Assembly (NCBI GenBank): GCA_002070955.1
Contig: MWEK01000005.1
Span: 82,128 to 146,127, forward strand
DNA from: Planctomycetes bacterium ADurb.Bin069
Lineage (GTDB): Bacteria; Planctomycetota; UBA8108; UBA8890; UBA8898
Reading direction: 5' to 3'
Length of the DNA: 64,000 nucleotides
Shown: in pieces, positions 1 to 64,000 of the stretch
Position numbering within the stretch: position 1 is the first letter of the stretch
How the letters are laid out: each line of letters begins with the position of its first letter
Notes under the pieces: generated by a model
What the model saw: only the letters and a program-made list of their open reading frames with translations
Told to the model about the DNA's origin: nothing
The model's database searches: none
Program-made: the position numbers and the translations under genes

Positions 1-1151
1 CAGTTCTTGACGTGCAGGCCGGTGCCGCCGCCCTCGCCGGGCAGGGTGCGCTCCATGCCCTTGGTGAGTTCGGCGGGGGTGCCGAGGATCTCGTTGCGGT
101 TGATCTCAAGGGAGCCCTTCTCGCCGATGAAGATCGCGCCGAGGCCCGGGCCGCTGTCGCCGTCCAGGTGGCACTTGAGCTCCGTGCCGCCGGCGAACTT
201 CATGGTGATCCTGGCGCGGGGGCCGACGACCGCCCTGGCCATGCCGTGGTAGTCGGTGCCGGTGTCCTCGCTCCGGGCGCGGGCCTTGGCGAACTTCCCG
301 GTGTTGGAGACCGTGACCGGCTCCTCGAGGACGATCTCGACCGGCCCGGTCTCATCGGTGCCCAGGCCGCGGTTGACCTGGTCGTAGGAGTGCGTGCCCC
401 AGCCGGTGACGCCGAAGCATTCCCCGCCGCCGTCGTAGTCCCACCACATCGACCACCCGTAATGGAGATCCCGGTGGTAGGGGCGCATGACGGCCTGGTT
501 GGTCCAAATGTCCCAGAAGCGCGCGTCCGCCCCCTCGGGCAGAGGCGCCGCCGGCTTGTCGCTCCAGCGCTTGGCGCCCACGAAGTTCGGGGCCAGCACG
601 GTGTGGACCTTGCCGATGCCGCCCTGCTTGACGAAGTCGCTCGCCTGGTTGTTGAGGGCGATCGAGCGCTGCTGCGTCCCGACTTGGGTGATGCGGCCGT
701 ACCTGCGCGCCGCTTTGACCATGGCGCGGCCCTCGGCGATGGTGAGGCACATGGGCTTTTCGATGTAGACGTCGCAGCCCATCTGCATGGCGATGATCGT
801 GATCCAGCCCCGGGCGTGGGTGGTCGTTTCGACCATGACGCCCTCGGGCTTCTGTTCCTCGATCATCTTCCGGAAGTCTTCGTAGCCCTTCCAGTTCCGG
901 CCTTGGCCGTGGGCGTTGATGAAGGCGCCGATGCGCGGCGCGAAGCAGTCGGCCACTCCGACGATCTCCATGTTGGTGGCGATGCCGCGGCTCTCGATCA
1001 GGACGCCGCCCGCGCGGCCCCCCAGGCCGATGACCGCGACCTTGATCTTCTCGTTGGCGCCGAGAACGTTGCGCGGGGCGAAGGCGGGCAGGGCGAGGGC
1101 CGCGGCGCCGGCCTTGAGCACCCTGCGGCGGCTGATGCGTGACTGGAGCAT
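1..1151 (-). CDS. Gfo/Idh/MocA-family oxidoreductase with twin-arginine (Tat) type signal; partial, 3' end runs off the window
   Basis: Own translation of the minus strand from ATG 1151 gives MLQSRISRRRVLKAGAAALALPAFAPRNVLGANEKIKVAVIGLGGRAGG...DVYIEKPMCLTIAEGRAMV... and stays open to position 1. It has an RRR plus hydrophobic leader, a VIGLGG Rossmann start and the EKP motif. AAGGAGGA lies at 1157-1164. It is absent from the ORF track (no stop in window). Listed ORFs 12..1142(+) and 352..1155(-) are shadow frames. Confidence 0.8.
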   Translation of the reverse strand, partial: MLQSRISRRRVLKAGAAALALPAFAPRNVLGANEKIKVAVIGLGGRAGGVLIESRGIATNMEIVGVADCFAPRIGAFINAHGQGRNWKGYEDFRKMIEEQKPEGVMVETTTHARGWITIIAMQMGCDVYIEKPMCLTIAEGRAMVKAARRYGRITQVGTQQRSIALNNQASDFVKQGGIGKVHTVLAPNFVGAKRWSDKPAAPLPEGADARFWDIWTNQAVMRPYHRDLHYGWSMWWDYDGGGECFGVTGWGTHSYDQVNRGLGTDETGPVEIVLEEPVTVSNTGKFAKARARSEDTGTDYHGMARAVVGPRARITMKFAGGTELKCHLDGDSGPGLGAIFIGEKGSLEINRNEILGTPAELTKGMERTLPGEGGGTGLHVKN

Positions 1152-1256
1152 GCAAGTCCTCCTTTTCTCATGCGGGCACGCGCGGCGCGCCTCGCTTCCA
1201 CGGTGCCATTGTCCCCCGCCACGCGGGGAGCCGTCAACACGCCGGCGGGCTACGGT

Positions 1257-2522
1257 CTACTTGAAGCCCCGCGCGCGCATGTAATCGTCCATGTTGGCGG
1301 CTTGAATCGCATCGATCTCCAGGGCGGCGGCCTCCGCGGCCGTGGGCGGGCGCAGGGGGCGGATGACCCGGAAGCCCACGAAATCGGCATCGGTGTGGTA
1401 CCAGATGCTCTGCGGGATCTGGGGATCCTGATCGGTCCAGGCCGGGCCGGAGCGTTCGCGGTAGGCGCTCCTGAGGGCGGGCGCCTTGTCGCGCCACGAC
1501 CCGCCGCGCACCACGCGGAAGTAGATTTCCCGGGGAGCGACGAGGGGGGGCTTGGCGGGCGTGCCCGTGAACTCCGCGTAACCGTCGGATTTATAGCCGT
1601 CCAGGACCCACTCGGCCACGTTGCCGTGCATGTCGCAAAGGCCCCAAGGGTTCGGTTTTTTCAAGCCGACTTCGTGGTACTTGTTTTCCGCGTTGGCGGC
1701 GAACCAGGCGTACTCGGAGAGCGCGGAGGCATCGTCGCCGAAGCTGTAGGCCGTCGTCGATCCGGCGCGGCAGGCGTATTCCCACTCGGCCTCGGTGGGC
1801 AGGCGATAGTAGCGGCCCGTCTTGGCGCAGAGCCATTTGCAGTACATCTTGGCGGCAAGCTGCGTCATGCAAATCGCCGGACGGCGCCCCTTGCCCATTC
1901 CGAAGGACATGTCGGAGTAGGGCGGCGTGGGCTGGGTGATGGCGTCGGCGAGCTTGTCGTTGCCCGCGGCCTCGATGCCCCGCACTTCGCGGCGGTGTTT
2001 GTCGCTGCCGAGGCCCCAGAGGGCGTATTCATCCCAGGTGACCTCGCACTTGCCCATCCAGAAAGGCTCGACCCGGACCTCGCGCCGGGGGCCCTCGTCC
2101 TTGTTGCGGCCCGCCTCGGTCTCGGGGCTGCCGATGGTGAACACGCCGCCGCGGATCGGCACCATCTCGAAAGTCACGTCGGAGCCGGGAATCGTCTCGG
2201 TATAGGGTCGCATCTCGGCCTCGGATGCCGCATCGGAGCCGGGAACCTTGACGGCGGGAGGCAGCCAGACGACGGCGGGCGCGACGGTGGGATCCACCGC
2301 TTCCGCCGCGGCCGCGACCGCGGCCGCGGAGATCGGCGCCGCTTCAGCCACGGCCGTGTCCGCCATGGCGGCCGGAGCCGCGCCGACGGCCGCGGGGGGC
2401 GGCGCCGAGGGCGCTTCCTCGGGCGCCGGGCTCGAACAGCTCATGGCGCTTGCAAGCGCGGCGCAGGCACCGAGCGCCAGGACTGCTTGCAACGGGCGGC
2501 GTTCAGGGGCTAGACTTCTCAT
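1257..2522 (-). CDS. Formylglycine-generating-enzyme (FGE/SUMF1-type) domain lipoprotein
   Basis: ORF 1257..2678(-). Motifs RGGVFTIGSPETEAGR, YRLPTEAEWEYACRAG, NPWGLCDMHGNVAEWV and VVRGGSWRD. Start moved to ATG 2522 (MRSLAPERRPLQAVLALGACAALASAMSC, signal peptide with lipobox-like Cys). Confidence 0.85.
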   Translation of the reverse strand: MRSLAPERRPLQAVLALGACAALASAMSCSSPAPEEAPSAPPPAAVGAAPAAMADTAVAEAAPISAAAVAAAAEAVDPTVAPAVVWLPPAVKVPGSDAASEAEMRPYTETIPGSDVTFEMVPIRGGVFTIGSPETEAGRNKDEGPRREVRVEPFWMGKCEVTWDEYALWGLGSDKHRREVRGIEAAGNDKLADAITQPTPPYSDMSFGMGKGRRPAICMTQLAAKMYCKWLCAKTGRYYRLPTEAEWEYACRAGSTTAYSFGDDASALSEYAWFAANAENKYHEVGLKKPNPWGLCDMHGNVAEWVLDGYKSDGYAEFTGTPAKPPLVAPREIYFRVVRGGSWRDKAPALRSAYRERSGPAWTDQDPQIPQSIWYHTDADFVGFRVIRPLRPPTAAEAAALEIDAIQAANMDDYMRARGFK

Positions 2523-2571
2523 TGCGGCTCCTCTCGATGGACATTGCCGGACACGGGACAAGGCTTCACGC

Positions 2572-3591
2572 ATGCTGAGCGGAATGATCGCGACGTTGCT
2601 GGCCGGCGCGGCGGACACCCGCGCGACCGAGGCGCCCCGGCGCTTCGAGTTCGCGCGAACCGTTATGGCTGCGCCCATGAACTTGGTATTGTATGCCCGC
2701 GATCAGGAAGCGGCAAGCCGCGCGGCCGAGGCCGCCTTTGACCGTGCCCGGGCGATCGAGGGGATTATGAGCGATTACGATCCCGCCAGCGAGCTCAGCC
2801 GCCTGAGCGCCGCGGGGGGCGGCGGCTTCGTCCCCCTGAGCGACGATCTCTGGCGCGTGCTCTCGCGCTCCCAAGAGCTCGCGGCCGCGACGGAAGGCGC
2901 CTTCGATGTCACCGTCGGCCCCTGCGTCGAGCTCTGGCGCCGCGCCCGGCGCATGCGGCAAGCGCCGGCGGCCGCGGAATTGGCCGCGGCCCGCGCGCGG
3001 TGCGGCTACCGGCTGCTCGCGCTGGATCCGCACAGCCGCTCGGCGCGCCTCGAACGGCCGGGCATGAGCCTCGATCTGGGCGCCATCGCCAAGGGATACG
3101 CCGCGCAGGAGGCGCTCGGGGCCCTGGAGAAGCTCGGGATTACGCGCGCGCTCGTCGATCTGGGCGGGGACCTTGCCCTCGGCGACCCGCCCCCGGGGGC
3201 GCGCGGCTGGCGCGTGGCGGTGGCGCCGCTTCGCGACGGAGTTCCGAGCCTCTATCTGTGGCTCTCCCGCTGCGCCGCGGCCACCTCGGGGGATGCGCAC
3301 CGCTTCGCCGAGATCGAGGGGCGGCGCTACTCGCACATCGTGGATCCGCGGACGGGCGCGGCTCTCACCGATCGAAGCTGCGTCACGGTAGTCGCTCCGG
3401 ACGCCGCCTCGGCCGATGCGCTTGCCACGGCCGTGAGCGTGCTCGGTCCAGAGCGCGGATCGGCGCTGCTCGACGGGCAGGCGGGCGCGGCGGGGAGGAT
3501 CGTCCGCTTCACGCAGGGCGTCGAGGAGATCCGGGAATCGGCGCGCTGGAAGGCGCTCCCGGTGTTCGTTCCGGAACCGGCCGCGCGGTGA
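2572..3591 (+). CDS. apbE: FAD:protein FMN transferase (ApbE family)
   Basis: ORF 2248..3591(+). Motifs DYDPASELSRLS, FDVTVGP, LDLGAIAKGYA, SGDAHRF and YSHIVDPRTG. Start moved to ATG 2572 (MLSGMIATLLAG) because the longer ORF overlaps the divergent FGE gene. Confidence 0.85.
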   Translation: MLSGMIATLLAGAADTRATEAPRRFEFARTVMAAPMNLVLYARDQEAASRAAEAAFDRARAIEGIMSDYDPASELSRLSAAGGGGFVPLSDDLWRVLSRSQELAAATEGAFDVTVGPCVELWRRARRMRQAPAAAELAAARARCGYRLLALDPHSRSARLERPGMSLDLGAIAKGYAAQEALGALEKLGITRALVDLGGDLALGDPPPGARGWRVAVAPLRDGVPSLYLWLSRCAAATSGDAHRFAEIEGRRYSHIVDPRTGAALTDRSCVTVVAPDAASADALATAVSVLGPERGSALLDGQAGAAGRIVRFTQGVEEIRESARWKALPVFVPEPAAR

Positions 3592-3593
3592 GG

Positions 3594-3636
3594 ACAAAAA
3601 GAAGGGGGGCGGGCAACCTCAGGTTGCCCGCCCCCC
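3594..3636 (-). terminator. Rho-independent terminator of the 3677..8101 gene (hairpin shared with convergent apbE)
   Basis: Perfect 15-bp GC stem GGGGGGCGGGCAACC / GGTTGCCCGCCCCCC (3604-3618 / 3622-3636) with a 3-nt loop. On the minus strand it is followed by TTCTTTTTGT (3594-3603). Confidence 0.75.
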
Positions 3637-3676
3637 CAGGCCTCGCGAGAAAGCCTGCGAGAGGCGCTCGGCGCCC

Positions 3677-6600
3677 TTAGTAGTCAGGGCACGACCTCGC
3701 GCAGGGCAGCGTCACCGTGGGCTGCGGATAGAGCAAGCAGCCCGAGTTTGCCGGCAGGATCGACGAGCCGTCCGGACCCTGCATGTTCCCTCCGGCGAAC
3801 AGGTACGAGAGCACCCTGATCGCATCGGAGAGATCCACCGAGTCGCTGTTGTTGGTGTCCATCTGCGCCAGGCAGCAGGGGTTCTTGCACGCGTCGGTCT
3901 CCGGGCCGAACAGGTACCCGAGAATGCAGACCGCATCGGCAAGATCGATCGCCTTGCTGCAGTTGGCGTCGCCGATGTAGAGGGACACGCCCGAGCACTC
4001 GGTGACGACGATCACGACATCCTTGCTCGTCGTCTCGACGCCGTCGCTCACCGTGCACGTCACGACGTACTCGCCGACCGCATCGAAGACCGCGCGGGCG
4101 GTGGTGGGCGGTTCGCCCGCCGTGACCTCTCCGCCCGTCGCCGTCCAGACGATCGTGAGCGGATCGCCGTCCGCATCCCGCGCCCTCGCGGACAGATCAA
4201 AGGAGACGGTGGCGTCGCACAGTTCGGCCGAGAGGGGACCCGCGGGAGTGACCGTGACCGTCGGCGCCCTGTTGGTGTACATGATCAGGATCGGGCGGCG
4301 GCTGGCGTCGGGATGCTCGCTCGAGCAGAAGTCGTAGGCGCCCCTGATGTAGGTGTTCGCCGCACCGGGCTTGCAGGCGTCCACGCCTTCGCACTGCGTG
4401 ATCTTGAAGCCGTAGTTCGGGAAGATCTCGTAGAACCAGGTGTCGATGATGTTCTTGAGACCTTCGCCGCCGAAGGTGACCCAGCGCTGGGAAACGGCGC
4501 CGAACACCGCGCTGACCTCGGGCGAGGCCGCCGCGATATCGGTCGAGCCGTAGGCGCCGGGGATCTCCCAGTTTTCCTGGTTCTGGCGCGCGGCGTTCCA
4601 AGAGGCCTCGCCGGTCTTGGCGTCCGGGCCGTCGGAGCAGCAGCCGGTGCCCTGGTTCCACTGCTTCATGACCTGGCGGATATAGACCGTGTGATCGTTG
4701 TAGACGCCGTTTCTCGAGCTGTCGAAGAAGACGCCGAGGGTGGCCTTCTGGACTTCCTTGCCCTCCGGAAGCGGCGCGAGCTCGAAGCTGAGGAGCGCTT
4801 CCTTGTGGTCGTAGCCGTCGGGTGCATTCCAGTCGCCCTCCTCGAACAAGGGGCTCGACCCCTGGTTGCTGTTCGACGTGTTGATAATGATATGCGTGTC
4901 CTGCGTGCCGGTGTACGCGGCGGTGGGGAAGACGCCTTCCTGGTAAATCACGTAGCCGGGGCTGGCGACGCCGGCGAGCGCCTGGCAGACGGGGTACGCA
5001 ATCGGTCCGATATCGTAGACGGGCGTCACCCGATAATGCGCGGCCGCCGTTCCGGCGATGGGCTCGGCGTCGAGGTAGCTCGTCGCCGCGCCGTCGACGT
5101 CATCGGCTAGCACCGTCCAGTCGCGTTCGAGCACCGGCTTGCGCTCGATGACGTACCGGTCGTAGATCTGCGAGCTGTCCCAGGTGAGCTTGATGCCTTG
5201 CGCGGTGATCGCGCCGGCAAGCCCGCTGATGCAGGCCGGAGCCGGCGGAACGACGAAACCGTCGGGCGGCGTCGTGCTGATGGTTAGGGTGCCCGGGGTC
5301 ACGGGGCCGCGAGTCTCCCAATCGCGCAGGCTGACGCTGGCGCCGAACCCGCCGCCGCCCTCGAACACCTTCGCCATCAGGCGGTGGGTCCCGGGCGGAA
5401 TAGACATGATGGTCGTGTCATTGTTGGCGACATGACCGCGACATGCCGACACCGCCTGCCAGACGAAGTTGTCGAGCTTGACGGCGATGGAGTCATCGCT
5501 GCCCGTGCCGAGCTGAACCAGGACGTGCGCGTCGGTGTGATTGGTCACGTAGGCGAACATGTAGGTCATGAGGTTGTCTTGGTCGCCGAAGACGCCGTTG
5601 AAATCGACGTAGCCGTCGTCGCGATGGACCGCGAACACCGTGAGCGGATCGCAGGTCGCTTCGGGAGCCGTGCCTCTTTCGCAGCTTGTGCTCGCGGCGG
5701 CGCCGTAGTCGGTGTAGACCTTCATGCCCTGGACCGGCACGATGTTCTCCTCGGTCTTCTGCGTGCCGCCCGCGCCTTCGGTGAGGTAATCCTTCAGCAT
5801 GTCATTGGTGGAGGGCCCGCAGCCGTAGGGCTCTCGGTACTGTCCGAGGAGGAGCCAATCGGTGACGAAGCCGCTCGTCGAGATGCCCTGGGGCTCCGGG
5901 AGCGGTCCCGGGACGCTGGTCATCGAAGCCGGGTACGCCGAGATGATGAGGTCCCCCGTGGGGAAGGGCTGCATCGTCTGCGTGTTGAGGATTCTGAGCC
6001 TGGCGTTGTGGCCGCCGCCGCCCTCGAAGACCTTCAGCATGAGCCGGTGCTCGCCCGGAGTCAGGAGCCCGAGGCCCGTTCCGTAACAGCAGCCCTGGTA
6101 GATGTTCCACACGGTGTTGTCGATCATGATGACCATGGAGTCATCGCTGTTGAACTCGAAGAAGAGTCCCTGATCGGCGTCCGTGGTGTTGGTTATGTAG
6201 GCGACCATATAGGTCATGACGTCGTCGATATCGCCGAAGATATCGTTGTAGTCGAAATACCCGTCGACGCGGGCCGGCTGGTACATGAACGTCACCGGAT
6301 TGCAGAAGCAGCCGGCCTTCCACCAGCCGCAGGTGCAGCCCGTGCTCGCCGCGGCGCCGTTGAAGTTCGTGTTGACCGTCGTGCCGGGGATGGGCAGGAT
6401 GTTTGCCTCGGTGATCCCGGCGCCGTCGGTGAGATAGTCCTTGCGGGCGTCGGAAACCGCCGGCCACCAGCCGTAGGGCTGCCCGAGGTGCGGCGTGATA
6501 TTCCACTGCATGACGTAGCCGTTGGAGTCGACGCCGTTGGTCCAGAGGGGCATCAACGCGTTGCCGCCCTCCCTGCCGAGCCCATCGTACGCCGTCAGTC

Positions 6601-8101
6601 TGTACGTGACCAAACCGACGCCGGCGCTGTCGTCGATCACTTCGCGCATGTGGCCCGGAAGCTGAAGGTCCTCGGTGACGCCGTTCTGGGTGCGCTCGGC
6701 AACGAAGTACGCCGTCGCCGGGCTCGCCTTCCAGTTGGCGTAAACGCCCGTGGGGAGGGTCCGCACCGCGCCGCCGTAGACGCCGACGGGGCTGAGGTCG
6801 GGCGGCAGGGTTACGGTCCCGGTGCTGTCAGTGATCGCCAGATGCGAGAACTTGCCCAACGCGGGCGGATCGCCCCAGCAGTCGTTGTGGTTTTGAACGG
6901 CGTAGCCGAGGAGCATCGTCGCCGGCGTCCAAGCGCGGGGGTGTTCCCGGAGCTGGATCCACGCATCGCCCTCATTCTGCTTCCAGAAGAACCTGTAAGT
7001 GTTGCCGGTGCGCGTCAGGCGCATCCAGATGGGCAGGGTCTTCTGATCCTGGTTCCCGCCGCCCGCGTCGCCGGTGTCTCCCCAGAAGTTCGCGCCGTTG
7101 TCCTGCCGGGAATAGCTCAAAACCTGGCGGCCGCCGTTGATGCCGGCGAAGGCGTAGGGCGAGCCGTTGCCCGTGTGCTCGCGCACCATGAAGCCCGCGC
7201 GGCCCCACCAGCACGGATCCCCGCCGCCCTCTTTGGTGAAGCTCTCGATCTTCACCTGGGCGTCGAAGTCGCCGGAAACCTTCACCGTGCCGTGATGCAC
7301 GTAGTAGAACGAATCCCAGTCCGACCAGATGTCGCCGCCCGCGCCGCTCACGACCATGCCGGGCTCGAACCCGTCCAACGCCGCGGAAGCGCCGCGGAAG
7401 CCCACGTCATCGTTGAATCTGTCGCCGACGCCGCTCTGGACGCCGTTCCACACGGGCTTCGGGGTGGTGTCGACGAGTTTAACGTCGTCGAAATAGACGG
7501 GGCTGCCGTCGTCGCCGCCGTACAAGTCGAGGACCGCGACCGCGACGGGGCCGTTATCGGTGTACTGGGCCTGCGCGACGAGGGCGGCGCCGTTGTAAAA
7601 GACCGCTTTCGTGTTCGCCACCAGATCGATGACCACCTTGATCTCGGACCAGGCGCCGGTCACGAGGGGAAGCGAGTTTGCGCCTCGGATCGTCTCGGTG
7701 ATCGTATCGGTGCCCTTAATCTCGATCTGGCAAGCCCAAACGTTCTGGGCGCCGTACGAGCTCATCAGAATGACGTAGGTACTGCCGGCGTGGTCCGCCG
7801 GCACGAAGACCTTAACGCTGAACTCGCAGGCCCCCTTGGCCTGGTTGAGCCGGCCCACGACATCGTTGTCCCCGCTGATCTTCAGGCTCTTCGTGCCCGA
7901 GGAAGCCTGCTCGGTGGAAACGACGCCGTCGGCCGCGGGGTCATCGCCCCAGGTGGTCCAGATGCCCTTGCCGAACGTGCCGGTCCCCTCTGCGTACGAC
8001 TCGAAGTCATCGAAGATCGTGACGTTCGCGGCGTACGCGGCGCCGGCGGTCATCGCCGCCGCCACCAGCGCCACTATGCACCAACGGTTTCGAAACAACA
8101 T
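3677..8101 (-). CDS. Giant secreted multidomain protein (1474 aa): two ConA/LamG-like lectin domains, FN3-like domains, duplicated jelly-roll (PA14-like) module, DNRLRE-like domain, PKD, C-terminal dockerin pair
   Basis: ORF 3677..8197(-). Start moved to ATG 8101 (MLFRNRWCIVALVAAAMTAGAAYA signal peptide, AAGGAGG 8 nt upstream). PKD-like PLTIVWTATGG...VVTCTVSDG. Dockerin EF-hand-like repeats DANCSKAIDLADAVCILGYLF and DTNNSDSVDLSDAIRVLSYLF. Confidence 0.85.
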   Translation of the reverse strand: MLFRNRWCIVALVAAAMTAGAAYAANVTIFDDFESYAEGTGTFGKGIWTTWGDDPAADGVVSTEQASSGTKSLKISGDNDVVGRLNQAKGACEFSVKVFVPADHAGSTYVILMSSYGAQNVWACQIEIKGTDTITETIRGANSLPLVTGAWSEIKVVIDLVANTKAVFYNGAALVAQAQYTDNGPVAVAVLDLYGGDDGSPVYFDDVKLVDTTPKPVWNGVQSGVGDRFNDDVGFRGASAALDGFEPGMVVSGAGGDIWSDWDSFYYVHHGTVKVSGDFDAQVKIESFTKEGGGDPCWWGRAGFMVREHTGNGSPYAFAGINGGRQVLSYSRQDNGANFWGDTGDAGGGNQDQKTLPIWMRLTRTGNTYRFFWKQNEGDAWIQLREHPRAWTPATMLLGYAVQNHNDCWGDPPALGKFSHLAITDSTGTVTLPPDLSPVGVYGGAVRTLPTGVYANWKASPATAYFVAERTQNGVTEDLQLPGHMREVIDDSAGVGLVTYRLTAYDGLGREGGNALMPLWTNGVDSNGYVMQWNITPHLGQPYGWWPAVSDARKDYLTDGAGITEANILPIPGTTVNTNFNGAAASTGCTCGWWKAGCFCNPVTFMYQPARVDGYFDYNDIFGDIDDVMTYMVAYITNTTDADQGLFFEFNSDDSMVIMIDNTVWNIYQGCCYGTGLGLLTPGEHRLMLKVFEGGGGHNARLRILNTQTMQPFPTGDLIISAYPASMTSVPGPLPEPQGISTSGFVTDWLLLGQYREPYGCGPSTNDMLKDYLTEGAGGTQKTEENIVPVQGMKVYTDYGAAASTSCERGTAPEATCDPLTVFAVHRDDGYVDFNGVFGDQDNLMTYMFAYVTNHTDAHVLVQLGTGSDDSIAVKLDNFVWQAVSACRGHVANNDTTIMSIPPGTHRLMAKVFEGGGGFGASVSLRDWETRGPVTPGTLTISTTPPDGFVVPPAPACISGLAGAITAQGIKLTWDSSQIYDRYVIERKPVLERDWTVLADDVDGAATSYLDAEPIAGTAAAHYRVTPVYDIGPIAYPVCQALAGVASPGYVIYQEGVFPTAAYTGTQDTHIIINTSNSNQGSSPLFEEGDWNAPDGYDHKEALLSFELAPLPEGKEVQKATLGVFFDSSRNGVYNDHTVYIRQVMKQWNQGTGCCSDGPDAKTGEASWNAARQNQENWEIPGAYGSTDIAAASPEVSAVFGAVSQRWVTFGGEGLKNIIDTWFYEIFPNYGFKITQCEGVDACKPGAANTYIRGAYDFCSSEHPDASRRPILIMYTNRAPTVTVTPAGPLSAELCDATVSFDLSARARDADGDPLTIVWTATGGEVTAGEPPTTARAVFDAVGEYVVTCTVSDGVETTSKDVVIVVTECSGVSLYIGDANCSKAIDLADAVCILGYLFGPETDACKNPCCLAQMDTNNSDSVDLSDAIRVLSYLFAGGNMQGPDGSSILPANSGCLLYPQPTVTLPCARSCPDY
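5290..6520 (-). repeat. Protein-level tandem duplication of a ~200-aa jelly-roll module inside the 3677..8101 gene
   Basis: Copy 1 starts GYVMQWNITPHLGQPYG...KDYLTDGAGITEANILPIPG...LMLKVFEGGGGHNARLRI. Copy 2 starts GFVTDWLLLGQYREPYG...KDYLTEGAGGTQKTEENIVPVQG...LMAKVFEGGGGFGASVSL. Confidence 0.7.
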
Positions 8102-8228
8102 GCCAACAACCTCCTTTTCTCGGATGGACTCTCGCGAGGAAAAAAAGACCGCGCCGGCCGCTCGCAGCGCCTCGCCATCTCCTCTCCTCTGAACCAAGGA
8201 CTGACTACAACACCAAACGCCAACCTCT

Positions 8229-8258
8229 ATTCTATGCCGATCGCGGCTTGCATGTCAA
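8229..8258 (-). promoter_or_regulatory. Sigma70-like promoter for the 3677..8101 gene
   Basis: Minus strand reads TTGACA (8258-8253), 18-nt spacer, TAGAAT (8234-8229). It lies about 120 nt upstream of ATG 8101 in a locally AT-richer patch. Confidence 0.45.
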
Positions 8259-8690
8259 TACGTAAAAGGGGAACCGCGACGGGAGGCGGCCTACCCGGTC
8301 CGATGCGCAGCCGACCCTCTCGCATGAACATGTAGCGCCCGATCGGAAGAAAGATACGCGCCGATCCTCCGCTCCACAACCGCAAACTGCCGTCCCGGAG
8401 CCTGTTGCGGAAGCCCCTGCGTGCAATCCCGCGGCGGGGAGACGCCGGCGGGAAACGCGCGGGCGTCGCGGTGAGATCGCCGTGAAAGCGACGCACCGGC
8501 ACGCCTCGCGGCGGATTCCAGCCGAAAGAAAAGCTCAGCAACACGCTCGCCGTACTCACTGACCCGAATAAAGACAATTTTAGCGCGACGAAGATGCGGA
8601 TGCAACGGACGTGCGTTGAGCCCGGCGCTTTTTAATGTGGCTCCGCCCCCGCGGAGGAACGGCGCCGCGCGCGCCTTCCGCTCCCGTGGT

Positions 8691-9386
8691 TCAGCGCGGG
8701 CCGTGCTCCAGGAGCGGCGGCACTTCCGCGAGGGCGCTGACGCGCGGTCCGGACCAAGAATCCTCACAGCGCCTGAGGCCGCGGTCGCCGGGAATGCGGA
8801 TGAGAACGGCCGCCATGCCGGCGTTGACGGCGCCCGTGAGTTCGCGGCTGTCGCCATCGCCGACGAAAAGGCATCTTGCCGGCGGGATCCGCAGCGCCGC
8901 GCTGACCATGAGGTAGATGCGCGGGTCGGGCTTCATCACCCCCGCCGTGCAGGAGAAGAAGGGCGCGTCAATGTACGGCGCCAAGGGCGTCTCGCCGAAG
9001 AGTTGCGGAACGTCGGGGGAGCAGTCGCTCGCCAAGCCGATGCGGCATCCGCGCGCCTTCAGGCGCGCGAGGGACGGCACCGCGTCGGCGCGCGGCGCCA
9101 GGCAGCGCCGCGTGAACGCCCGTCGGATCGCCGCCGCCGTCGCGATGCGGCCGTCGTCCGCCGGCACGCCGAGGGCGCGGCAGATGTGGCGGAGATTGGC
9201 CTCGATGTCGGGGAAGCCGCCGGTGGCGCGCTTCCGGAAGGTGGCGTCGGACCACTGGCGCGTGAAATCCTCGGGGGCAATGCCGAGCGCCGCGGACATT
9301 TGTTCCCGGAGTTCGCGCGCGCCCTCGCGCGTGAGCGGCTCGACCAGCGTCCCGAAGAGATCGAAGATCACGGCATCGTAGCGCAT
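8691..9386 (-). CDS. HAD-superfamily hydrolase
   Basis: ORF 8691..9431(-). Start at ATG 9386 (MRYDAVIFDLFGTLV carries the DxD motif I). Later motifs are GLASDCS, K-PDPRIY and VGDGDSRELTGA. Confidence 0.8.
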   Translation of the reverse strand: MRYDAVIFDLFGTLVEPLTREGARELREQMSAALGIAPEDFTRQWSDATFRKRATGGFPDIEANLRHICRALGVPADDGRIATAAAIRRAFTRRCLAPRADAVPSLARLKARGCRIGLASDCSPDVPQLFGETPLAPYIDAPFFSCTAGVMKPDPRIYLMVSAALRIPPARCLFVGDGDSRELTGAVNAGMAAVLIRIPGDRGLRRCEDSWSGPRVSALAEVPPLLEHGPR

Positions 9387-9390
9387 GGGG

Positions 9391-10455
9391 TCACTTCCCG
9401 GGCGGCGGGCCGGCGCCGGGCAGGATCGCATCGAGCGGCGCGGCGAAGAGCAGCGGCACGAGGTCGGCGTAGTACCCGGCGGCCGCGGCGGTTTTCTCGG
9501 CGCGATAGTTGCCGCGCTCGGAATCCGGATCGCTGATCAGGTACGCGAGCCCGGCCCGGACATCGAGGGCGAGGCCCTCCGGCGAGGTCCAGACGAGCTT
9601 CTCCATGTCCGGGCCGCGGAAGTCGAGGTCGATGACGCGCGTGAAAACGCGGCGTTCAAGATCGAGAACCAGCAGGCGCTCGTGATCGCGCGCGAGAAGC
9701 AGCAGCACGGGGGCGCCGTCGTGCCGCAAGTACGCCATGGCGTTGACATTGAGGAGCCCCTTGCCTTCCCGCGGGGGCAGCGTGTCGAAAGGCGCGGCGA
9801 GGGGAGCGGCCCGAAGGCTCGTTGCGCCCGGCTTCCAGACGACGGTGTAGAGCCTGGGCAGGGAGTCCTTGGCGCGTTCGAACGCCACGACGATCTCGGG
9901 GCCGGGGCCGACGACGGCGAGGCCTTCCAGGCGGTAGTTCAGGTCCCCGCGCCAAGGCTCGTAGTCCGGCGCGACGATCTCGGCGATGGCCGTAATCTCC
10001 GCCGCACCGTCCCCGTTCCGGCGGGTGATCTCGAGGATCAACGTGTCGTCCTGTTCGATGACGGCGAAGAACACCCCCGGCCGCTCCGGGTCGGCCGCAA
10101 TGTCCTCGAAGTCGGGGTTAGGCTTGCTCTGGTACCGGCGGAGCAGCGCCTCGGGAAGGCCGGGGCCGGGCAGGATGGCGACGGGTGGCCCCTTGAGGCG
10201 CGTTGACCGGGGAGGCTCGGCCCCGCGGGGGGGAAGGGCGATCGTGAAGAGCCGCGCCGGGAAGTTGCTGCGTTGGTCGCCGATCGCGATCAAGGCGCCG
10301 CCGCTCAGGGCGATGCCCGAGGTCTGCAAGCCTCGCATCCAGAGCGCCGGCCGGACGGGTGCGCCTTCGTGGTCCAGCACCCAGGTCCCGCGGAGGGTGA
10401 GCGTGGCCACGGGAATTTCCGCTGCAAGCAGCGCGCAGAGAAGCAGGGTGTGCAT
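9391..10455 (-). CDS. Secreted hypothetical protein, beta-propeller-like (SdiA-regulated / phytase-like-esterase type repeats, tentative)
   Basis: C-terminal 354 aa of ORF 9391..11181(-). Start at ATG 10455 (MHTLLLCALLAAEIPVATLT signal). It has repeated strand-like blocks (SGIALSGGALIAIGDQ, FEDIAADPERPGVFFAVIEQ, LEGLAVVGPGPEIVVAFE, EGLALDVRAGLAYLISD). The upstream part of the ORF is Arg/Pro-rich shadow. Confidence 0.6.
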   Translation of the reverse strand: MHTLLLCALLAAEIPVATLTLRGTWVLDHEGAPVRPALWMRGLQTSGIALSGGALIAIGDQRSNFPARLFTIALPPRGAEPPRSTRLKGPPVAILPGPGLPEALLRRYQSKPNPDFEDIAADPERPGVFFAVIEQDDTLILEITRRNGDGAAEITAIAEIVAPDYEPWRGDLNYRLEGLAVVGPGPEIVVAFERAKDSLPRLYTVVWKPGATSLRAAPLAAPFDTLPPREGKGLLNVNAMAYLRHDGAPVLLLLARDHERLLVLDLERRVFTRVIDLDFRGPDMEKLVWTSPEGLALDVRAGLAYLISDPDSERGNYRAEKTAAAAGYYADLVPLLFAAPLDAILPGAGPPPGK

Positions 10456-10517
10456 GGCGGCCTCCCGATGCCATTGTGGACGCGGCGCGGCCGGCGGGCA
10501 AGGCCGGCGCGCGGGCG

Positions 10518-12374
10518 CTATCGCCCGCTTGTCTGCCGCTCCGCGCGCTTGCGCTCGTACTCCCGCCAGAGACGCTCGGCTTCCGCCAGCCGCGCCGCCA
10601 GCGTGGCGGTCACGTGCATCAGGTAGAGGTTTGCCCGCAGCGGGTCGACGTTCTCGCCGAGCATTACCTCGCCGGGGCGCAGGCGCTCGCCCGCCGAGCT
10701 TCGCAGCGACTCGGCCTTCTCCAGATCGAGCGCCCGGCCGAGGGGATTGAAGCCGAGCACGAACTGAACCTGGCGCTCGGCATGCATGGCGAGGCGCGCG
10801 GCCGCCTCGGCGCGCGGATGCGCGCACATGCTCACGGCCTGGGAGAGGAGATAGAGGGTCGTGCCGGCCCGCCAGGACGGGATCTCGGTGCCGCCGGCGG
10901 CCGCGACGCAGCCGAAGGGCGTCGAAAGGCAGAGCTGCTCGACGCCCGCCGCGCAGGCGTCCAGCGCCTCGCCGACCCGCGGCGCCACGGGCGAATCGGG
11001 AAACAGGCCCGCGTAGACGGCGAGGGCCAGCGCCGGCCAATGCTGCTCCACCGCGTCGTCCGGGAAGGGGAAGAAGCCGCTCGGAAGCTGGGCGCGGGTC
11101 AGGGCGACCGCCATGTCGTCGGCGCAATCGCGGTCCAGCGGGTCGTTGTCGCGGGCGGCCAGAAGCGAGGCGGCGGCGCACAAGGCCGCGCGCGCGGGTG
11201 TCGTTTCAGGCGCCGGACGGTCCCACGCCGCGCGAAGGAGCGAACGGGCGCGCGCCGCGCGGGCGGGATCGTCGGCGCCCGCCGCGGCGAGCGCCCAGGC
11301 GCAGAACGCGGCGTCCGCCGCGGCGAGGTCCCGCGCATCCGCGAGGCGGGCCAGCAGAGCCGCGCCGAGTTCGGCGACCCTGGCGCGGACGGAGGCCGAG
11401 GGCGCTTCGACGCCGCTCAGGAGCACGAGGTTTTCAGCCGCCGCGCGCACGCCGCCGGCGCGGAGGCGCGCCGGCGTGAAGGTTCGGAGCACGTACGCGG
11501 CCGCTTTGGCGCCCGCCGCCTCGTAAGGGGCCGCGAGGATCTCCGTCCGGCAGCGGGCCGTTCGGCCTTCGATGGCCTCGTCGCGCACAACGAGGGTGTA
11601 AGGCGCGATGCGATCGATGATGCCGAAGTCGACGATGTAGTGGTAGAAACCCGAAGGATGCGGCCGGAGCGGATGGACCTCGAGCGCCTTGCCCCCGTCA
11701 TCCCACGCAATGCGCGCCGTGGGGGCGAGGAGCGGCAGATGGGTCTTGACGAGCGCCTCGCGCACGCCCCGCGGGTGGCACCCGGCCGGAAACGGAACGA
11801 TCTCGATGGCGGGGCCCACCAGGGCGAGGACGGGCGCATCGAAGCGGCAGGCCCGCAAATCGCCCGCGGCCTCGAAGGCGAGCGCCACGGCCAGCGCGCC
11901 CTCGGGCGGCCGCGCCGACAGGCGCACCTCGGCGAAGTCGCGCTCTTTTCCCGGCGGCTCCGACGCACTGCGCCGCAGCGAGCCGTCGGCCATGAACCAC
12001 CTCAGCGCGATGCGCGCGCCGCGCAGATCCCCTTCCGCCATGATCTTCGCGCGGGCGGCGACGAAGGCGCCGGGAGGGACCGTGTGGGCGTAGCTCACCA
12101 CGGCGCCGCCGCGCCCCGGAGCGTCGAAGCGCAGGCTGTAGGGCGGGTCCGCGACGATGGTCGCATCGAGCGCCGCGGCCGTGGCGCCCTCGGGAAACCA
12201 GCCGGGAGCTACCTCGGAGCGCGTCGCCGCGGGCGCGGGTCCGGCGTAAGCGTCGCCCGGCAGCTCGGCGCGGGGCAGGAAGGCGGGGTTGTAGAGCAGG
12301 TTGATCGCCAAGGCGAAGGGGTCGGGATCGCTTCCTCCGGCGAGGAACGCGAGGCCGAGCAGGATGACGCTCAT
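10518..12374 (-). CDS. Secreted protein with CBM-like beta-sandwich, CelD_N-like Ig domain and alpha-helical toroid (distant GH9-like; catalytic residues not verifiable)
   Basis: ORF 10518..12374(-) with MSVILLGLAFLAGG signal. The Ig-like block is HYIVDFGIIDRIAPYTLVV. The C-terminal QVQFVLGFNPLGRAL resembles the GH9 xLLGxNP motif. I do not see the DAGD motif. Confidence 0.55.
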   Translation of the reverse strand: MSVILLGLAFLAGGSDPDPFALAINLLYNPAFLPRAELPGDAYAGPAPAATRSEVAPGWFPEGATAAALDATIVADPPYSLRFDAPGRGGAVVSYAHTVPPGAFVAARAKIMAEGDLRGARIALRWFMADGSLRRSASEPPGKERDFAEVRLSARPPEGALAVALAFEAAGDLRACRFDAPVLALVGPAIEIVPFPAGCHPRGVREALVKTHLPLLAPTARIAWDDGGKALEVHPLRPHPSGFYHYIVDFGIIDRIAPYTLVVRDEAIEGRTARCRTEILAAPYEAAGAKAAAYVLRTFTPARLRAGGVRAAAENLVLLSGVEAPSASVRARVAELGAALLARLADARDLAAADAAFCAWALAAAGADDPARAARARSLLRAAWDRPAPETTPARAALCAAASLLAARDNDPLDRDCADDMAVALTRAQLPSGFFPFPDDAVEQHWPALALAVYAGLFPDSPVAPRVGEALDACAAGVEQLCLSTPFGCVAAAGGTEIPSWRAGTTLYLLSQAVSMCAHPRAEAAARLAMHAERQVQFVLGFNPLGRALDLEKAESLRSSAGERLRPGEVMLGENVDPLRANLYLMHVTATLAARLAEAERLWREYERKRAERQTSGR

Positions 12375-13687
12375 TCGCCGCGCTCCTCGATGCGCAGGAG
12401 CTGGATTCTGCCCCGGACGCAGGCGAGGCGGCGCATCTGCGCCAGCGCGGCGCGCATGTCCTCCGCCGGCGTCCGGTGGACGATGATGACGATGGGCACG
12501 GTGCCGCGGCGCGCCGGGGCGCCGTTGACCACGGGTTCCTTCTGCATCACCGAGGCGATGGAGATCCCGCGGCGGCCGAGGATGGTGCCGACCGCGCCGA
12601 TGACGCCGGGAAGATCTCGCGTGGTGAACCTGATGTAGTAGCGGCTCCGCAGCTTGGCGCCGGGGCGCACGGGCAGGGGAGCGCCCAAAGGCATGGGGTC
12701 GAGCCGGTAGGGCGAGTCGCGCGCGGTGTCGCGCGCGATGTCGATGATGTCGGCCACGACGCTGCTTGCCGTCGGGAAGCGGCCGGCGCCCTTGCCGAAA
12801 TAGAGCGTCGGGCCGGTGGCGTCGCCGTGGACGAGCACGGCGTTGTACTCCCGGGGCACGCCGGCGAGCATGTCGTCCCGGGGAATCATCACGGGCCCGA
12901 CGTACGCCTCGAGCGCGCCCTCGACCTGCCGGGCGATGGCGAGGGGCTTGATCGTGTAGCCCAACTCCGCGGCGTAGGCGACGTCGTCCACGCCGATGCC
13001 GCCGATGCCCTCGATGGCGATCTTGGACCGCGGAATCCAGGAGTGGAAGGCGAGCGCCGCCAGGATCGTCAGCTTGTGGGCCGCATCGAAGCCGCCCACA
13101 TCGAGGCTCGGGTCCGCCTCGGCGAAGCCGTTCCGGCGGGCCTCGTCCAGCGCCTCGCGGAAGGAGAGCCCGGCCGTCTGCATGGCATGCAGGATGTAGT
13201 TGGAGGTGCCGTTGAGGATGCCGACGACCGAGGAGATCCGGTTGGCGCAGAGCCCCTCGCGCACGGCGCGCAGGATGGGAACGCCGCCGGCGACCGAGGC
13301 CTCGAAGCGCAGAAGCACGCGCTTCTCCCGGGCGAGCGCGAAGAGCTCCAGGCCGCGTTCGGCCAGGAGCGCCTTGTTGGCCGTGACGACGTGCTTGCCC
13401 GCCGCGAGCGCCGTCTTGATGATCGCGTAGGCCGTGGTGTTGCCGCCCACGAGTTCGCAGACGACATCGATGTCCGCGCCGCGGGCGATGGACTCCCAGT
13501 TATCGGTCCTGCGCCCGCGGGGAATGCCCAGGCCCTTGAAGGCCTCCGGCCGGACATCGGCGGCGCCCGCGATCCTGATGTCGACGTTCTCGAGAACGCG
13601 TGTCTTCGCCCGCACCGCGCCGAGCAGGCGCGCCGTGCCGGCCCCCACCGTCCCCAGGCCGATAATCCCGACATTGATCCTTCGCAT
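12371..13687 (-). CDS. hom: Homoserine dehydrogenase with C-terminal ACT domain
   Basis: ORF 12371..13687(-). Motifs MRRINVGIIGLGTVGAGTARLL, VVTANKALLA, ILNGTSNYIL, GFAEADPSLDVGGFDAAHKL. Its stop overlaps the next gene's start in ATGA (12371-12374). Confidence 0.9.
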   Translation of the reverse strand: MRRINVGIIGLGTVGAGTARLLGAVRAKTRVLENVDIRIAGAADVRPEAFKGLGIPRGRRTDNWESIARGADIDVVCELVGGNTTAYAIIKTALAAGKHVVTANKALLAERGLELFALAREKRVLLRFEASVAGGVPILRAVREGLCANRISSVVGILNGTSNYILHAMQTAGLSFREALDEARRNGFAEADPSLDVGGFDAAHKLTILAALAFHSWIPRSKIAIEGIGGIGVDDVAYAAELGYTIKPLAIARQVEGALEAYVGPVMIPRDDMLAGVPREYNAVLVHGDATGPTLYFGKGAGRFPTASSVVADIIDIARDTARDSPYRLDPMPLGAPLPVRPGAKLRSRYYIRFTTRDLPGVIGAVGTILGRRGISIASVMQKEPVVNGAPARRGTVPIVIIVHRTPAEDMRAALAQMRRLACVRGRIQLLRIEERGE

Positions 13688-13723
13688 CGAACGTTCCCTC
13701 CGCGCGCCGCGCGCGCATCGAAT

Positions 13724-13753
13724 AGAATATCGCCTGAAATCGGGCCTTGTCTA
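13724..13753 (-). promoter_or_regulatory. Possible sigma70-like promoter for hom
   Basis: Minus strand reads TAGACA (13753-13748), 18 nt, TATTCT (13729-13724). GGAGGG RBS precedes ATG 13687. Confidence 0.3.
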
Positions 13754-13917
13754 TCTTCGGGCTTTTCGGCGGCCCGCCGCGCGGGCGCGAGGACCCGGCC
13801 GGCGCCGAGCGCCGCCGAATCGGGCGATGGCGCTGGAGAGTTCCCTTGCGGTCGGGAAAGCGAGTCTTCCGCCTGAAGGCCCCGCCTTCGGCGGAGCGCG
13901 GGCAGGCGGCCGCCCGC

Positions 13918-14883
13918 CTACTCCCCGCACGTTCGGATGGGAAACCTCGTTCCCAGCCGTTCGGTCAGGAACCGCAGGGCGCGGAGGCGCAGAGGGCGGG
14001 GGTAGCCGAGCTTGCCGTCCCGGGTCCGGATGAATTCGCCGCGCCGCAGGGCCTCGCCCGGGTCGTCGGCGCGGATCGCGCCGATGAGCGCGGGCGGCCC
14101 GCGCAGCGTCCCGAGCACAATGTCCGCGTCCTCCGCCGCGCGCAGCGCGGCGCGAATGTCCGCGCACAGCGCGGCGTAGTCGGCCTCCCAGCCGTCCGGC
14201 AGCAGCACCGGGTCGAGCCTGACTCCCAGGCGGTACCCGCGGCGGGCCAGGAGCGCCAGGGCGCGGAGGCGCGCCTTGACGCCGGGCGTGCCGGGCTCGT
14301 AACGCCGCGCCATGGGCGCGGGCGCCAGCGAGAACGCGACGCGGAGGTTGGCAGGCGGCGGCGCGGGCAGCAGGTCGATCGCCGTGAACTTCGTCCTGAG
14401 CTCCATCATCGCGCCAGCGTGTCGTTCCAGGACGGCCGCGAAGGCCCCCACGAGGGGCGCGAGGAACGGATACGCCAGCGGATCGAGGATATGGCCCAAG
14501 TGGACGTACAAGTCCGGCGCGGCCGCGAGGGCCGCGTCGAGCTCGGCGGCCATGTCCGCGACGTTCGCGTAGAAAACCGGATACGGCACCGTCGCGCAGG
14601 TCTTGAGGAAGCAGTAGCGGCAACGGCCCGGGCAGTTGACGCCGCAGGCCAGAAACGCTTCCGGGCGGCCGGCCAGGGAGCATTCGGCCGGCGCGAGCGG
14701 CTTGACGAGCTCGCCCTTGAAGCGGTCGAGGACGAGAATCCGCCAGGGCGCGAGCCCGGGGAAGACGGCGCGCGCCTCCGCCTCGGTCACGCGCGCCTGG
14801 ACCGCGGGCATCGCGGCCAGCGCCGCGCGCACCAGGGATTCGCCCGCGACCTCGGGCCTGATGACGAGGCCGGCCGGCGTCAC
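13918..14883 (-). CDS. Radical SAM protein, spore-photoproduct-lyase (SplB/COG1533) family
   Basis: ORF 13918..14883(-). CPGRCRYC is a CxxxCxxC cluster in the context ILVLDRFKGELVK...FLACGVNCPGRCRYCFLKT, typical of the SPL family. The GTG start overlaps the upstream stop (GTGA at 14880-14883). Confidence 0.8.
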   Translation of the reverse strand: MTPAGLVIRPEVAGESLVRAALAAMPAVQARVTEAEARAVFPGLAPWRILVLDRFKGELVKPLAPAECSLAGRPEAFLACGVNCPGRCRYCFLKTCATVPYPVFYANVADMAAELDAALAAAPDLYVHLGHILDPLAYPFLAPLVGAFAAVLERHAGAMMELRTKFTAIDLLPAPPPANLRVAFSLAPAPMARRYEPGTPGVKARLRALALLARRGYRLGVRLDPVLLPDGWEADYAALCADIRAALRAAEDADIVLGTLRGPPALIGAIRADDPGEALRRGEFIRTRDGKLGYPRPLRLRALRFLTERLGTRFPIRTCGE

Positions 14884-15851
14884 GCCTCCTCTCCCGCGAG
14901 AATGGCGAGAATCCGCTTGATCGCCGCGCGGGCGCGGGCCGACCCGAGCGCCTCGGCGGCCCGGGCGAACCCGGCCTCGTCGCGGACGCGCGCGCGCAGT
15001 TCGATCTCGTCGCCTTCCAGATCGGGGGGCAGCTTGACCTCGACCGGTCCCGCGAGGCCGCCGCGGGCGGCGGCCTCGCGGGCGGCGTCCTCCCAGGCGG
15101 AGAGGCGCGGCAGCGCGCGCCGCCTGAGCAGGCTGCGCAGGGCGGAGACCTTCAGCCGCGGCGGCGTGTCGGCCGCCAACACGGCGCGGATCTCGGGCAG
15201 CGCCGCCGCTTGCGCGATGGACCGCCGCTCGCGCACGGCCGCGTCGGCCAGCAGTTCGCGCAGGATGCGCGCCTCGCCCGCGCTCGGCTGCAGCGCGGCG
15301 AAGACCGCCGCGAGCGCGGCGGCATCGCGGCCGCCGTGCTCCGCCGCCAGGAAGAGATGGCTCGGGCGCAGGGGCAGCGCCGCGATTTCCTCGGGGAGGT
15401 CGGCGAGGGCCAGGTACTTCGCCAGTAACACGGGCGAGGAGGGCAGGCCGCAGGCGGGGAGATAAACGGCGGCGATCTCGTCGGGGCCCAGGCCCGCGAC
15501 GAGCTGCAGGCGGCGGAAAAGCCCCGCGAGCTCAAGCGGCGCGAATTCCCGGTGGGCCGCGTTCTCCCACACGCCGGCCAGAAAGGCCTCGACGGCATCG
15601 GCGGTGCGCACCACCGGCACCTCCGCCAGGCCGAGGTCGGCCGCGGCGCGAAGGCGGCGCGCTCCGCAGAGGAGCAGTCCGTCGGGCGCCACCGCCAGCG
15701 GCGTCATGATCCCGCGCGCCGCAATTGAGCGTCGCAGCCGCTCCGAGGGCCCGGTGCGCGTGTAGATGTAGCGCCGCTCCGCTTCGGTGTCGGCGCGCAA
15801 GGCGCCGGCCGGGAGGAATTCAACGGGAGGGCGGTCGTTCGCAGAGCTCAT
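14880..15851 (-). CDS. ParB/Srx-like N-terminal domain protein (ParB-like, no ParA partner)
   Basis: ORF 14880..15884(-). Carries GARRLRAA (ParB GxxRxxA box), ENAAHREFAPLE (ParB ENxxRxDLxPxE-like) and an LPEEIAA..SH HTH-region-like stretch. ATG 15851 overlaps the upstream GT by 32 nt (alternative TTG at 15800). The C-terminal ~170 aa is Ala/Arg-rich and unrecognised. Confidence 0.7.
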   Translation of the reverse strand: MSSANDRPPVEFLPAGALRADTEAERRYIYTRTGPSERLRRSIAARGIMTPLAVAPDGLLLCGARRLRAAADLGLAEVPVVRTADAVEAFLAGVWENAAHREFAPLELAGLFRRLQLVAGLGPDEIAAVYLPACGLPSSPVLLAKYLALADLPEEIAALPLRPSHLFLAAEHGGRDAAALAAVFAALQPSAGEARILRELLADAAVRERRSIAQAAALPEIRAVLAADTPPRLKVSALRSLLRRRALPRLSAWEDAAREAAARGGLAGPVEVKLPPDLEGDEIELRARVRDEAGFARAAEALGSARARAAIKRILAILAGEEA

Positions 15852-16929
15852 GCAGGTACCCGCGGAGCTGGCGGCCGGCCTCATCCCAACTGTAGCGCGA
15901 GGCGACGTCGCGGGCGCGGCGCCTGAGCCGCGCCAGGAGCGCGCGGTCCTCCCACACCGAGCGCATGGCGTGCGCGAGGGCGAGCACGTCGGGTTTGCCC
16001 ATGAGCCCGCCCGAGTCGCGGTCGTACTCGTAGGGGCCCGCGGAGACGGGTTCGCAGGGGACCTGGAGCGCCGATTCGCGGTCGAAGACCTCGGCGCCGG
16101 CGCCGAAGTTCGTCGTGATCACCGCGCAGCCGCAGGACGCCGCCTCGAGGGCGGCCAGGCCGAATCCCTCGCCGTACGACGGCTGCACGTAGGCATGGGC
16201 CGCGCGGTAGAGCCGCGCGAGATCCTCGTCGAAGAGCGTGCCCGCCTGGAACTTGACGGGAGGCGCGGTCGGGTCGTCGAAGCGGCCCTCGGCGAGCAAC
16301 TCCCGGAACGAGGCGATCTCCCAGGGGAAGCGGCGCGGCCGCTTGCCCGGATCGTACGTCGTCTTGATCAGCAGGCGGACGTCATCGGCCGCGGAGAACG
16401 CGGCGCGATAGGCCAGAAGCAGCTCGCGCAGGCCCTTGCGGTGGTGGGGCGACGCCACGGTGAGAAAGATGAAGGGGCTCGCCGGCGGCTCGGCGCCCGG
16501 CCCGAAGATGCGGCCGTTGACGCCGAAGGGCACCGTCCGCACCAGGTGCGAGGGCACGGAGGCCGCGAGCGCCCCCCGGCGGCAGAACTCGCTGGGCAGG
16601 AGGAGGATGTCGAGCGACCGGCGGATCGCCGGCGCCCATTGGGCGGGCATGCGATCGGCCTCGTAAACGAGGATCCCCGCGCGCCGGGGCGTTCGGAGGC
16701 GGTGATATAGGCCCGGGTGCGCGAAGGTGAGCTCGATGTCCGCCGAAAAGTCCCCGCGCGCCACCTCGCGCACGCCGGGCGGCAGCGGGAACTGCGGGGC
16801 GTGGAGAAAGCCGCGCATCCGGAGGGCGCCGACCTCGACCCCGAGGCGCTGGAGCGCCGCGAGAAACTCGCGGCCGACGCGCGCCCAGCTTGCGGGCGAG
16901 CGCAGGAGTCCGCTGTACAGGACGCGCAC
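15820..16929 (-). CDS. Glycosyltransferase family 1 (GT4-like)
   Basis: ORF 15820..16929(-) with GTG start (VRVLYSG). The C-terminal half has PSYGEGFGLAALEAASCGCAVITT, an E-x7-E type GT1 signature region. Confidence 0.8.
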   Translation of the reverse strand: MRVLYSGLLRSPASWARVGREFLAALQRLGVEVGALRMRGFLHAPQFPLPPGVREVARGDFSADIELTFAHPGLYHRLRTPRRAGILVYEADRMPAQWAPAIRRSLDILLLPSEFCRRGALAASVPSHLVRTVPFGVNGRIFGPGAEPPASPFIFLTVASPHHRKGLRELLLAYRAAFSAADDVRLLIKTTYDPGKRPRRFPWEIASFRELLAEGRFDDPTAPPVKFQAGTLFDEDLARLYRAAHAYVQPSYGEGFGLAALEAASCGCAVITTNFGAGAEVFDRESALQVPCEPVSAGPYEYDRDSGGLMGKPDVLALAHAMRSVWEDRALLARLRRRARDVASRYSWDEAGRQLRGYLHELCERPPSR

Positions 16930-16934
16930 GCGCC

Positions 16935-17303
16935 CTACTTTCCGGCCTGGCCGACCTTCTGGACGAAGTGCAGGCGCAGCCCCTGGAGCACTTCGTCCAG
17001 GGCGCGCTCATCCTCGGCGGCGAGATTCCCCGCGGTCTTCTCCTTGAGAATGCCGAGGGAGTCGATGGCGAACTTCGCGCCCTCAGGGTCCAGTTCGCGG
17101 GTCTCGGCGCCCGGCATTGCCATCTCGCCGAGGGCCACCATGGCCTGGGTGACGAAGGTGGACACGATCGTCATGAAGCTGGCGGGCGGGAGGCGCAGCT
17201 CCTCCTCAGGCTTGCTGCGCAGCTTCTCCTCCAGTTTCCTGCGGGCTTCTTCGGCGCGCGTTTTCCAGTCCTCGTCGGCGCGGCGGGGATCCTTTTCGTT
17301 CAT
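16935..17303 (-). CDS. DUF1844 domain protein
   Basis: ORF 16935..17333(-). LPPASFMTIVSTFVTQAMVALG...DPEGAKFAIDSLGILKEKTAGNL matches my memory of the DUF1844 pattern. ATG 17303 preferred over TTG 17333. Confidence 0.7.
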   Translation of the reverse strand: MNEKDPRRADEDWKTRAEEARRKLEEKLRSKPEEELRLPPASFMTIVSTFVTQAMVALGEMAMPGAETRELDPEGAKFAIDSLGILKEKTAGNLAAEDERALDEVLQGLRLHFVQKVGQAGK

Positions 17304-17334
17304 GGCGGTGTGCTCCGTGGCTTCTGCTTGCAAC

Positions 17335-18081
17335 CTATAGCCTATCGCCTCTGGCCGCCTTCCGCACGAATTCCTCGTACTGCTCCGGCGTGTCGATCCC
17401 CTCGTAGGACCGCTCCGTGAGGACGACCTTGATCTTGTAGCCGTGCTCGAGGACCCGGAGTTGCTCGAGGCGCTCGCGGCGCTCCAGCGGCGTCGGCGCC
17501 AACTCGCCCAGCCGCAGGAGGAAGTCCTTGCGATAAGCGTAGATCCCCGCGTGGTGGAGCCACTCGCAGGAACCCTCGCGCGGGTACGGCACGGGCGCCC
17601 GGGAGAAGTACAGGGCGCAGCCGCGGCAATCGGTCACGATCTTGACCAGATTGGGATTCGCGCGGCCCTCCGGGTCGCTTCGGCGCCGGGCGAGGGTCGC
17701 CATGCACAGGTCCGGTTCGGCGGCGAAGGGCGCCGCGAGGGCGCGGACGTCCTCCGGGTCGATCGAAGGCTCGTCGCCCTGCACGTTGACGACCACGTCG
17801 ACCGCGAGGTCCCGCGCCGCTTCGGCGACCCGGTCCGTGCCGCTGGGATGATCGGCCCTGGTCAGGCGCGTCTCGGCGCCGAAGGAGCGCGCCGCCGCCG
17901 CCACCTCGGGGCTGTCCGCGGCGATGATCACCGCCGCGACCTCCCCCGCGAGGGGCGCCAGCCGTTCCCAGACATGCTGGATAAGGTACTTGCCCGTGCG
18001 GTTGAGGAGCACCTTGCGGGGCAGGCGCGTCGAGGCCAGGCGGGCGGGAATGATCACGGCGACTCGCGGCGTTGCACTCAT
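17335..18081 (-). CDS. kdsB: 3-deoxy-manno-octulosonate cytidylyltransferase (CMP-Kdo synthetase)
   Basis: ORF 17335..18096(-). Start at ATG 18081 (MSATPRVAVIIPARLASTRLPRKVL). Motifs NVQGDEP, HAGIYAYR and LEQLRVLEHG. Confidence 0.9.
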   Translation of the reverse strand: MSATPRVAVIIPARLASTRLPRKVLLNRTGKYLIQHVWERLAPLAGEVAAVIIAADSPEVAAAARSFGAETRLTRADHPSGTDRVAEAARDLAVDVVVNVQGDEPSIDPEDVRALAAPFAAEPDLCMATLARRRSDPEGRANPNLVKIVTDCRGCALYFSRAPVPYPREGSCEWLHHAGIYAYRKDFLLRLGELAPTPLERRERLEQLRVLEHGYKIKVVLTERSYEGIDTPEQYEEFVRKAARGDRL

Positions 18082-18092
18082 GGCTCCGTCCC

Positions 18093-19148
18093 TCACCGGC
18101 GCGGAAACTCTCCGCGCACGACCTCCTGGTACAGCGCGATGGTGTGCTCGACCATGCGGGCCAGGGGGTACTTCTGGGTCACGAAGGCGCGGCCGCGCTC
18201 GCCCAGCTCGCGGGCGAACTCGGGCTCCGCGAGAAGCCGCGTGATGGCGCGGGCCAACCCCTCGGAATCGCCGGGCTCCACGGCCAGCGCGTTCTCCTCG
18301 GCGCGCACCAGATGGAGGAGATCGCCCGCGACGCTGGCGATGACCGGCCGGCGCGAGGCCATGGCCTCCAGGGCCGTCTTGGAGCTCGTGCCCTTCTCGG
18401 CGGGCAGGACGACGATGTCCATGGCGGCGTAGAGCTTGCGCGCCGCGGCCTGGGGCGCGGCGATGGTGACGGCCTCCCGGAGCTTGAGATCGCCGATCGC
18501 GCGGCGCAACGGTCGCTCCTCGGCGCCGTGGGCGGCGACCAGGAAGAGCGCCTCGCGCCCGGAATCGATCACCATGCGGGCGGCGCGCAGGAAAGGCTCG
18601 TGGCTCTTGCCCGCCCCGAAGCGCCCCATGCAGCCCACGACGGGCAGGCGGTGCTCGAAGCGCGGGGCGGGGATGTCGAAGGCGACCAAGTCGACGCCCC
18701 TGGCGATCAGGCGGATCTTCTCCTTGGGCACGTTGAGGCGGTTGACGAGGGTTTCGCGCAGATCCTCGTTGGCCACGATGACGCCTTGGACCTCGGACTC
18801 CTGAAGATGCGTGCCTTCGGCCTCGAGCAGATCGTGGACCGTGAGGAGATAGGTGCGCCGGAGCGCGCGGACGATTCGCCTGGCCGCCTGAAGCGCCTGC
18901 TCGCTCATCACGTGCACGACTTCCGGCTTGAACTCCCGCAGGAAGCGCAGGAGCTTGCGGAAGGAGAAAAAGTTGTGCTTGATGAGATAATTCTCCACCT
19001 TGAAGGCGTCGAGCTGACCGCGCAGCTCGCCGCCCGTCAGGGCGAACTGCAGATCGACGCGCGCCTCCTTGAGGCCGGAGGCCAGATTGAGGGCGTAATC
19101 GCTGCGCCCGTCGTAGGTCAACCGGTCGGCGATGAACAGGACTCGCAT
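18093..19148 (-). CDS. Glycosyltransferase family 1
   Basis: ORF 18093..19148(-), starting MRVLFIADRL. The C-terminal half with GTSSKTALEAMASRRPVIAS is GT1-like. Confidence 0.8.
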   Translation of the reverse strand: MRVLFIADRLTYDGRSDYALNLASGLKEARVDLQFALTGGELRGQLDAFKVENYLIKHNFFSFRKLLRFLREFKPEVVHVMSEQALQAARRIVRALRRTYLLTVHDLLEAEGTHLQESEVQGVIVANEDLRETLVNRLNVPKEKIRLIARGVDLVAFDIPAPRFEHRLPVVGCMGRFGAGKSHEPFLRAARMVIDSGREALFLVAAHGAEERPLRRAIGDLKLREAVTIAAPQAAARKLYAAMDIVVLPAEKGTSSKTALEAMASRRPVIASVAGDLLHLVRAEENALAVEPGDSEGLARAITRLLAEPEFARELGERGRAFVTQKYPLARMVEHTIALYQEVVRGEFPRR

Positions 19149-19264
19149 GACCGAGACAGAGTACCAGAAACGCGGCGGGATAGACAGATCGCGCGGGGCG
19201 TGAATCGCGGGCGCGCAGCCCTTACAATGGCCCTGCGCGGCCGGCGCGGCGGAGGCGCGCGATC

Positions 19265-19951
19265 ATGGAGCGAAAACAGGCCATCGTTCTCTTGAGCGGC
19301 GGGATCGACTCGGCGACCTGCGCGGCGCTGGCCCTGCGGGAGGGCTTCGCCGTGACCGCGCTCACCTTCGCCTACGGGCAGCGGCACGCGGTGGAGGTGG
19401 GGCGGGCGCGCGAAATCGGCCGCGCGCTCGGCGTGGCCGCCCACCGGGTGATCGCCATTGACCTGGCGTCGATGGGCGGCTCGGTGCTCACGGGCCCGGG
19501 CGCGGTGCCGCGCGACCGCGGCGACCCCGCCGCGGGCCCCGTGCCGCCGACCTACGTGCCGGCGCGCAACACGGTTTTCCTGGCCTACGCCCTCGCTTGG
19601 GCGGAAGCCGGCGGAGCCTCGGACATCTTCATCGGCGTCAACCATGTGGACTGGAGCGGATATCCCGACTGCCGGCCCGAGTTCATCGAAAGCATGCAGC
19701 GCGTGGCGGAGACCGGCACGCGGGCGGGCGCCGAGGGGCGCGCGCCCGCGATTCGCGCGCCCCTCCTCGCCATGCGCAAGGCCGAGATCATCCGCCTGGC
19801 GCGGTCGCTGGGGGTGGATCTGGGACGCACGCTGAGCTGCTACGATGCCGATGCCGAGGGGCGCGCCTGCGGCCGCTGCGACAGTTGCGTCCTCAGGCGG
19901 CGGGGATTCGCGGAGGCGGGGGCGGAGGATCCGACGCCCTATCGCCCGTGA
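19265..19951 (+). CDS. queC: 7-cyano-7-deazaguanine synthase
   Basis: ORF 19265..19951(+). Has the SGGIDS PP-loop, YGQRH, and the C-terminal Zn cluster CGRCDSCVLRRRGF. Confidence 0.9.
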   Translation: MERKQAIVLLSGGIDSATCAALALREGFAVTALTFAYGQRHAVEVGRAREIGRALGVAAHRVIAIDLASMGGSVLTGPGAVPRDRGDPAAGPVPPTYVPARNTVFLAYALAWAEAGGASDIFIGVNHVDWSGYPDCRPEFIESMQRVAETGTRAGAEGRAPAIRAPLLAMRKAEIIRLARSLGVDLGRTLSCYDADAEGRACGRCDSCVLRRRGFAEAGAEDPTPYRP

Positions 19952-19965
19952 GAGCGAGGGATGGT

Positions 19966-20919
19966 ATGCGGGTGTGCATCACCGGCGCGGCCGGGTTCAT
20001 CGGCTCGTGGACGGCTCGGGCGCTGCTGGCCCGGGGCGACGAGGTCATCGGCATCGACAACTTCGATCCGTACTACGATCGCGCCCACAAGGAGCGCAAC
20101 CTTGCCGAGTTGCGCAGCCAGGGACGGTTCGCCTTCGCGGAGACCGACATCCGCGCGCCCGAGACGGCGGCGCTGGTGGCGCACTGCCGGCCCGATGTCC
20201 TGGTGCACCTGGCGGCGCGGCCGGGCGTCCGCGCGTCGCTGGAGGACCCGGCGGCGGCGGCGGATATCAATGTGCGCGGCCTGGCGGTGATGCTGGAGGC
20301 GGCGCGCGCGGCGGGTGTGCCGCATTTCGTGTTCGCGTCCTCCTCGTCGGTGTACGGCGAGCGGCCGCAAGGTCCCTTCAAGGAGACCGATCGGGTGGAT
20401 CATCCCGTCTCGCCTTACGCGGCGACGAAGAAGGCGGGCGAGCTTCTGTGCCACAGCTTCGCGCACGCCTTCGGGACCAGCGTCGTGGCGTTGCGCTTCT
20501 TCACCGTGTACGGACCCCGCCAGCGGCCCGAGATGGCCATCGCCGCCTTCGCGCGGGCGCTGGCGGCGGGCGCGCCCCTGAAGGTGCTGGGCGACGGATC
20601 GGCGCGGCGCGACTTCACGTACATCGACGACGTCGTCGACGGCGTCGTGCGCGCCATCGATCGGCCCGGAGGCTGCCGGATCTACAACCTTGGCCGCGGC
20701 GAGACGGTCACGGTCATGGAGACGATCAGGGCTCTCGAGGAGACCATGGGGAGGAAGGCCGTCCTCGAGTTCGGCCCCGGCTCGCGCGGCGATGTGTCGC
20801 TGACGTCGGCGGACATCGCGCGCGCCCGCCACGAGCTCGGCTACGCGCCGCGAGTGTCGCTTCGCGAGGGCGTGGCCAGGTATGTCGCGTGGCTGCGGGC
20901 GCAGGGGGAGCGCGCCTAG
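19966..20919 (+). CDS. NAD-dependent sugar-nucleotide epimerase/dehydratase (SDR; UDP-glucuronate 4-epimerase-like)
   Basis: In-frame part of ORF 19597..20919(+). Start at ATG 19966 (MRVCITGAAGFIGS). Contains SSSSVYG and the YAATKKAGE YxxxK catalytic motif. Confidence 0.85.
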   Translation: MRVCITGAAGFIGSWTARALLARGDEVIGIDNFDPYYDRAHKERNLAELRSQGRFAFAETDIRAPETAALVAHCRPDVLVHLAARPGVRASLEDPAAAADINVRGLAVMLEAARAAGVPHFVFASSSSVYGERPQGPFKETDRVDHPVSPYAATKKAGELLCHSFAHAFGTSVVALRFFTVYGPRQRPEMAIAAFARALAAGAPLKVLGDGSARRDFTYIDDVVDGVVRAIDRPGGCRIYNLGRGETVTVMETIRALEETMGRKAVLEFGPGSRGDVSLTSADIARARHELGYAPRVSLREGVARYVAWLRAQGERA

Positions 20920-20928
20920 CGCGGCGGG

Positions 20929-23064
20929 TCACTCCTCGGGATGCTGCAGCCGGTAGAGCCGGTAGTAGGTTCCCTCGCGGGCCAGAAGCTCCTCGTGCGT
21001 GCCGGTCTCGGCGATGCGGCCGTTCTCGATGACGATGATCCGGTCGGCGCAGTTGAGCGTCGAGAGCCGGTGCGCGATCAGGAAGGTCAGGCGGTTCTCC
21101 ATGAGGTGGGCGAGCGCCTCCTGGACGAGTTTCTCCGATTCGCTGTCCAGGGCCGAGGTCGCCTCGTCGAGAATCAGGATGGGCGCGTTCTTCAGGAGCG
21201 CGCGGGCGATGGTCATGCGCTGGCGTTCGCCGCCGGAGAGCTTGGCGCCGCGCTCCCCGATCTCCGTGTCGTAGCCCTGGGGCAGGGCCGCGATGACGTC
21301 GTGAATGTTGGCCTTCCGGGCCGCGGCGACGATCTCGTCCAGCGTGGCGTTCCTGCGGCCGTACCTCAGGTTCTCCATGACCGTGGTGTTGAAGAGGAAG
21401 GGTTCCTGGCCCACGATGGCGATCTGGGCGAGCAGCGACTGCTGCGTGATCTTGCGCGTGTCGATCCCGTCCAGGAGAATCGCGCCCTGCTGGGGCTCGT
21501 AGAAGCGCGGGATGAGATCGACCAGCGTGGTCTTGCCGGCGCCGCTCGGGCCCGCGATGCCGATGACCTCGCCGACGGCGGCCGCGAGGGAGATGTTCCG
21601 CAGCACCGGCTCGCGGCCGGCGACCGAACGGTAAGCGAAGGAGACATCGCGGAACTCGATGCCGCTCCGGACGCGGTCGATGGCGATGGCGCCGGGGGCG
21701 TCGCAGACGTCGGGTACGCGGTCGATGACCTCGAAGACGCGCTCGGCGCCCGCGAGCGTCTCCGCCAGGTGGCCGTAGGCGCGCGTGACGCTCTTCAGCG
21801 GCCGGTAGGTGGAGAACAGCGCGCCCAGGAAGATGCCCAGGTCCCCCAGGCCGTGGGTCTGGCGCGTGATGAGGTAGCCGACGGCGAGCACCGCCGCCGC
21901 GACGCCGATATTGTAAAGGATCTCCAACATGCTCCGGCTCGTGATCTTGGCCTTCTCCATCTTCATGGCCAGGCGGATGTACTTGGCGTTCTCCTTGGCG
22001 AAGTTGCGCTGCTCCTCCTCTTCCATGTTGAAGGCCTTGAGGATGCGGATGCCCGTGTAGAGCTGGTGGATCTCCTCGGTGACGATGCCGAGCTGCCGCA
22101 TGCGTCCCCGGCCGTGCTTCTTGACCTTGCGGCCCGCCCGCCACACCGGGTAGAAGATCACGGCCAGGAAAGGCAGGCTTATGAGCGTCAGGGCGGGATG
22201 GACGGCGAAAGCCACCGCCAAGCTGAAGACGATGGTGAAAGGCTCCTCGATGAAGTTCTCGAACATGAACCTGAGGAACTCCTGGAGCACCGCCGTGTCG
22301 TGCATGGAGCGGCTGATCAGATCGCCGCTTTTCTGACGGTCGAAGAAAGCCACCGATTGCCGGCTCAGGTGGGCGTAGACCTCCTCGCGAATATCGGCGG
22401 TGATGCGCAGGTAGACCTTGCGCGAGAAGTAGTCCTTGGCGAAGTTCGCGGCCCCGATGCCGAGGGCCAGGATCAGCGCGATGACGCAGAAGGCCTTGAT
22501 GTATTCGAGGCGCTCCTCGTTCGTGAGCGTGTCGCCGGTGGACCAGTTCACCTCGCCGCTCGTGAAACGCCAGCGCCCGCCGCCCAGGTCCTGGGCGGAC
22601 CGGGGGTCGACGACTTCCATGCGGCTGAAGGGCCGGTCGCGCCCGCCGTCGCCGCGCTCGGCCGCCGGGCCGGGGCCGGTTTCGATCCATAGATCGCGCA
22701 GCGTGCCGCCGGCGCACTCGTAGGAAGTCTTGCCCGGTCCGCGGGAGAAAGCGCCATCGGCGATGAGCTCGATGAAACGGTCGCACTTGCGGTACGATCT
22801 GGCGACGCGCACGTCGGCGCCGAGGAACTCGCTCGCCGCTTGGTAGGCGCGCAGCGCCACGCTTTTTTGGCTTCCGCCGAAGTCGGAGAGCAAGACGCCA
22901 TCGACGAGGAGCCCGATGAGACCCAAGCGCAACGTCAGGCAGGCCGTGTAGCAGGCCGTCAGGGCCATGACCATGACGATGCGCCACATGTAAGGGACCG
23001 CATAGGCGAAGATGCGCCTGATGGTTCTCAGGGTCTGCATGGGGGGGGACGGCGTTTTAGTCAC
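20929..23064 (-). CDS. ABC exporter, fused permease/ATPase (MsbA-like) with enlarged first extracytoplasmic loop
   Basis: ORF 20929..23064(-), GTG start with GGAGG 5 nt upstream. Walker A GPSGAGKTT, signature LSGGERQ, Walker B ILILDEATSALD, H-loop IAHRLST. Confidence 0.85.
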   Translation of the reverse strand: MTKTPSPPMQTLRTIRRIFAYAVPYMWRIVMVMALTACYTACLTLRLGLIGLLVDGVLLSDFGGSQKSVALRAYQAASEFLGADVRVARSYRKCDRFIELIADGAFSRGPGKTSYECAGGTLRDLWIETGPGPAAERGDGGRDRPFSRMEVVDPRSAQDLGGGRWRFTSGEVNWSTGDTLTNEERLEYIKAFCVIALILALGIGAANFAKDYFSRKVYLRITADIREEVYAHLSRQSVAFFDRQKSGDLISRSMHDTAVLQEFLRFMFENFIEEPFTIVFSLAVAFAVHPALTLISLPFLAVIFYPVWRAGRKVKKHGRGRMRQLGIVTEEIHQLYTGIRILKAFNMEEEEQRNFAKENAKYIRLAMKMEKAKITSRSMLEILYNIGVAAAVLAVGYLITRQTHGLGDLGIFLGALFSTYRPLKSVTRAYGHLAETLAGAERVFEVIDRVPDVCDAPGAIAIDRVRSGIEFRDVSFAYRSVAGREPVLRNISLAAAVGEVIGIAGPSGAGKTTLVDLIPRFYEPQQGAILLDGIDTRKITQQSLLAQIAIVGQEPFLFNTTVMENLRYGRRNATLDEIVAAARKANIHDVIAALPQGYDTEIGERGAKLSGGERQRMTIARALLKNAPILILDEATSALDSESEKLVQEALAHLMENRLTFLIAHRLSTLNCADRIIVIENGRIAETGTHEELLAREGTYYRLYRLQHPEE

Positions 23065-23161
23065 ATGCCTCCGCGCTCACACCGGATCGGTCCCGCCTCC
23101 GGCGGGCGGGTCTTGCGAGCCCGCCATCGTATCCGTCCCGCGCGGGAAGACAAGGCGTCGC

Positions 23162-26100
23162 TCAGAGAAAGGCTTCCTTGCGCAGCTCGTGCTTCCGGAT
23201 GAGCTGCGAGAGCTGCGGCCGGTGAATGCCGAGCGCCTCCGCCGCCCGCGTGATGTTCCCCTTCGCGTGCCGCAGCGTCCGCATGATGATGTGCTTCTCG
23301 AGGATCTGCTTGGCATCGCGCAGACTTACCTCGCACCCGGCCAGATCCTGAATTTCGTCGGCCAGCCCCGCGGCCGGGTTCAGGGCGTGCTTCAGGTGCT
23401 GGAGCAGCTCGCGCGGGTTCCCCGCCGGATCTTCCGGCCGGTACCACAGGTGCTGCTTGAGCGGCAGGAGCCGGCGCAAGCCCGCCAGAAGCGAGTTTAC
23501 GGAGGCCTCGGTCTCCTTGGGCGTGGCATCGACCCTGAGCAGCGCGACGAGGGTGCTGTCGCCGAGGACGCCGGCGGGGATGTCGCGGCCGAGGGCGTAC
23601 TGAAGGTTCCGCGCGTGGTGCGGAGCCAGGTCGCCCAGCGGGAACGGCAGGCGCAGGCCCAGGAGCGCGAAGGGCTTCCCGCCGCGGGCCTCCTGGGCCT
23701 GGGCCTCTCGGACGACCTGCGTGAAGTAAGGCTCCACGAGAAACGGCGTGCCGGGCCAGGTCGTGGCCGTCAGGAACGTCCGGCGGTTGCGCCACGCCGC
23801 GCCGGCGTGGATCTGGAACTGCTCCAGGATCTCGCGCGTCCAGGGCGGGAAGCCGCCGTCGCCGTCGATCGTCTGGTCGCCGTACAGGACGCCCATGACT
23901 TCCGTGCCGTTCATGATGGGCAGCAGCACGGCCTCGCGGTCCCTGAACTCGGCCAGCGCGGCGCGGCTTCCGAACTTCTCCTCCTCTTCCTTGCCGGTGG
24001 TGATGAACACGGTGCGGCGTCTGAGCGCCTCGTTGACCAGAATCTCCGCGTAGCTCAGCCGGCCCGTGAGCGTCTCGGGCCGCAGGCCCCGATAGGCGAC
24101 GTACTGCCAGCCCGTCGCCGTGGTCTCGGCGAGGAAGCCGCGGTCGGCCTTCACGAGGTCGAGCCCCAGACCGAGCATCTGCACGTAGAAGTTCGCGTGC
24201 GTCGTCGCCGCGGCCAGGTGCCCGACCTTCGAGAGCAGGTCTTGGTAGGCGGCGGGGTTGAGGGACTCGGAACGGCCGTCGTTCGTCTTCTCGCGGCCGG
24301 CGGAGGACGGGGCGCGGGCCCCGAATTCGCGCCGCAGCCGGTCGTAGTCCTCTTTGAAGAGCTTGCGGCGCTTGTCCGCCCAGAAGCGGAGGGCCTCTTC
24401 CTCCGTCAAGCTCGCCGCGACACGGTCGAGGATGTCGCCGGCCTTGCGGTACCAGCGCTCGGCTTCCTCGTGGCTTTGCTCGAAGTGGTAGGCCTTGCCC
24501 AGGGAGTAGAGGATCTCGAAATGCAGGCCCACATCGGCCACCGAGCGCGCGATCTCGAGCGCGCGGTCGAGGTACTCGCGCCACTTGCCGGGGACGCCGG
24601 TCTCGGAGAGGCGGTACACGAAGCCTTTGATCTGGAGCGCGCGGGCCTGGAGCAGCGGCGCGCGCAGCTCATCGGCGCTGGCCTGGGCCTTGCCCGCCGC
24701 CTTCAGCGCCTCGTCGAAAAGCTCGCGGTCGTAGTAGGTGTAGGCGAGGTCGAGCCGCGCATCGGTTTCCTCGTACTTCATGCCCAGGCCGGCGAACAGG
24801 TCGCTCGCCTTCTGCAGGTGCTTGGCGGCCTCGTCCCACTCCCGGTGTAACGTCGCGATGGCGCCCGCGAGCTGCTCGCTGCGGGCCTCGAAGACGCGCA
24901 GCTTGAACTCCTGGGCCAGGATTTGCACTTGGCGGAGATAGGCCTCGGCCTGCCTGATGTCGCCGAGGAAGAAGTGGGTCTCGCCCAGCGCCATGAAGGC
25001 GGAGACGAGATCCGCGGTGCGGCCGCTTTTCTCGGCGACGCCGATCGCGCTCCGGTAGCACGCAACCGCGTCGCCGATGCCTCCCAGGCTGCGGTAGGCA
25101 TTGCCGGCGTTGATGAGATCGCGGCCGAGGCCGCCCCAGTCTCCGAGCAGTTCGTTGGCCTCGGCGGCCTTGCGCTGCTCCTCGATGGCCTTGGCGAAGT
25201 TGCCGCTGCGCGAGTATACCTCGCCCAGCGCCGCGTAGGAGGCCGCCATGCCCGGGAAGTCGCGGGCGGCGCGCTTGGCATCGAGGGATCGATAGATGTA
25301 GCGCGCGGCGCGGAAGTGGTTGCCCTGGGCGAGATACAGGGCGCCGAGTTCATCGAGGATCGTCCGGGCCGCGTACTCGCCCGCCGCCTGCTCGACGGTC
25401 TCGAGCGCCTGGAGCAGGCTCTCGATGGCCAGGGCGTAGGCTCCTCGCGCGCGGTAGATGCGCGCCAGGAGCTGCCGGAGGTCGGCGCGGGCCATGGCCG
25501 CGTCTTCTCCCTTCGCGTAGCTCAGGCCGCGGAGGCAGTAGTTCAGCGCCTTCTTGGAGTCGTTCCGGTCCAGGTGCACGACGGCGATCGTTTCCCAGAG
25601 GCGCGCCAGGCTCTGTTCGGGGAGCTTTTTGGCGAAGCCCCTGGCCGCCATGCGGAGCGCCTTCGAGTGCCGGCCGGCGGCCATGTAGAGGCGGGCCAAC
25701 CGTCCGTAGAGTTCGGCTCTCTTTTCGTCGCCCAGCGACGGGTCGCCGGGTTCGAAAAGCAGCATCTTGAGATTGCGCTTGGCCGCCTCGGTGCGGCCGA
25801 TATGTTCTTCGATGGCGATGATCTTGCCGGTGACTTCCGCCGGGGTCACGTCGCACGGCGGCGCGGTGCGCAGGATGCCGAGCAGGTTGTATAGGACGAC
25901 CAGCGCGCGTTGAAACGCGAAGTGCCGCGCCAGGAACTCGGCGGCGCGCAGCCCGGGGGTGATGGCCGCGTGCGGGGTGCCGCCGCTCACGAGGTGCTGG
26001 CACAGGGCGTAGGAGAGGCTCGGGTGATCCCGGGGGCCTTCGGCGGCGATGCTCGCGGCGATGCGATCGTGCCAGAGGGCGCGCTCGGAGGGCGTCAGGA

Positions 26101-27331
26101 TCTGGTGCGCGACCGTGGTCAGCTCTTGGTTCGCGAGGAACCAGCCCTGCGGCGCTTCGCGCACGAGTCCGCCCTGCCGCGCCTCGCTCAGGAGATCGTC
26201 CAGAACGGGCCGTCCCATGATGCGGTCGAGCAGGGCCTCGCTCACGGGGCGCCGGGAGAGCGCGAGGACGGAAACCAAGCTCCTGAGCGCGGGGCTCAGC
26301 CGCAGCACGAAGGCGCGGACGATGCCGTCGGCGGCCAGTTGCTCGGCGCGGGCGACGGCCCCGTCGGCGCCGGTCTCGGTCACGTCCGCCTCGCACAACC
26401 GGAGCAGCACCCGGCACCTGAGGGGATTGCCTCGGGAAAGCGCCAGAAAGCGCGTCAGGTTTCCGTTCGAAAGCTTGCGCCACGGCGAGGCCGAAAGCAG
26501 CCGCTGGCACTGAGCGCGATCCGCTTCGGGAAGGTCCATGACCGTGACGAAGGGCTCCTCCAGGAGGCCGGCCAGCGCCTTGGCGTGCGGATCGTCGCCG
26601 TCCCCGACGGGAGCGGCCGAAACGATGACGAGCAGTCTGGGCCTGTCGGCCTGCCCGGGCTCGTTGCGCCGCGCGAAGGCCGCGGTATGCGTCTTCCGGA
26701 GCGCGCGGCCGAGGAATCCGAGGAACTCAGGCACGAGCGGGTCGGCGCAGTTCAGGTCGTCGATGAAGATGGCGAAAGGCTCCTCGCGGGCCAGGTCAGT
26801 GAGGAAGCTCGCGAGGGCCGCGAAGAAGGTCGGCTTCTCGACCGGATCGCCGGCGGCGTCGTCCCCTCCGGAGGAGCAGATCGGCCCCAGCCCCCAAGCG
26901 TAACGTTCTAGGACGTGTTCGACCCCCTGACGGGAAGCGCGCAGCGCGGCCGTCAGGTCGTGGAACACGTGCAGCGGGTCGGTCCAGCCTTCATGACAGC
27001 GCAGAAAGAAACTCTTGACGTTGAGGCCGGCGGCGACCCGTTCCAAGACGGTCGTCTTTCCCGCTCCGGTGTCCCCGCGGACGACGAACAGCGCCGGCGT
27101 CCCGGAGCGCTCGTCGGGTTCGGGCGCGCCCTTGGCCTTCTTGGCCTCGGAGTCCTTGGCCGTCGCTTGGGAGCCTTCCCCGCGCCGCTTGCCCGCAAGG
27201 ACCATCTCCGCGAGGGTAAGAAGGCGCTCGATCTGGGGCTCGAAGATGATCGGGGGAGGCGCGGCGGACTGCTCGGTCTGATTGGAGGAAGCCTGCGCGA
27301 CGGCGACGTTGCGAGTTTCGCTTGGCGGCAT
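23162..27331 (-). CDS. Large STAND-type regulator: P-loop NTPase (AAA_16-like) + TPR array + GAF + degenerate GGDEF-like region + Fis-type HTH
   Basis: ORF 23162..27529(-). Start moved to ATG 27331 (MPPSETRN). Walker A GDTGAGKTT and Walker B FAIFIDDLN. It has many TPR-like A..Y/L..A repeats. GAF-like LDLVKADRGFLA...VLLPIMNGTEVMGVLYGD. C-terminal ITRAAEALGIHRPQLSQLIRKH. Confidence 0.8.
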   Translation of the reverse strand: MPPSETRNVAVAQASSNQTEQSAAPPPIIFEPQIERLLTLAEMVLAGKRRGEGSQATAKDSEAKKAKGAPEPDERSGTPALFVVRGDTGAGKTTVLERVAAGLNVKSFFLRCHEGWTDPLHVFHDLTAALRASRQGVEHVLERYAWGLGPICSSGGDDAAGDPVEKPTFFAALASFLTDLAREEPFAIFIDDLNCADPLVPEFLGFLGRALRKTHTAAFARRNEPGQADRPRLLVIVSAAPVGDGDDPHAKALAGLLEEPFVTVMDLPEADRAQCQRLLSASPWRKLSNGNLTRFLALSRGNPLRCRVLLRLCEADVTETGADGAVARAEQLAADGIVRAFVLRLSPALRSLVSVLALSRRPVSEALLDRIMGRPVLDDLLSEARQGGLVREAPQGWFLANQELTTVAHQILTPSERALWHDRIAASIAAEGPRDHPSLSYALCQHLVSGGTPHAAITPGLRAAEFLARHFAFQRALVVLYNLLGILRTAPPCDVTPAEVTGKIIAIEEHIGRTEAAKRNLKMLLFEPGDPSLGDEKRAELYGRLARLYMAAGRHSKALRMAARGFAKKLPEQSLARLWETIAVVHLDRNDSKKALNYCLRGLSYAKGEDAAMARADLRQLLARIYRARGAYALAIESLLQALETVEQAAGEYAARTILDELGALYLAQGNHFRAARYIYRSLDAKRAARDFPGMAASYAALGEVYSRSGNFAKAIEEQRKAAEANELLGDWGGLGRDLINAGNAYRSLGGIGDAVACYRSAIGVAEKSGRTADLVSAFMALGETHFFLGDIRQAEAYLRQVQILAQEFKLRVFEARSEQLAGAIATLHREWDEAAKHLQKASDLFAGLGMKYEETDARLDLAYTYYDRELFDEALKAAGKAQASADELRAPLLQARALQIKGFVYRLSETGVPGKWREYLDRALEIARSVADVGLHFEILYSLGKAYHFEQSHEEAERWYRKAGDILDRVAASLTEEEALRFWADKRRKLFKEDYDRLRREFGARAPSSAGREKTNDGRSESLNPAAYQDLLSKVGHLAAATTHANFYVQMLGLGLDLVKADRGFLAETTATGWQYVAYRGLRPETLTGRLSYAEILVNEALRRRTVFITTGKEEEEKFGSRAALAEFRDREAVLLPIMNGTEVMGVLYGDQTIDGDGGFPPWTREILEQFQIHAGAAWRNRRTFLTATTWPGTPFLVEPYFTQVVREAQAQEARGGKPFALLGLRLPFPLGDLAPHHARNLQYALGRDIPAGVLGDSTLVALLRVDATPKETEASVNSLLAGLRRLLPLKQHLWYRPEDPAGNPRELLQHLKHALNPAAGLADEIQDLAGCEVSLRDAKQILEKHIIMRTLRHAKGNITRAAEALGIHRPQLSQLIRKHELRKEAFL

Positions 27332-27400
27332 AGAGTCCTTTTTTTCTTCTCCTCTTCGGCGCTCACCCGCGTTTCCGAATCGAATCCGGACGGCGGGAGG

Positions 27401-27439
27401 TCGAACCGTATATCTTAGTGACGGTTCGAAGGTTGTCAA
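27401..27439 (-). promoter_or_regulatory. Putative promoter of the STAND regulator with overlapping perfect palindrome (candidate operator)
   Basis: Minus strand reads TTGACA (27439-27434), 16 nt, TAAGAT (27417-27412). A perfect 9-bp inverted repeat TCGAACCGT / ACGGTTCGA (27401-27409 / 27421-27429, 11-nt spacer) brackets the -10. Confidence 0.4.
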
Positions 27440-27529
27440 TGGATAGTCTCGACTTTTTAATGCGGGGACTTTTGGGGAGGTAAGTCGTTGATTTAGATCG
27501 TGTTGTGTTTTATCGGACGCGCGTAACAA

Positions 27530-28849
27530 TCAATTACGCCGCAGGAGGTCCCGCACGGTCAGGTCACCGAGGGCATTGCCGACGCCGTTCTCGAGCATGC
27601 GCAGCAAGTCATTGACGGTTTCGTCTCGGAAGCAATCGCCGCCGCCCGCCGGCGCGATGCCCGCCCCCAGCAGGTCGCGCAGCAGGATCCTGTCCGAATC
27701 GCGGGAAAGATAATACATGTCCTCGTCGGCCAGCGATGGATGGAAGTAGCGCGGAACGAAGGGATCGAGCGCCTGTGGAATGATCTCACGCGGACAGGAC
27801 CAACGCTCGGCGATCTGGTCGATGGTCGGCGGGGCGAGCCCGTCGGCCGCGGCGCGGGCAAGCTGGATGGCCGCGGCGGCGGCCACCAGACCCGGAGGAG
27901 CCTGGAACTGCGCGGCTCGCGCCGCCAGGCGCGCGAACGCCTCGCGCGGGTTCTGGACCGTGAAGCTCAACTGGGCTCCCAGGAGAATCACGGCCCACGC
28001 GACGTACAACCAGACCAGGAACACGGCGATGGCGCCGAGGGATCCGTAGAGACTGAAGGTGATCGCGCGGGGAACGGTATAGCTCATCCACGCCTTCGCG
28101 AGTTCCCAGAAGAGCCCGGCCAGCGCCGCGCCGGCCAGGGCGGGCGCCAGCCTGACCCGCGTTGCCGGGAGGAGAAGGTACAGTAGGAAGAAGGCGAAGG
28201 CGGCGACGAGGACCGGAAGGCAGAGGCCGTAGAGCGTGCGGAAAAAGACGCTGGCCTGGATAAGTTCGGCGATGACCTCCTGGCTTTCGAACCGGCTCTT
28301 GAGGAAGGATGAAAGCGCCAACAGAAAAGGGCTCGCCGTCAGCACCGACCAGAACACCATGAAACGCTGCAGGCGCGAGCGCTTGCGCGCGGTCCGCCAG
28401 ATGAAATTGAAGGCCCGCTCGCTGGCCTCGAGCAGCCACACGGCGGTGAAGATGAGGGCGCCGACGGCGAACACGAAGAGCGGCGTCCCGGAGCGGGTCG
28501 ACAGCGGATCCTTCTCCACCTCGCCGAGCCAGCCGGACAGGTCCTGCTTGAACGTGCCCTCGACCAAGTTGTCCAGGATGCCCTGGCGGAACTCGCTCCA
28601 GTAGGCTTGGAGACCGAAGGCTTTCATGAAGAAGACGAGGAGCACGCCCGCCGGGATCATCGAGACGATCGTTACGAACGCGAGCCCCGTGGCCTGCTCG
28701 AAGGAGCGGTCGCGCACGAACTTGCGGCAGGCCGATACGAGCGGCCGCGCCGGGCGGAGCGCTAAGCGCCATGCCGCCGGTAAAACGGCGTGGTCCTCGC
28801 CGTTCATGAAACGGACGGTTTCCTTCCAGATGGTCGTGCGCGGAGTCAT
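27530..28849 (-). CDS. YihY/BrkB-family inner-membrane protein with C-terminal cytoplasmic extension
   Basis: ORF 27530..28849(-). FVRDRSFEQATGLAFVTIVSMIPAGVLL is the family N-terminal signature. Multiple hydrophobic helices. Confidence 0.8.
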   Translation of the reverse strand: MTPRTTIWKETVRFMNGEDHAVLPAAWRLALRPARPLVSACRKFVRDRSFEQATGLAFVTIVSMIPAGVLLVFFMKAFGLQAYWSEFRQGILDNLVEGTFKQDLSGWLGEVEKDPLSTRSGTPLFVFAVGALIFTAVWLLEASERAFNFIWRTARKRSRLQRFMVFWSVLTASPFLLALSSFLKSRFESQEVIAELIQASVFFRTLYGLCLPVLVAAFAFFLLYLLLPATRVRLAPALAGAALAGLFWELAKAWMSYTVPRAITFSLYGSLGAIAVFLVWLYVAWAVILLGAQLSFTVQNPREAFARLAARAAQFQAPPGLVAAAAAIQLARAAADGLAPPTIDQIAERWSCPREIIPQALDPFVPRYFHPSLADEDMYYLSRDSDRILLRDLLGAGIAPAGGGDCFRDETVNDLLRMLENGVGNALGDLTVRDLLRRN

Positions 28850-28900
28850 TGCAGCGCTCGGCGTTCCCGCGGCCGGCCTCCGAGGTTACGAATCGTCGGC

Positions 28901-28937
28901 AAAAAAAAGCTCCTCACCGTCCCTACTCGATGAGGAG
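28901..28937 (-). terminator. Orphan intrinsic terminator on the minus strand, 52 nt upstream of the yihY start
   Basis: Minus strand reads CTCCTCATCG-agtaggga-CGGTGAGGAG (10 bp including one G.U), then C and TTTTTTTT (A-run 28901-28908 on plus). No annotated minus-strand gene lies upstream of it. Confidence 0.6.
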
Positions 28938-29453
28938 GTTGTTTGGGTCTGAAATAAACGAGGAAAAAGGAGGAACCTACCGTTTGGAGCGTAGGGATAG
29001 GTAGGTTGGAGTTGCCGTGTCTTGTTGCCCCATCGATTACTCTATCGGTCTTCACTCCTCTTCTTTTAAAATCCGAACCCGGCGCCCCGCGAATCGAGCG
29101 CGCGAGGACCAGTGAACGTAACCTATTAGGACACATAGGGTAACGTGGCCGCGGCCAATGCGCAAGTGAAAAATCGGAGCGCGCGCGCAGGGGTTCGGCG
29201 TTCATAAAGTTTGGTAGTGTTTATACTTACGATGTCAGCGCTGTATGATTAACACAAAATTAATCTCGTTTCCGGTTGCCGGCGCGCGCGGGGGCGCGCT
29301 CCGGCCGCAGAAACCCCGGCGGCGAAAGAGGATGGGGCGGGAGGCTTTCGGGTCCCATGCCAACGCGCCGGCCGGGATAGGGCTTTCGGCGCGTGGTTGG
29401 AGTTGCGTCCGCCCAGGGAGTACAATCCCCTCAGGCTTCCCGGGGGAGCAAGA

Positions 29454-30062
29454 TTGAATAGCGAGCTCGATCGGAACGTCCAAACGGATGGCGCGGCGAC
29501 GGGCGCGGACGCGTTTCTCCGCGACCGCGAGGACGAACGCCTGGTGCTTCAGTTCCTGGCCGGCAGGAGGGAAGCCGTCGGCGATTTGTTCCGGAGGCAC
29601 CGCGACGGAGTCTTCAGGATTGCGTACCGGTTCACGGGCAACCGCGATGATGCCCTCGAGATCACCCAGGACGTGTTCATGAAGCTGATCGAACACCTCG
29701 GAGGATTCCGGCAAGGTTCGCGGTTTTCCACTTGGCTTTACCGGGTGAGCGTGAATCAGACGCTCGACTTCCTGCGGCGGCGGGCGCGGCTCGCGGCCGC
29801 CCCGTTGAGCGCGCCGCCCGCGCGGGCGGCGGCGGGCGCGGCGGATCCCGCGCGCAGCGCGGAGCGGGCCGAATTGCGCGAGCGTCTCAAGGCGGCCCTC
29901 GGAAAGCTGAGCGAGAAGCACAGAACCGCCGTGGTCCTGCACGGCGTCGAGCAGTTGTCGTACAAGGAGATCGCGGAGATCACCGGCGTCTCGACCGGGA
30001 CGGTGATGTCGAGGCTTTTCTACGCGCGTAAACGTCTGGCGGAGTTGCTGGGTGACCGATGA
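29454..30062 (+). CDS. ECF-type sigma-70 family RNA polymerase sigma factor
   Basis: ORF 29397..30062(+). Region 2 is DDALEITQDVFMKL...FSTWLYRVSVN. Region 4 is LSYKEIAEITGVSTGTVMSRLFYARKRL. There is no ATG. TTG 29454 is preferred (GGGGGAG 5 nt upstream; candidate TTGGAG-18-TACAAT promoter at 29397-29426). The alternative start is 29397. Confidence 0.75.
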   Translation: MNSELDRNVQTDGAATGADAFLRDREDERLVLQFLAGRREAVGDLFRRHRDGVFRIAYRFTGNRDDALEITQDVFMKLIEHLGGFRQGSRFSTWLYRVSVNQTLDFLRRRARLAAAPLSAPPARAAAGAADPARSAERAELRERLKAALGKLSEKHRTAVVLHGVEQLSYKEIAEITGVSTGTVMSRLFYARKRLAELLGDR

Positions 30063-30502
30063 ACACGAACGACTGCAGCCTTATTGAGCCCCTCCTCGCG
30101 GCCTATCTGGACGGCGAGCTGGCGCCGGCCGCCGCCGAGCGTCTCGACGTGCATCTGGCGGCCTGCGAGGGCTGCCGGACCGTGCTCGGCGAGCTGGCCG
30201 AGGTCGATCGCCTGCTCGGGGACGATGCGATCCCCGTGCCGACCGGACAAGAATGGGCGGCGGTGGAATGGAGGCTCCTCGCGCGCACGCGGCGCGTCTT
30301 CGCGGGCCGTCTCGTCCGAACCTGCGCCCTGGCGGCGGCGGCGGTCGCGCTGCTCGGGGCGCTCGCATGGCTCGCGGTCCGGGTCTTCCCGCCGGCCGGA
30401 ACGGTGGACGGTCCCGGCGCCTACACCGCCCAGGGCGGGAAGACGCCGGCGGGAGACGAGGAGACGCTGGGAATCTCGGTGGAGCACGTCGAGCGCTTCT
30501 GA
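30059..30502 (+). CDS. Anti-sigma factor, zf-HC2 type, single-pass membrane
   Basis: ORF 30059..30502(+). HLAACEGCRTV is the HxxxCxxC motif. TM segment is CALAAAAVALLGALAWLAV. ATGA overlap with the sigma gene stop. Confidence 0.75.
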   Translation: MNTNDCSLIEPLLAAYLDGELAPAAAERLDVHLAACEGCRTVLGELAEVDRLLGDDAIPVPTGQEWAAVEWRLLARTRRVFAGRLVRTCALAAAAVALLGALAWLAVRVFPPAGTVDGPGAYTAQGGKTPAGDEETLGISVEHVERF

Positions 30503-30525
30503 CCGGCGCGGCGCGCCGGCGCCCG

Positions 30526-30708
30526 TCAGTGCGCCTCGGCGGGGAAAAGCAGCACCACGGCGAGCATGATGAGCGCGGCGAGGATGATCCGAAGGGCGTA
30601 CCTCCACACCGTTCGCGCGAAAGGCGGGCCTGCCTCCGGCGGCGGCTCCGCGCGCGGCGGCGCCGGCGCCTCGCGCAGTACGGGTTCCTGCACCCTCACG
30701 ATCTCCAT
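30526..30708 (-). CDS. Small hypothetical membrane protein (60 aa)
   Basis: ORF 30526..30708(-). It has strong G/C third-position bias consistent with coding and a C-terminal TM helix (YALRIILAALIMLAVVLLF). It lies 60 nt downstream of uvrC on the same strand. Confidence 0.35.
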   Translation of the reverse strand: MEIVRVQEPVLREAPAPPRAEPPPEAGPPFARTVWRYALRIILAALIMLAVVLLFPAEAH

Positions 30709-30768
30709 GCCGTGAATATCGGCCGATGACGGCTTTGCTCTGAATCACGTCTGCCGCGGCGCCCGGGT

Positions 30769-32628
30769 TCACCGCGGGTCGGACGGGGTCTCCCGGCGCA
30801 GAAACTCGCACAGCGCCGCCGCCGCGGGCGCGGGGATTCCGCCCCGAGCCGCGAGCTCCTCGGCGGAGAGGGCGCGCATCTCCTTGAAGCCGCCGATGCG
30901 CTCGAAGAGGGCGCGGATGCGCTTCGGGCCCAGGCCGGGCACGCTCCGGAGGCCGCCGGTCAGGGCGTGCGCGCCCCTGAGCTTGCGGTGGTGCGCGATG
31001 GCGACCCGGTGGGCCTCGTCGCGCAGCGCTTGCAGGAGCTGCGAGGCGGGCGAGTCCTCGGGCAGCGTCAGGGGGGCGGACGAGCCGGGGAGGAAGATGC
31101 GCTCCGCGGTGCGCGCCCCTCCCGCGCGCCGGCTCTTGGCGATCCCCGCAAGGGGGAGCGCGCCGCGTCCCGCGGCGGCGATGGCCTCGGCGGCGCGGGC
31201 GACCTGCCCCGCGCCGCCATCGACGACGATGAGATCGGGTAGGGGGTCGTCGCCCGCCAGGCGGCGCGAGAGCGCTTCGGCGAGCATGGCGAAATCATCC
31301 ATGCCGCCGGCGTGTCTGATGCGGAAGCGGCGGTAGCGGTCCGGCGCGGGCTCGCCGTCCAACATGACCGTCATGGACGCGGTGGCCTGGGCGCCCCCGG
31401 TCGTCGAGACGTCGAAGCACTCGATGCGCCGGGGCGGTCCGGGCAGCCCCAAGGCCTTCCCGAGTTCCGCCAGGGCTTCGGCGCGGCGCTCCGCGCGCAG
31501 GGCGGCGCCGCGCGCGGCCTCCGCCGCGTTCCGCGACGCGAGTTCCCGCAGGCCGCGGCGCTCGGCGCGCGTGCCCAGCAGGAAGCGCACCCGGCCGCCG
31601 CGCCGCTCTCGCAGGAAGGTCTCCAGCGCGAGACGGTCGTCGGGCATGAGCGGGACGATGATCTCGGGGGGGATGTCGCGCCCGGCGAGGTAGAACTGCA
31701 TGATAAAGCTGCGCAGAGCCTCGGCCAGCGGCAGCGTGGTCCGTAGATGGAACGGTGCCGCGTCCAGGACGCGTCCGCCGCGCACGAAAAGCGGCTGCAC
31801 CGTCACGCGCCGGCCCTCGGCGCAGACGCCGAAGACATCCATGTCGTCGAGGTTGAGGTCCTGGGCCGCCTGCCGCTCGCGCGCGTGCTCGAGGGCCTGA
31901 ATGCGGTCGCGCAGCACCGCGGCGCGCTCGTAGCGCAGTTCGCGGGCCGCCGCCGCCATCTCGCGCCGGAGGCGCGCGAGGACGCCGCCGGTCTTGCCGC
32001 GCAGGAATTGGAGCACCTCGCCCACCTGGCGGCGATACTCCTCGCGCGTGACGCGGCCCGTGCACGGCGCCGAGCAGCGGCCGATCTCGTGCTGGATGCA
32101 GGGCCGCGTGCGCCCGCGGAAGAAGCCCGGCGAGCAGGTCCTGAGGGTGAACACCCGTTTGATGACCCTGAGCAGCTCGCGAACCGCGCGCGCGGAGGCG
32201 AAGGGCCCGAAGTACACCGCGCCGTCGTCGCTCGTGCGGCGCACGGCCATGACGCGAGGCCATTCCTCGGCCACCGTGATCTTGAGGCTCAGATAGGTCT
32301 TGTCGTCCTTGAGGCGGACGTTGTACGGCGGGCGGTACTTCTTGATGAGGTTGTTTTCCAGGATCAACGCCTCGGACTCGCTCGCGGTGAGGAAGTAGGC
32401 CACATCGGCGACCTTGGAGAGGAGCGGCGGGAGCAAGGCGCGCGGGTCGCGTTGCGCCTGGAAATAGCCGCGCACCCGCCGGCGGAGGCTGCGGGCCTTG
32501 CCGATGTAGAGCACCTTCCCCGCCGCGTCGCGCATGAGGTAGACGCCGGGCGCATCGGGAAACGCGCCCGCCGCCTCCCGCAGGGTCTCGACGCGGGCGG
32601 CGGCGTCAGGGTTCGGCGGTGCGGACAT
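30769..32628 (-). CDS. uvrC: Excinuclease ABC subunit C
   Basis: ORF 30769..32766(-). Start moved to ATG 32628 (MSAPPNPD...PGVYLMRDAAGKVLYIGKARSLRRRV, GIY-YIG). Also has the UVR domain, the RNase H-like endonuclease region and a C-terminal HhH (GLGPKRIRALFERIG). Confidence 0.9.
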   Translation of the reverse strand: MSAPPNPDAAARVETLREAAGAFPDAPGVYLMRDAAGKVLYIGKARSLRRRVRGYFQAQRDPRALLPPLLSKVADVAYFLTASESEALILENNLIKKYRPPYNVRLKDDKTYLSLKITVAEEWPRVMAVRRTSDDGAVYFGPFASARAVRELLRVIKRVFTLRTCSPGFFRGRTRPCIQHEIGRCSAPCTGRVTREEYRRQVGEVLQFLRGKTGGVLARLRREMAAAARELRYERAAVLRDRIQALEHARERQAAQDLNLDDMDVFGVCAEGRRVTVQPLFVRGGRVLDAAPFHLRTTLPLAEALRSFIMQFYLAGRDIPPEIIVPLMPDDRLALETFLRERRGGRVRFLLGTRAERRGLRELASRNAAEAARGAALRAERRAEALAELGKALGLPGPPRRIECFDVSTTGGAQATASMTVMLDGEPAPDRYRRFRIRHAGGMDDFAMLAEALSRRLAGDDPLPDLIVVDGGAGQVARAAEAIAAAGRGALPLAGIAKSRRAGGARTAERIFLPGSSAPLTLPEDSPASQLLQALRDEAHRVAIAHHRKLRGAHALTGGLRSVPGLGPKRIRALFERIGGFKEMRALSAEELAARGGIPAPAAAALCEFLRRETPSDPR

Positions 32629-33310
32629 ACACCAGGGCGTAGATCGCGCGGCCCTGCGCGCGCCATTTGCGCTCGTAGAGCGTTTCGTGGGAGAGCGCAT
32701 CCTCGCAGGGCGCAAAACAGCCCGGCCCATGTTCGTTGCGCAGGAAGGGCGTTTTCTCCAGCACATCGAGCATCCGACGGCTGTAGTCCGGGTCGTCGGT
32801 CTTCAGGAAGATCCGGCCGCCCGGGACCAGGCGCGAGGCGAGCAGCCGCACCGAGGGGCTGCTCACGAGGCGCTTGTCCTCGTGGCGCTTCTTGGGCCAG
32901 GGATCCGGAAAGAGGACGTAGAAGGACTCGACCGATTCGGCGGGCAGCAGGCGCGCGATGCATTGCAACGCCTCGCTGCGCACGAGCCTGACATTCGCCG
33001 CGCCGGCGCGCTCGATCTTGCGCGCCAGGCGCTCCACGCGATCGCGGGAACACTCGAACCCGAGAATCAGGCGGTCGGGAAACCGCCGGCTGAGTTCCAG
33101 GAGCAGCGTGTCGCGGCCGGCGCCGATCTCGACGTGGAAGAGCCCGGCCGCGCCGTACACCGACGGCCAGTCCTCGGGGCCGCGCAGGGCGTCGAGGGGG
33201 ACCTCGATCGCCGCTGCGCCGCGGATCGCATCGCGGGCGGCAAGCAGCGCGCCGGCGGCGCGCTCCGCGCCGGAACGACACGCCGTGATGTCGCGCGGAT
33301 TTTCGTCCAT
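32606..33310 (-). CDS. trmB: tRNA (guanine46-N7)-methyltransferase
   Basis: ORF 32606..33310(-). Motifs HVEIGAGRDTLLLELS, FPDPWPKKRHEDKRL and IFLKTDD. Confidence 0.85.
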   Translation of the reverse strand: MDENPRDITACRSGAERAAGALLAARDAIRGAAAIEVPLDALRGPEDWPSVYGAAGLFHVEIGAGRDTLLLELSRRFPDRLILGFECSRDRVERLARKIERAGAANVRLVRSEALQCIARLLPAESVESFYVLFPDPWPKKRHEDKRLVSSPSVRLLASRLVPGGRIFLKTDDPDYSRRMLDVLEKTPFLRNEHGPGCFAPCEDALSHETLYERKWRAQGRAIYALVYVRTAEP

Positions 33311-33411
33311 GGTCCACCTGCCGGAAGCCTACCGGCATTGTATCACCGCCCCGCGCCGGGATCTCCAAAAATCCGGCGGGACGAGCGCCGGCGGCTCCGG
33401 GGCGCGGGACG

Positions 33412-36400
33412 CTACGGCGTGCAGACGTCGGGGCAGCCGACAACGGCGATGCAGTCCGTCCCGTAGGCCGGCGCGGGGCCGTTCGTGAAGAGATAGGCGA
33501 AAAGATGCAGCACGTCGGCCAGGTTGACGGTTCCATCGCCGTTCACGTCGAAGATGACCGCGTTGCCGCCCTCCGCGATAGTCGCGCCCGCGCAGGGCGG
33601 CGTTGCGTTGGCTCTGCCGTACAGGGTGTTGATCAGCGCGGCCGCATCGGAGAGGTTCAGGCGGCCGTCCTGATTCGTGTCGCCGGGAAGCTGCCGGCCG
33701 CCGGGAGGCTCCGGCCTGCCGGGCGAGCCGCCCTCCAGGGCGCTCCGGCCCCAGTTGGCTTCATCGCCCCAATTCTCCAGGGGCGTGTCGAGCGGGCCGG
33801 TGAAGACCAGGGAGTACCCGCCCCCGTTGGTGGAGGGGACCCACTGGTTGCGGTAGTAGACCTCGACGCACGGCTCGCCGAGGGGCCCTAGAACCTGGAC
33901 CGCCTCGCCGACGTCGCTGAGCAAGCCCGTCCAGGGCGCGACCACCGTGATCCCGTCCGCCCCGTACACCGTCGTGAAGGCATTCAGATCCCGGGCGACG
34001 ACGACGTGCTCGCCGGGATCGAGCTGCGCGGGGCCGTCCATGGGAAACTCGAACGTTACGCCCTTGGCGATCCGGACGCCCGGAAGCGCGATAGGGACGT
34101 CGCCCGCGTTCGCGAGCTCGAGGAACTCGAGCTGGCTGGCCGAGTACGGGCTGACGGGCTTGGGGTTGTACATGATCTCGGTGAGGACCAGGCGCGGCGC
34201 CGCGGTGTAGAACGTGCCCTCGACCATCGTGCTCCAGCTTCCGCCCGCCTGGACGCGGGCCCGGACACGGGTGTTTTGGGTGATCGTGAGCGGCTCGGTG
34301 TAGGTGAGAAGCGCCGGGGAGTCCTGGATCGCGGGATCCGAAGGATCGGGGCCGTTGAGGGTGTACTTGATGGCGCCCATCGTCGCCGTGATCCGCAGCT
34401 CGAAGCCAGGTTCCACCTTGCCGCCTTTGTTGCTCAGAACGGGCGGCACGAGGAACTGGCTGTCTATCCACAGGAGCCGGTCGCGGATCCAGGCCCGCAT
34501 CCAATCGACCTCGGACACCCAGGTCGGACCGACGTACCAGTTGGGCCACAGGTACACGCCCAGCACGGGCCAGCGCTTGAAGTTGCGGGCCTGGGCCTCG
34601 CGCACGAAATCGCATTGGGCGTCGATCGAGGCCGTGAGCGCCGCCTGCGAGAGCGGCCCGCCGCGGAGCTCGAACCACCGCTGGCGGTACAGCTCCATGA
34701 AGGCGGGGTCTTGCATGAGGCGCCGGTAGAAGGGGTACTCCTGGTAGGAATTGAGGTAGAACGAGTAGTACCAACCGGTCGTGAGCCACCCGTCGTTGTA
34801 GTTCGCGTTGCCCAGGGAGAGGTTGTAGTCCCACACCGGCCCCATGTTGAGCCTGCCGTTCTTGTCCTTGTGCAGGAAGGTGCTCAGGCGGTAACCGTCG
34901 ATGTTCTTCGTGAGCTCCACGATGATGTGGTGGTCGATGAAGGACAGGGGATCGATATAGGCGGCGTAGCCCGTCGCGGGGTCCCTGAAGTTCGCGCCGT
35001 GGAGCACGGTTTGGAAGCGGTTCAGGAAGTTTGCGATCCAGGCCTTCTGCTCCACCGTGGCGACCTGCCGCGCCGGCCGGGCCGGGTTCTGGTTCTCGTG
35101 AGGGTAGACGTAGCAGAAGTGCACGCTGTAGCCTCCGCCGCTGGTGGTGAACCCGGCCTCGCCCGGGCCCAGGCGGTCGTTCTTGAAAATGTAGCCGCCG
35201 CTGATCCCGGGCTCGGTCTTCTGGGAGGCGTAGAGACGGTCGATGGCGACGCGGTTCGCGCCGCGCTTGATTTTCTCCACGAGGACATAGATTCCGAGGT
35301 AGTGGGTCGAGTAGCGCAGGCCCCCCGAAGCGCTCATGTTGAGGAACATCTCCATGTAGCGGGTGCGGGGCGCCCAGCGTCCGATGTCGTTGCTCCACCG
35401 GTAGGCGAGCACGTCGCGCATCAGGGTCTTGTCGTTGTAGGCGGGGTACAGGATCCAGTCCGATTCCGCGGCAAAGCCCAGGAGGGGCGCCGCGCGCTCC
35501 TTGTCGCGCTCGTTCCAGAGCTCGAGGGCGTACATCTTCTTGGCGAACCCCAGCGCGGTCGATCCCCGCAGCTTGAGGCCGGCGCGGCTCGTGAAGGGCG
35601 CGAACTCCGTCAGCGCCGTTCGGCCGCGCGGATTTTCCGCGAGGAAGATCTGGCAGGGCTTGTAGGTGACCTCGTCGATGCCCTGCCCGAAGGTGTTGAT
35701 GACCATGAGGGGCAGGTCGGAGGTGAAGTCCGCCGTCGTGGCATCGAGGAGCACCGAGTAGGAGTGGCTCACGACGGGGCTCGGGAGATGTCCCGGCGCG
35801 AAGGCGCGCGCGCGGATCGTGGTGGTGCCGGCGACGCGGATCGGGCCGGCGTATTCGGGGGAAGCCTCGGTGGGGACGGTGCGATTCGTGGTGTAGCGGA
35901 TCACGGCGCCGGGCGCATCGACGGCCAGGGACACCATGATCTCGGCGGGATAGCAGCCGCTTGGGTGCGACGGCCGCGGTTCGTCCACGACATCGGGAAA
36001 TCCGGCGCCGTTGAAAAAACCCGGCGTCGGGACATCGAAGTACTCCGGCCGCTCCGTGTCGAGGGTTCGCAGGGAGATGGCCTCGAGCGACGCCGCGATC
36101 ACGAAATCGTTCTGGGTGACGGGGGAGCGGTTCAGGCCGTGGAGGGCCAGCACGTTGGCGCCGGCGCGAAGCAGCTTCCTCACGCCGGAGACGAAGATTT
36201 CCTCCGCCGCGACGCCGTCGTGCGTCGCCGTGGCGATCGCGTTCCAACGCAGCGCGGCCGGCGCGTTGCGGCGGGCGATTTCGACGCCGTTCAGGTAGGC
36301 GACAAAGCCGTCGTCGTAGTGGATGGAGAGGATCGCCGCGTCGCAGCTCGAGGGATCCGCCAGATGAAAGGGCATGCGGATGTACGCCGACGTGTTGACG

Positions 36401-37080
36401 CCGTATAGGCTCGTTTCGATGTCGGTGCCGATCAAGGACTTGTACGTCGCCGCCGACTTGCGATCGAAGCCGACGCCGCCCGCTCCGGCCGTCCACGCGC
36501 CGTCATCGAAGGCCGGGTCGGTCCAGGCGGCGCCGAGACTGTCGTCGGCCGGGACGAAGACGCGCACCGGGCCGTCGATCGGCGCCAGCAGCATGCCGTC
36601 CGCGGTCATGGCGAGGCCGTAGGACACGTTGGCCTGCTGGGGCGGAAAGACGGGGCCGAAGGCGGCGATCACCCGCTCCTCGGGCGTGTACAGGCCGATA
36701 TACTCTCCGCCCGAACTGAGCTTGAAGTTCGTGTGCAGGTTGGCGGCGGGGTCGCGCCGATCCTTGCCGGAGGCGAAGACGACGAGGAACTGACCCGCCT
36801 CAATGGTCACGGCGGGGAAGGCCCACTTGCGCGGGTTGGCGGGGTTGTCGCTCAGAAACCAGCCGGCGAGATCCACCGGGTCCTCGCCCGCGTTGAGAAT
36901 CTCGATCCAGTCCGAGCAGTCCTTGTCCTCGTCGGTGAACGACTGCTCGACGGGGGGATACGTGCTCTCGTTCGACGCGAGAAACTCAGTGATGTAAAGG
37001 TCGTCGGGGCCGGCGCACAGCAGAGCGCCGGCCAGGGCCGCGAACGCGGCCGCACAGAAATGCGTGCGAAAAGTGCGCAT
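33412..37080 (-). CDS. Secreted CotH-kinase-family protein with two lamin-tail (LTD) domains, CHB_HEX_C-like domains and C-terminal dockerin pair
   Basis: ORF 33412..37080(-). Signal is MRTFRTHFCAAAFAALAGALLCA. LTD is YITEFLASN...DWIEILNAGEDPVDLAGWFLSD. CotH core is YLGIYVLVEKIKRG...FIDHHIIVELTKNIDGYRLSTFLHKD...GPVWDYNLSLGN. Dockerins are DTNQDGRLNLSDAAALINTLY and DVNGDGTVNLADVLHLFAYLF. Confidence 0.85.
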   Translation of the reverse strand: MRTFRTHFCAAAFAALAGALLCAGPDDLYITEFLASNESTYPPVEQSFTDEDKDCSDWIEILNAGEDPVDLAGWFLSDNPANPRKWAFPAVTIEAGQFLVVFASGKDRRDPAANLHTNFKLSSGGEYIGLYTPEERVIAAFGPVFPPQQANVSYGLAMTADGMLLAPIDGPVRVFVPADDSLGAAWTDPAFDDGAWTAGAGGVGFDRKSAATYKSLIGTDIETSLYGVNTSAYIRMPFHLADPSSCDAAILSIHYDDGFVAYLNGVEIARRNAPAALRWNAIATATHDGVAAEEIFVSGVRKLLRAGANVLALHGLNRSPVTQNDFVIAASLEAISLRTLDTERPEYFDVPTPGFFNGAGFPDVVDEPRPSHPSGCYPAEIMVSLAVDAPGAVIRYTTNRTVPTEASPEYAGPIRVAGTTTIRARAFAPGHLPSPVVSHSYSVLLDATTADFTSDLPLMVINTFGQGIDEVTYKPCQIFLAENPRGRTALTEFAPFTSRAGLKLRGSTALGFAKKMYALELWNERDKERAAPLLGFAAESDWILYPAYNDKTLMRDVLAYRWSNDIGRWAPRTRYMEMFLNMSASGGLRYSTHYLGIYVLVEKIKRGANRVAIDRLYASQKTEPGISGGYIFKNDRLGPGEAGFTTSGGGYSVHFCYVYPHENQNPARPARQVATVEQKAWIANFLNRFQTVLHGANFRDPATGYAAYIDPLSFIDHHIIVELTKNIDGYRLSTFLHKDKNGRLNMGPVWDYNLSLGNANYNDGWLTTGWYYSFYLNSYQEYPFYRRLMQDPAFMELYRQRWFELRGGPLSQAALTASIDAQCDFVREAQARNFKRWPVLGVYLWPNWYVGPTWVSEVDWMRAWIRDRLLWIDSQFLVPPVLSNKGGKVEPGFELRITATMGAIKYTLNGPDPSDPAIQDSPALLTYTEPLTITQNTRVRARVQAGGSWSTMVEGTFYTAAPRLVLTEIMYNPKPVSPYSASQLEFLELANAGDVPIALPGVRIAKGVTFEFPMDGPAQLDPGEHVVVARDLNAFTTVYGADGITVVAPWTGLLSDVGEAVQVLGPLGEPCVEVYYRNQWVPSTNGGGYSLVFTGPLDTPLENWGDEANWGRSALEGGSPGRPEPPGGRQLPGDTNQDGRLNLSDAAALINTLYGRANATPPCAGATIAEGGNAVIFDVNGDGTVNLADVLHLFAYLFTNGPAPAYGTDCIAVVGCPDVCTP

Positions 37081-37163
37081 CGCAAGGCCTTTCTCTCGAA
37101 GGCGCCGGGCCGGACCGGCGCAACCGGCGATTCTCAGGGCAACTCGGTCACTTCATCAGTGCG

Positions 37164-37191
37164 ATTTTATCACGGAGGGCGACCGAGACAA
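37164..37191 (-). promoter_or_regulatory. Putative promoter for the CotH gene
   Basis: Minus strand reads TTGTCT (37191-37186), 16 nt, TAAAAT (37169-37164) with an extended -10 TG (TGATAAAAT). Confidence 0.4.
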
Positions 37192-37203
37192 AGGCTTCGC
37201 GCC

Positions 37204-37232
37204 TTGCAAATCGCCCCGAACGCGCATATAAG
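37204..37232 (+). promoter_or_regulatory. Putative promoter for the aminopeptidase operon
   Basis: TTGCAA (37204-37209), 17 nt, TATAAG (37227-37232), about 48 nt upstream of ATG 37280. It is back-to-back with the CotH promoter. Confidence 0.4.
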
Positions 37233-37279
37233 GAGCGTCAGCCGGCGCGCGGGGCGCCGGCGCCGCGTCAGGAGCAGGC

Positions 37280-38521
37280 ATGCGGACAACGTCGATCGCG
37301 CCTTCGGAGCACATGCGGCGGCGCGCGAGGGTCCTTGGGGCGCTGAAGGGCGCGGCCGCCGTCGTCTTTGCGGGCGGCGCGACGCGGCCGCTGCTGGGGA
37401 CCTGGCTCGCCGATGCGAACTTTCGGTACCTGACGGGGCTCGAAGACGAGCCGGAAGCCGCCGTGTTTTTCGACCCCTCGGCGGAAGACGAGCGCCGCCG
37501 GATCGTCCTCTTCCTCAAACCGCTCGACCGGGAGGCGGAGCGCTGGGACGGCTACCGCGAGGAGCTCGGGTCGAGCCTGCGGGCGCGCACGGGTTTCAGG
37601 ACCGTCATGCGGACGCCCTCGCTCCCCGCGCTGTTGACCGACGCGGCGCGCCGCGCGAAGCGCCTGGCGTGCCTGCATCCCTGCGCGGTCTACGACGCGG
37701 CCGTGTCGCCGGACCTGGCCGTCTACCGCAAGGTCGCCGAGCGGGTGCCGGGCGTGGCGATCGAGGACCGGACCGAGCTTCTCAAGGACCTGCGCGCGCG
37801 CAAGTCGCCCGCCGAGCTGGCCCTGATGCGCCGGGCGATCGCGGCCACGGCGGAGGGCTACCGCGCGGTCTTCGGCATGCTTCGGCCCGGCGTCAGCGAG
37901 CTCGAAATTCGGCAGGCGCTGGAGACCGCGTACCACCGGCACGGCGTGGAGCGGCTCGCGTTCAATACCATCGTGGGGGCGGGCCTCAACGGCACGGTGC
38001 TGCACTACGCGGCCAACAAGGCGGTCGTGGAGGCCGGGGATCTCGTCGTGATCGATTCGGGCGCGAGCTTCGGCGGCTACTGCGCCGATGTGACCCGCAC
38101 GCTGCCTGTGAGCGGCAGGTTCACGAAGGAGCAGCGCCGGTTCTACGAGATCGTGCTCGCGGCGCAGCGGGCGGCCATCGCGGCGGCCCGGCCCGGCGTC
38201 CACATGTGGCGGGTCGACGAAGCGGCGCGGGCGGTGATCGAAAAGGCGGGCTGCGGGGATGCTTTTATCCACGGAGTGGGCCACCAGCTTGGCCTCGCGA
38301 CGCACGATGCGACGCCCGGGGGCCCCCTTGTCCCCGGCATGGTGGTGACGATCGAGCCGGGGATCTACTTCCCGGACCGCGGACTCGGCATCCGCATCGA
38401 GGATGACGTCCTGATCGGGCGCGCCGGCAACCGGGTGCTCAGTTCCGCGATTCCCAAGTCGATAGAGGACATCGAGAGCGCCATGCGGAAGGCCCGCGCG
38501 GCGCGGGGAGGCCATGTATGA
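37280..38521 (+). CDS. Xaa-Pro aminopeptidase (peptidase M24B)
   Basis: ORF 37280..38521(+). Motifs are FNTIVGAGLNGTVLHY, DLVVIDSGASFGGYCADVTRT, HGVGHQLGL, VVTIEPGIY and IRIEDDVLI (metal ligands D, D, H, E, E pattern). Confidence 0.85.
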   Translation: MRTTSIAPSEHMRRRARVLGALKGAAAVVFAGGATRPLLGTWLADANFRYLTGLEDEPEAAVFFDPSAEDERRRIVLFLKPLDREAERWDGYREELGSSLRARTGFRTVMRTPSLPALLTDAARRAKRLACLHPCAVYDAAVSPDLAVYRKVAERVPGVAIEDRTELLKDLRARKSPAELALMRRAIAATAEGYRAVFGMLRPGVSELEIRQALETAYHRHGVERLAFNTIVGAGLNGTVLHYAANKAVVEAGDLVVIDSGASFGGYCADVTRTLPVSGRFTKEQRRFYEIVLAAQRAAIAAARPGVHMWRVDEAARAVIEKAGCGDAFIHGVGHQLGLATHDATPGGPLVPGMVVTIEPGIYFPDRGLGIRIEDDVLIGRAGNRVLSSAIPKSIEDIESAMRKARAARGGHV

Positions 38522-39216
38522 AACGATGGCGCTGCAGGGTGTGCGGATACGAGTGCGAGGCGGAGGAACCGCCCGAAAGATGCCCGGTGTGCGGGGCGGA
38601 CCGCAGCTTCTTCACGGCGGAAGACGACGCTCCGAGCGCAGCGCCCGGCCCGGCGGCGCCGGAGCCGGCGGTGCCGGAACCGGCGGCGTCCTCCGCGCCG
38701 GCCGCGCCGGAACCGGCAGCCTCCGCGGCGCCCTCCGCGCCGGCCGGACCGGCCGCGGGCTCGGGCAAAGCGGGGAAGCTGATGGCGTTCGCGGCGAAAT
38801 GGCTCGTGCGGCTCCACGCGCATCCCATCTCGGCGCACGTCCCCAACGGCGTCCTGCCCGTCGCCGTCGTGTTTCTGCTGCTCGGCCTGGTGTTCGCCTG
38901 GTCGGGGATGCGAGACGCCGCCTTCTACAACGTCGTGTTCGTGGTGTGCGCGCTGCCCCTCGTGCTTTGCTCCGGGTACCTGGACTGGAAGGTCAAGCTC
39001 AAGAAGGCGCGCGCCCCGATCATCGTGGGCAAGATCGTCTGCGGCGCCGTGTCCCTCGTCATCGGCGTCGGCGTGATCGTGTGGCGGATCTTCGGCGGCG
39101 AGGCTGCGCTCGACTGGCCCTTCTTCTGCGCGCTTCTGGTGATGCTGGGCGCGGCCGGCACGGCGGGTTATCTCGGCGGCAAGCTCGTCTTCGGCCGGCA
39201 CGAGGGCTTGGACTGA
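38518..39216 (+). CDS. Rubredoxin-type zinc-ribbon fused to DUF2231-like membrane domain
   Basis: ORF 38518..39216(+). WRCRVCGYECEAEEPPERCPVCG carries 2x CxxC. An Ala/Pro linker follows, then HPISAHVPNGVLP plus 4 predicted TM helices. ATGA overlap with the upstream stop. Confidence 0.7.
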   Translation: MKRWRCRVCGYECEAEEPPERCPVCGADRSFFTAEDDAPSAAPGPAAPEPAVPEPAASSAPAAPEPAASAAPSAPAGPAAGSGKAGKLMAFAAKWLVRLHAHPISAHVPNGVLPVAVVFLLLGLVFAWSGMRDAAFYNVVFVVCALPLVLCSGYLDWKVKLKKARAPIIVGKIVCGAVSLVIGVGVIVWRIFGGEAALDWPFFCALLVMLGAAGTAGYLGGKLVFGRHEGLD

Positions 39217-39247
39217 GACAGCGCAACCGGCGAGGCTCCGGGGGGGC

Positions 39248-39275
39248 TTGCGACCGTTGCCCGGAGATATACAAT
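39248..39275 (+). promoter_or_regulatory. Putative promoter for tRNA-Lys
   Basis: TTGCGA (39248-39253), 16 nt, TACAAT (39270-39275). The tRNA starts at 39291. Confidence 0.4.
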
Positions 39276-39290
39276 CTATGGTTTGCTCAG

Positions 39291-39366
39291 GCCCTCGTAG
39301 CTCAGCTGGTAGAGCAGCGGATTCTTAATCCGCGAGTCCCGGGTTCGAATCCTGGCGGGGGTACCA
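39291..39366 (+). tRNA. tRNA-Lys (anticodon CTT), CCA encoded
   Basis: Cloverleaf by hand: acceptor GCCCTCG/CGGGGGT (two G.U pairs), D arm GCTC-AGCTGGTA-GAGC, anticodon arm GCGGA-TTCTTAA-TCCGC, T arm CCGGG-TTCGAAT-CCTGG, then ACCA. Confidence 0.9.
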
Positions 39367-39378
39367 GCCGCAGGCAAA

Positions 39379-39406
39379 GGCCGCAACGGAGGTTGCGGCC
39401 TTTTTT
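39379..39406 (+). terminator. Rho-independent terminator after tRNA-Lys
   Basis: GGCCGCAAC-GGAG-GTTGCGGCC (39379-39400) followed by TTTTTT (39401-39406). Confidence 0.8.
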
Positions 39407-39447
39407 CATGGCAGCTTCCGCCCCCCCTCGGGGGCGCCGGAAAAGCC

Positions 39448-39477
39448 TTGTGCATCGTCGGATGCCGTCCCTATAAT
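39448..39477 (+). promoter_or_regulatory. Sigma70-like promoter for the 39553..43842 gene
   Basis: TTGTGC (39448-39453), 18 nt, perfect TATAAT (39472-39477), about 75 nt upstream of ATG 39553. Confidence 0.5.
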
Positions 39478-39552
39478 AGGTGCTGGGCTCGGTTTTTTGG
39501 TCCAGTGGTCGGTTGAGTTCGTCACTCACGGTTCAACGAAGCGAGGTGCTGC

Positions 39553-42500
39553 ATGCGCAAGTACGGAGCGGGTCTTTTGGCTCTGCTGGTGCTGGGGCTG
39601 ACAGGCGCGCCTGCCGCGGCGGCGGGCGAGGTTGTCATCTACACGGGCAACGTTTTCTGGATTTCGAAGGCTGATGCCGACGCGCAGGCCGAGATCTGCG
39701 CCGACAAGCTGCTAGAGTGGGGGATCCCGTGCACGTGGTACCGGGGCGAGGACCCCGCCGCCGAAAAAGCCGAGATCGCGGCGTGGATGCAAGCCGCGAC
39801 GGGCAACGGCAAGCAGGAGATTCTAGTCCTGTACGGGTATTTCCCGGAAACGATCTATCCGGGCGGCAACACGCAGCCGAACGGCTCCATCGCGGAACGG
39901 TTCATCGAGTCCAACGACGGCGATGCGATCGTCAACCACGGCGACTACATGTTCTACAAATCCAGCCCCGACAACGGCGTGCTCGGGCTCCAGAGCATGA
40001 TGGACATCACGGACGTCACGATGTCGGCGGACAACACGCCCATGAAGGTGACGCCCCTCGGCAAGGCGGTCTGCTCGAGCCTGGACAACTTCTGGAGCGA
40101 CCGCGTCTTCTTTCCCGCCCAGCTCAAGGGGGAGTGGTTCGTCGAAGCGGCCTTCGGCGTCAACCACGACGGCACGCGCGTCGAGCCCGCGATCATCCGC
40201 GACGGCACCCGCGGCCGCCTGATTCCCATCTATCAGACGAACACTCAGAGCTGGGATCCGAAGGGAGCCGTGGCGGCCGAGATCATTTCCTGGCTCTTCG
40301 GGGTCGACCGCGGTCCGGCCGCCGGGCTCGGCATCAGAGCCTCGCGGCCCAAGGCGGCGGTCACCGATGACACTCGGGCGGCGGCGTGGACGGGGGATCC
40401 GCTCGAGTTCACCGTCGACCTGCTCGAGACCACGGGCAGCGGGACCAAGGCCGCGGCCGACGTCACGGTGACCCTCGAGACGACCTCCCCTAGCGGGCGG
40501 TTCGATCTGTCCCCGGACGGCCCCTTCAGCGGCGCGGTGACCACCGTCAAGATCCCCGCGGGCGCGTCCTACGTTGACGTGTATTACAAGGACACGGCGG
40601 CCGGCACGCCCACCCTCACCGTTTCGGCGGCGGGACTCTCGCCATGGTCGTGCGAGGTGAAGATCTTCGCGCGCAGCTTCGCCCCCCGGGGCGAGGTTGC
40701 GTTCTACACCGCTGCGACGAGCTGGACCTCCCTCCAGGTGGCCAACGCGCAGGCCCAGATCACCGCCGACAAACTGAGGGATATCGGCGTGAACAGCACC
40801 ATTTTCTCGGCGATCGCCCAAGAGGACGCGCTCGCCAACTGGGTAATGGATAAGACCGGGAACGGCAAGTTGGACGTTCTGGTGACGTACGGGTACGTAC
40901 CGCCCAGCATCTACCAGCCCGGCAACGCGCAGCCTGAAGGTTCCATTGCGGAACTCTTCATCGAGTCGACCGACGGCGACGTGATCCTCAACCACGCGGA
41001 CGCCTTTTGGTACGTGTCGCGGGGTACCAATAACGGGTACGACGGCTTGAGGAACCTGACGGATCTTGTGGGCTTTCGCCAAGACGAGGTGACCACGGCC
41101 TTTACCGTGACGGCGGAGGGCGCGGAAATCGCGCCGAGCCTCATTAATTTCTCCGGTACCCGGCCGTTCTACGTCGACATGCTTTACAAGGACTGGCTGG
41201 TCGAGGCGGTGTTGGCGCAGAACGCGACGGGCGCCCGGGCCGATCCCGTCATCCTGCGCGACGGAGACCGCGGGCGCGTCATCCCCGTGTTCCAGGCCAG
41301 CAACGAGTTTTTGCCGAAAGGCGCCGTGGCCGCCGACATCATCACGTGGCTGTACGGCATTTCGGTCGCGGATCCGGTCAAGATGGGCATCGTCGGGCCT
41401 ACGATCACCGGAGTCCGCGAGCCGCTGAGGTTCGTGGCGCAGATACAGAACCTGATCGGCAGCCCGATGGGTGCCCCGGCGGACACGACGGTGACGCTGG
41501 CGACGAGTTCGGCGACCGGCCGGTTCGATGTCCTCCCCGATGGCCCCTTTGATGGCACCTTGACAACTCTGTCGATTCCGGCGGGCGAATCGTCGGCGGT
41601 GTTCTTCTTCAAGGACACGGCGGCCGGGACGTACACCGTGAGTGCTTCGGCGGCGGGATTGGTGATGGCGAAAGTGAACGTGAATGTGCGCCCGTGGACC
41701 TTCGCGCCGGCGGGCGAGGTCGCGATCTACACCGGTGCGACGTTCTGGCTCCCCAAGACGGAAGCCGACCAGGATGCCCAGATCTGCGCCGATCGGCTGG
41801 CCGAAGTGGGCATTGCGGTCACGATCTTCAACGCGACCTCCGACGAGGGCGCGCTCGCCAACTGGGTCACCAGCCGCACCGCGGACGGCAAGCTCGACGT
41901 CCTTATCATCAACGGGCGCCTTCCCGACAGCCTCTACTCGCCCCCCAACCGGCAGCCGGACGGCTCGCCGGCGGAGCTTTTCATCGAGTCGACGGACGGT
42001 AACGCGATCCTGAACCACGGAGACTGGCTGTTCTACAAGTCGACCTTGGAGTTCGAAGCCGACGGGACGACGTCCCGGAACAACGGCTCCGCCGCGCTCC
42101 AGAACATCATGGATATTCCGGGCATCGGGATGTCGGCGGACGATACGCCCGTCTTCGTCACGGCGGAGGGGCGGGACATCGCCCCGTGTCTCAGGAACTT
42201 CCAGCCCGACCGCGTGTTCTTCCCGGCGCAGCTCGGCGGCGAGTGGTACGTCGAGGTCGCCCTGGCGCGGAACGCCGACGGCACGCGCGTCTCGCCGGCG
42301 ATCGTGCGGGATGGAAACCGAGGCCGATTGATCGCCGGGTTCATGACGAACCGCATCGATGCCCAAGTCCCGCCCGAGCCCAAGGGCGCGCTCTCGGCGG
42401 AAATCGCCGCCTGGCTCATGGGCTGGCGCCTGACGCCGTTGCAGTTGCGCCTGGCGAACACCGGCGGCGCCGCGGCCACGCTGCAGAGCATGCCGATGGC

Positions 42501-43842
42501 GCTCACGGTGGAGATCTGCGATGCCGCCGGCGTGCCGGCGCCCGCCACGGCGGATGTGACGGCGAGGCTGACGAGCAACTCGGGAAGCGGCGCCTTCGAC
42601 TTCGCCAGGAAAGGCGCGTTCAGCGCCCCGGCGGTCTCCGTGACGATTCCCGCGGGGGCGACGTCGGCGACGGTTTTCTACAAGGACGGGAGGGTCGGAT
42701 CGCCCGTCCTGTCGGCGACCGACACGGGATCCCCCGCCCTGGTGTCGGCGTCCCTCGCGGTGGACGTTTTGGCGGCCGCGCCGGTCGAGCCCGGAACGGT
42801 GGCGATCTACACCGGCAACACCGGCTGGATAAGCAAGGCCGAAGCCGACGCGCAGGCCGAGATCTGCGTCGATGCGCTGGACGCCGCGGGGATCGAGGCC
42901 CAGTGGTTCGCCAGCCCCGCCCAGAAGGCCGATGTCGCCAACTGGGTGACCGCGGCGACGAACAACGGCAAGGTGGATGTGCTGGTGCTCTACGGGTACG
43001 TTCCGGAGACGATCTTCGGGGCGGGCAACACGCAGCCGGACAACTCGCTCGCGGAACTTTTCATCGAGTCGACCGACGGCGACATGATCCTGAACCACGC
43101 CGACTGGATGTTCTATGTCTCCATCGTCAACAACGGCGCCGAAGGGCTCCAGCACCTCATGGATACCAACCCCATCACCCTGTGGGGAGACAACACGCCC
43201 ATGTACGTCACCCCGGACGGAGCCGAGATCGCGCCCACGCTGGAAGACTACAAGACCGATCGCGCCCTAAGGTTCAACGAGCTCAAGGGCGAGTGGCACA
43301 TCGAGGCGGCGCTCGCGCGGGATGCCTACGCCCCCCGCGCGGATCCCGTCATCGCGCGTGACGGCAACCGCGGGCGCGTGGCCTTTGCCTATCAGACGAA
43401 CCCGGCTGATCCGACCTACGTGCCCGACCCGAAGGGCGCCGTCGCGGCGGAGATGATCGCGTGGATCATGACGCAGATCCCGGAGATCGAGCCCGTGACG
43501 GACATCTACGTCTGGATGGGCAACGTCAACGGCGACGGGGCCGTCAACATCGCCGACGCGGTCGCGCTCCTTCAGTACCTCTTTGCCGGCGGGAAGCCGC
43601 CCGTCTGCGCCAAGGCGGCCGATGCGAACGACGACGACGCCGTCAACATCGCCGACGCCGTCAAGATCCTCGGCTTCCTTTTCAGCGGGCAGCCCATGAC
43701 CGCGCCTGATGGCAGCGCGATCACGGCGGCCAACAACGTTTGTCGGGGCTATGCCGCCGACGGCGTGGACGACAAGGGCAAGCCGTACTTCCCGGCGCAG
43801 GTGAGCGGCATGCCGGCGTGCGCCACGCAGTGCGCGCCGTAG
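39553..43842 (+). CDS. Giant secreted protein (1429 aa): four tandem copies of an unrecognised ~250-aa module, three Ig-like spacers, C-terminal dockerin pair
   Basis: ORF 39553..43842(+). Signal is MRKYGAGLLALLVLGLTGAPAAAA. Internal 4x repeat (see repeat feature). Dockerins are NVNGDGAVNIADAVALLQYLF and DANDDDAVNIADAVKILGFLF. Confidence 0.85.
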   Translation: MRKYGAGLLALLVLGLTGAPAAAAGEVVIYTGNVFWISKADADAQAEICADKLLEWGIPCTWYRGEDPAAEKAEIAAWMQAATGNGKQEILVLYGYFPETIYPGGNTQPNGSIAERFIESNDGDAIVNHGDYMFYKSSPDNGVLGLQSMMDITDVTMSADNTPMKVTPLGKAVCSSLDNFWSDRVFFPAQLKGEWFVEAAFGVNHDGTRVEPAIIRDGTRGRLIPIYQTNTQSWDPKGAVAAEIISWLFGVDRGPAAGLGIRASRPKAAVTDDTRAAAWTGDPLEFTVDLLETTGSGTKAAADVTVTLETTSPSGRFDLSPDGPFSGAVTTVKIPAGASYVDVYYKDTAAGTPTLTVSAAGLSPWSCEVKIFARSFAPRGEVAFYTAATSWTSLQVANAQAQITADKLRDIGVNSTIFSAIAQEDALANWVMDKTGNGKLDVLVTYGYVPPSIYQPGNAQPEGSIAELFIESTDGDVILNHADAFWYVSRGTNNGYDGLRNLTDLVGFRQDEVTTAFTVTAEGAEIAPSLINFSGTRPFYVDMLYKDWLVEAVLAQNATGARADPVILRDGDRGRVIPVFQASNEFLPKGAVAADIITWLYGISVADPVKMGIVGPTITGVREPLRFVAQIQNLIGSPMGAPADTTVTLATSSATGRFDVLPDGPFDGTLTTLSIPAGESSAVFFFKDTAAGTYTVSASAAGLVMAKVNVNVRPWTFAPAGEVAIYTGATFWLPKTEADQDAQICADRLAEVGIAVTIFNATSDEGALANWVTSRTADGKLDVLIINGRLPDSLYSPPNRQPDGSPAELFIESTDGNAILNHGDWLFYKSTLEFEADGTTSRNNGSAALQNIMDIPGIGMSADDTPVFVTAEGRDIAPCLRNFQPDRVFFPAQLGGEWYVEVALARNADGTRVSPAIVRDGNRGRLIAGFMTNRIDAQVPPEPKGALSAEIAAWLMGWRLTPLQLRLANTGGAAATLQSMPMALTVEICDAAGVPAPATADVTARLTSNSGSGAFDFARKGAFSAPAVSVTIPAGATSATVFYKDGRVGSPVLSATDTGSPALVSASLAVDVLAAAPVEPGTVAIYTGNTGWISKAEADAQAEICVDALDAAGIEAQWFASPAQKADVANWVTAATNNGKVDVLVLYGYVPETIFGAGNTQPDNSLAELFIESTDGDMILNHADWMFYVSIVNNGAEGLQHLMDTNPITLWGDNTPMYVTPDGAEIAPTLEDYKTDRALRFNELKGEWHIEAALARDAYAPRADPVIARDGNRGRVAFAYQTNPADPTYVPDPKGAVAAEMIAWIMTQIPEIEPVTDIYVWMGNVNGDGAVNIADAVALLQYLFAGGKPPVCAKAADANDDDAVNIADAVKILGFLFSGQPMTAPDGSAITAANNVCRGYAADGVDDKGKPYFPAQVSGMPACATQCAP
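39625..43500 (+). repeat. Four protein-level tandem repeat units (341-360 aa period)
   Basis: Units start at nt 39625 (GEVVIYTGNVFWISKADADAQAEICADKL), 40690 (GEVAFYTAATSWTSLQVANAQAQITADKL), 41713 (GEVAIYTGATFWLPKTEADQDAQICADRL) and 42793 (GTVAIYTGNTGWISKAEADAQAEICVDAL). Shared FIES.DGD.I.NH.D and RDG.RGR strings. Confidence 0.85.
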
Positions 43843-43870
43843 CCGCGTCCGCCGCGCCGTTCGACGAAAG

Positions 43871-43907
43871 CGCGGGGCCCGGGTCCGAGGGAGACCCGGG
43901 CCCCGCG
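43871..43907. terminator. Bidirectional hairpin between convergent genes
   Basis: Perfect 15-bp stem CGCGGGGCCCGGGTC / GACCCGGGCCCCGCG with a 7-nt loop. U-tracts are weak on both sides (TGTTTCG on plus, CTTTCGTCG on minus). Confidence 0.5.
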
Positions 43908-43933
43908 TGTTTCGCCCCGGCGCGGCCGTTTGC

Positions 43934-45208
43934 TCAGGGCGCGACGAGCACGATCGAATCGGAAGCGGTGCGCTGGACCGAGCCGTTCCTGAGAGTCACA
44001 TAGACGGTTTTCGCGCCGAGGCCCGAGGCGAGGGTCCAGCGCTTGGCGGAAGCGTAGGGCTCCCACACGCCCGCGAGGTCTTCCGTGTTGCTGATGCGCA
44101 TGTCCTGCGCCCAGCCGCCGCCGTAGATATACAGGTCGACCACGGGATCCGCCGCGGCGAAAGCTCCGCGGTTGATGACGACGGGATAGACGTTTTGCCG
44201 CGCGCCGAAATCCTGGGTCCAGTAGTGCCGGTACCCGGTCTCCACCTGGACGTGCGCGATTCCGATTTCTCGCGCGTCGACGCGCATGATATTGGCGCGG
44301 TGCCCGGCGCTGTTCATCCAGCCGTCGACGACCGCGCCGGGCGAAGTGTGTCCGGCGGCGATGTTCTCGGCGATAAGCGTCCACCCGGTGTAGCCGGCGT
44401 CGACGACGCGTTCGACGTCCGTCGAGCCGTCCGTCCCCGTGTGGGAGATTTTGATGGGCATGTTCAAGGCCATGTCGAGGGTGTGGCGCAGCGCCGCGGC
44501 GTCAAGAATCGCCTCGCCCTTGAGCGGCGGGAGCCGGCGGGCCTCGTAGCTCCAACGCCGCTCGTTCGTGAGCCGGAGGACCTCGCGGCTCCAGGACGCG
44601 GCTGCGATCACGGTCTGGTCCTGCCCCGTGGCCGACGAATCATCGGTTACGGTGAGCGTCACGGTGTAAACCCCGGCGGCGAAAGTGTGCTGGGGATTCC
44701 GGGCGGTCGAGGTCGCGCCGTCGCCGAAGCTCCAGGAATAGCCGGTGATTGCGCGGCCGGGGGCGGCGTGGCCCGACCCATTGAAGGCGACCGTGAGGGG
44801 CGCCGTGCCGGAATGCACGTCGGCGCCCATCACGGCGAAGGGTTCGCCCGCGGCGCTCGTGACCACGATCTGCGCCGCGGCCTCGTCCACGCGGTTGAGG
44901 CTGGTGGTTACGGTGAGGCGCGCGCTGAAGATGCCCGGCGAGGTGTAGGTGTGGTCGGCGAGCGGTCCGGTCGCCATCGCGCCGTCGCCGAAATCCCAGG
45001 AGTACGTGGTCACGACGCCTTCCGGGGTGAAGGACGCGCTGCCGTCGAAGTGCACGATGAGAGGACAGGTGCCCGAGGCCGGCATAGCCTCGATGACCGC
45101 CGTCGGGCCGCTCGATGGCGATCCATCGCCGCTCGCGCCGCCGCCGCAGCCGATGAACGCGAACGAGGCCAGAAGACCGATGAAGAGGACGCGTCGCGGC
45201 GTGTGCAT
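43934..45208 (-). CDS. Lipoprotein with two PKD domains and a CAP/SCP (PR-1-like, YkwD-type) domain
   Basis: ORF 43934..45208(-). Lipobox is LLASFAFIGCGG. PKD domains are YSWDFGDGAMATG..HTYTSPGIFSARLTV and YSWSFGDGATSTARNPQHTFAAGVYTVTLTV. CAP domain is NERR...GHTGTDGS...GWMNSAGHRANIM. Confidence 0.8.
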   Translation of the reverse strand: MHTPRRVLFIGLLASFAFIGCGGGASGDGSPSSGPTAVIEAMPASGTCPLIVHFDGSASFTPEGVVTTYSWDFGDGAMATGPLADHTYTSPGIFSARLTVTTSLNRVDEAAAQIVVTSAAGEPFAVMGADVHSGTAPLTVAFNGSGHAAPGRAITGYSWSFGDGATSTARNPQHTFAAGVYTVTLTVTDDSSATGQDQTVIAAASWSREVLRLTNERRWSYEARRLPPLKGEAILDAAALRHTLDMALNMPIKISHTGTDGSTDVERVVDAGYTGWTLIAENIAAGHTSPGAVVDGWMNSAGHRANIMRVDAREIGIAHVQVETGYRHYWTQDFGARQNVYPVVINRGAFAAADPVVDLYIYGGGWAQDMRISNTEDLAGVWEPYASAKRWTLASGLGAKTVYVTLRNGSVQRTASDSIVLVAP

Positions 45209-45351
45209 ACGCAGGGGCTCCCTTCGAAGCCAGACCCAGACACGGTCATCTCTTTAGATCGGCTGTGCCGCGGGGCGGTCCTGAGAGCGCCGGCGCGCGG
45301 GCGGTCCCGGGCGCGACAGCGCCTGTCGCCGGGGGCGCGCTTCGGTATGAA

Positions 45352-45436
45352 TGGTGCGAGAGGGGGGATTCGAACCCCCGCCCCTTGCGGGACCAGATCC
45401 TAAATCTGGCGCGTATGCCAATTCCGCCACTCTCGC
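45352..45436 (-). tRNA. tRNA-Leu (anticodon TAG), CCA encoded
   Basis: Minus strand: GCGAGAG-TG-GCGGAATTGGCATACGC-G-CCAGA-TTTAGGA-TCTGG, long variable arm, GGGGG-TTCGAAT-CCCCC-CTCTCGC-ACCA. Confidence 0.9.
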
Positions 45437-45491
45437 ACCGGCAGGCTCTTCCTTTGTACCCGCGCGGCCGCCGGGCGTCAACGCGGCGCCT

Positions 45492-46595
45492 TCAGAGGTG
45501 TTTTTTCAGAAAAGCGACGACCTCGCGGCGGGCCTCCGCGGTTTCCTCGTGCCCCGTGTCGCAGCGGAGCAGGCGCCAACCTTCGGGCGCGCCGAGCTCG
45601 GCGTAGACCCGCGTCAGCTCGCGGTCGATAATGTCGAGCCCCTCGGGGGGCGTCAATTCGTCCCGCAGCCCCGCGACGCCCAGGTGGGGCCGCGGCGCGA
45701 TGAGGGCGTTGATGTCCGCGGTCGTGAAATGCGCGAGCAGCCCCGGCACGTAATAGTAGATGCCGTGTCCGCCGAGGCCCTTCTTCCCGAGGAGCGTGTG
45801 GAATTCCGTGAGGCAGCACAGGTCGACCGTCGCCTTGATGCGAGTGTCGAGCGCCGCGGTCCACCAGGCCATGGTGCTGCCCATCGACAGGCCGAGGGTC
45901 GCCACGCGGGCGGGATCGACCTCCGGCCGCGAGAGGAGGTAGTCGGCGGCGCGCAAGTTGTCGTAAACCATCATGCCCCAGAGGACGCGGCCCTGCCAGA
46001 GCATCGCTTTGAACATGTCCAGTTCCGAGGTATGGGCGCGCTCGCCGAACACCCAGGCGTCGATGCACAGGCCCGTCCAGCCGAGCCCGGCGATGACCTC
46101 GGCGTAAGGCGGGGCCTGGAGCCCTTCGCGCCCCTTGATGAACTCGTCCTTGCCAAGTTGGTAGTCGCCCCCGTGGGCGTGGTTGTAAAGGACGGCGGGC
46201 GCGCGGCCTCGGAGCTTCCGCGGCCGAACGAAGTACGCCGGCACGGGCTCGATGCCGTTCAGGTCGAGCTGGAGCTTCTCGAGCACGTAGCCGGGGCGCT
46301 CCTCCCGCGCGAGCGCGCGCGCGCTGATGGGCCGGGCCCTGTCCGGGAGTTCGCCCAGCAGCGCGTAGAGCCGCTTGCGGCGTTCGCCGGCCTGCCGGTG
46401 GCTGCGCCCGACGGCCGGGGGGCCGTCGGCGCCCAGGAATCCTTTGGGGTCCACGGTTCCTCCCGGGATCGACGTTCCCAGCAGCGGCGGCGCCTGGCGC
46501 CGCCGCCGCCGGCCGCCTGCTCCCCTTCGCTCATCGGCGGTACGCCGCGTTCCCGTCGCGCGGCGGGTGCCGGCCCGCCGCGGCGCGCGCGTCAT
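45492..46595 (-). CDS. Alpha/beta hydrolase (acetyl-xylan-esterase / dienelactone-hydrolase-like)
   Basis: ORF 45492..46667(-). GLSMGS nucleophile elbow and the LYNHAHGG block. ATG 46595 forms an ATGA overlap with the yjbQ-like stop, but the first ~60 aa are Arg-rich and may not be translated. The true start could be a downstream GTG. Confidence 0.65.
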
Positions 46596-47014
46596 TGGCC
46601 GATGATCTTGATGAGAATGCGCTTGGGCCGGCGGCCGTCGAACTCGCCGTAGAAGATCTGTTCCCACGGGCCGAAATCGAGCGCGCCCTTGGTGACGGCC
46701 ACCACGACCTCACGGCCCATGATCTGGCGCTTGTGGTGCGCGTCCCCGTTGTCCTCGCCGCTCAGGTTGTGGCGGTAAGTTTTCGGGCTCGCGTCGAAAG
46801 GCGCGAGGCGCTCCAGCCAGCGCTTGTAGTCCTCCTTCAGCCCCGGCTCGTCGTCGTTGATGAAGACCGAGGCCGTGATATGCATGGCATTGACCAGGCA
46901 CAGGCCTTCCTGGACGCCGCTTTCGGCGACGGCTTCCCGGACCCGGTCCGTGATGTTGACGAAGTCCATGCGGGCCGGGACCTCGAGGGTCAGATACCGC
47001 GTGAGGGATTTCAT
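46592..47014 (-). CDS. YjbQ/UPF0047 family protein (secondary thiamine-phosphate synthase-like)
   Basis: ORF 46592..47014(-). Motifs are [36 protein letters not shown] and [14 protein letters not shown]. Confidence 0.85.
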
Positions 47015-47101
47015 GGCGCGTTGATCTCCAAGGTCATTCCCGGGAGGGCGCGGCGGGCGCGCCGCCGAGCCCGCCGACGCCGACAGGTTTCGTTCCTCCG
47101 T

Positions 47102-48043
47102 TCAGTTGCACTCCGGGGCGAGGGGGCCGGCGAGTTCCTTGAGGTAGAAGAGCTTGCCGGCCAAGGTGGGCATGAATGTCGACGGCAGCCACGGCGTCGG
47201 CTCGTGGTGGAGCGTCAGGCGGACCGACATGCCCTGCCACATCATTCCCCGGCCGAGGGCGCCGTCGCAGCCGCCGATGACATAGTCCGATTTCAAGAAG
47301 AGGCCGGGCCCGACGGTGTTGGCTCGCGTGGGGACGAGGGTCGTCCGGCTCTTGAAGCTCGTGATGGCGTTCTGCTCGATGGTGAGGGGGTGGAGCTTGG
47401 CGGCCAGCCGGTAGGCGGGCTTTTTCCAAGCCTCCACCGTCTTGTACTCGGCGGCGAACTGCGGTTCCCAGAAAGCGATGTGGCACACGCGTCCCACGCC
47501 GAACACCGTGACGAGCCGGGCGCCCGCCTTCCGGAGCGCCGCGATTTTCGCGCCGTAGGTAGGAAGGTTTTTACGAGTCGCGAAATTGCGCTGCGCCGCG
47601 GGCACCGTGAGCGCGCCCAGCGGGCCGTAAAAGGCCGCTTCCATGGCGTTTTGGAAGGCGCCGGGGTCCCCGGGAGGCAGCGTGGCGCCGCGGGCGTCGG
47701 ACCATTCGTCCATGTTGAAGCCGTGGACATGGGTGCACCGGACGTTCCACGCCTTCAGGAAGTACACGGCCCACCGGTACATTCCCATGGGGCCCACGGG
47801 GAGAATCAGGGCGAGGGGCTGTTTCGCGTCCCGCGCGTTCCTGATCTCGCAGGCGATCTCGTGTCCCATCATGGCGTCGAAGTCTCCGATGGAGTCGCAG
47901 GCCGCCGTCGTGAAGCGCTTGTGCCACCAGCGCTCGCGGCGGGGCAGCGTTTCGGGCGGCCGGGCGCAGAGCCGGTCGAACTTCGCCAGGTTCCAACCCG
48001 CCGGGAAGAAGCCCTGAAGCAGGGAGCCCTTGAGCGTCGTCAT
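47102..48043 (-). CDS. Glucosamine-6-phosphate deaminase / 6-phosphogluconolactonase-family sugar-phosphate isomerase-like protein
   Basis: ORF 47102..48106(-). Start moved to ATG 48043 (MTTLKGSLL). [18 protein letters not shown] and [13 protein letters not shown] parallel the NagB tG.tp, FNMDEY and GIG.DGHIAFNEP blocks. Confidence 0.65.
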
Positions 48044-48204
48044 TAGATTGGTTGCCACGTGACCTCCTTGCGGCGTGAGCGTAGTTCCCTGGGCCGCCGC
48101 GGGCATGATTGTCGGCCCGGGGCCGGCGCGCTGTCAAGGCCGGAGGAGCGGAGGCTTCCGCGGCGCCCGTCCATGGGCTACAACCGCTGGGAGCGAGGCC
48201 GGGC

Positions 48205-48714
48205 ATGGAAGAAGAGCTTTACCTGGTTGACGGAGAAGATCGCGTCATCGGCACGGCGCCGCGCTCGCGGGTGCGGGCGGAGAATCTGCTTCACCGCGGC
48301 GTCGGCATTCTGGTGTGCAACGGCGCGGGGGAGATCTACGTCCACCGGCGCACCGCCACAAAGGATATCTTTCCCGGCCTGTACGACATGTTCGTGGGCG
48401 GCGCCGTGACGGTGGGAGAGGACTACGGCGATGCGGCGCGGCGCGAATGCGCCGAGGAACTCGGCGTCCGCGGCGGCGTTTGGGAGCGCCTGTTCGTCTA
48501 TCGCTACGAGGGCCCGCGCAACCGATGCTTCACGGGAGTGTACAAGGTCGTGTACGACGGCCCGATCGTGCACCAGGCGGAGGAAGTCGCCTGGGGCCGC
48601 TTCATGCCCCTCGCGCAAGTCGCGGCATTCGCCCGCGAGAATCCCGTCGTGCCCGACGGCGCGGAGATCTTCAGGGAGTACCTGCGGCGTTTCGGCGCGC
48701 CGCCCTCGTCATAG
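48205..48714 (+). CDS. Nudix hydrolase
   Basis: In-frame part of ORF 48109..48714(+). Start at ATG 48205 (MEEELYLVD). The Nudix box region is GGAVTVGEDYGDAARRECAEELGV. Confidence 0.8.
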   Translation: MEEELYLVDGEDRVIGTAPRSRVRAENLLHRGVGILVCNGAGEIYVHRRTATKDIFPGLYDMFVGGAVTVGEDYGDAARRECAEELGVRGGVWERLFVYRYEGPRNRCFTGVYKVVYDGPIVHQAEEVAWGRFMPLAQVAAFARENPVVPDGAEIFREYLRRFGAPPSS

Positions 48715-50964
48715 CCGCGGGTCCGGCTCGATGGCGATGCGCGCCACCGCCAAAACGCCGCCGGCGATGCAGAACCGCAGATCGGCGCCGCCGTTCTGCT
48801 CGTTGGCGAAGAACGCGTCCTTGAGGACGATCGCCGCCTCTTTCCATTGCCCCGAGCCCGCCAGCGTGATCCAGGCTCCCGACGCGTAAGGCTCGGCCGG
48901 GCGGTTGTAGTGGATCGTGAAGCGCCCGCCCGGCGTGTCCAGGTACGTCACCCGCGCGACGAGCGTCTCGGGGCGGCCGCTCCCGAAGCCGTCGTGAACG
49001 GCGGCGTAAAGGTATCTGATGGCGCCCTCGGCCCGCGCCACGGCGGCCGCGCGGCCCGCCAGGGTTTCCATGGCGAAGGGGCCGTCGGCAAAGGGAAACA
49101 AACGCAGGCCGTCGGCGCTGTCGGGCGTCCACCGGACCGCCGGCTTGGGCCAGCTCGGCCGCGGGTAGCGCGCCTTGTCGCGTTCGTACCGCGCCAGCAG
49201 CGCGAAGAAAGTGTGCGGGTCGACGACGCGCGCGCAGGGCTCCGCCTTCGCGAGGAGTTCCTGCACCTGCGCGTGCCACGACGCGGTCTTGAGAATCGTG
49301 CGCAGGTAGAAGAAGCTGCGCTGCTCCGGGCTGATCGTCGCGGCGAGGCCGGCGGCGACCTCCTCGGGGGACTGAGAGGCGTCGGCGACGCGGATGAAGG
49401 GCATGCCTTTGTAGATGCCCTGCCGCGCCATCTTCTGGCCGCCGATGCCCCCCGGCGAGAAGCGCGCGTAGGCATCCCAGACTTCCTCCTTCATGGCGGG
49501 CGAGTAGCCGTCGATGATGAAGCCGGTGACCCGCAAGTCCCACCGGGCGTAGAAGGGCCGGCAGAACTTCTCCCACACCGCCGTGCCGGAGGGCAGGCCC
49601 GAGTGGGCGCGCGGCTCCTGGAGCCCTCCCGGGTTGAGGTATCCGGCGCCGGAGTCCCCGGTGGTGAAAACATCGAGGGGCGAGGCGGTCTCGCGCGCGA
49701 ACGCCAGGGCCATGGGCGCCCGGCGCTCTAAGTTCGGGTTGAGCGCCCAGCCGAGGGGCACCGTGCCGCGGGCGGGGTCGTTCCAGCAGCGCGGGAACTC
49801 CCGATAAAGCCAAGCCGCCGAATCGTAATCGCCCACGTAGAAGCACACGTAGGCGCCGGGCGCCACCAGGCCGTCCGCCGCCAGCAGACCCGCGCGCGCC
49901 AGCGCCGCGTCGTCCGGCGCCGGCGCCTGGGCGTAGCGCTCCCGGAGGGGGAAATGAGTGAAAAAGCTCGCGTTGGCCATGGCGCAGGGGCCGAGGGCAT
50001 CGGCATCCATGATGGCGTTGTAGCACGACAGGATTTCCGCGTAACGCCATTCCGTGGGCACGGGCGCGTGGGCGCCGGCGCCCGGCCGGTGGTTGCAGTA
50101 CTTCCAAGCCCAGGGAACGAAGCCGCCCGCGTGGATTATCGTCCTTGCTCCGGCGCCGTCGTACGCCGCGCGCAGAATCGCCTTCAGCGTGGCGGCGTCG
50201 GCGCCGAGCTTCTGGGTCGGATCATCGTTGGGGGCCTCGTCATCCCACGGGTGGAGGTCGAAGAAGAAGGCTTTTTTGCCGATAAAGAAGTCGTGGTTGG
50301 AGAGAGTGTGGTTTTCGTGGTTCCCCCCGAAAGGCTCGCGCAGCCAAAAGCTGTCGATGTAATAGGCCAGGTAGCGGGGATCGCAGGCGCCGGAGGCGAG
50401 GAACCGGTCCTTGGCCCAGAGGTAAGGATCGCACTTCCGACTGCCCGCGACTGCTGGGAACGACTGGCGCGTCAGGTCGACGACGACGGGCAGCCGGGGG
50501 CCGCCCTGGACGATGCGCGTGTAGAGCGCGCCCGGACGCGCGTCCTTGCGCACGGGGAGCAGGTTCTCGGCGCCCGCGATAGTGCTGGCGAGATTGGAGA
50601 GAGAATGCGGCTCCTCGGCGTACAGGACGACGCCGCGGTAAAAGCTCTTGAAGCGGCCCAGAAGCGCGTCGAGCGTCTTGATTTCCTCCAAACCGCGGTT
50701 GGCGAGCCAACGGCCGGGGGCGCGAAGCCACATGAGCCAGTAACGGTCGGCGGGATCGATCCAGTGAACGTAAAGCCGCGGCGCGTCCCGGTTGACGAGG
50801 CCTTGGAGCGCGGCCGCGAGGTGGCACGTATCCCACAGGTCGCGCCGGGCGGCGGCGTCGGCCAAGTCGAGCGCGCGGAGGGGCGTGAGGTCGTAGAGGA
50901 CGATGGCGGGTTCAGCCGGCGCGGCGCCGGCCGCGAGCGCCGCCGTGAGAAGGTGCGCGAGCAT
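48709..50964 (-). CDS. Secreted GxGYxYP-like putative glycoside hydrolase
   Basis: ORF 48709..51090(-). Start moved to ATG 50964 (MLAHLLTAALAAGAAPA signal, AAGGAGG upstream). TTGDSGAGYLNPG resembles the GxGYxYP signature. Its 3' end overlaps the convergent Nudix gene by 6 nt. Confidence 0.6.
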   Translation of the reverse strand: MLAHLLTAALAAGAAPAEPAIVLYDLTPLRALDLADAAARRDLWDTCHLAAALQGLVNRDAPRLYVHWIDPADRYWLMWLRAPGRWLANRGLEEIKTLDALLGRFKSFYRGVVLYAEEPHSLSNLASTIAGAENLLPVRKDARPGALYTRIVQGGPRLPVVVDLTRQSFPAVAGSRKCDPYLWAKDRFLASGACDPRYLAYYIDSFWLREPFGGNHENHTLSNHDFFIGKKAFFFDLHPWDDEAPNDDPTQKLGADAATLKAILRAAYDGAGARTIIHAGGFVPWAWKYCNHRPGAGAHAPVPTEWRYAEILSCYNAIMDADALGPCAMANASFFTHFPLRERYAQAPAPDDAALARAGLLAADGLVAPGAYVCFYVGDYDSAAWLYREFPRCWNDPARGTVPLGWALNPNLERRAPMALAFARETASPLDVFTTGDSGAGYLNPGGLQEPRAHSGLPSGTAVWEKFCRPFYARWDLRVTGFIIDGYSPAMKEEVWDAYARFSPGGIGGQKMARQGIYKGMPFIRVADASQSPEEVAAGLAATISPEQRSFFYLRTILKTASWHAQVQELLAKAEPCARVVDPHTFFALLARYERDKARYPRPSWPKPAVRWTPDSADGLRLFPFADGPFAMETLAGRAAAVARAEGAIRYLYAAVHDGFGSGRPETLVARVTYLDTPGGRFTIHYNRPAEPYASGAWITLAGSGQWKEAAIVLKDAFFANEQNGGADLRFCIAGGVLAVARIAIEPDPRL

Positions 50965-51175
50965 GGGACCTCCTTGCGCCGCGGAGAGCGGCGGCGCCGC
51001 CATCGTACCCGTGGCGGAGGGCGGGTTCCACGGGCCGGCCGGGGCGGCGGGTGTGACGCTCCGCGTCACAGTGCCAGATAACGGCGACACAAAGCGTCAC
51101 TCGGCGGCGGGGCGCCGGCCGCCGGTCGCGCGGGAGCCGTTGCGGCGCGCGAAGTTAGGGAAACGGCGGGTTTGT

Positions 51176-51205
51176 TTGCCTGAAGGGAACTCGATTTGCT
51201 ATACT
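51176..51205 (+). promoter_or_regulatory. Putative sigma70-like promoter for the pilin gene
   Basis: TTGCCT (51176-51181), 18 nt, TATACT (51200-51205). This implies a ~165-nt leader before ATG 51376. Confidence 0.35.
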
Positions 51206-51375
51206 TCTGGCGAGTGGTTGAGGTTCACGGTTGCGGAGAAAGGAGGGCTTGCCGACGCGGGACAGTCTGATCGTTTGGCCGATGAGAGTTGCCGGACAAA
51301 CGGGTTGGGTCAATGGGGAAAGTTGTTGGTTTCTCGGTAGTCTCGGTTTCAATCCAGTAGGAGGTTTCAGCAGTT

Positions 51376-51825
51376 ATGCGTAACAAAGGATTCACGTTGA
51401 TCGAGCTCATGATCGTCGTCGCGATTATCGCCATCATCGCCGCGATCGCGATTCCGAACCTGCTTGGCGCCCGGAAGGCCGCCAACGAGGCCGCGGCCAT
51501 CTCGAACCTGAGGACGATCTCGACGGCGTGCGAGCAGTATCGCACGTCCGTGGTTCCGCCGGTCTATCCCGCGAGCCTGGCGGCGCTGACGATCGCCGGC
51601 GGTGCTTCGACCAATTACATCGATGGAGTCCTCGCGCTCGGCCAGAAGAGCGGCTACGACTACGTGCTCGGCGTCGGGGCGGCGGCGGGCACCACGTACG
51701 TATGCACAGCGTCGCCGCATTCGACCTCGGATGGCAACCGCGCTTTCTTCCTCGACGAGTCCGGCGTGATTCGTCAGGTGGCGGGTATGGGTCCTGCGAC
51801 GGTGGCCGCCGCTCCGATCCAGTAA
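51376..51825 (+). CDS. Type IV pilin / pseudopilin with prepilin-type N-terminal cleavage-methylation site
   Basis: ORF 51376..51825(+). MRNKGFTLIELMIVVAIIAIIAAIAIPNLL is the canonical G|FTLIE class III signal. AGGAGG RBS. Confidence 0.85.
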   Translation: MRNKGFTLIELMIVVAIIAIIAAIAIPNLLGARKAANEAAAISNLRTISTACEQYRTSVVPPVYPASLAALTIAGGASTNYIDGVLALGQKSGYDYVLGVGAAAGTTYVCTASPHSTSDGNRAFFLDESGVIRQVAGMGPATVAAAPIQ

Positions 51826-51850
51826 CCGCTCGATTCAAGACGTCGCTTTC

Positions 51851-51885
51851 GCGCGGCGGGTCGCCGACCCGCCGCGCGTTTTTTG
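51851..51885 (+). terminator. Rho-independent terminator after the pilin gene
   Basis: GCGCGGCGGGTC-GCC-GACCCGCCGCGC (12-bp perfect stem) followed by GTTTTTTGTTGTT. Confidence 0.8.
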
Positions 51886-51956
51886 TTGTTCGCCGCGTCA
51901 GGCTCGGGAGGGGGGCGAGGAGACCCGCGCGGCCGGCGCGGCGCGGAAGAAGCTAA

Positions 51957-52042
51957 TGGGCTAGGAGGGAATCGAACCCTCAAGCCTGGAACCAGGCATG
52001 GGATTTTAAGTCCCACGCGTATGCCGTTTCCGCCACTAGCCC
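51957..52042 (-). tRNA. tRNA-Leu (anticodon TAA), CCA not encoded
   Basis: Minus strand: GGGCTAG-TG-GCGGAAACGGCATACGC-G-TGGGA-CTTAAAA-TCCCA, long variable arm, GAGGG-TTCGATT-CCCTC-CTAGCCC-A. Confidence 0.9.
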
Positions 52043-52066
52043 CCGGGACCGACGGCAGAAGGAAGC

Positions 52067-52140
52067 TGGAGGCGGCACCCGGATTTGAACCGGGGGTGAT
52101 GGTTTTGCAAACCATTGCCTTACCGCTTGGCTATGCCGCC
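52067..52140 (-). tRNA. tRNA-Cys (anticodon GCA), CCA encoded
   Basis: Minus strand: GGCGGCA-TA-GCCAAGCGGTAAGGC-A-ATGGT-TTGCAAA-ACCAT-CACC-CCCGG-TTCAAAT-CCGGG-TGCCGCC-TCCA (U73 discriminator, as expected for Cys). Confidence 0.9.
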
Positions 52141-52199
52141 CCGGTAACGTGACTGTACCTTTCCCCCTCAGGAACGTCAAGCGGCCCGCGCGCCCGGCT

Positions 52200-55097
52200 T
52201 TAAGCCGATAACGTCTCCGGCACGGCCGTTTCGCGATCTGCCGCGGGCTGCGCCGCGGCCTCATCCGCCGCGGCGGGATCAGCCGCGGGTTGTGCTTGAG
52301 ACGCCGCGCCGCCCTTGGCGGCTTTGAGCGCCGCGAGCCTGGCCGCGGCGCCGCCGAGCTTGGCGGGCTTGGTGACATCGGGCGTCGGGTTGATCTCGGC
52401 CGGAGGCGGCGCCGGCGGCGTCGCTTCGCCGGACACGGCCGGCGCCGCGGCACCCCCCGCGGGCTGCGTCTGAGCGGCGGGTCCGCCCTTCGCCGCCTTG
52501 AGCGCGGCGAGCTTCGTCGCGAGGCCGCCGAGCTTGGCGGGCTTGATGACGTCCGGCGCCGGGTTGATCTCAGCGGGGGGCGCCGCCGCCCGCGGCGCCG
52601 CTTCGCCGGCGGGCGGCGGCGTTGCCGCCTGGGGCGCGGTAATGTTCTTGAGCTTGTTGATCGCCGAAGCGACGCTCAGCTTCACGCTCTCCGGCGCGGG
52701 GGCGCCCGTGGGCTTTCCCGTCGTCAGGCTGCGCAGCCGGCGGGTGATCGAACTCACCGAGCGCTTGAGCACGCGTTGCTTCACCGAAGCGAAGGCCTCA
52801 TCGGCCGCCATGGCCTCCGGCGACTTCGGCGCGGCCGGCGCCGCGGAAGCCGCGGGTGCCGAGCGCCCGGCGGGCGGCGGCGCGGCCCGCGGCCGGGCCG
52901 ATTGATCGATGGCTGCCTGGATCTCGTCGATGACGGCGGCGGGCGCGCCGAGGGCGCGCAGCTTGTCGGCGCAGCTTCGCGCCAGACCGGCGTTGCCTCC
53001 GGCCAGCAGCATCTTGCCGGCGCGGCCGTACTGTTCCACCGCCATGCGCGTATCGCCCGCGTCGGCGCACGCATCCGCAAGGAGAAGCAGCAGGAAGGCA
53101 TCCTCGGCGCGGTCGCCGGCGATCTCGCGGCAGAGCGCCTGGGCCTTATCGAGCTCGCCCGCCAACAGCCTGATGAGCGCGAGCCCGCGCTGCGCCTCGA
53201 GGCGCTTTTCCTTCTCGTTCATGCCCGCCAAGACCGCGATAAGCTCCTCCCGCGCCTCGCGCTCGAAGGGCGCGACGCGCAGAGCCTCGCGGAGCGCGCG
53301 CTCGGCTTCCTTCAGATCGCCCGCCGCGGCGCAGAGCGTGGCCGCGTGGCGCAGCGCCGCCGCGGCCTCCTTGTCGTTGCCGCTCTTCTCGTGCTCCTTG
53401 GCGAGCTGCCAGCGGTATTCGTGGTTCTCGGGAGCGATGCGCAGCAGCCGCTTGAGGGCGATGATGAGCTCGGCGCGCTCCTCGGGCGCTCCCAGGCGGG
53501 CGGTGTACTCGCGCAGCAGCTTCTCCGCGGCGGGGAGGTCCTTGCGGGCGAGCGCGCTTTCGATGAGGTGCCAGGACGAATCGCGGTCGCCCGGCCTGAG
53601 CTCGCAGCGCTTCTGGTGAAGCCCGCGCAGCGTCTCCGGATCGCGGACGCCGTACGGGTTGCCGAAGGCGAGCACGGCGTCCAGGTGCTGGAGCGCCTTC
53701 TCGCGGTTCCCCTGGACGCAGTGCAGCTCGATGAGCTTCATGCGCACGTCCAGGGTGTCGTCGCCGTTGATGAACAGGCGCTGGAAATACTCCAGCGCCT
53801 TGCTGGTGTCCTTGCGGTCGGCGTAGATCTTCGCGAGCTGTTCTTTGGCTTGGCGGGCCTCTTCGGCGGCGCCGGTCGCCTCGCATAGGGCCGCGTAGCG
53901 CTCCTTGAGAGCGGCATCGTCGGGGCAGGCCGCCAGGGCGTCCTTGAGCAGCCGGAGCGCCTCGTCGTCGCGGGCGTCCTGGTGGAGCTTCTCCGCCAGG
54001 GCGAGCGACTCCCGGGCGGCCTCTTCCTTCTGCTCGTACTTGGCCAGCAGCTTGATGTAGCGCCGCCGAATGGGAATGTTGGCCGCGTCCAAGGCGATGA
54101 TTTTACGAAAGGCCCGCAAGGTGTCGTCGAAGCGGAAATCGCGGGCGCATTTGTCGGCGAACTCCAGGTAGCGCTCGATCGCCGCCGCCGTCCGCCCCGT
54201 CCGCTCGCAGGCATGGGCCAGGCGGAACTGCAGATCGAAATCGTCCAGGCCGCGCTCCAGCGCCCGCTGGTACAAGGAGAGCGCCTTGGCCCAGTTTCCG
54301 CTCTCTTCCGCGGCCAGGCCGAGCTGGAAAAGCTGCACGGGATTGACCAGTTCAATGTCGCCGCCCTCGGCCAGTTCCTGGACCACCGCGAAAGCCTCGA
54401 AGGGATCCAGACCCGAGGCTTCGATGACATCACGGGTGTCCTTGTGGCCGTCGAGGATCTGGAGCACGGCCACCGCGGCGGGATGTTCGGCCTGGTGGTG
54501 GAAGAAACGAACCGCGCTGGGCGTCGCGTAGTACACGTCCCGAAGCGTCGCGAAGTTTTCGACGACGAAACTCCAGGCCTTGGCCTGCGCCAGGGCCTTG
54601 AGGAGCAGTTCCTCGAGGGGTACGTAGATCTCGTAGCTCGAACCGAGGTCGCTCGGCAGGTTCTCGGCGCCTTCGGCGCAGGGAGTGAAGGAGATCTCCT
54701 CCTCCTCCGCCACGAGCGTGCGAGCGAAGGTCTCCGTGACGAATCCGAGCACGGCGCCGGCGGCCTGCTCATCGGACAGGAGGCCGAGTTCCAGCACGGC
54801 CTCGCCGGTGGAGATTCCGTTCTTGGCGGCCAGCTTGTGCGCCTTCTTGAGGTCCGCGGGGGTGACAATGGGGGCGAACACCCGCTCCAGCGTGCCGCGG
54901 TCGTCGAACGCCAGGTCGCGGATTCGGCCCTGGTCGAGGCTGCAGACGACGCGCCCCTCGGCAAGCCGGACGCAGACGGTGCCCGAGGCGCGCCGGCGGG
55001 CAAGTTCCAGGTAGAACCGGACCGTCTCCGCGACGAATGCAGAGCTCGACGCAGCGGTTTTTTCTGACACGTTCCTTCTCCGCAGTAACTCTAACAC
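52200..55097 (-). CDS. DUF4388-like N-terminal domain + long TPR array + Ala/Pro-rich C-terminus with tandem 58-aa repeat
   Basis: ORF 52200..55097(-) with GTG start. The N-terminus GTVCVRLAEGRVVCSLDQGRIRDLAF...GEAVLELGLLSDEQ is DUF4388/MshEN-like. Many TPR-like helices follow (e.g. WAKALSLYQRALERGLDD). Confidence 0.7.
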   Translation of the reverse strand: MLELLRRRNVSEKTAASSSAFVAETVRFYLELARRRASGTVCVRLAEGRVVCSLDQGRIRDLAFDDRGTLERVFAPIVTPADLKKAHKLAAKNGISTGEAVLELGLLSDEQAAGAVLGFVTETFARTLVAEEEEISFTPCAEGAENLPSDLGSSYEIYVPLEELLLKALAQAKAWSFVVENFATLRDVYYATPSAVRFFHHQAEHPAAVAVLQILDGHKDTRDVIEASGLDPFEAFAVVQELAEGGDIELVNPVQLFQLGLAAEESGNWAKALSLYQRALERGLDDFDLQFRLAHACERTGRTAAAIERYLEFADKCARDFRFDDTLRAFRKIIALDAANIPIRRRYIKLLAKYEQKEEAARESLALAEKLHQDARDDEALRLLKDALAACPDDAALKERYAALCEATGAAEEARQAKEQLAKIYADRKDTSKALEYFQRLFINGDDTLDVRMKLIELHCVQGNREKALQHLDAVLAFGNPYGVRDPETLRGLHQKRCELRPGDRDSSWHLIESALARKDLPAAEKLLREYTARLGAPEERAELIIALKRLLRIAPENHEYRWQLAKEHEKSGNDKEAAAALRHAATLCAAAGDLKEAERALREALRVAPFEREAREELIAVLAGMNEKEKRLEAQRGLALIRLLAGELDKAQALCREIAGDRAEDAFLLLLLADACADAGDTRMAVEQYGRAGKMLLAGGNAGLARSCADKLRALGAPAAVIDEIQAAIDQSARPRAAPPPAGRSAPAASAAPAAPKSPEAMAADEAFASVKQRVLKRSVSSITRRLRSLTTGKPTGAPAPESVKLSVASAINKLKNITAPQAATPPPAGEAAPRAAAPPAEINPAPDVIKPAKLGGLATKLAALKAAKGGPAAQTQPAGGAAAPAVSGEATPPAPPPAEINPTPDVTKPAKLGGAAARLAALKAAKGGAASQAQPAADPAAADEAAAQPAADRETAVPETLSA
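52311..52582 (-). repeat. Two-copy tandem duplication (174-nt / 58-aa period) inside the TPR gene 3' region
   Basis: DNA copies start at 52311 and 52485 (roughly 80 percent identical by eye). Protein copies are PPAEINPAPDVIKPAKLGGLATKLAALKAAKGG and PPAEINPTPDVTKPAKLGGAAARLAALKAAKGG. Confidence 0.7.
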
Positions 55098-55546
55098 GGC
55101 GACGTTCCGGGTGCGGGCCGCGCGGGGAAACGGCGGGCCGCGGCCTGTCGCCGTAAGGTCGGTTGAATGGGTTGCTTAGGGCCTCGGGATTTGCGGAAAC
55201 GTCGGCCGTCCGGCCGCCGGCGCCGCGGAAAACGCGGCGCCGAAGCGCCCGCGGAACGATCCGCTCCGGCGGAGGTTACCAGCTCTTGGATTCCGGCGGG
55301 TCCCCCGGCGGGTGTCGGAATGCGACACACCGGGTTTGTATCGTTTTCAGACAACGCGCGGCCGTATTCTCGGAACTTCGGCGCCGCGTCCGGTCGCGCG
55401 CTGGCTGAATCGCTCCAACGCGTGGATTCGGACGAGGTTAGGATTCGCGACATGTTTAGGCATGCGCTTTGCTAACTTTTCCCCGCGAGAGGGATCTCGC
55501 GATCGAAATCCCCATCTCGTGAGCGGCGCGTCGACTTCAGGAGGTC

Positions 55547-58500
55547 ATGCACATGCGCAACATCGTGATAGCTGTGGTCGTCAGCACGGTTGTCGTGGGG
55601 GGGGTGCTTCTGGTTTTTCTCGGTGACAAGAGCGCGAGCCCCGTTATCCCCCCCGAGCCGGCGGCCGGAGTCGACCAGGCGAAGCCGGCGGATTTGGCGC
55701 CCGGCGCCCGGCGCGTGCAGACCGTGCCCGCGACTCCCAAGGAATTGGTGCGGCTCGAGGTGGCGGTGGTCAACGACAAGAACGAGCCGGTGGCCAACGC
55801 GCGCGTGCGGATCGATTCGGAGGAGGCGCTCAAGTCCGGCCGGCGGAATCCCGCGCCCGTGGCGGAGTTTCTGACCAACGCTTCCGGCCTCGGCGCGCCC
55901 AAGGACAAGCTTTTGGTCGGCACGTACGTCGTGTGGGCCGAAGCTAGCGGGTACGCGCGGGCCAGGAAGGTCGCGACGCTCGTCAAGGGGGAGGAACCCG
56001 TGAAGGTGGTGATCACGCTGGCCAGCGGCGTCGCCATCAGCGGGCGCGTGTTCACCAAGGACCGCACGCCGATCAAGGGCGCCCGGGTGACAGCCTTCAA
56101 GGATCTGGGGAAACAAGATGGCACGGATTTCGATTGGCTCTTGGACCTTCTGAATCCGGAGCGTCTCAAGAAGCCCTTGTCCGTGGCCGAGACCGACGCC
56201 GATGGCGTCTACCAGCTCGTGAACCTCGAGCTCGGCGTGGAGTGTGTCGTGCGCGCGGCGGCGGACGGCTATGCGCCGGGGACCCGGAACTTCGTCGCGG
56301 CGGGGACCCCGAACGTCGATTTTTACCTGGAGTCGGGCGCGCGACTCATCGGCGAGGTCCTCGCGGCCAACGGCGCGCCCGTGGGCGGCGCCTTGATCGA
56401 GGCGTACCAGCGCTCGGGTTCCGCGACGACGGATCTCCGCGTGGCGGTGGCTGGCGCCATGCGCGGCGCCGTGGACACGGTGAAGGCCGGCGGGGACGGG
56501 CGGTTCGAGTTCTCCGCGTTGGGACAAGGATCGTTCACGTTGGTGGCGTCGGCGCCGGCGCACCAGGAGGCGATGCAGGACGTCGAGCTCAGGCTCGGCA
56601 TGGAAACGCCCGTTGCTATCACGCTTCCGGACGGGGTGTTGCTCGCCGGAAAGGTGGTCGGCCCCGGCGGCGCCGCGGTGCCGAACGCCAAGGTCGCGGC
56701 CCGGCCGCAGGCCTCCGTGAGCGGCGGGGCCAACGCGCTCAACCGCGAGGTGGACAAGGAGACGGCGACGGACGGGAGCGGCCTTTTCGCCTTCGACAGC
56801 CTGTCGAGCGGGCAGTACACCCTCACCGTGAGCCACGACCAGTTCGCGGCCGCGCAGTTGCGGGATGTCGATGTCCCCCAGGACGGCGTGCAGATCGCGC
56901 TCGGGGAGGGCGCGTCGATTGAAGGCAGCGTCACGGATGCGGAGGGCGCGCCGATCGCCGGCGTCCGCGTGAGCGTCACGGATGTGGGCACCGTGTCGAA
57001 GGAAGCCGTCAGCGGCGAAGACGGCCGGTATCTCCTCGGGCCCTTGAGCGTCAAGCCCATCAACAAGAAGCAGGTGACGGCGGACAAGGAGGGCTGGGCG
57101 AAACCCGAGCCCAAGACCGTGACGCTCACGGAGGGAACCGTGGCGGAGCTCGATTTCGTGCTCCAGCGCACGGCGCGCATCGGGGGCGTGGTCAAAGACA
57201 CGGCCGGGAAGCCGATCGACGGCGTCAAGGTGCTTGTCGAGAAGATGATCACCCGGGAGAACCCCGTCCACCGGTTCCTCGATTTCGCCTACACGGGGGC
57301 CGACGGGTCTTTCGATCTCCCCAAGATCGTGCCGAGCAACGACGTGCGCCTGGTGGCGGAGCACCGCTACTACATCCGCTGGCTGTCCGAGCCTTTTTCC
57401 ATCGATGCGGGCGAGGATTTCCCCGAGACCGAGATCGTCATGGAGGTGGGATCGAAGATCAGCGGCGAGGTCGTGAACGAAGCCGGGCAGCGGCTCGAGG
57501 GCGCCCAGGTGAAGGCGGTCAGGGCGGGGGATCCCGACACGCACGACTTCCTGGGCGGCGGCAGCACGAAGACCGATGCGCAGGGGCGTTTCCAGGTCCA
57601 GGGGCTCGGCTCCGGAAGCTACGAGATCGTCGCGCAGCTCAATGATTACATCGACGGTCGCAGCGAGCCGCTCGACATGGTCGAGGGCGCTTCGCGCTCG
57701 GGAGTCAAGGTAAAGCTGGTCGCCGCGCGCAGCGTGAGCGGCACGGTGACGGACATGCAGCGCAGGCCCGTCGCGGGCGCCCGCGTGACGGCGATCGATA
57801 CGTCGATGGGCGCTCGCAAGGAGTCGAACGTCACGGATGAACAGGGACGCTTCACGGTGGGCAATCTCGGCGTGGCCCCGGTGGAGCTTCAAGCCGAGGC
57901 CGATGGCTACGGCAAGCAGACGCTCCACGACGTGGCCCCGGGAGGGAGCGGAGTCGAGATCCGGCTGTTGGCGCTGGGCGGCGTCAAGGGCAACGTCATC
58001 GATACCGACGGCAATCCCGTGAAGGCCTTCAGCGCCAGAGCGGAGCCGATCGACGTCGATGCCGGCTACGAGACTCCGCGGGCTGCGTTCAAGACTTTCA
58101 GTGGAGCCGAGGGCGGGTTCGAGATCCCGAATCTGCCGCCGGGTTCGTACACGATCAACGTGCAGTCGCCCGGGTACCGCGGCACGCAGGCGGCGAACAT
58201 CCGCGTGGCGGCGGCGGACGTGACCGACGTGGGCGTGCTTAGGCTGCAGACGGGCGGCATTCTCAACGGACGCGTTATCGATTCCTACGGCGCGCCGGTG
58301 CCTGATGCCACCGTGGCGGTGATCGGCGGCGCGAGCCGCCTCCCCGGCGCCCGCGGCGGCGCCTCCGCCACGACGACGACCACCGACGCCGACGGCCGGT
58401 TCTCCTTCGAGGGGCTCAAGGGCGGCGCCACGAAGTTCCGGGTGTCCAAGCCCGGATACCTGGCCTCCGACAGCGAGTCCGTCGACCCTAACACTCTGGT

Positions 58501-58792
58501 GAGCGAGCTCGTGCTTCGGCTGGGCGTCGGCGGCGTGATCTCGGGCGTCGTCATCAACGGGAGCGGACAGCCCCTGCCCAACGTCAAGGTCTACCTGAAG
58601 GGCGAGCCCAAGAGCGCCCAGACCGAGACCGACAGCCGGGGGCACTTCGTCTTCGATGCGCTGCCCGAAGGCGTGTATACCGTGCGGACCTTCACCTTCG
58701 CCAAGCCCGGCGAGGAACGTCGGGTCGAGCCGGTCCTCGATGTCGAGGTGAGCCCGGGCGGCGTCGTGGAAGTGGAGTTGGTCAAAGAGTAG
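55547..58792 (+). CDS. N-terminally membrane-anchored protein with ~11 tandem carboxypeptidase-regulatory-like (prealbumin-fold) domains
   Basis: ORF 55547..58792(+). AGGAGG RBS. TM anchor is IVIAVVVSTVVVGGVLLVFL. The recurring pattern G.V.D..G.P..GA.V......TD..G.F.L..L..G.Y appears about every 85-95 aa (e.g. ISGRVFTKDRTPIKGARVTAF, IEGSVTDAEGAPIAGVRVSVT, LNGRVIDSYGAPVPDATVAVI). Confidence 0.8.
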   Translation: MHMRNIVIAVVVSTVVVGGVLLVFLGDKSASPVIPPEPAAGVDQAKPADLAPGARRVQTVPATPKELVRLEVAVVNDKNEPVANARVRIDSEEALKSGRRNPAPVAEFLTNASGLGAPKDKLLVGTYVVWAEASGYARARKVATLVKGEEPVKVVITLASGVAISGRVFTKDRTPIKGARVTAFKDLGKQDGTDFDWLLDLLNPERLKKPLSVAETDADGVYQLVNLELGVECVVRAAADGYAPGTRNFVAAGTPNVDFYLESGARLIGEVLAANGAPVGGALIEAYQRSGSATTDLRVAVAGAMRGAVDTVKAGGDGRFEFSALGQGSFTLVASAPAHQEAMQDVELRLGMETPVAITLPDGVLLAGKVVGPGGAAVPNAKVAARPQASVSGGANALNREVDKETATDGSGLFAFDSLSSGQYTLTVSHDQFAAAQLRDVDVPQDGVQIALGEGASIEGSVTDAEGAPIAGVRVSVTDVGTVSKEAVSGEDGRYLLGPLSVKPINKKQVTADKEGWAKPEPKTVTLTEGTVAELDFVLQRTARIGGVVKDTAGKPIDGVKVLVEKMITRENPVHRFLDFAYTGADGSFDLPKIVPSNDVRLVAEHRYYIRWLSEPFSIDAGEDFPETEIVMEVGSKISGEVVNEAGQRLEGAQVKAVRAGDPDTHDFLGGGSTKTDAQGRFQVQGLGSGSYEIVAQLNDYIDGRSEPLDMVEGASRSGVKVKLVAARSVSGTVTDMQRRPVAGARVTAIDTSMGARKESNVTDEQGRFTVGNLGVAPVELQAEADGYGKQTLHDVAPGGSGVEIRLLALGGVKGNVIDTDGNPVKAFSARAEPIDVDAGYETPRAAFKTFSGAEGGFEIPNLPPGSYTINVQSPGYRGTQAANIRVAAADVTDVGVLRLQTGGILNGRVIDSYGAPVPDATVAVIGGASRLPGARGGASATTTTTDADGRFSFEGLKGGATKFRVSKPGYLASDSESVDPNTLVSELVLRLGVGGVISGVVINGSGQPLPNVKVYLKGEPKSAQTETDSRGHFVFDALPEGVYTVRTFTFAKPGEERRVEPVLDVEVSPGGVVEVELVKE

Positions 58793-58888
58793 GCCTCTAC
58801 GGGATCTTAAGGGAGGTTAATTCAAGACCGCACCGGCCGGCGGCGCCCGGTCGGCCTGATCGCTGATAAAAAAAACGGTCCGAAAATA

Positions 58889-58916
58889 TCAAGTCCTCCG
58901 GCCGTGGTGCCGATAA
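58889..58916 (+). promoter_or_regulatory. Sigma-28 (FliA)-like promoter upstream of flgM
   Basis: Exact GCCGATAA at 58909-58916, preceded by TCAAG at 58889-58893 (15-nt gap; TCAA-N16-GCCGATAA versus consensus TAAA-N15-GCCGATAA, one nt longer). Confidence 0.45.
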
Positions 58917-59065
58917 CGGAATAGAAGCTGATCCGCGCGGCGTCGAGCGCCACCCAACGCCCGGCGTCGCGCACACGCGGCGTGAACGGTTGTGACGCGC
59001 TCGGGCGAGCCCCTTCACCCTCCGAGGCCGCAGCCGTCTGCCGCTCGGCACAGACGGAGGACTCT

Positions 59066-59356
59066 ATGCCGTACGTTCACGGACCAACCCCGCCTTCCGG
59101 AGCCGAAGGCGTGTCGGAGCGGCTCGTTCGTCCCGAGCCGGCGGCGAAGACTGACCCCGTGCAGGGCCAGGACCGCGTCGAGATCTCGGAGGTCGCCCGC
59201 TGGAAGGCCAAACTCGCCGAGATCCCCGCCGTTCGCGAGACGCTGGTCGCGGCGATTCGCGCGGAGATCGAGGCGGGCTCCTACGAGACCGAGGACAAGA
59301 TCCGCATCGCCGCGGAGCGGTTGCTCGCCGAGCTGAGAGAGGAAGGCGCCCTGTAA
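59066..59356 (+). CDS. flgM: Anti-sigma-28 factor FlgM
   Basis: In-frame part of ORF 58982..59356(+). Start at ATG 59066 with GGAGGA RBS. DRVEISEVA...VRETLVAAIRAEIEAGSYETEDKIRIAAERLL matches the FlgM C-terminal pattern. Confidence 0.75.
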   Translation: MPYVHGPTPPSGAEGVSERLVRPEPAAKTDPVQGQDRVEISEVARWKAKLAEIPAVRETLVAAIRAEIEAGSYETEDKIRIAAERLLAELREEGAL

Positions 59357-59392
59357 CGCCGCGGCGCCGCGCGGCGGCTTCCGGGAGGATCC

Positions 59393-59725
59393 ATGATCGA
59401 ATTCGCGCAGTGGCAGGAGCTCGATCTGCGGGTCGGCAAGGTCACCGCGGCCCAGTCGCATCCGAAGGCGGACAAACTCATCGTTCTGCAGGTCGACCTT
59501 GGCGCGGAGACGCGCCAGATCGTCGCCGGCGTCAAGGAATGGTACGACCCCGCCGCGCTGGTCGGGCGGAGCGTGGTTGTCGTGGCCAATCTCCAGCCCG
59601 TGACGCTGCGGGGCGTCGAGAGCCGCGGCATGCTGCTGGCGGCGACGGACGAGAGCGGCGGCAGCCGCGTCGTGTCCATGCTTACCTGCGATCGCGACGT
59701 CGCGCCGGGCTCGAAGGTCTCCTGA
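59393..59725 (+). CDS. tRNA-binding domain protein (CsaA/Trbp111-like OB fold)
   Basis: ORF 59393..59725(+). Motifs are LDLRVGKVTAAQSHPKADKLIVLQVDLG, QIVAGV and RGVESRGMLLAA. Confidence 0.8.
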   Translation: MIEFAQWQELDLRVGKVTAAQSHPKADKLIVLQVDLGAETRQIVAGVKEWYDPAALVGRSVVVVANLQPVTLRGVESRGMLLAATDESGGSRVVSMLTCDRDVAPGSKVS

Positions 59726-59739
59726 GCGGAGGTGCGGAC

Positions 59740-60747
59740 GTGCGCGCCGCGGATGCCGCGCCGTTGCCCCTGCGTCCCTTGTTCATGGAGCGCCTGTGGG
59801 GCGGAAGCGCCCTTGCCGCGCGCTTCGGCAAGCACCCGCCCCAGAGCGGTCCCATCGGCGAATCGTGGGAAGCCGCGGACTTCGAGGGACACGTGTCCGA
59901 GGTGGCGCGCGGCGCGCATGCGGGCAAGTCGCTGCGCGAGCTCGCGGCGCAACACGGCGGGGGGCTTTACGGCGGCGCGGCCCTGCCGGACGGCCGCATG
60001 CCGCTTCTCTTCAAGTTGATCGACGCGGCGCGGGACCTCTCGGTGCAGGTTCACCCGCGCGATGAGGATGCGGCGCCGGGCTCCGGCGCGCGGGGCAAGG
60101 AGGAGGCGTGGTACGTGCTCGCGGCGGCGCCGGGCGCCAGAATAGTGCACGGCCTGGCGCCGGGCGTGGGAAACGACGAGTTCTACCGCGCCGTCGCGGC
60201 GGGCGCCGCCGAGGCGCACCTGGCGTGGCATCCCGTGAAGGCGGGGGAAGTGTACTATATCCCGGCGGGCACCATCCACGCCATCGGCGCCGGGTTGCTT
60301 CTGGCGGAGATTCAGCAGAGCTCGGACACGACGTATCGCATTTATGACTGGGGCCGCAAGGGATTGGACGGCGCGCCGCGTCCGCTTCACATCGAGGAGG
60401 CGGCGCGGATTCCGGCGGCGCCGCGCGCGGCCTGTCCTTGGCCTCCGGCGGCGCGGGGCGCGGAGCCGGGCGCTCCCGACCTCCTCGTCGACGGCGGGCA
60501 CTTCCGCCTGTTGAGCTACGTCCTCGGCGGGGGCCTTCGCGCCGAGGGCAGGCTGTCGGATTCCTTCGCCATCCTGTTCACGGTGGACGGGGAGGCGGAG
60601 CTGCGCAACGCCTCGGGCGTCCACGGGCTTCTTCGCGGCGAGACGTGGCTCCTTCCCGCTTGGACCGGCGCGTGGTCCATTGTCGCGCGGGAACGGTGGC
60701 GGGCTTTGTGGATGGAGCCGGCGGCCGGAATGGGGCGCGCCCTTTGA
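59740..60747 (+). CDS. manA: Mannose-6-phosphate isomerase, class I (cupin)
   Basis: In-frame part of ORF 59410..60747(+). GTG 59740 with GGAGG 7 nt upstream. Motifs are ERLWGG, LLFKLIDAARDLSVQVHP, KEEAWYVL, IPAGTIHAIGAG and LAEIQQSSDTTYRIYDW. Confidence 0.8.
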   Translation: MRAADAAPLPLRPLFMERLWGGSALAARFGKHPPQSGPIGESWEAADFEGHVSEVARGAHAGKSLRELAAQHGGGLYGGAALPDGRMPLLFKLIDAARDLSVQVHPRDEDAAPGSGARGKEEAWYVLAAAPGARIVHGLAPGVGNDEFYRAVAAGAAEAHLAWHPVKAGEVYYIPAGTIHAIGAGLLLAEIQQSSDTTYRIYDWGRKGLDGAPRPLHIEEAARIPAAPRAACPWPPAARGAEPGAPDLLVDGGHFRLLSYVLGGGLRAEGRLSDSFAILFTVDGEAELRNASGVHGLLRGETWLLPAWTGAWSIVARERWRALWMEPAAGMGRAL

Positions 60748-60819
60748 GCTTGCAAAGCGCGGCCGCCCCATCTAAGCTCTACGGGTGTGGGGCGCCCGCG
60801 CGGGCGCACACGGATCGGC

Positions 60820-60896
60820 GGGCCCATAGCTCAGGTGGTTAGAGCAGCTGACTCATAATCAGCCGGTTCCAGGTTCGAGTCCTGGTGGGCCCACCA
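60820..60896 (+). tRNA. tRNA with CAT anticodon (elongator Met or lysidine-modified Ile2; not initiator), CCA encoded
   Basis: GGGCCCA-TA-GCTC-AGGTGGTTA-GAGC-A-GCTGA-CTCATAA-TCAGC-CGGTT-CCAGG-TTCGAGT-CCTGG-TGGGCCC-ACCA. The paired 1-72 position and the absence of a GGG/CCC anticodon stem argue against the initiator. Confidence 0.85.
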
Positions 60897-60904
60897 TAAA
60901 TATA

Positions 60905-60940
60905 AACGGTTGCGAGCTTTGTCAGTTGCAGCCGTTTTTG
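60905..60940 (+). terminator. Probable terminator after tRNA-CAT
   Basis: AACGGTTGC (60905-60913) pairs with GCAGCCGTT (60928-60936; one G.U) across a 14-nt loop, running into TTTTTG. Confidence 0.55.
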
Positions 60941-61469
60941 CTTCCACGCGAGAATCTCAAAGCTACGCTCCTGCCACGCTCGCAATGAGAAGCGAATTTT
61001 CATGGGATCAAAGAGCGTGGCTCACGGGGTAGGAAACTGCTCTTCGAGGGCGTGCAGCAGAACGCTCGACGTTTGCCGGGGCGGTGGCGCTCACCAGGTA
61101 CGGCGAACGTTCAGAACGGGTCGTCGTCTGCCGGCGCAGTTCGGGGCCGCAGCCGCTTCACCGCCCTCGCCCTGCCTGGTGTCGCGCCCGCCGCGAACCG
61201 CGCCAAGGGGGGCTCGGCCACTCCCCGCGCCCCGGGCTTGCTGGTAGAATGGCGCCTTGGCCGTCCGGTTTCACCGTGCCGGCGCCCAGGTGAAGAGAGC
61301 CCTGTTTCCCGGAAAGAGAGTCCGGAGCCGATGCGACCGCGGATCGGACGGAAGCGTCTCGCCGCCGGAAGCGGGGGGCGCGGCGGTGAGCGGGGCGGCG
61401 AGGTTCGACGCGCTCGGGGAATGCGGGGTGTGCCCGTCCCGGCCGCGCCCTTGAGGAGAAGACCGATCC

Positions 61470-62045
61470 GTGGAAGAGTTCCTGCAGTCCGGCCTTTTCA
61501 ACTGGGTGGTGCTGCCCGCCCTCATCTTCTGCGCCCGCGTCATCGACGTGAGCATGGGGACGGTGCGAATGATCCTCGTCACCCGAGGCATCCGGTGGCT
61601 GGCGCCCATGATCGGGTTCTTCGAGGTTATCCTGTGGCTCCTGGCCATGGGGCAGATCATGCTCAACCTCTCCAACCCCGCGTGCTACGTGGCTTTCGGG
61701 GCCGGCTATGCCACCGGAACTTACGTCGGCATGCTCATCGAGAGCCGGTTGAATATCGGGAAGGCCGTCATTGAGACGATTACCGCCAGGCCGGCCCAGG
61801 GCCTCGTGGATAAGCTCAGGCAGGCGAACTGCGGCGTAACCAGCTTCGACGCCCTGGGCGCCAACGGCCCGGTGAAGATCATCTTCAGCGTCATCGAACG
61901 ACGGGACATGGCGCGGGTGATCGCCCTGATCAAGGAGTTCGATCCCGCGGCGTTTTACACTATCAGCGACGTGAAACACGCCAGCGAAGGAGTCTTCCCG
62001 CAGCGGGAATCGGTGCTGGGGAAGCTCGCGCGCCTGGGGAAGTAG
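61470..62045 (+). CDS. UPF0316 family membrane protein with C-terminal DUF2179 domain
   Basis: ORF 61470..62045(+) with GTG start. It has three N-terminal TM helices, then GLVDKLRQANCGVTSFDALGANGPVKIIFSVIERRD...FYTISDVK, resembling the Bacillus YebE-type family. Confidence 0.75.
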   Translation: MEEFLQSGLFNWVVLPALIFCARVIDVSMGTVRMILVTRGIRWLAPMIGFFEVILWLLAMGQIMLNLSNPACYVAFGAGYATGTYVGMLIESRLNIGKAVIETITARPAQGLVDKLRQANCGVTSFDALGANGPVKIIFSVIERRDMARVIALIKEFDPAAFYTISDVKHASEGVFPQRESVLGKLARLGK

Positions 62046-62067
62046 CGCCCGCCAGTTCAGCTCTTCG

Positions 62068-64000
62068 TCACCGCTCGCAGTGCGCCCGCAGGTAGGCCTT
62101 CATGGCCGGGGCGCCGGCGGCTTCAAGCAGGGCCCGGCGGTGGCGCTCCTGGACGCAGAAACGGGAGATCGCCGCCAGAGTCGCAAGGTGCCCCTTCGGG
62201 TCGTCCGGGGGGCTGATCACGAAGAAGACGAGCCTAATGGGCTCGGCGGCATCGGGAAGAACGAGCCCTCGGGCAAGGCGCGCCGCGATGCAGACGCGGC
62301 GCCGCGCCGCGGCGTCGTAAATGTGAGGCAGCGCGACTCCTCCGCCCAGGTACGGCAGCAGCGCGTGGTTCTTCTGCCGGAGGTCGCCGGCAAGCTCTTG
62401 CTCCGAAATGCCGGGACACCGGCGCGCGGCGGCCGCGGCGAGCACCCCGCAGAGATCCTCCAGGCTGTCGGCGTGCACATCCAGAACGTCGCCGTTCTCC
62501 AGGCTCTGGGAAAGCAGGCCGCTGGCGCGCAACAGCACCGCGAGCTTCTCGTCGGGTCTCTGCCTGGCGCCGCCGTTTTCAGGCGTGGCCACGAGCAACT
62601 CCCTGCCGCGCCGGCGGAAGAGAGGCAACGCATCGGACAGCCCGGCCGCCTCGGCCGCCGGAACCACCAGGAGTTGGCTGTCGCCGGCGTCAAGCTCGCC
62701 CGCAATGACCGAGGGATAAGGCAGATCGGTTCCGAAGACGGCGCCCGCATAGTGGCGCGGCGACGCCGAGCCGCCGGGCTGCGGACTCCAGCGGAACACG
62801 TGCGAGGGGCCGAGAAGCTCGGCCCAATGCTGGCACAGAAGTTCGTTGAGCTCGGCGTTGTCCGTCAGGGCCAGCAGGTTGCCGATGGCCGGCACGCGAT
62901 CGTAGAGCTCCGCCAGATCGCTCTCGAGGGCATCGGCATGGAGCGCCTCCAGTCCCTGGTCGCGGGCTTCGCGCACATGGCGCTGGTTGGTGTCGATGAT
63001 CGCCGTGGGCACTTGAAACTCGCCGGCGAGCAGGCGCGCCAGATCGCAGCCGAACCGGTGGCCTCCCACGATCAGCCAGCCGGTGGGGTCCGGGCGGCGG
63101 AGCCCGAGCAACTGGGCCGCCGGGCTCGCGCTGATGCCCTGGAGGGTCACGGTGGCGATGATCACGCTATAGGTGAAAAGCTCGAACACTCGCGCCTGGG
63201 CAATATACCCCAGTTGCTCGGCCTGCAGCGCGAAGAGCGAAGCCATGGACGCCGCGACGACGCCCCGCGGCGCGATCCACGAAAGGAAGACCCGCTCGCG
63301 CCAGGTCAGGCCCGTCTTCCAGCCGCAGAGCAGGACGTTGACGGGCCGAACCACGACGATCGCCAAGGCGACGGCGGCGAGGCCGGGCAAGCCGAAATCC
63401 GCGACGCGCTCGAGGTTCAAACGCCCCGCTAAGAGCAGGAACAGGGTTCCTATGAGAAGCTCCGTGATCTCGGATTTGAACTTCTTGATCTCGTGGAGGT
63501 CGCCCGGCTGCTTCCACGCCAGGAACAAGCCCGCCACCGTCGCGGCCAGGAGGCCGGCCTCGGGGTAGAGGTACTCCGTGGCGCCGAAAACCAGCACGGC
63601 CGTCGCGAGCCAGAACACGTTGCGCAACTGTTCGGGCACCAGCCGCCGCGCGGCGAGGGCGTACATCAGAGCGCCCCCGGCGAACCCCAACGCCGTTCCC
63701 GTCAAGACGCGCAGAAAGAACGTGAAGAGCGCCTGCCCGGCCGCGTGCCGAATGACCCAATCGAAGCAAAGGATGGCGCACAGAACGCCGATGGGGTTGG
63801 TGAGGACGGCCTCCCAGTGGAGAATCCGGTGGAGGCGGGGCTGGAGCCGCGCGCGGCGCAGCAGCGGGATGATCACGGTGGGCGAGGTCACGATAACCAG
63901 GCTGCCGGCCAGAAGCGCGAAGGGCAGCTCGACGTCCAGGACCAGGCGGATGCACGCCGCGGCGCCGAACCAAGTGACCAGGACGCCCAGCGTCACCAGG
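62068..64000 (-). CDS. Cation:proton antiporter (CPA1, Na+/H+ exchanger) fused to TrkA-N/RCK and a C-terminal PTS EIIA(Ntr/Fru)-type domain; partial, 5' end beyond window
   Basis: ORF 62068..63996(-) stays open to the window end. It has multiple TM helices. The RCK region is WLIVGGHRFGCDLARLL. The EIIA-2-like region is LPYLGGGVALPHIYD...IRLVFFVISPPDDPKGHLATLAAISRF. Confidence 0.8.
   Translation of the reverse strand, partial: LVTLGVLVTWFGAAACIRLVLDVELPFALLAGSLVIVTSPTVIIPLLRRARLQPRLHRILHWEAVLTNPIGVLCAILCFDWVIRHAAGQALFTFFLRVLTGTALGFAGGALMYALAARRLVPEQLRNVFWLATAVLVFGATEYLYPEAGLLAATVAGLFLAWKQPGDLHEIKKFKSEITELLIGTLFLLLAGRLNLERVADFGLPGLAAVALAIVVVRPVNVLLCGWKTGLTWRERVFLSWIAPRGVVAASMASLFALQAEQLGYIAQARVFELFTYSVIIATVTLQGISASPAAQLLGLRRPDPTGWLIVGGHRFGCDLARLLAGEFQVPTAIIDTNQRHVREARDQGLEALHADALESDLAELYDRVPAIGNLLALTDNAELNELLCQHWAELLGPSHVFRWSPQPGGSASPRHYAGAVFGTDLPYPSVIAGELDAGDSQLLVVPAAEAAGLSDALPLFRRRGRELLVATPENGGARQRPDEKLAVLLRASGLLSQSLENGDVLDVHADSLEDLCGVLAAAAARRCPGISEQELAGDLRQKNHALLPYLGGGVALPHIYDAAARRRVCIAARLARGLVLPDAAEPIRLVFFVISPPDDPKGHLATLAAISRFCVQERHRRALLEAAGAPAMKAYLRAHCER

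Follow-up and report, generated by a model that had tools for sequence, protein, structure and literature searches.

The window analysed here, a 64-kb stretch of DNA from a non-sporulating Planctomycetota bacterium, carries on its minus strand a run of genes in the order GT4 glycosyltransferase, kdsB, DUF1844, GT4 glycosyltransferase, ParB-like gene and radical SAM (rSAM) gene. This order, with the last two genes as a pair at the end of the run, had been proposed in an earlier note on the same DNA and was recovered by our domain scan (Table 1); we refer to the members of the pair as the partner gene and the rSAM gene. Their overlap in the tetranucleotide GTGA, also claimed earlier, could be read directly: the minus strand at the junction reads ...GGAGGCGTGACG..., with the GTG start at 14883-14881 and the TGA stop at 14882-14880, and the same 4-nt overlap is found in relatives L001 and L003. 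A GC3 of 0.90 and 0.92, in a window of 69% GC, clearly marks the two frames as coding, and for each translation there is an identical database protein of equal length from Planctomycetota MAGs. The partner is publicly annotated as “ParB/RepB/Spo0J family partition protein”, and the labels in use for proteins of the pair also include “hypothetical protein” and “spore photoproduct lyase”; for both proteins, the current labels are probably misleading. The operon probably ends at the imperfect GC-rich palindrome listed in the table, downstream of which come a 230-nt gap, a promoter-like site (13724-13753) and then hom.

Table 1. Features of the locus, in window coordinates.
Feature	Position	Strand	Basis or remark
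rSAM gene, SPL-family radical SAM enzyme, 321 aa	13918..14883	minus	ORF confirmed
Partner gene, ParB-like, 323 aa	14880..15851	minus	ORF confirmed
Stop/start overlap GTGA, partner gene/rSAM gene	14880..14883	minus	direct sequence reading
CxxxCxxC radical-SAM cluster motif, C84-P-G-R-C88-R-Y-C91	14611..14634	minus	invariant in all relatives
ParB/Srx-type N-terminal nucleotide-binding domain of partner, residues ~1-100	15552..15851	minus	ParB_N match, motifs
G63-A-R-R66 of partner N-domain	15654-15665	minus	
E96-N-A-A-H-R101 of partner N-domain	15549-15566	minus	
ParB/Noc-like helical HTH region of partner, residues ~101-170	15342..15551	minus	Noc profile alignment, Foldseek
C-terminal region of partner, equivalent of the standalone ~180-aa partner, residues 146-323	14883..15416	minus	HMM, alignments
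GT4 (Glycos_transf_1) glycosyltransferase	15820..16929	minus	3' end overlaps partner gene by 32 nt
DUF1844 protein	16935..17333	minus	
KdsB (CMP-Kdo synthetase family)	17335..18096	minus	
GT4 glycosyltransferase, first of same-strand run	18093..19148	minus	
Imperfect GC-rich palindrome across rSAM stop codon	13891..13928		
QueC	19265-19951		transcribed divergently

The adjacency of the two genes, whose conservation the earlier note had proposed to check, holds far beyond this genome. The rSAM gene lies directly downstream in 10/10 partner-anchored loci, and the partner gene directly upstream on the same strand in about 65 of the 80 rSAM-anchored GTDB loci, the genes overlapping or standing a few nucleotides apart. 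The partner is missing from 15 rSAM-anchored loci: 6 of these lie at the edge of a contig, and the remaining 9 come from a Desulfobulbia-type group with a separate branch in the rSAM tree. We considered a ParA/MinD-like ATPase, present in L008, as a substitute partner in such loci and rejected it, as it is not conserved across the clade; the upstream ORF of L012 has a start that looks like that of the L008 ATPase. A metagenome scan with the C-terminal domain of the partner confirmed 4 loci, with the rSAM gene in 4/4; the count is small because candidates had to pass a stringent tblastn comparison with the window sequence, which is divergent. The pair occurs in thousands of non-sporulating bacteria, in Planctomycetota, Thermodesulfobacteriota/“Deltaproteobacteria”, Binatia, Verrucomicrobiia and other taxa; it is thus a conserved chromosomal two-protein module and not a case of accidental neighbours. 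A full-text literature search found no description of a ParB-like/C-domain protein paired with an SPL-like rSAM enzyme, in agreement with the earlier statement that the pair had not been described as a system; a search on sequence-similarity networks of the spore-photoproduct lyase (SPL) led only to a paper listing SPL as a subgroup.

The cluster motif of the rSAM protein had been read as belonging to an SPL-like context, and this reading stands: the protein scores 55 bits against Pfam SPL (cut-off 27) and its family profile matches the Geobacillus SPL structures with E=6e-32 over about 280 residues. Membership of a family that does not act on DNA had been named as one of the outcomes that would speak against the proposal; SPL turned out to be the only significant characterised relative. 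Like SplB of Geobacillus and Bacillus (PDB 4FHC; TIGR04070), the enzyme combines a radical SAM fold with a CxxxCxYC cluster; the E-x-K/R-T-K and D-P motifs are kept, and Arg273 of SPL aligns to Arg261, the equivalent of Arg273 being invariant in the family. The differences are, however, substantial. Against TIGR04070, the SplB equivalog model, the window protein reaches 66.8 bits for a cut-off of 400 (relatives of other clades reach 112-135 bits). The H-atom donor Cys140 of SPL (Geobacillus numbering; Cys141 in B. subtilis) aligns to His131, the other clades all having Glu where the Planctomycetota clade has His, and the partner is found directly upstream and co-oriented in 70+ loci whose rSAM has one or the other residue. 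In place of Tyr98/Tyr99, the radical-relay residue of SPL that immediately follows the third cluster Cys, the window protein has Phe92 and the other clades have Tyr or Ile. The wider subfamily has extra conserved Cys (C..CC.Y and a C-terminal Cys) that are no part of the SplB description, and its hosts are non-sporulating. The partner gene is a different one too, that of SplB being SplA in Bacillus. The C-terminal ~60-100 residues could not be aligned to SPL by sequence, nor could the Tyr305/Lys309 hairpin residues be mapped.

As judged from these alignments, the rSAM protein represents a distinct subfamily of the SPL family that keeps the SAM/[4Fe-4S] core and the Arg273 equivalent. We rejected a true SplB identity on account of the TIGR04070 score, far under the cut-off, and of the replacement of Cys140 and Tyr98. 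With these two residues missing, the enzyme is probably no spore-photoproduct lyase of the classical type, and its chemistry would be expected to differ from that of SPL.

Turning to the partner, the earlier note had recognised ParB/Srx signatures in its N-terminal domain and an HTH-like region in the middle, and both assignments are borne out. The two motifs are present (GARRLRAA at residues 63-70 and ENAAHREFAPLE at residues 96-107); the family profile matches Noc/ParB chains at about 1e-11, the Noc alignment reaching profile position 233; and Foldseek searches with an AF2 model of the whole protein (pLDDT 91.1, pTM 0.80) return ParB/Noc/Spo0J structures at E=4e-7 to 1e-4 over ~200 residues, that is, through the N-domain and the HTH, the structures matched by the N-terminal part including 7BNK, 6T1F, 7NFU and 1VZ0. 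One family member (P0135) is above the Pfam HTH_ParB cut-off. The partner thus resembles the CTP switches ParB/Spo0J, Noc, KorB and PadC in having the GxRR patch and ENxxR in its N-domain, followed by a helical HTH, and G63, R65/R66, N97, R101 and E107 are 83-100% conserved among 126 fused family representatives. The catalytic Glu of GERR is missing here and shows no conservation in these representatives, and Box I differs from the canonical form; for want of this Glu, nucleotide hydrolysis by the partner is doubtful. Unlike these switches, the partner also comes with no ParA and no detectable parS; it has a novel C-domain and is always coupled to an rSAM, and its N-domain is dispensable in a large clade.

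These differences bear on the reading that the public annotation of the partner would suggest, namely, a genuine UV-repair spore-photoproduct lyase beside a chromosome-partition ParB. The Pfam SPL match speaks for it, as do the weak matches of the partner to ParB_N (PF02195; 24.2 bits, just under the cut-off of 26.3) and to TIGR00180 (parB_part), but the latter score, 40.6 bits, is well below the cut-off of 58.45 and the TIGR04070 score further still below its own, so that the family assignments themselves contradict this reading. The lyase residues Cys140 and Tyr98 are absent, and the host, a Planctomycetota bacterium, does not sporulate. A search of all frames of the 64-kb window found no Walker A motif of the ParA type (KGGxGK[ST]), as the earlier note had implied in finding no parA nearby, and the C-terminal dimerisation domain of ParB is not present, residues 146-323 taking another fold. 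The absence of parA, the sub-threshold scores and the foreign C-domain led us to reject a canonical partition ParB, and we consider the combination of lyase and partition protein very improbable.

What is always found beside the rSAM is not the ParB N-domain but the C-terminal region (residues ~146-323); an HMM of this region matches the ORF directly upstream of the rSAM gene in 60+ loci. It had been described as unrecognised, and so it proved: it matches no Pfam or NCBIfam family, and a confident AF2 model (pLDDT 92.2) found nothing better than E=0.3 in Foldseek searches of PDB and BFVD (best PDB match E=1.2), so that it stands as a widespread domain with neither a solved nor a viral structural relative. 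No RRE fold was found in it, nor any precursor peptide with the pair. Alignments A3 and A4 and the 126-member alignment give R207, K234, R243, P248 (..FPRL) and P275-P276-x-x-E279-G280 as its conserved residues. The family comprises at least 3,430 clusters at 50% identity (E<=1e-3) and comes in two forms, either fused to ParB_N and a ParB-type HTH (~320 aa) or alone (~180 aa). In the largest sampled clade, the partner is the standalone protein, with no ParB N-domain and little of the HTH; fused forms are basal in the rSAM tree and account for about 60% of the 148 best representatives, which suggests that the fused form is probably ancestral. The idea of a ParB-type module hard-wired to the rSAM therefore needs amending: the pair is indeed conserved, but its constant element is the C-domain, the ParB N-domain and HTH having been lost in the largest sampled clade. 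We infer that this domain, of ~150-175 aa, docks or activates the rSAM.

The ParB-type HTH architecture, in a gene immediately upstream of the enzyme gene, might instead denote a transcriptional regulator of the rSAM operon, like SplA for splB or like KorB and VirB, and not a physical partner. What gets lost, however, is precisely the HTH-bearing part, while the C-domain is always kept, and the translational coupling suggests matched production of both proteins. A perfect 16+2+16 palindrome at 15049-15082 (AAREAAARGGLAG), the only strong one, lies inside coding sequence; we rejected it as a parS-like site, as it is degraded in relatives L001, L003 and L005, and a comparison of five fused-clade loci gave no conserved palindrome close to the pair. 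The parS-like sites that the earlier note had proposed to look for thus have no conserved candidate near the genes, be it in this window, in the relatives or in the fused-clade loci, and no conserved operator-like palindrome was found there either. A regulator strikes us as quite improbable.

The neighbours of the pair are mostly cell-envelope genes: the window has GT4 and kdsB, a second clade GT2, murI, secA and SLT, and a third clade CorC and a SurA-like PPIase. In two clades, a glycosyltransferase gene immediately precedes the pair, GT4 in Planctomycetota, where it overlaps the partner gene by 32-44 nt or is separated from it by a 10-nt gap, and GT2 elsewhere. The GT2 gene directly precedes the partner in essentially all standalone-partner loci and overlaps its start in 33/39 measured loci (modal overlap 74 nt), a coupling that persists across three different wider contexts. 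At one locus (L022), GT2 and partner form one uninterrupted reading frame; at another (L063), GT2 lies directly upstream of a partner-less rSAM. From this gene order, the glycosyltransferase context may not be incidental.

It is this context that speaks for an envelope or glycan module, in which the rSAM and the adjoining glycosyltransferase would act on a sugar, a lipid-linked or a peptidoglycan-related substrate, with the partner as a scaffold or specificity factor whose ParB part would be a relic or a Noc-like membrane/nucleotide switch. Both the substrate and this role for the partner seem to us rather unlikely, if worth keeping in mind. The fused delta-type clade has no glycosyltransferase adjoining the pair; the enzymes in question have unrelated folds (GT-B in this window, GT-A in the GT2 clade) and match no specific equivalog, all GT2 scores being far below equivalog cut-offs; we know of no characterised SPL-family member that acts on a non-DNA substrate; and the strong conservation of the ParB pocket, together with the HTH, is hard to fit with a glycan pathway. 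A GT2 gene adjoining a radical SAM gene is also found in the mycofactocin system (MftC/MftF) and beside arsenosugar ArsS, and the GT2 of the pair clade shows weak, sub-threshold similarity to MftF-type models; these systems differ in that the rSAM here is SPL-type and not SPASM or other, with neither a precursor peptide nor an RRE.

Could the glycosyltransferase act on DNA? SPL chemistry runs through a thymine allylic radical that is normally quenched by Cys140, and ParB-like proteins serve DNA-modification systems, such as DndB and DpdB, ParB/Srx-fold proteins that work with DNA-modifying enzymes. In a DNA hypermodification system, the rSAM would produce a thymine (C5-methyl) or other base radical without oxygen, a reading of the enzyme suggested by the stripping of the radical-quenching Cys/Tyr of SPL; the glycosyltransferase coupled to the pair would then glycosylate the base, and the ParB-like protein would target or spread the modification. 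More specifically, one may imagine a route resembling base J, with the thymine-methyl or base radical formed in duplex DNA, a sugar added by the coupled glycosyltransferase and a CTP-switch protein loading or spreading the machinery; if true, bacteria would thereby have an anaerobic equivalent of the JBP/JGT “base J” logic. The general form of this reading appears to us quite improbable, and the base J-like route slightly more so. One clade lacks the glycosyltransferase, and the pair has no restriction or defence partner: PADLOC returned no match for its setting beyond a marginal MTase_II (E=0.001), and no viral contigs and no plasmids carrying the pair were found. A defence or mobile element reading was rejected on the same searches, the setting being housekeeping-like and syntenic and not a mobile or defence island. 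In ~33 window ORFs scanned with Pfam, neither Dnd nor Dpd genes were found, only the divergently transcribed QueC; a Dpd-like system, at which the latter hints, was rejected, as the scan gave no TGT/DpdA domain.

We favour, with a probability of roughly 45%, a model in which a ParB-derived adaptor recruits a chromosomally encoded radical enzyme that is directed at DNA. The N-domain of the partner would bind nucleotide (CTP), and the partner, in a physical complex with the rSAM, would bind DNA as a clamp or adaptor of the ParB family and bring the enzyme to it; the fusion of the C-domain to a ParB-type N-domain and HTH is the reason for expecting a clamp-like mode of binding. There, a thymine-type lesion or base in the DNA would be attacked by the 5'-deoxyadenosyl radical of the rSAM; a lesion that arose without oxygen, methylene-bridged or otherwise radical-derived, would be directly reversed, or the base would undergo a related transformation. 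The link to DNA is suggested from both sides, by the ~200 N-terminal residues of the partner that resemble ParB/Noc/Spo0J, with the conserved GxRR and ENxxR pocket residues and the one member above the HTH_ParB cut-off, and by SPL as the only significant characterised relative of the rSAM, with the invariant Arg273 equivalent. Against this adaptor model, many carriers are sediment or soil anaerobes, for which UV photoproducts are irrelevant; the module can do without DNA clamping, judging from the largest sampled clade, which has lost its ParB N-domain and the greater part of the HTH; and the tight coupling of a glycosyltransferase to the pair in two clades is left unexplained by a pure repair model. 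The replacement of Cys140 and Tyr98, the lack of a conserved parS-like palindrome and the mostly envelope-related neighbourhood weigh against it as well.

If the substrate is DNA, the module may repair radical-type lesions of anaerobes or carry out a DNA modification of a new kind; the earlier note had likewise envisaged DNA repair or modification. The known outputs of the ParB/CTP-switch family are partition, nucleoid occlusion, transcriptional silencing and bactofilin anchoring; if the DNA-directed adaptor model is true, the delivery of a radical enzyme would be a new one, and the pair would provide the first entry point to the function of the large SPL radical SAM branch of non-sporulating bacteria.

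We consider the ParB-like gene and the gene directly downstream of it, which encodes a radical SAM (rSAM) enzyme of the spore photoproduct lyase (SPL) family, to be a genuine functional unit, with a probability of about 0.9. The window has a GC content of 69%; GC3 reaches 0.90 and 0.92 in the two genes, so that both frames are clearly coding. Read on the coding strand, their junction is GGAGGCGTGACG, in which GTGA holds both the TGA stop of the first gene and the GTG start of the second. Pfam gives the same-strand order GT4, KdsB, DUF1844, GT4, ParB-like, rSAM, and the pair, its overlap and this operon order thus stand as the earlier note had described them. A 230-nt gap with a promoter-like site separates the 3' end of the rSAM gene from a homoserine dehydrogenase. 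Database entries from Planctomycetota MAGs match both proteins at 100% identity. That no parA lies nearby also holds, a ParA-type Walker A motif being absent throughout the window.

Features of the window
Feature	Position	Strand	Remarks
Very large ORF	3677-8197	-	C-terminal sequence dockerin-like by eye
618-aa ORF	10518-12374	-	no Pfam match
Homoserine dehydrogenase	12371-13687	-	
Radical SAM ORF	13918-14883	-	321 aa (ORF listing)
ParB-like ORF	14880-15851	-	323 aa, start MSSANDRPP... (ORF listing)
Inverted repeat	15049-15082		within ParB-like gene
GT4, second of run	15820-16929	-	Pfam
DUF1844	16935-17333	-	Pfam
KdsB	17335-18096	-	Pfam
GT4, first of run	18093-19148	-	Pfam
QueC	19265-19951	+	7-cyano-7-deazaguanine synthase
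MsbA-like ABC transporter	20932-23076	-	
STAND-like regulator	23165-27529	-	1,455 aa
UvrC	30772-32802	-	nucleotide excision repair
Very large ORF	33415-37152	-	dockerin type I (Pfam)
Very large ORF	39517-43839	+	dockerin type I (Pfam)

The order kdsB-DUF1844-GT4-ParB-like-rSAM is intact in relatives down to 54% rSAM identity. With the rSAM alignment as query, a scan of GTDB at one genome per species gave 80 loci, mostly at about 30% identity, in Thermodesulfobacteriota/“Deltaproteobacteria”, Binatia, Verrucomicrobiia and Acidiferrales. The ParB-like HMM matched the same-strand ORF directly upstream in about 60 of them, over HMM positions ~173-322 only and in proteins of about 180 aa; once rebuilt from these proteins, it found the partner in about 65. 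Among the 15 partner-less loci, six lie at contig edges and nine fall into a Desulfobulbia-type group set apart from the others in the rSAM tree. Searching with the alignment of the partner's C-terminal region (the C-domain) retrieved standalone proteins of about 180 aa together with many of about 321 aa that carry ParB_N, and an SPL-family rSAM gene followed the partner directly in 10 out of 10 partner-anchored loci. The gene pair put forward in the earlier note is therefore conserved across genomes from whichever side it is approached. In a rough neighbour-joining tree of the rSAM proteins, the Planctomycetota (fused) clade is basal and the standalone clade forms one derived group; the fusion to ParB is thus probably ancestral, the N-terminal ~145 residues having probably been lost once. 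Upstream genes vary at the Desulfobulbia-type partner-less rSAM genes (L008, L010-L013, L035, L037, L041, L063, L067, L069): a MinD/ParA-like ATPase in L008 (the upstream ORF of L012 appears to start alike), a GT2 in L063, and in L037 and L041 ORFs that look DnaJ-type by eye.

Nothing on such a pairing was found in the full-text literature, as the earlier note had supposed, and a paper reached through SPL sequence-similarity networks names SPL only as one of the radical SAM subgroups; as both components belong to known superfamilies, we do not regard the pair as categorically new.

The constant element of all partners is the C-domain (window-protein residues ~146-323), with conserved R207, K234, R243, a ..FPRL.. 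motif (P248) and PPxxEG (P275-G280). Modelled alone, it is confidently predicted (pLDDT 92.2) as helices, a β-hairpin-like pair and two further helices. It has no family in the 2025-2026 Pfam and NCBIfam libraries, and structure searches gave at best E=1.2 in the PDB and E=0.34 in a viral structure library; this C-terminus, previously noted as unrecognised, is a new domain. When its profile was run exhaustively with HMMER against 1.84 billion cluster representatives, 3,430 proteins scored E<=1e-3, of which 1,987 reached E<=1e-10; the best 148 of the 3,430 comprise about 88 fused (300-345 aa) and about 41 standalone (160-220 aa) forms.

The window partner itself falls marginally below the ParB_N and TIGR00180 cut-offs. 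A 50-sequence family profile matches ParB-family chains, Noc and ParB among them, at ~1e-11, the Noc alignment extending across the HTH region, and the Pfam cut-off for HTH_ParB is exceeded by one family member. AlphaFold2 models the window partner confidently (pLDDT 91.1, pTM 0.80), and Foldseek aligns the model with ParB, Noc and Spo0J structures over about 200 columns (E=4e-7 to 1e-4). Among 126 fused-family representatives, G63, R65/R66 (GxRR), N97, R101 and E107 are conserved at 83-100%; the Glu of the canonical GERR shows no conservation.

The rSAM enzyme exceeds the Pfam SPL family threshold (55 bits vs 27), and a profile built from it and its relatives matches Geobacillus SPL crystal-structure sequences over ~280 residues at E=6e-32, which makes it a true SPL homologue. 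We rejected its identification as SplB: it scores far under the NCBI equivalog cut-offs (TIGR04070, 66.8 vs 400; TIGR03886, 52.5 vs 437), and residue-level alignment places His131 (GHILD) at the SPL hydrogen donor Cys140 (EAACTSD) and Phe92 at Tyr98. The enzyme retains all three cluster cysteines and, as Arg261, the counterpart of Arg273; relatives from other phyla align a Glu with Cys140. Judged by sequence, the enzyme is a separate subfamily within the SPL family, one without a model in the same Pfam and NCBIfam libraries. Common to the non-Planctomycetota enzymes (alignment of L006-L083) are a C-terminal Cys and an N-terminal motif, C-P..(8-9)..C-C-x-Y; these four additional conserved Cys may form an auxiliary Fe-S site. 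Comparison at residues 63-75, 80, 96 and 319 of the window enzyme indicates that Planctomycetota enzymes miss the three N-terminal Cys and keep C319, with C80 and C96 as conserved Cys of their own.

The best-supported reading of the mechanism is a DNA-loaded SPL-type radical enzyme with a ParB-derived adaptor. The C-domain would face the enzyme; the ParB N-domain and HTH, with their conserved nucleotide pocket, would tether or load the complex on DNA; and the enzyme would direct 5'-deoxyadenosyl-radical chemistry at a thymine-type lesion or base. Spore-photoproduct repair of the classical kind is improbable, given that the enzyme lacks the radical-return residues of SPL and that its hosts are mostly anaerobic; methylene-bridged or other anoxia-formed lesions would be more plausible substrates.

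Three types of genomic context were found. In Planctomycetota, GT4 and partner overlap by 32-44 nt or are 10 nt apart. In the standalone clade, the gene immediately upstream is a GT2; at 33 of the 39 loci measured it runs into the start of the partner gene (modal overlap, 74 nt), and the GT2-partner-rSAM trio stays constant while its surroundings change (SLT/TPR ... murI-secA; amidohydrolase; EngB-like GTPase ... flavin reductase). This recurrent linkage and the envelope-type neighbours speak for an envelope or glycan role exercised jointly with the coupled glycosyltransferase, but the two GT folds are unrelated, the ParB features are conserved, and the third, fused delta-type clade has no GT beside the pair (a CBS/CorC_HlyC gene upstream; a SurA-like PPIase downstream, on the opposite strand); this role is the main rival reading, and we hold it to be unlikely. 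DNA base glycosylation, which would combine the DNA and glycan readings, seems very improbable. In L022 (4608-5822), GT2 and standalone partner share a single uninterrupted reading frame, which may reflect either a natural fusion or an error in sequencing; a real fusion would be Rosetta-stone evidence tying the glycosyltransferase to the module. One standalone subclade (L087/L088, L092, L093) reads EngB-like GTPase, GT2, partner, rSAM, flavin reductase (PF01613), the last of which could be the electron donor to the radical SAM cluster. No relatives of the module were found on viral contigs or plasmids, nor any defence-system match, and in its behaviour it resembles a housekeeping unit of the chromosome.

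As for other features of the window, the inverted repeat within the ParB-like gene is perfect, with two 16-nt arms around a 2-nt spacer (CCCGCGAGGCCGCCGC GG GCGGCGGCCTCGCGGG), and encodes ..REAAARGGLAG..; relatives L001, L003 and L005 carry it in degraded form, so it is probably a side effect of the GC-rich codons for Ala, Arg and Gly. QueC is divergent to the GT4-kdsB-...-rSAM run, with an epimerase and the ABC transporter beyond it, an arrangement that is the same in L001 and L003; the scanned window ORFs include no TGT/DpdA-like gene, so a Dpd-type link looks unlikely. UvrC is non-adjacent, ~16 kb from the pair, and no linkage between them was seen at other loci. The homoserine dehydrogenase and the 618-aa ORF, overlapping by 4 nt, are another translationally coupled pair. 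The STAND-like regulator combines AAA_16, many TPR repeats, GAF and a Fis-type HTH_8. Very large dockerin-type proteins are typical of Planctomycetota; the three very large ORFs here span ~1,250-1,500 aa, and one of the two with Pfam dockerin domains also carries CotH kinase and lamin-tail domains.
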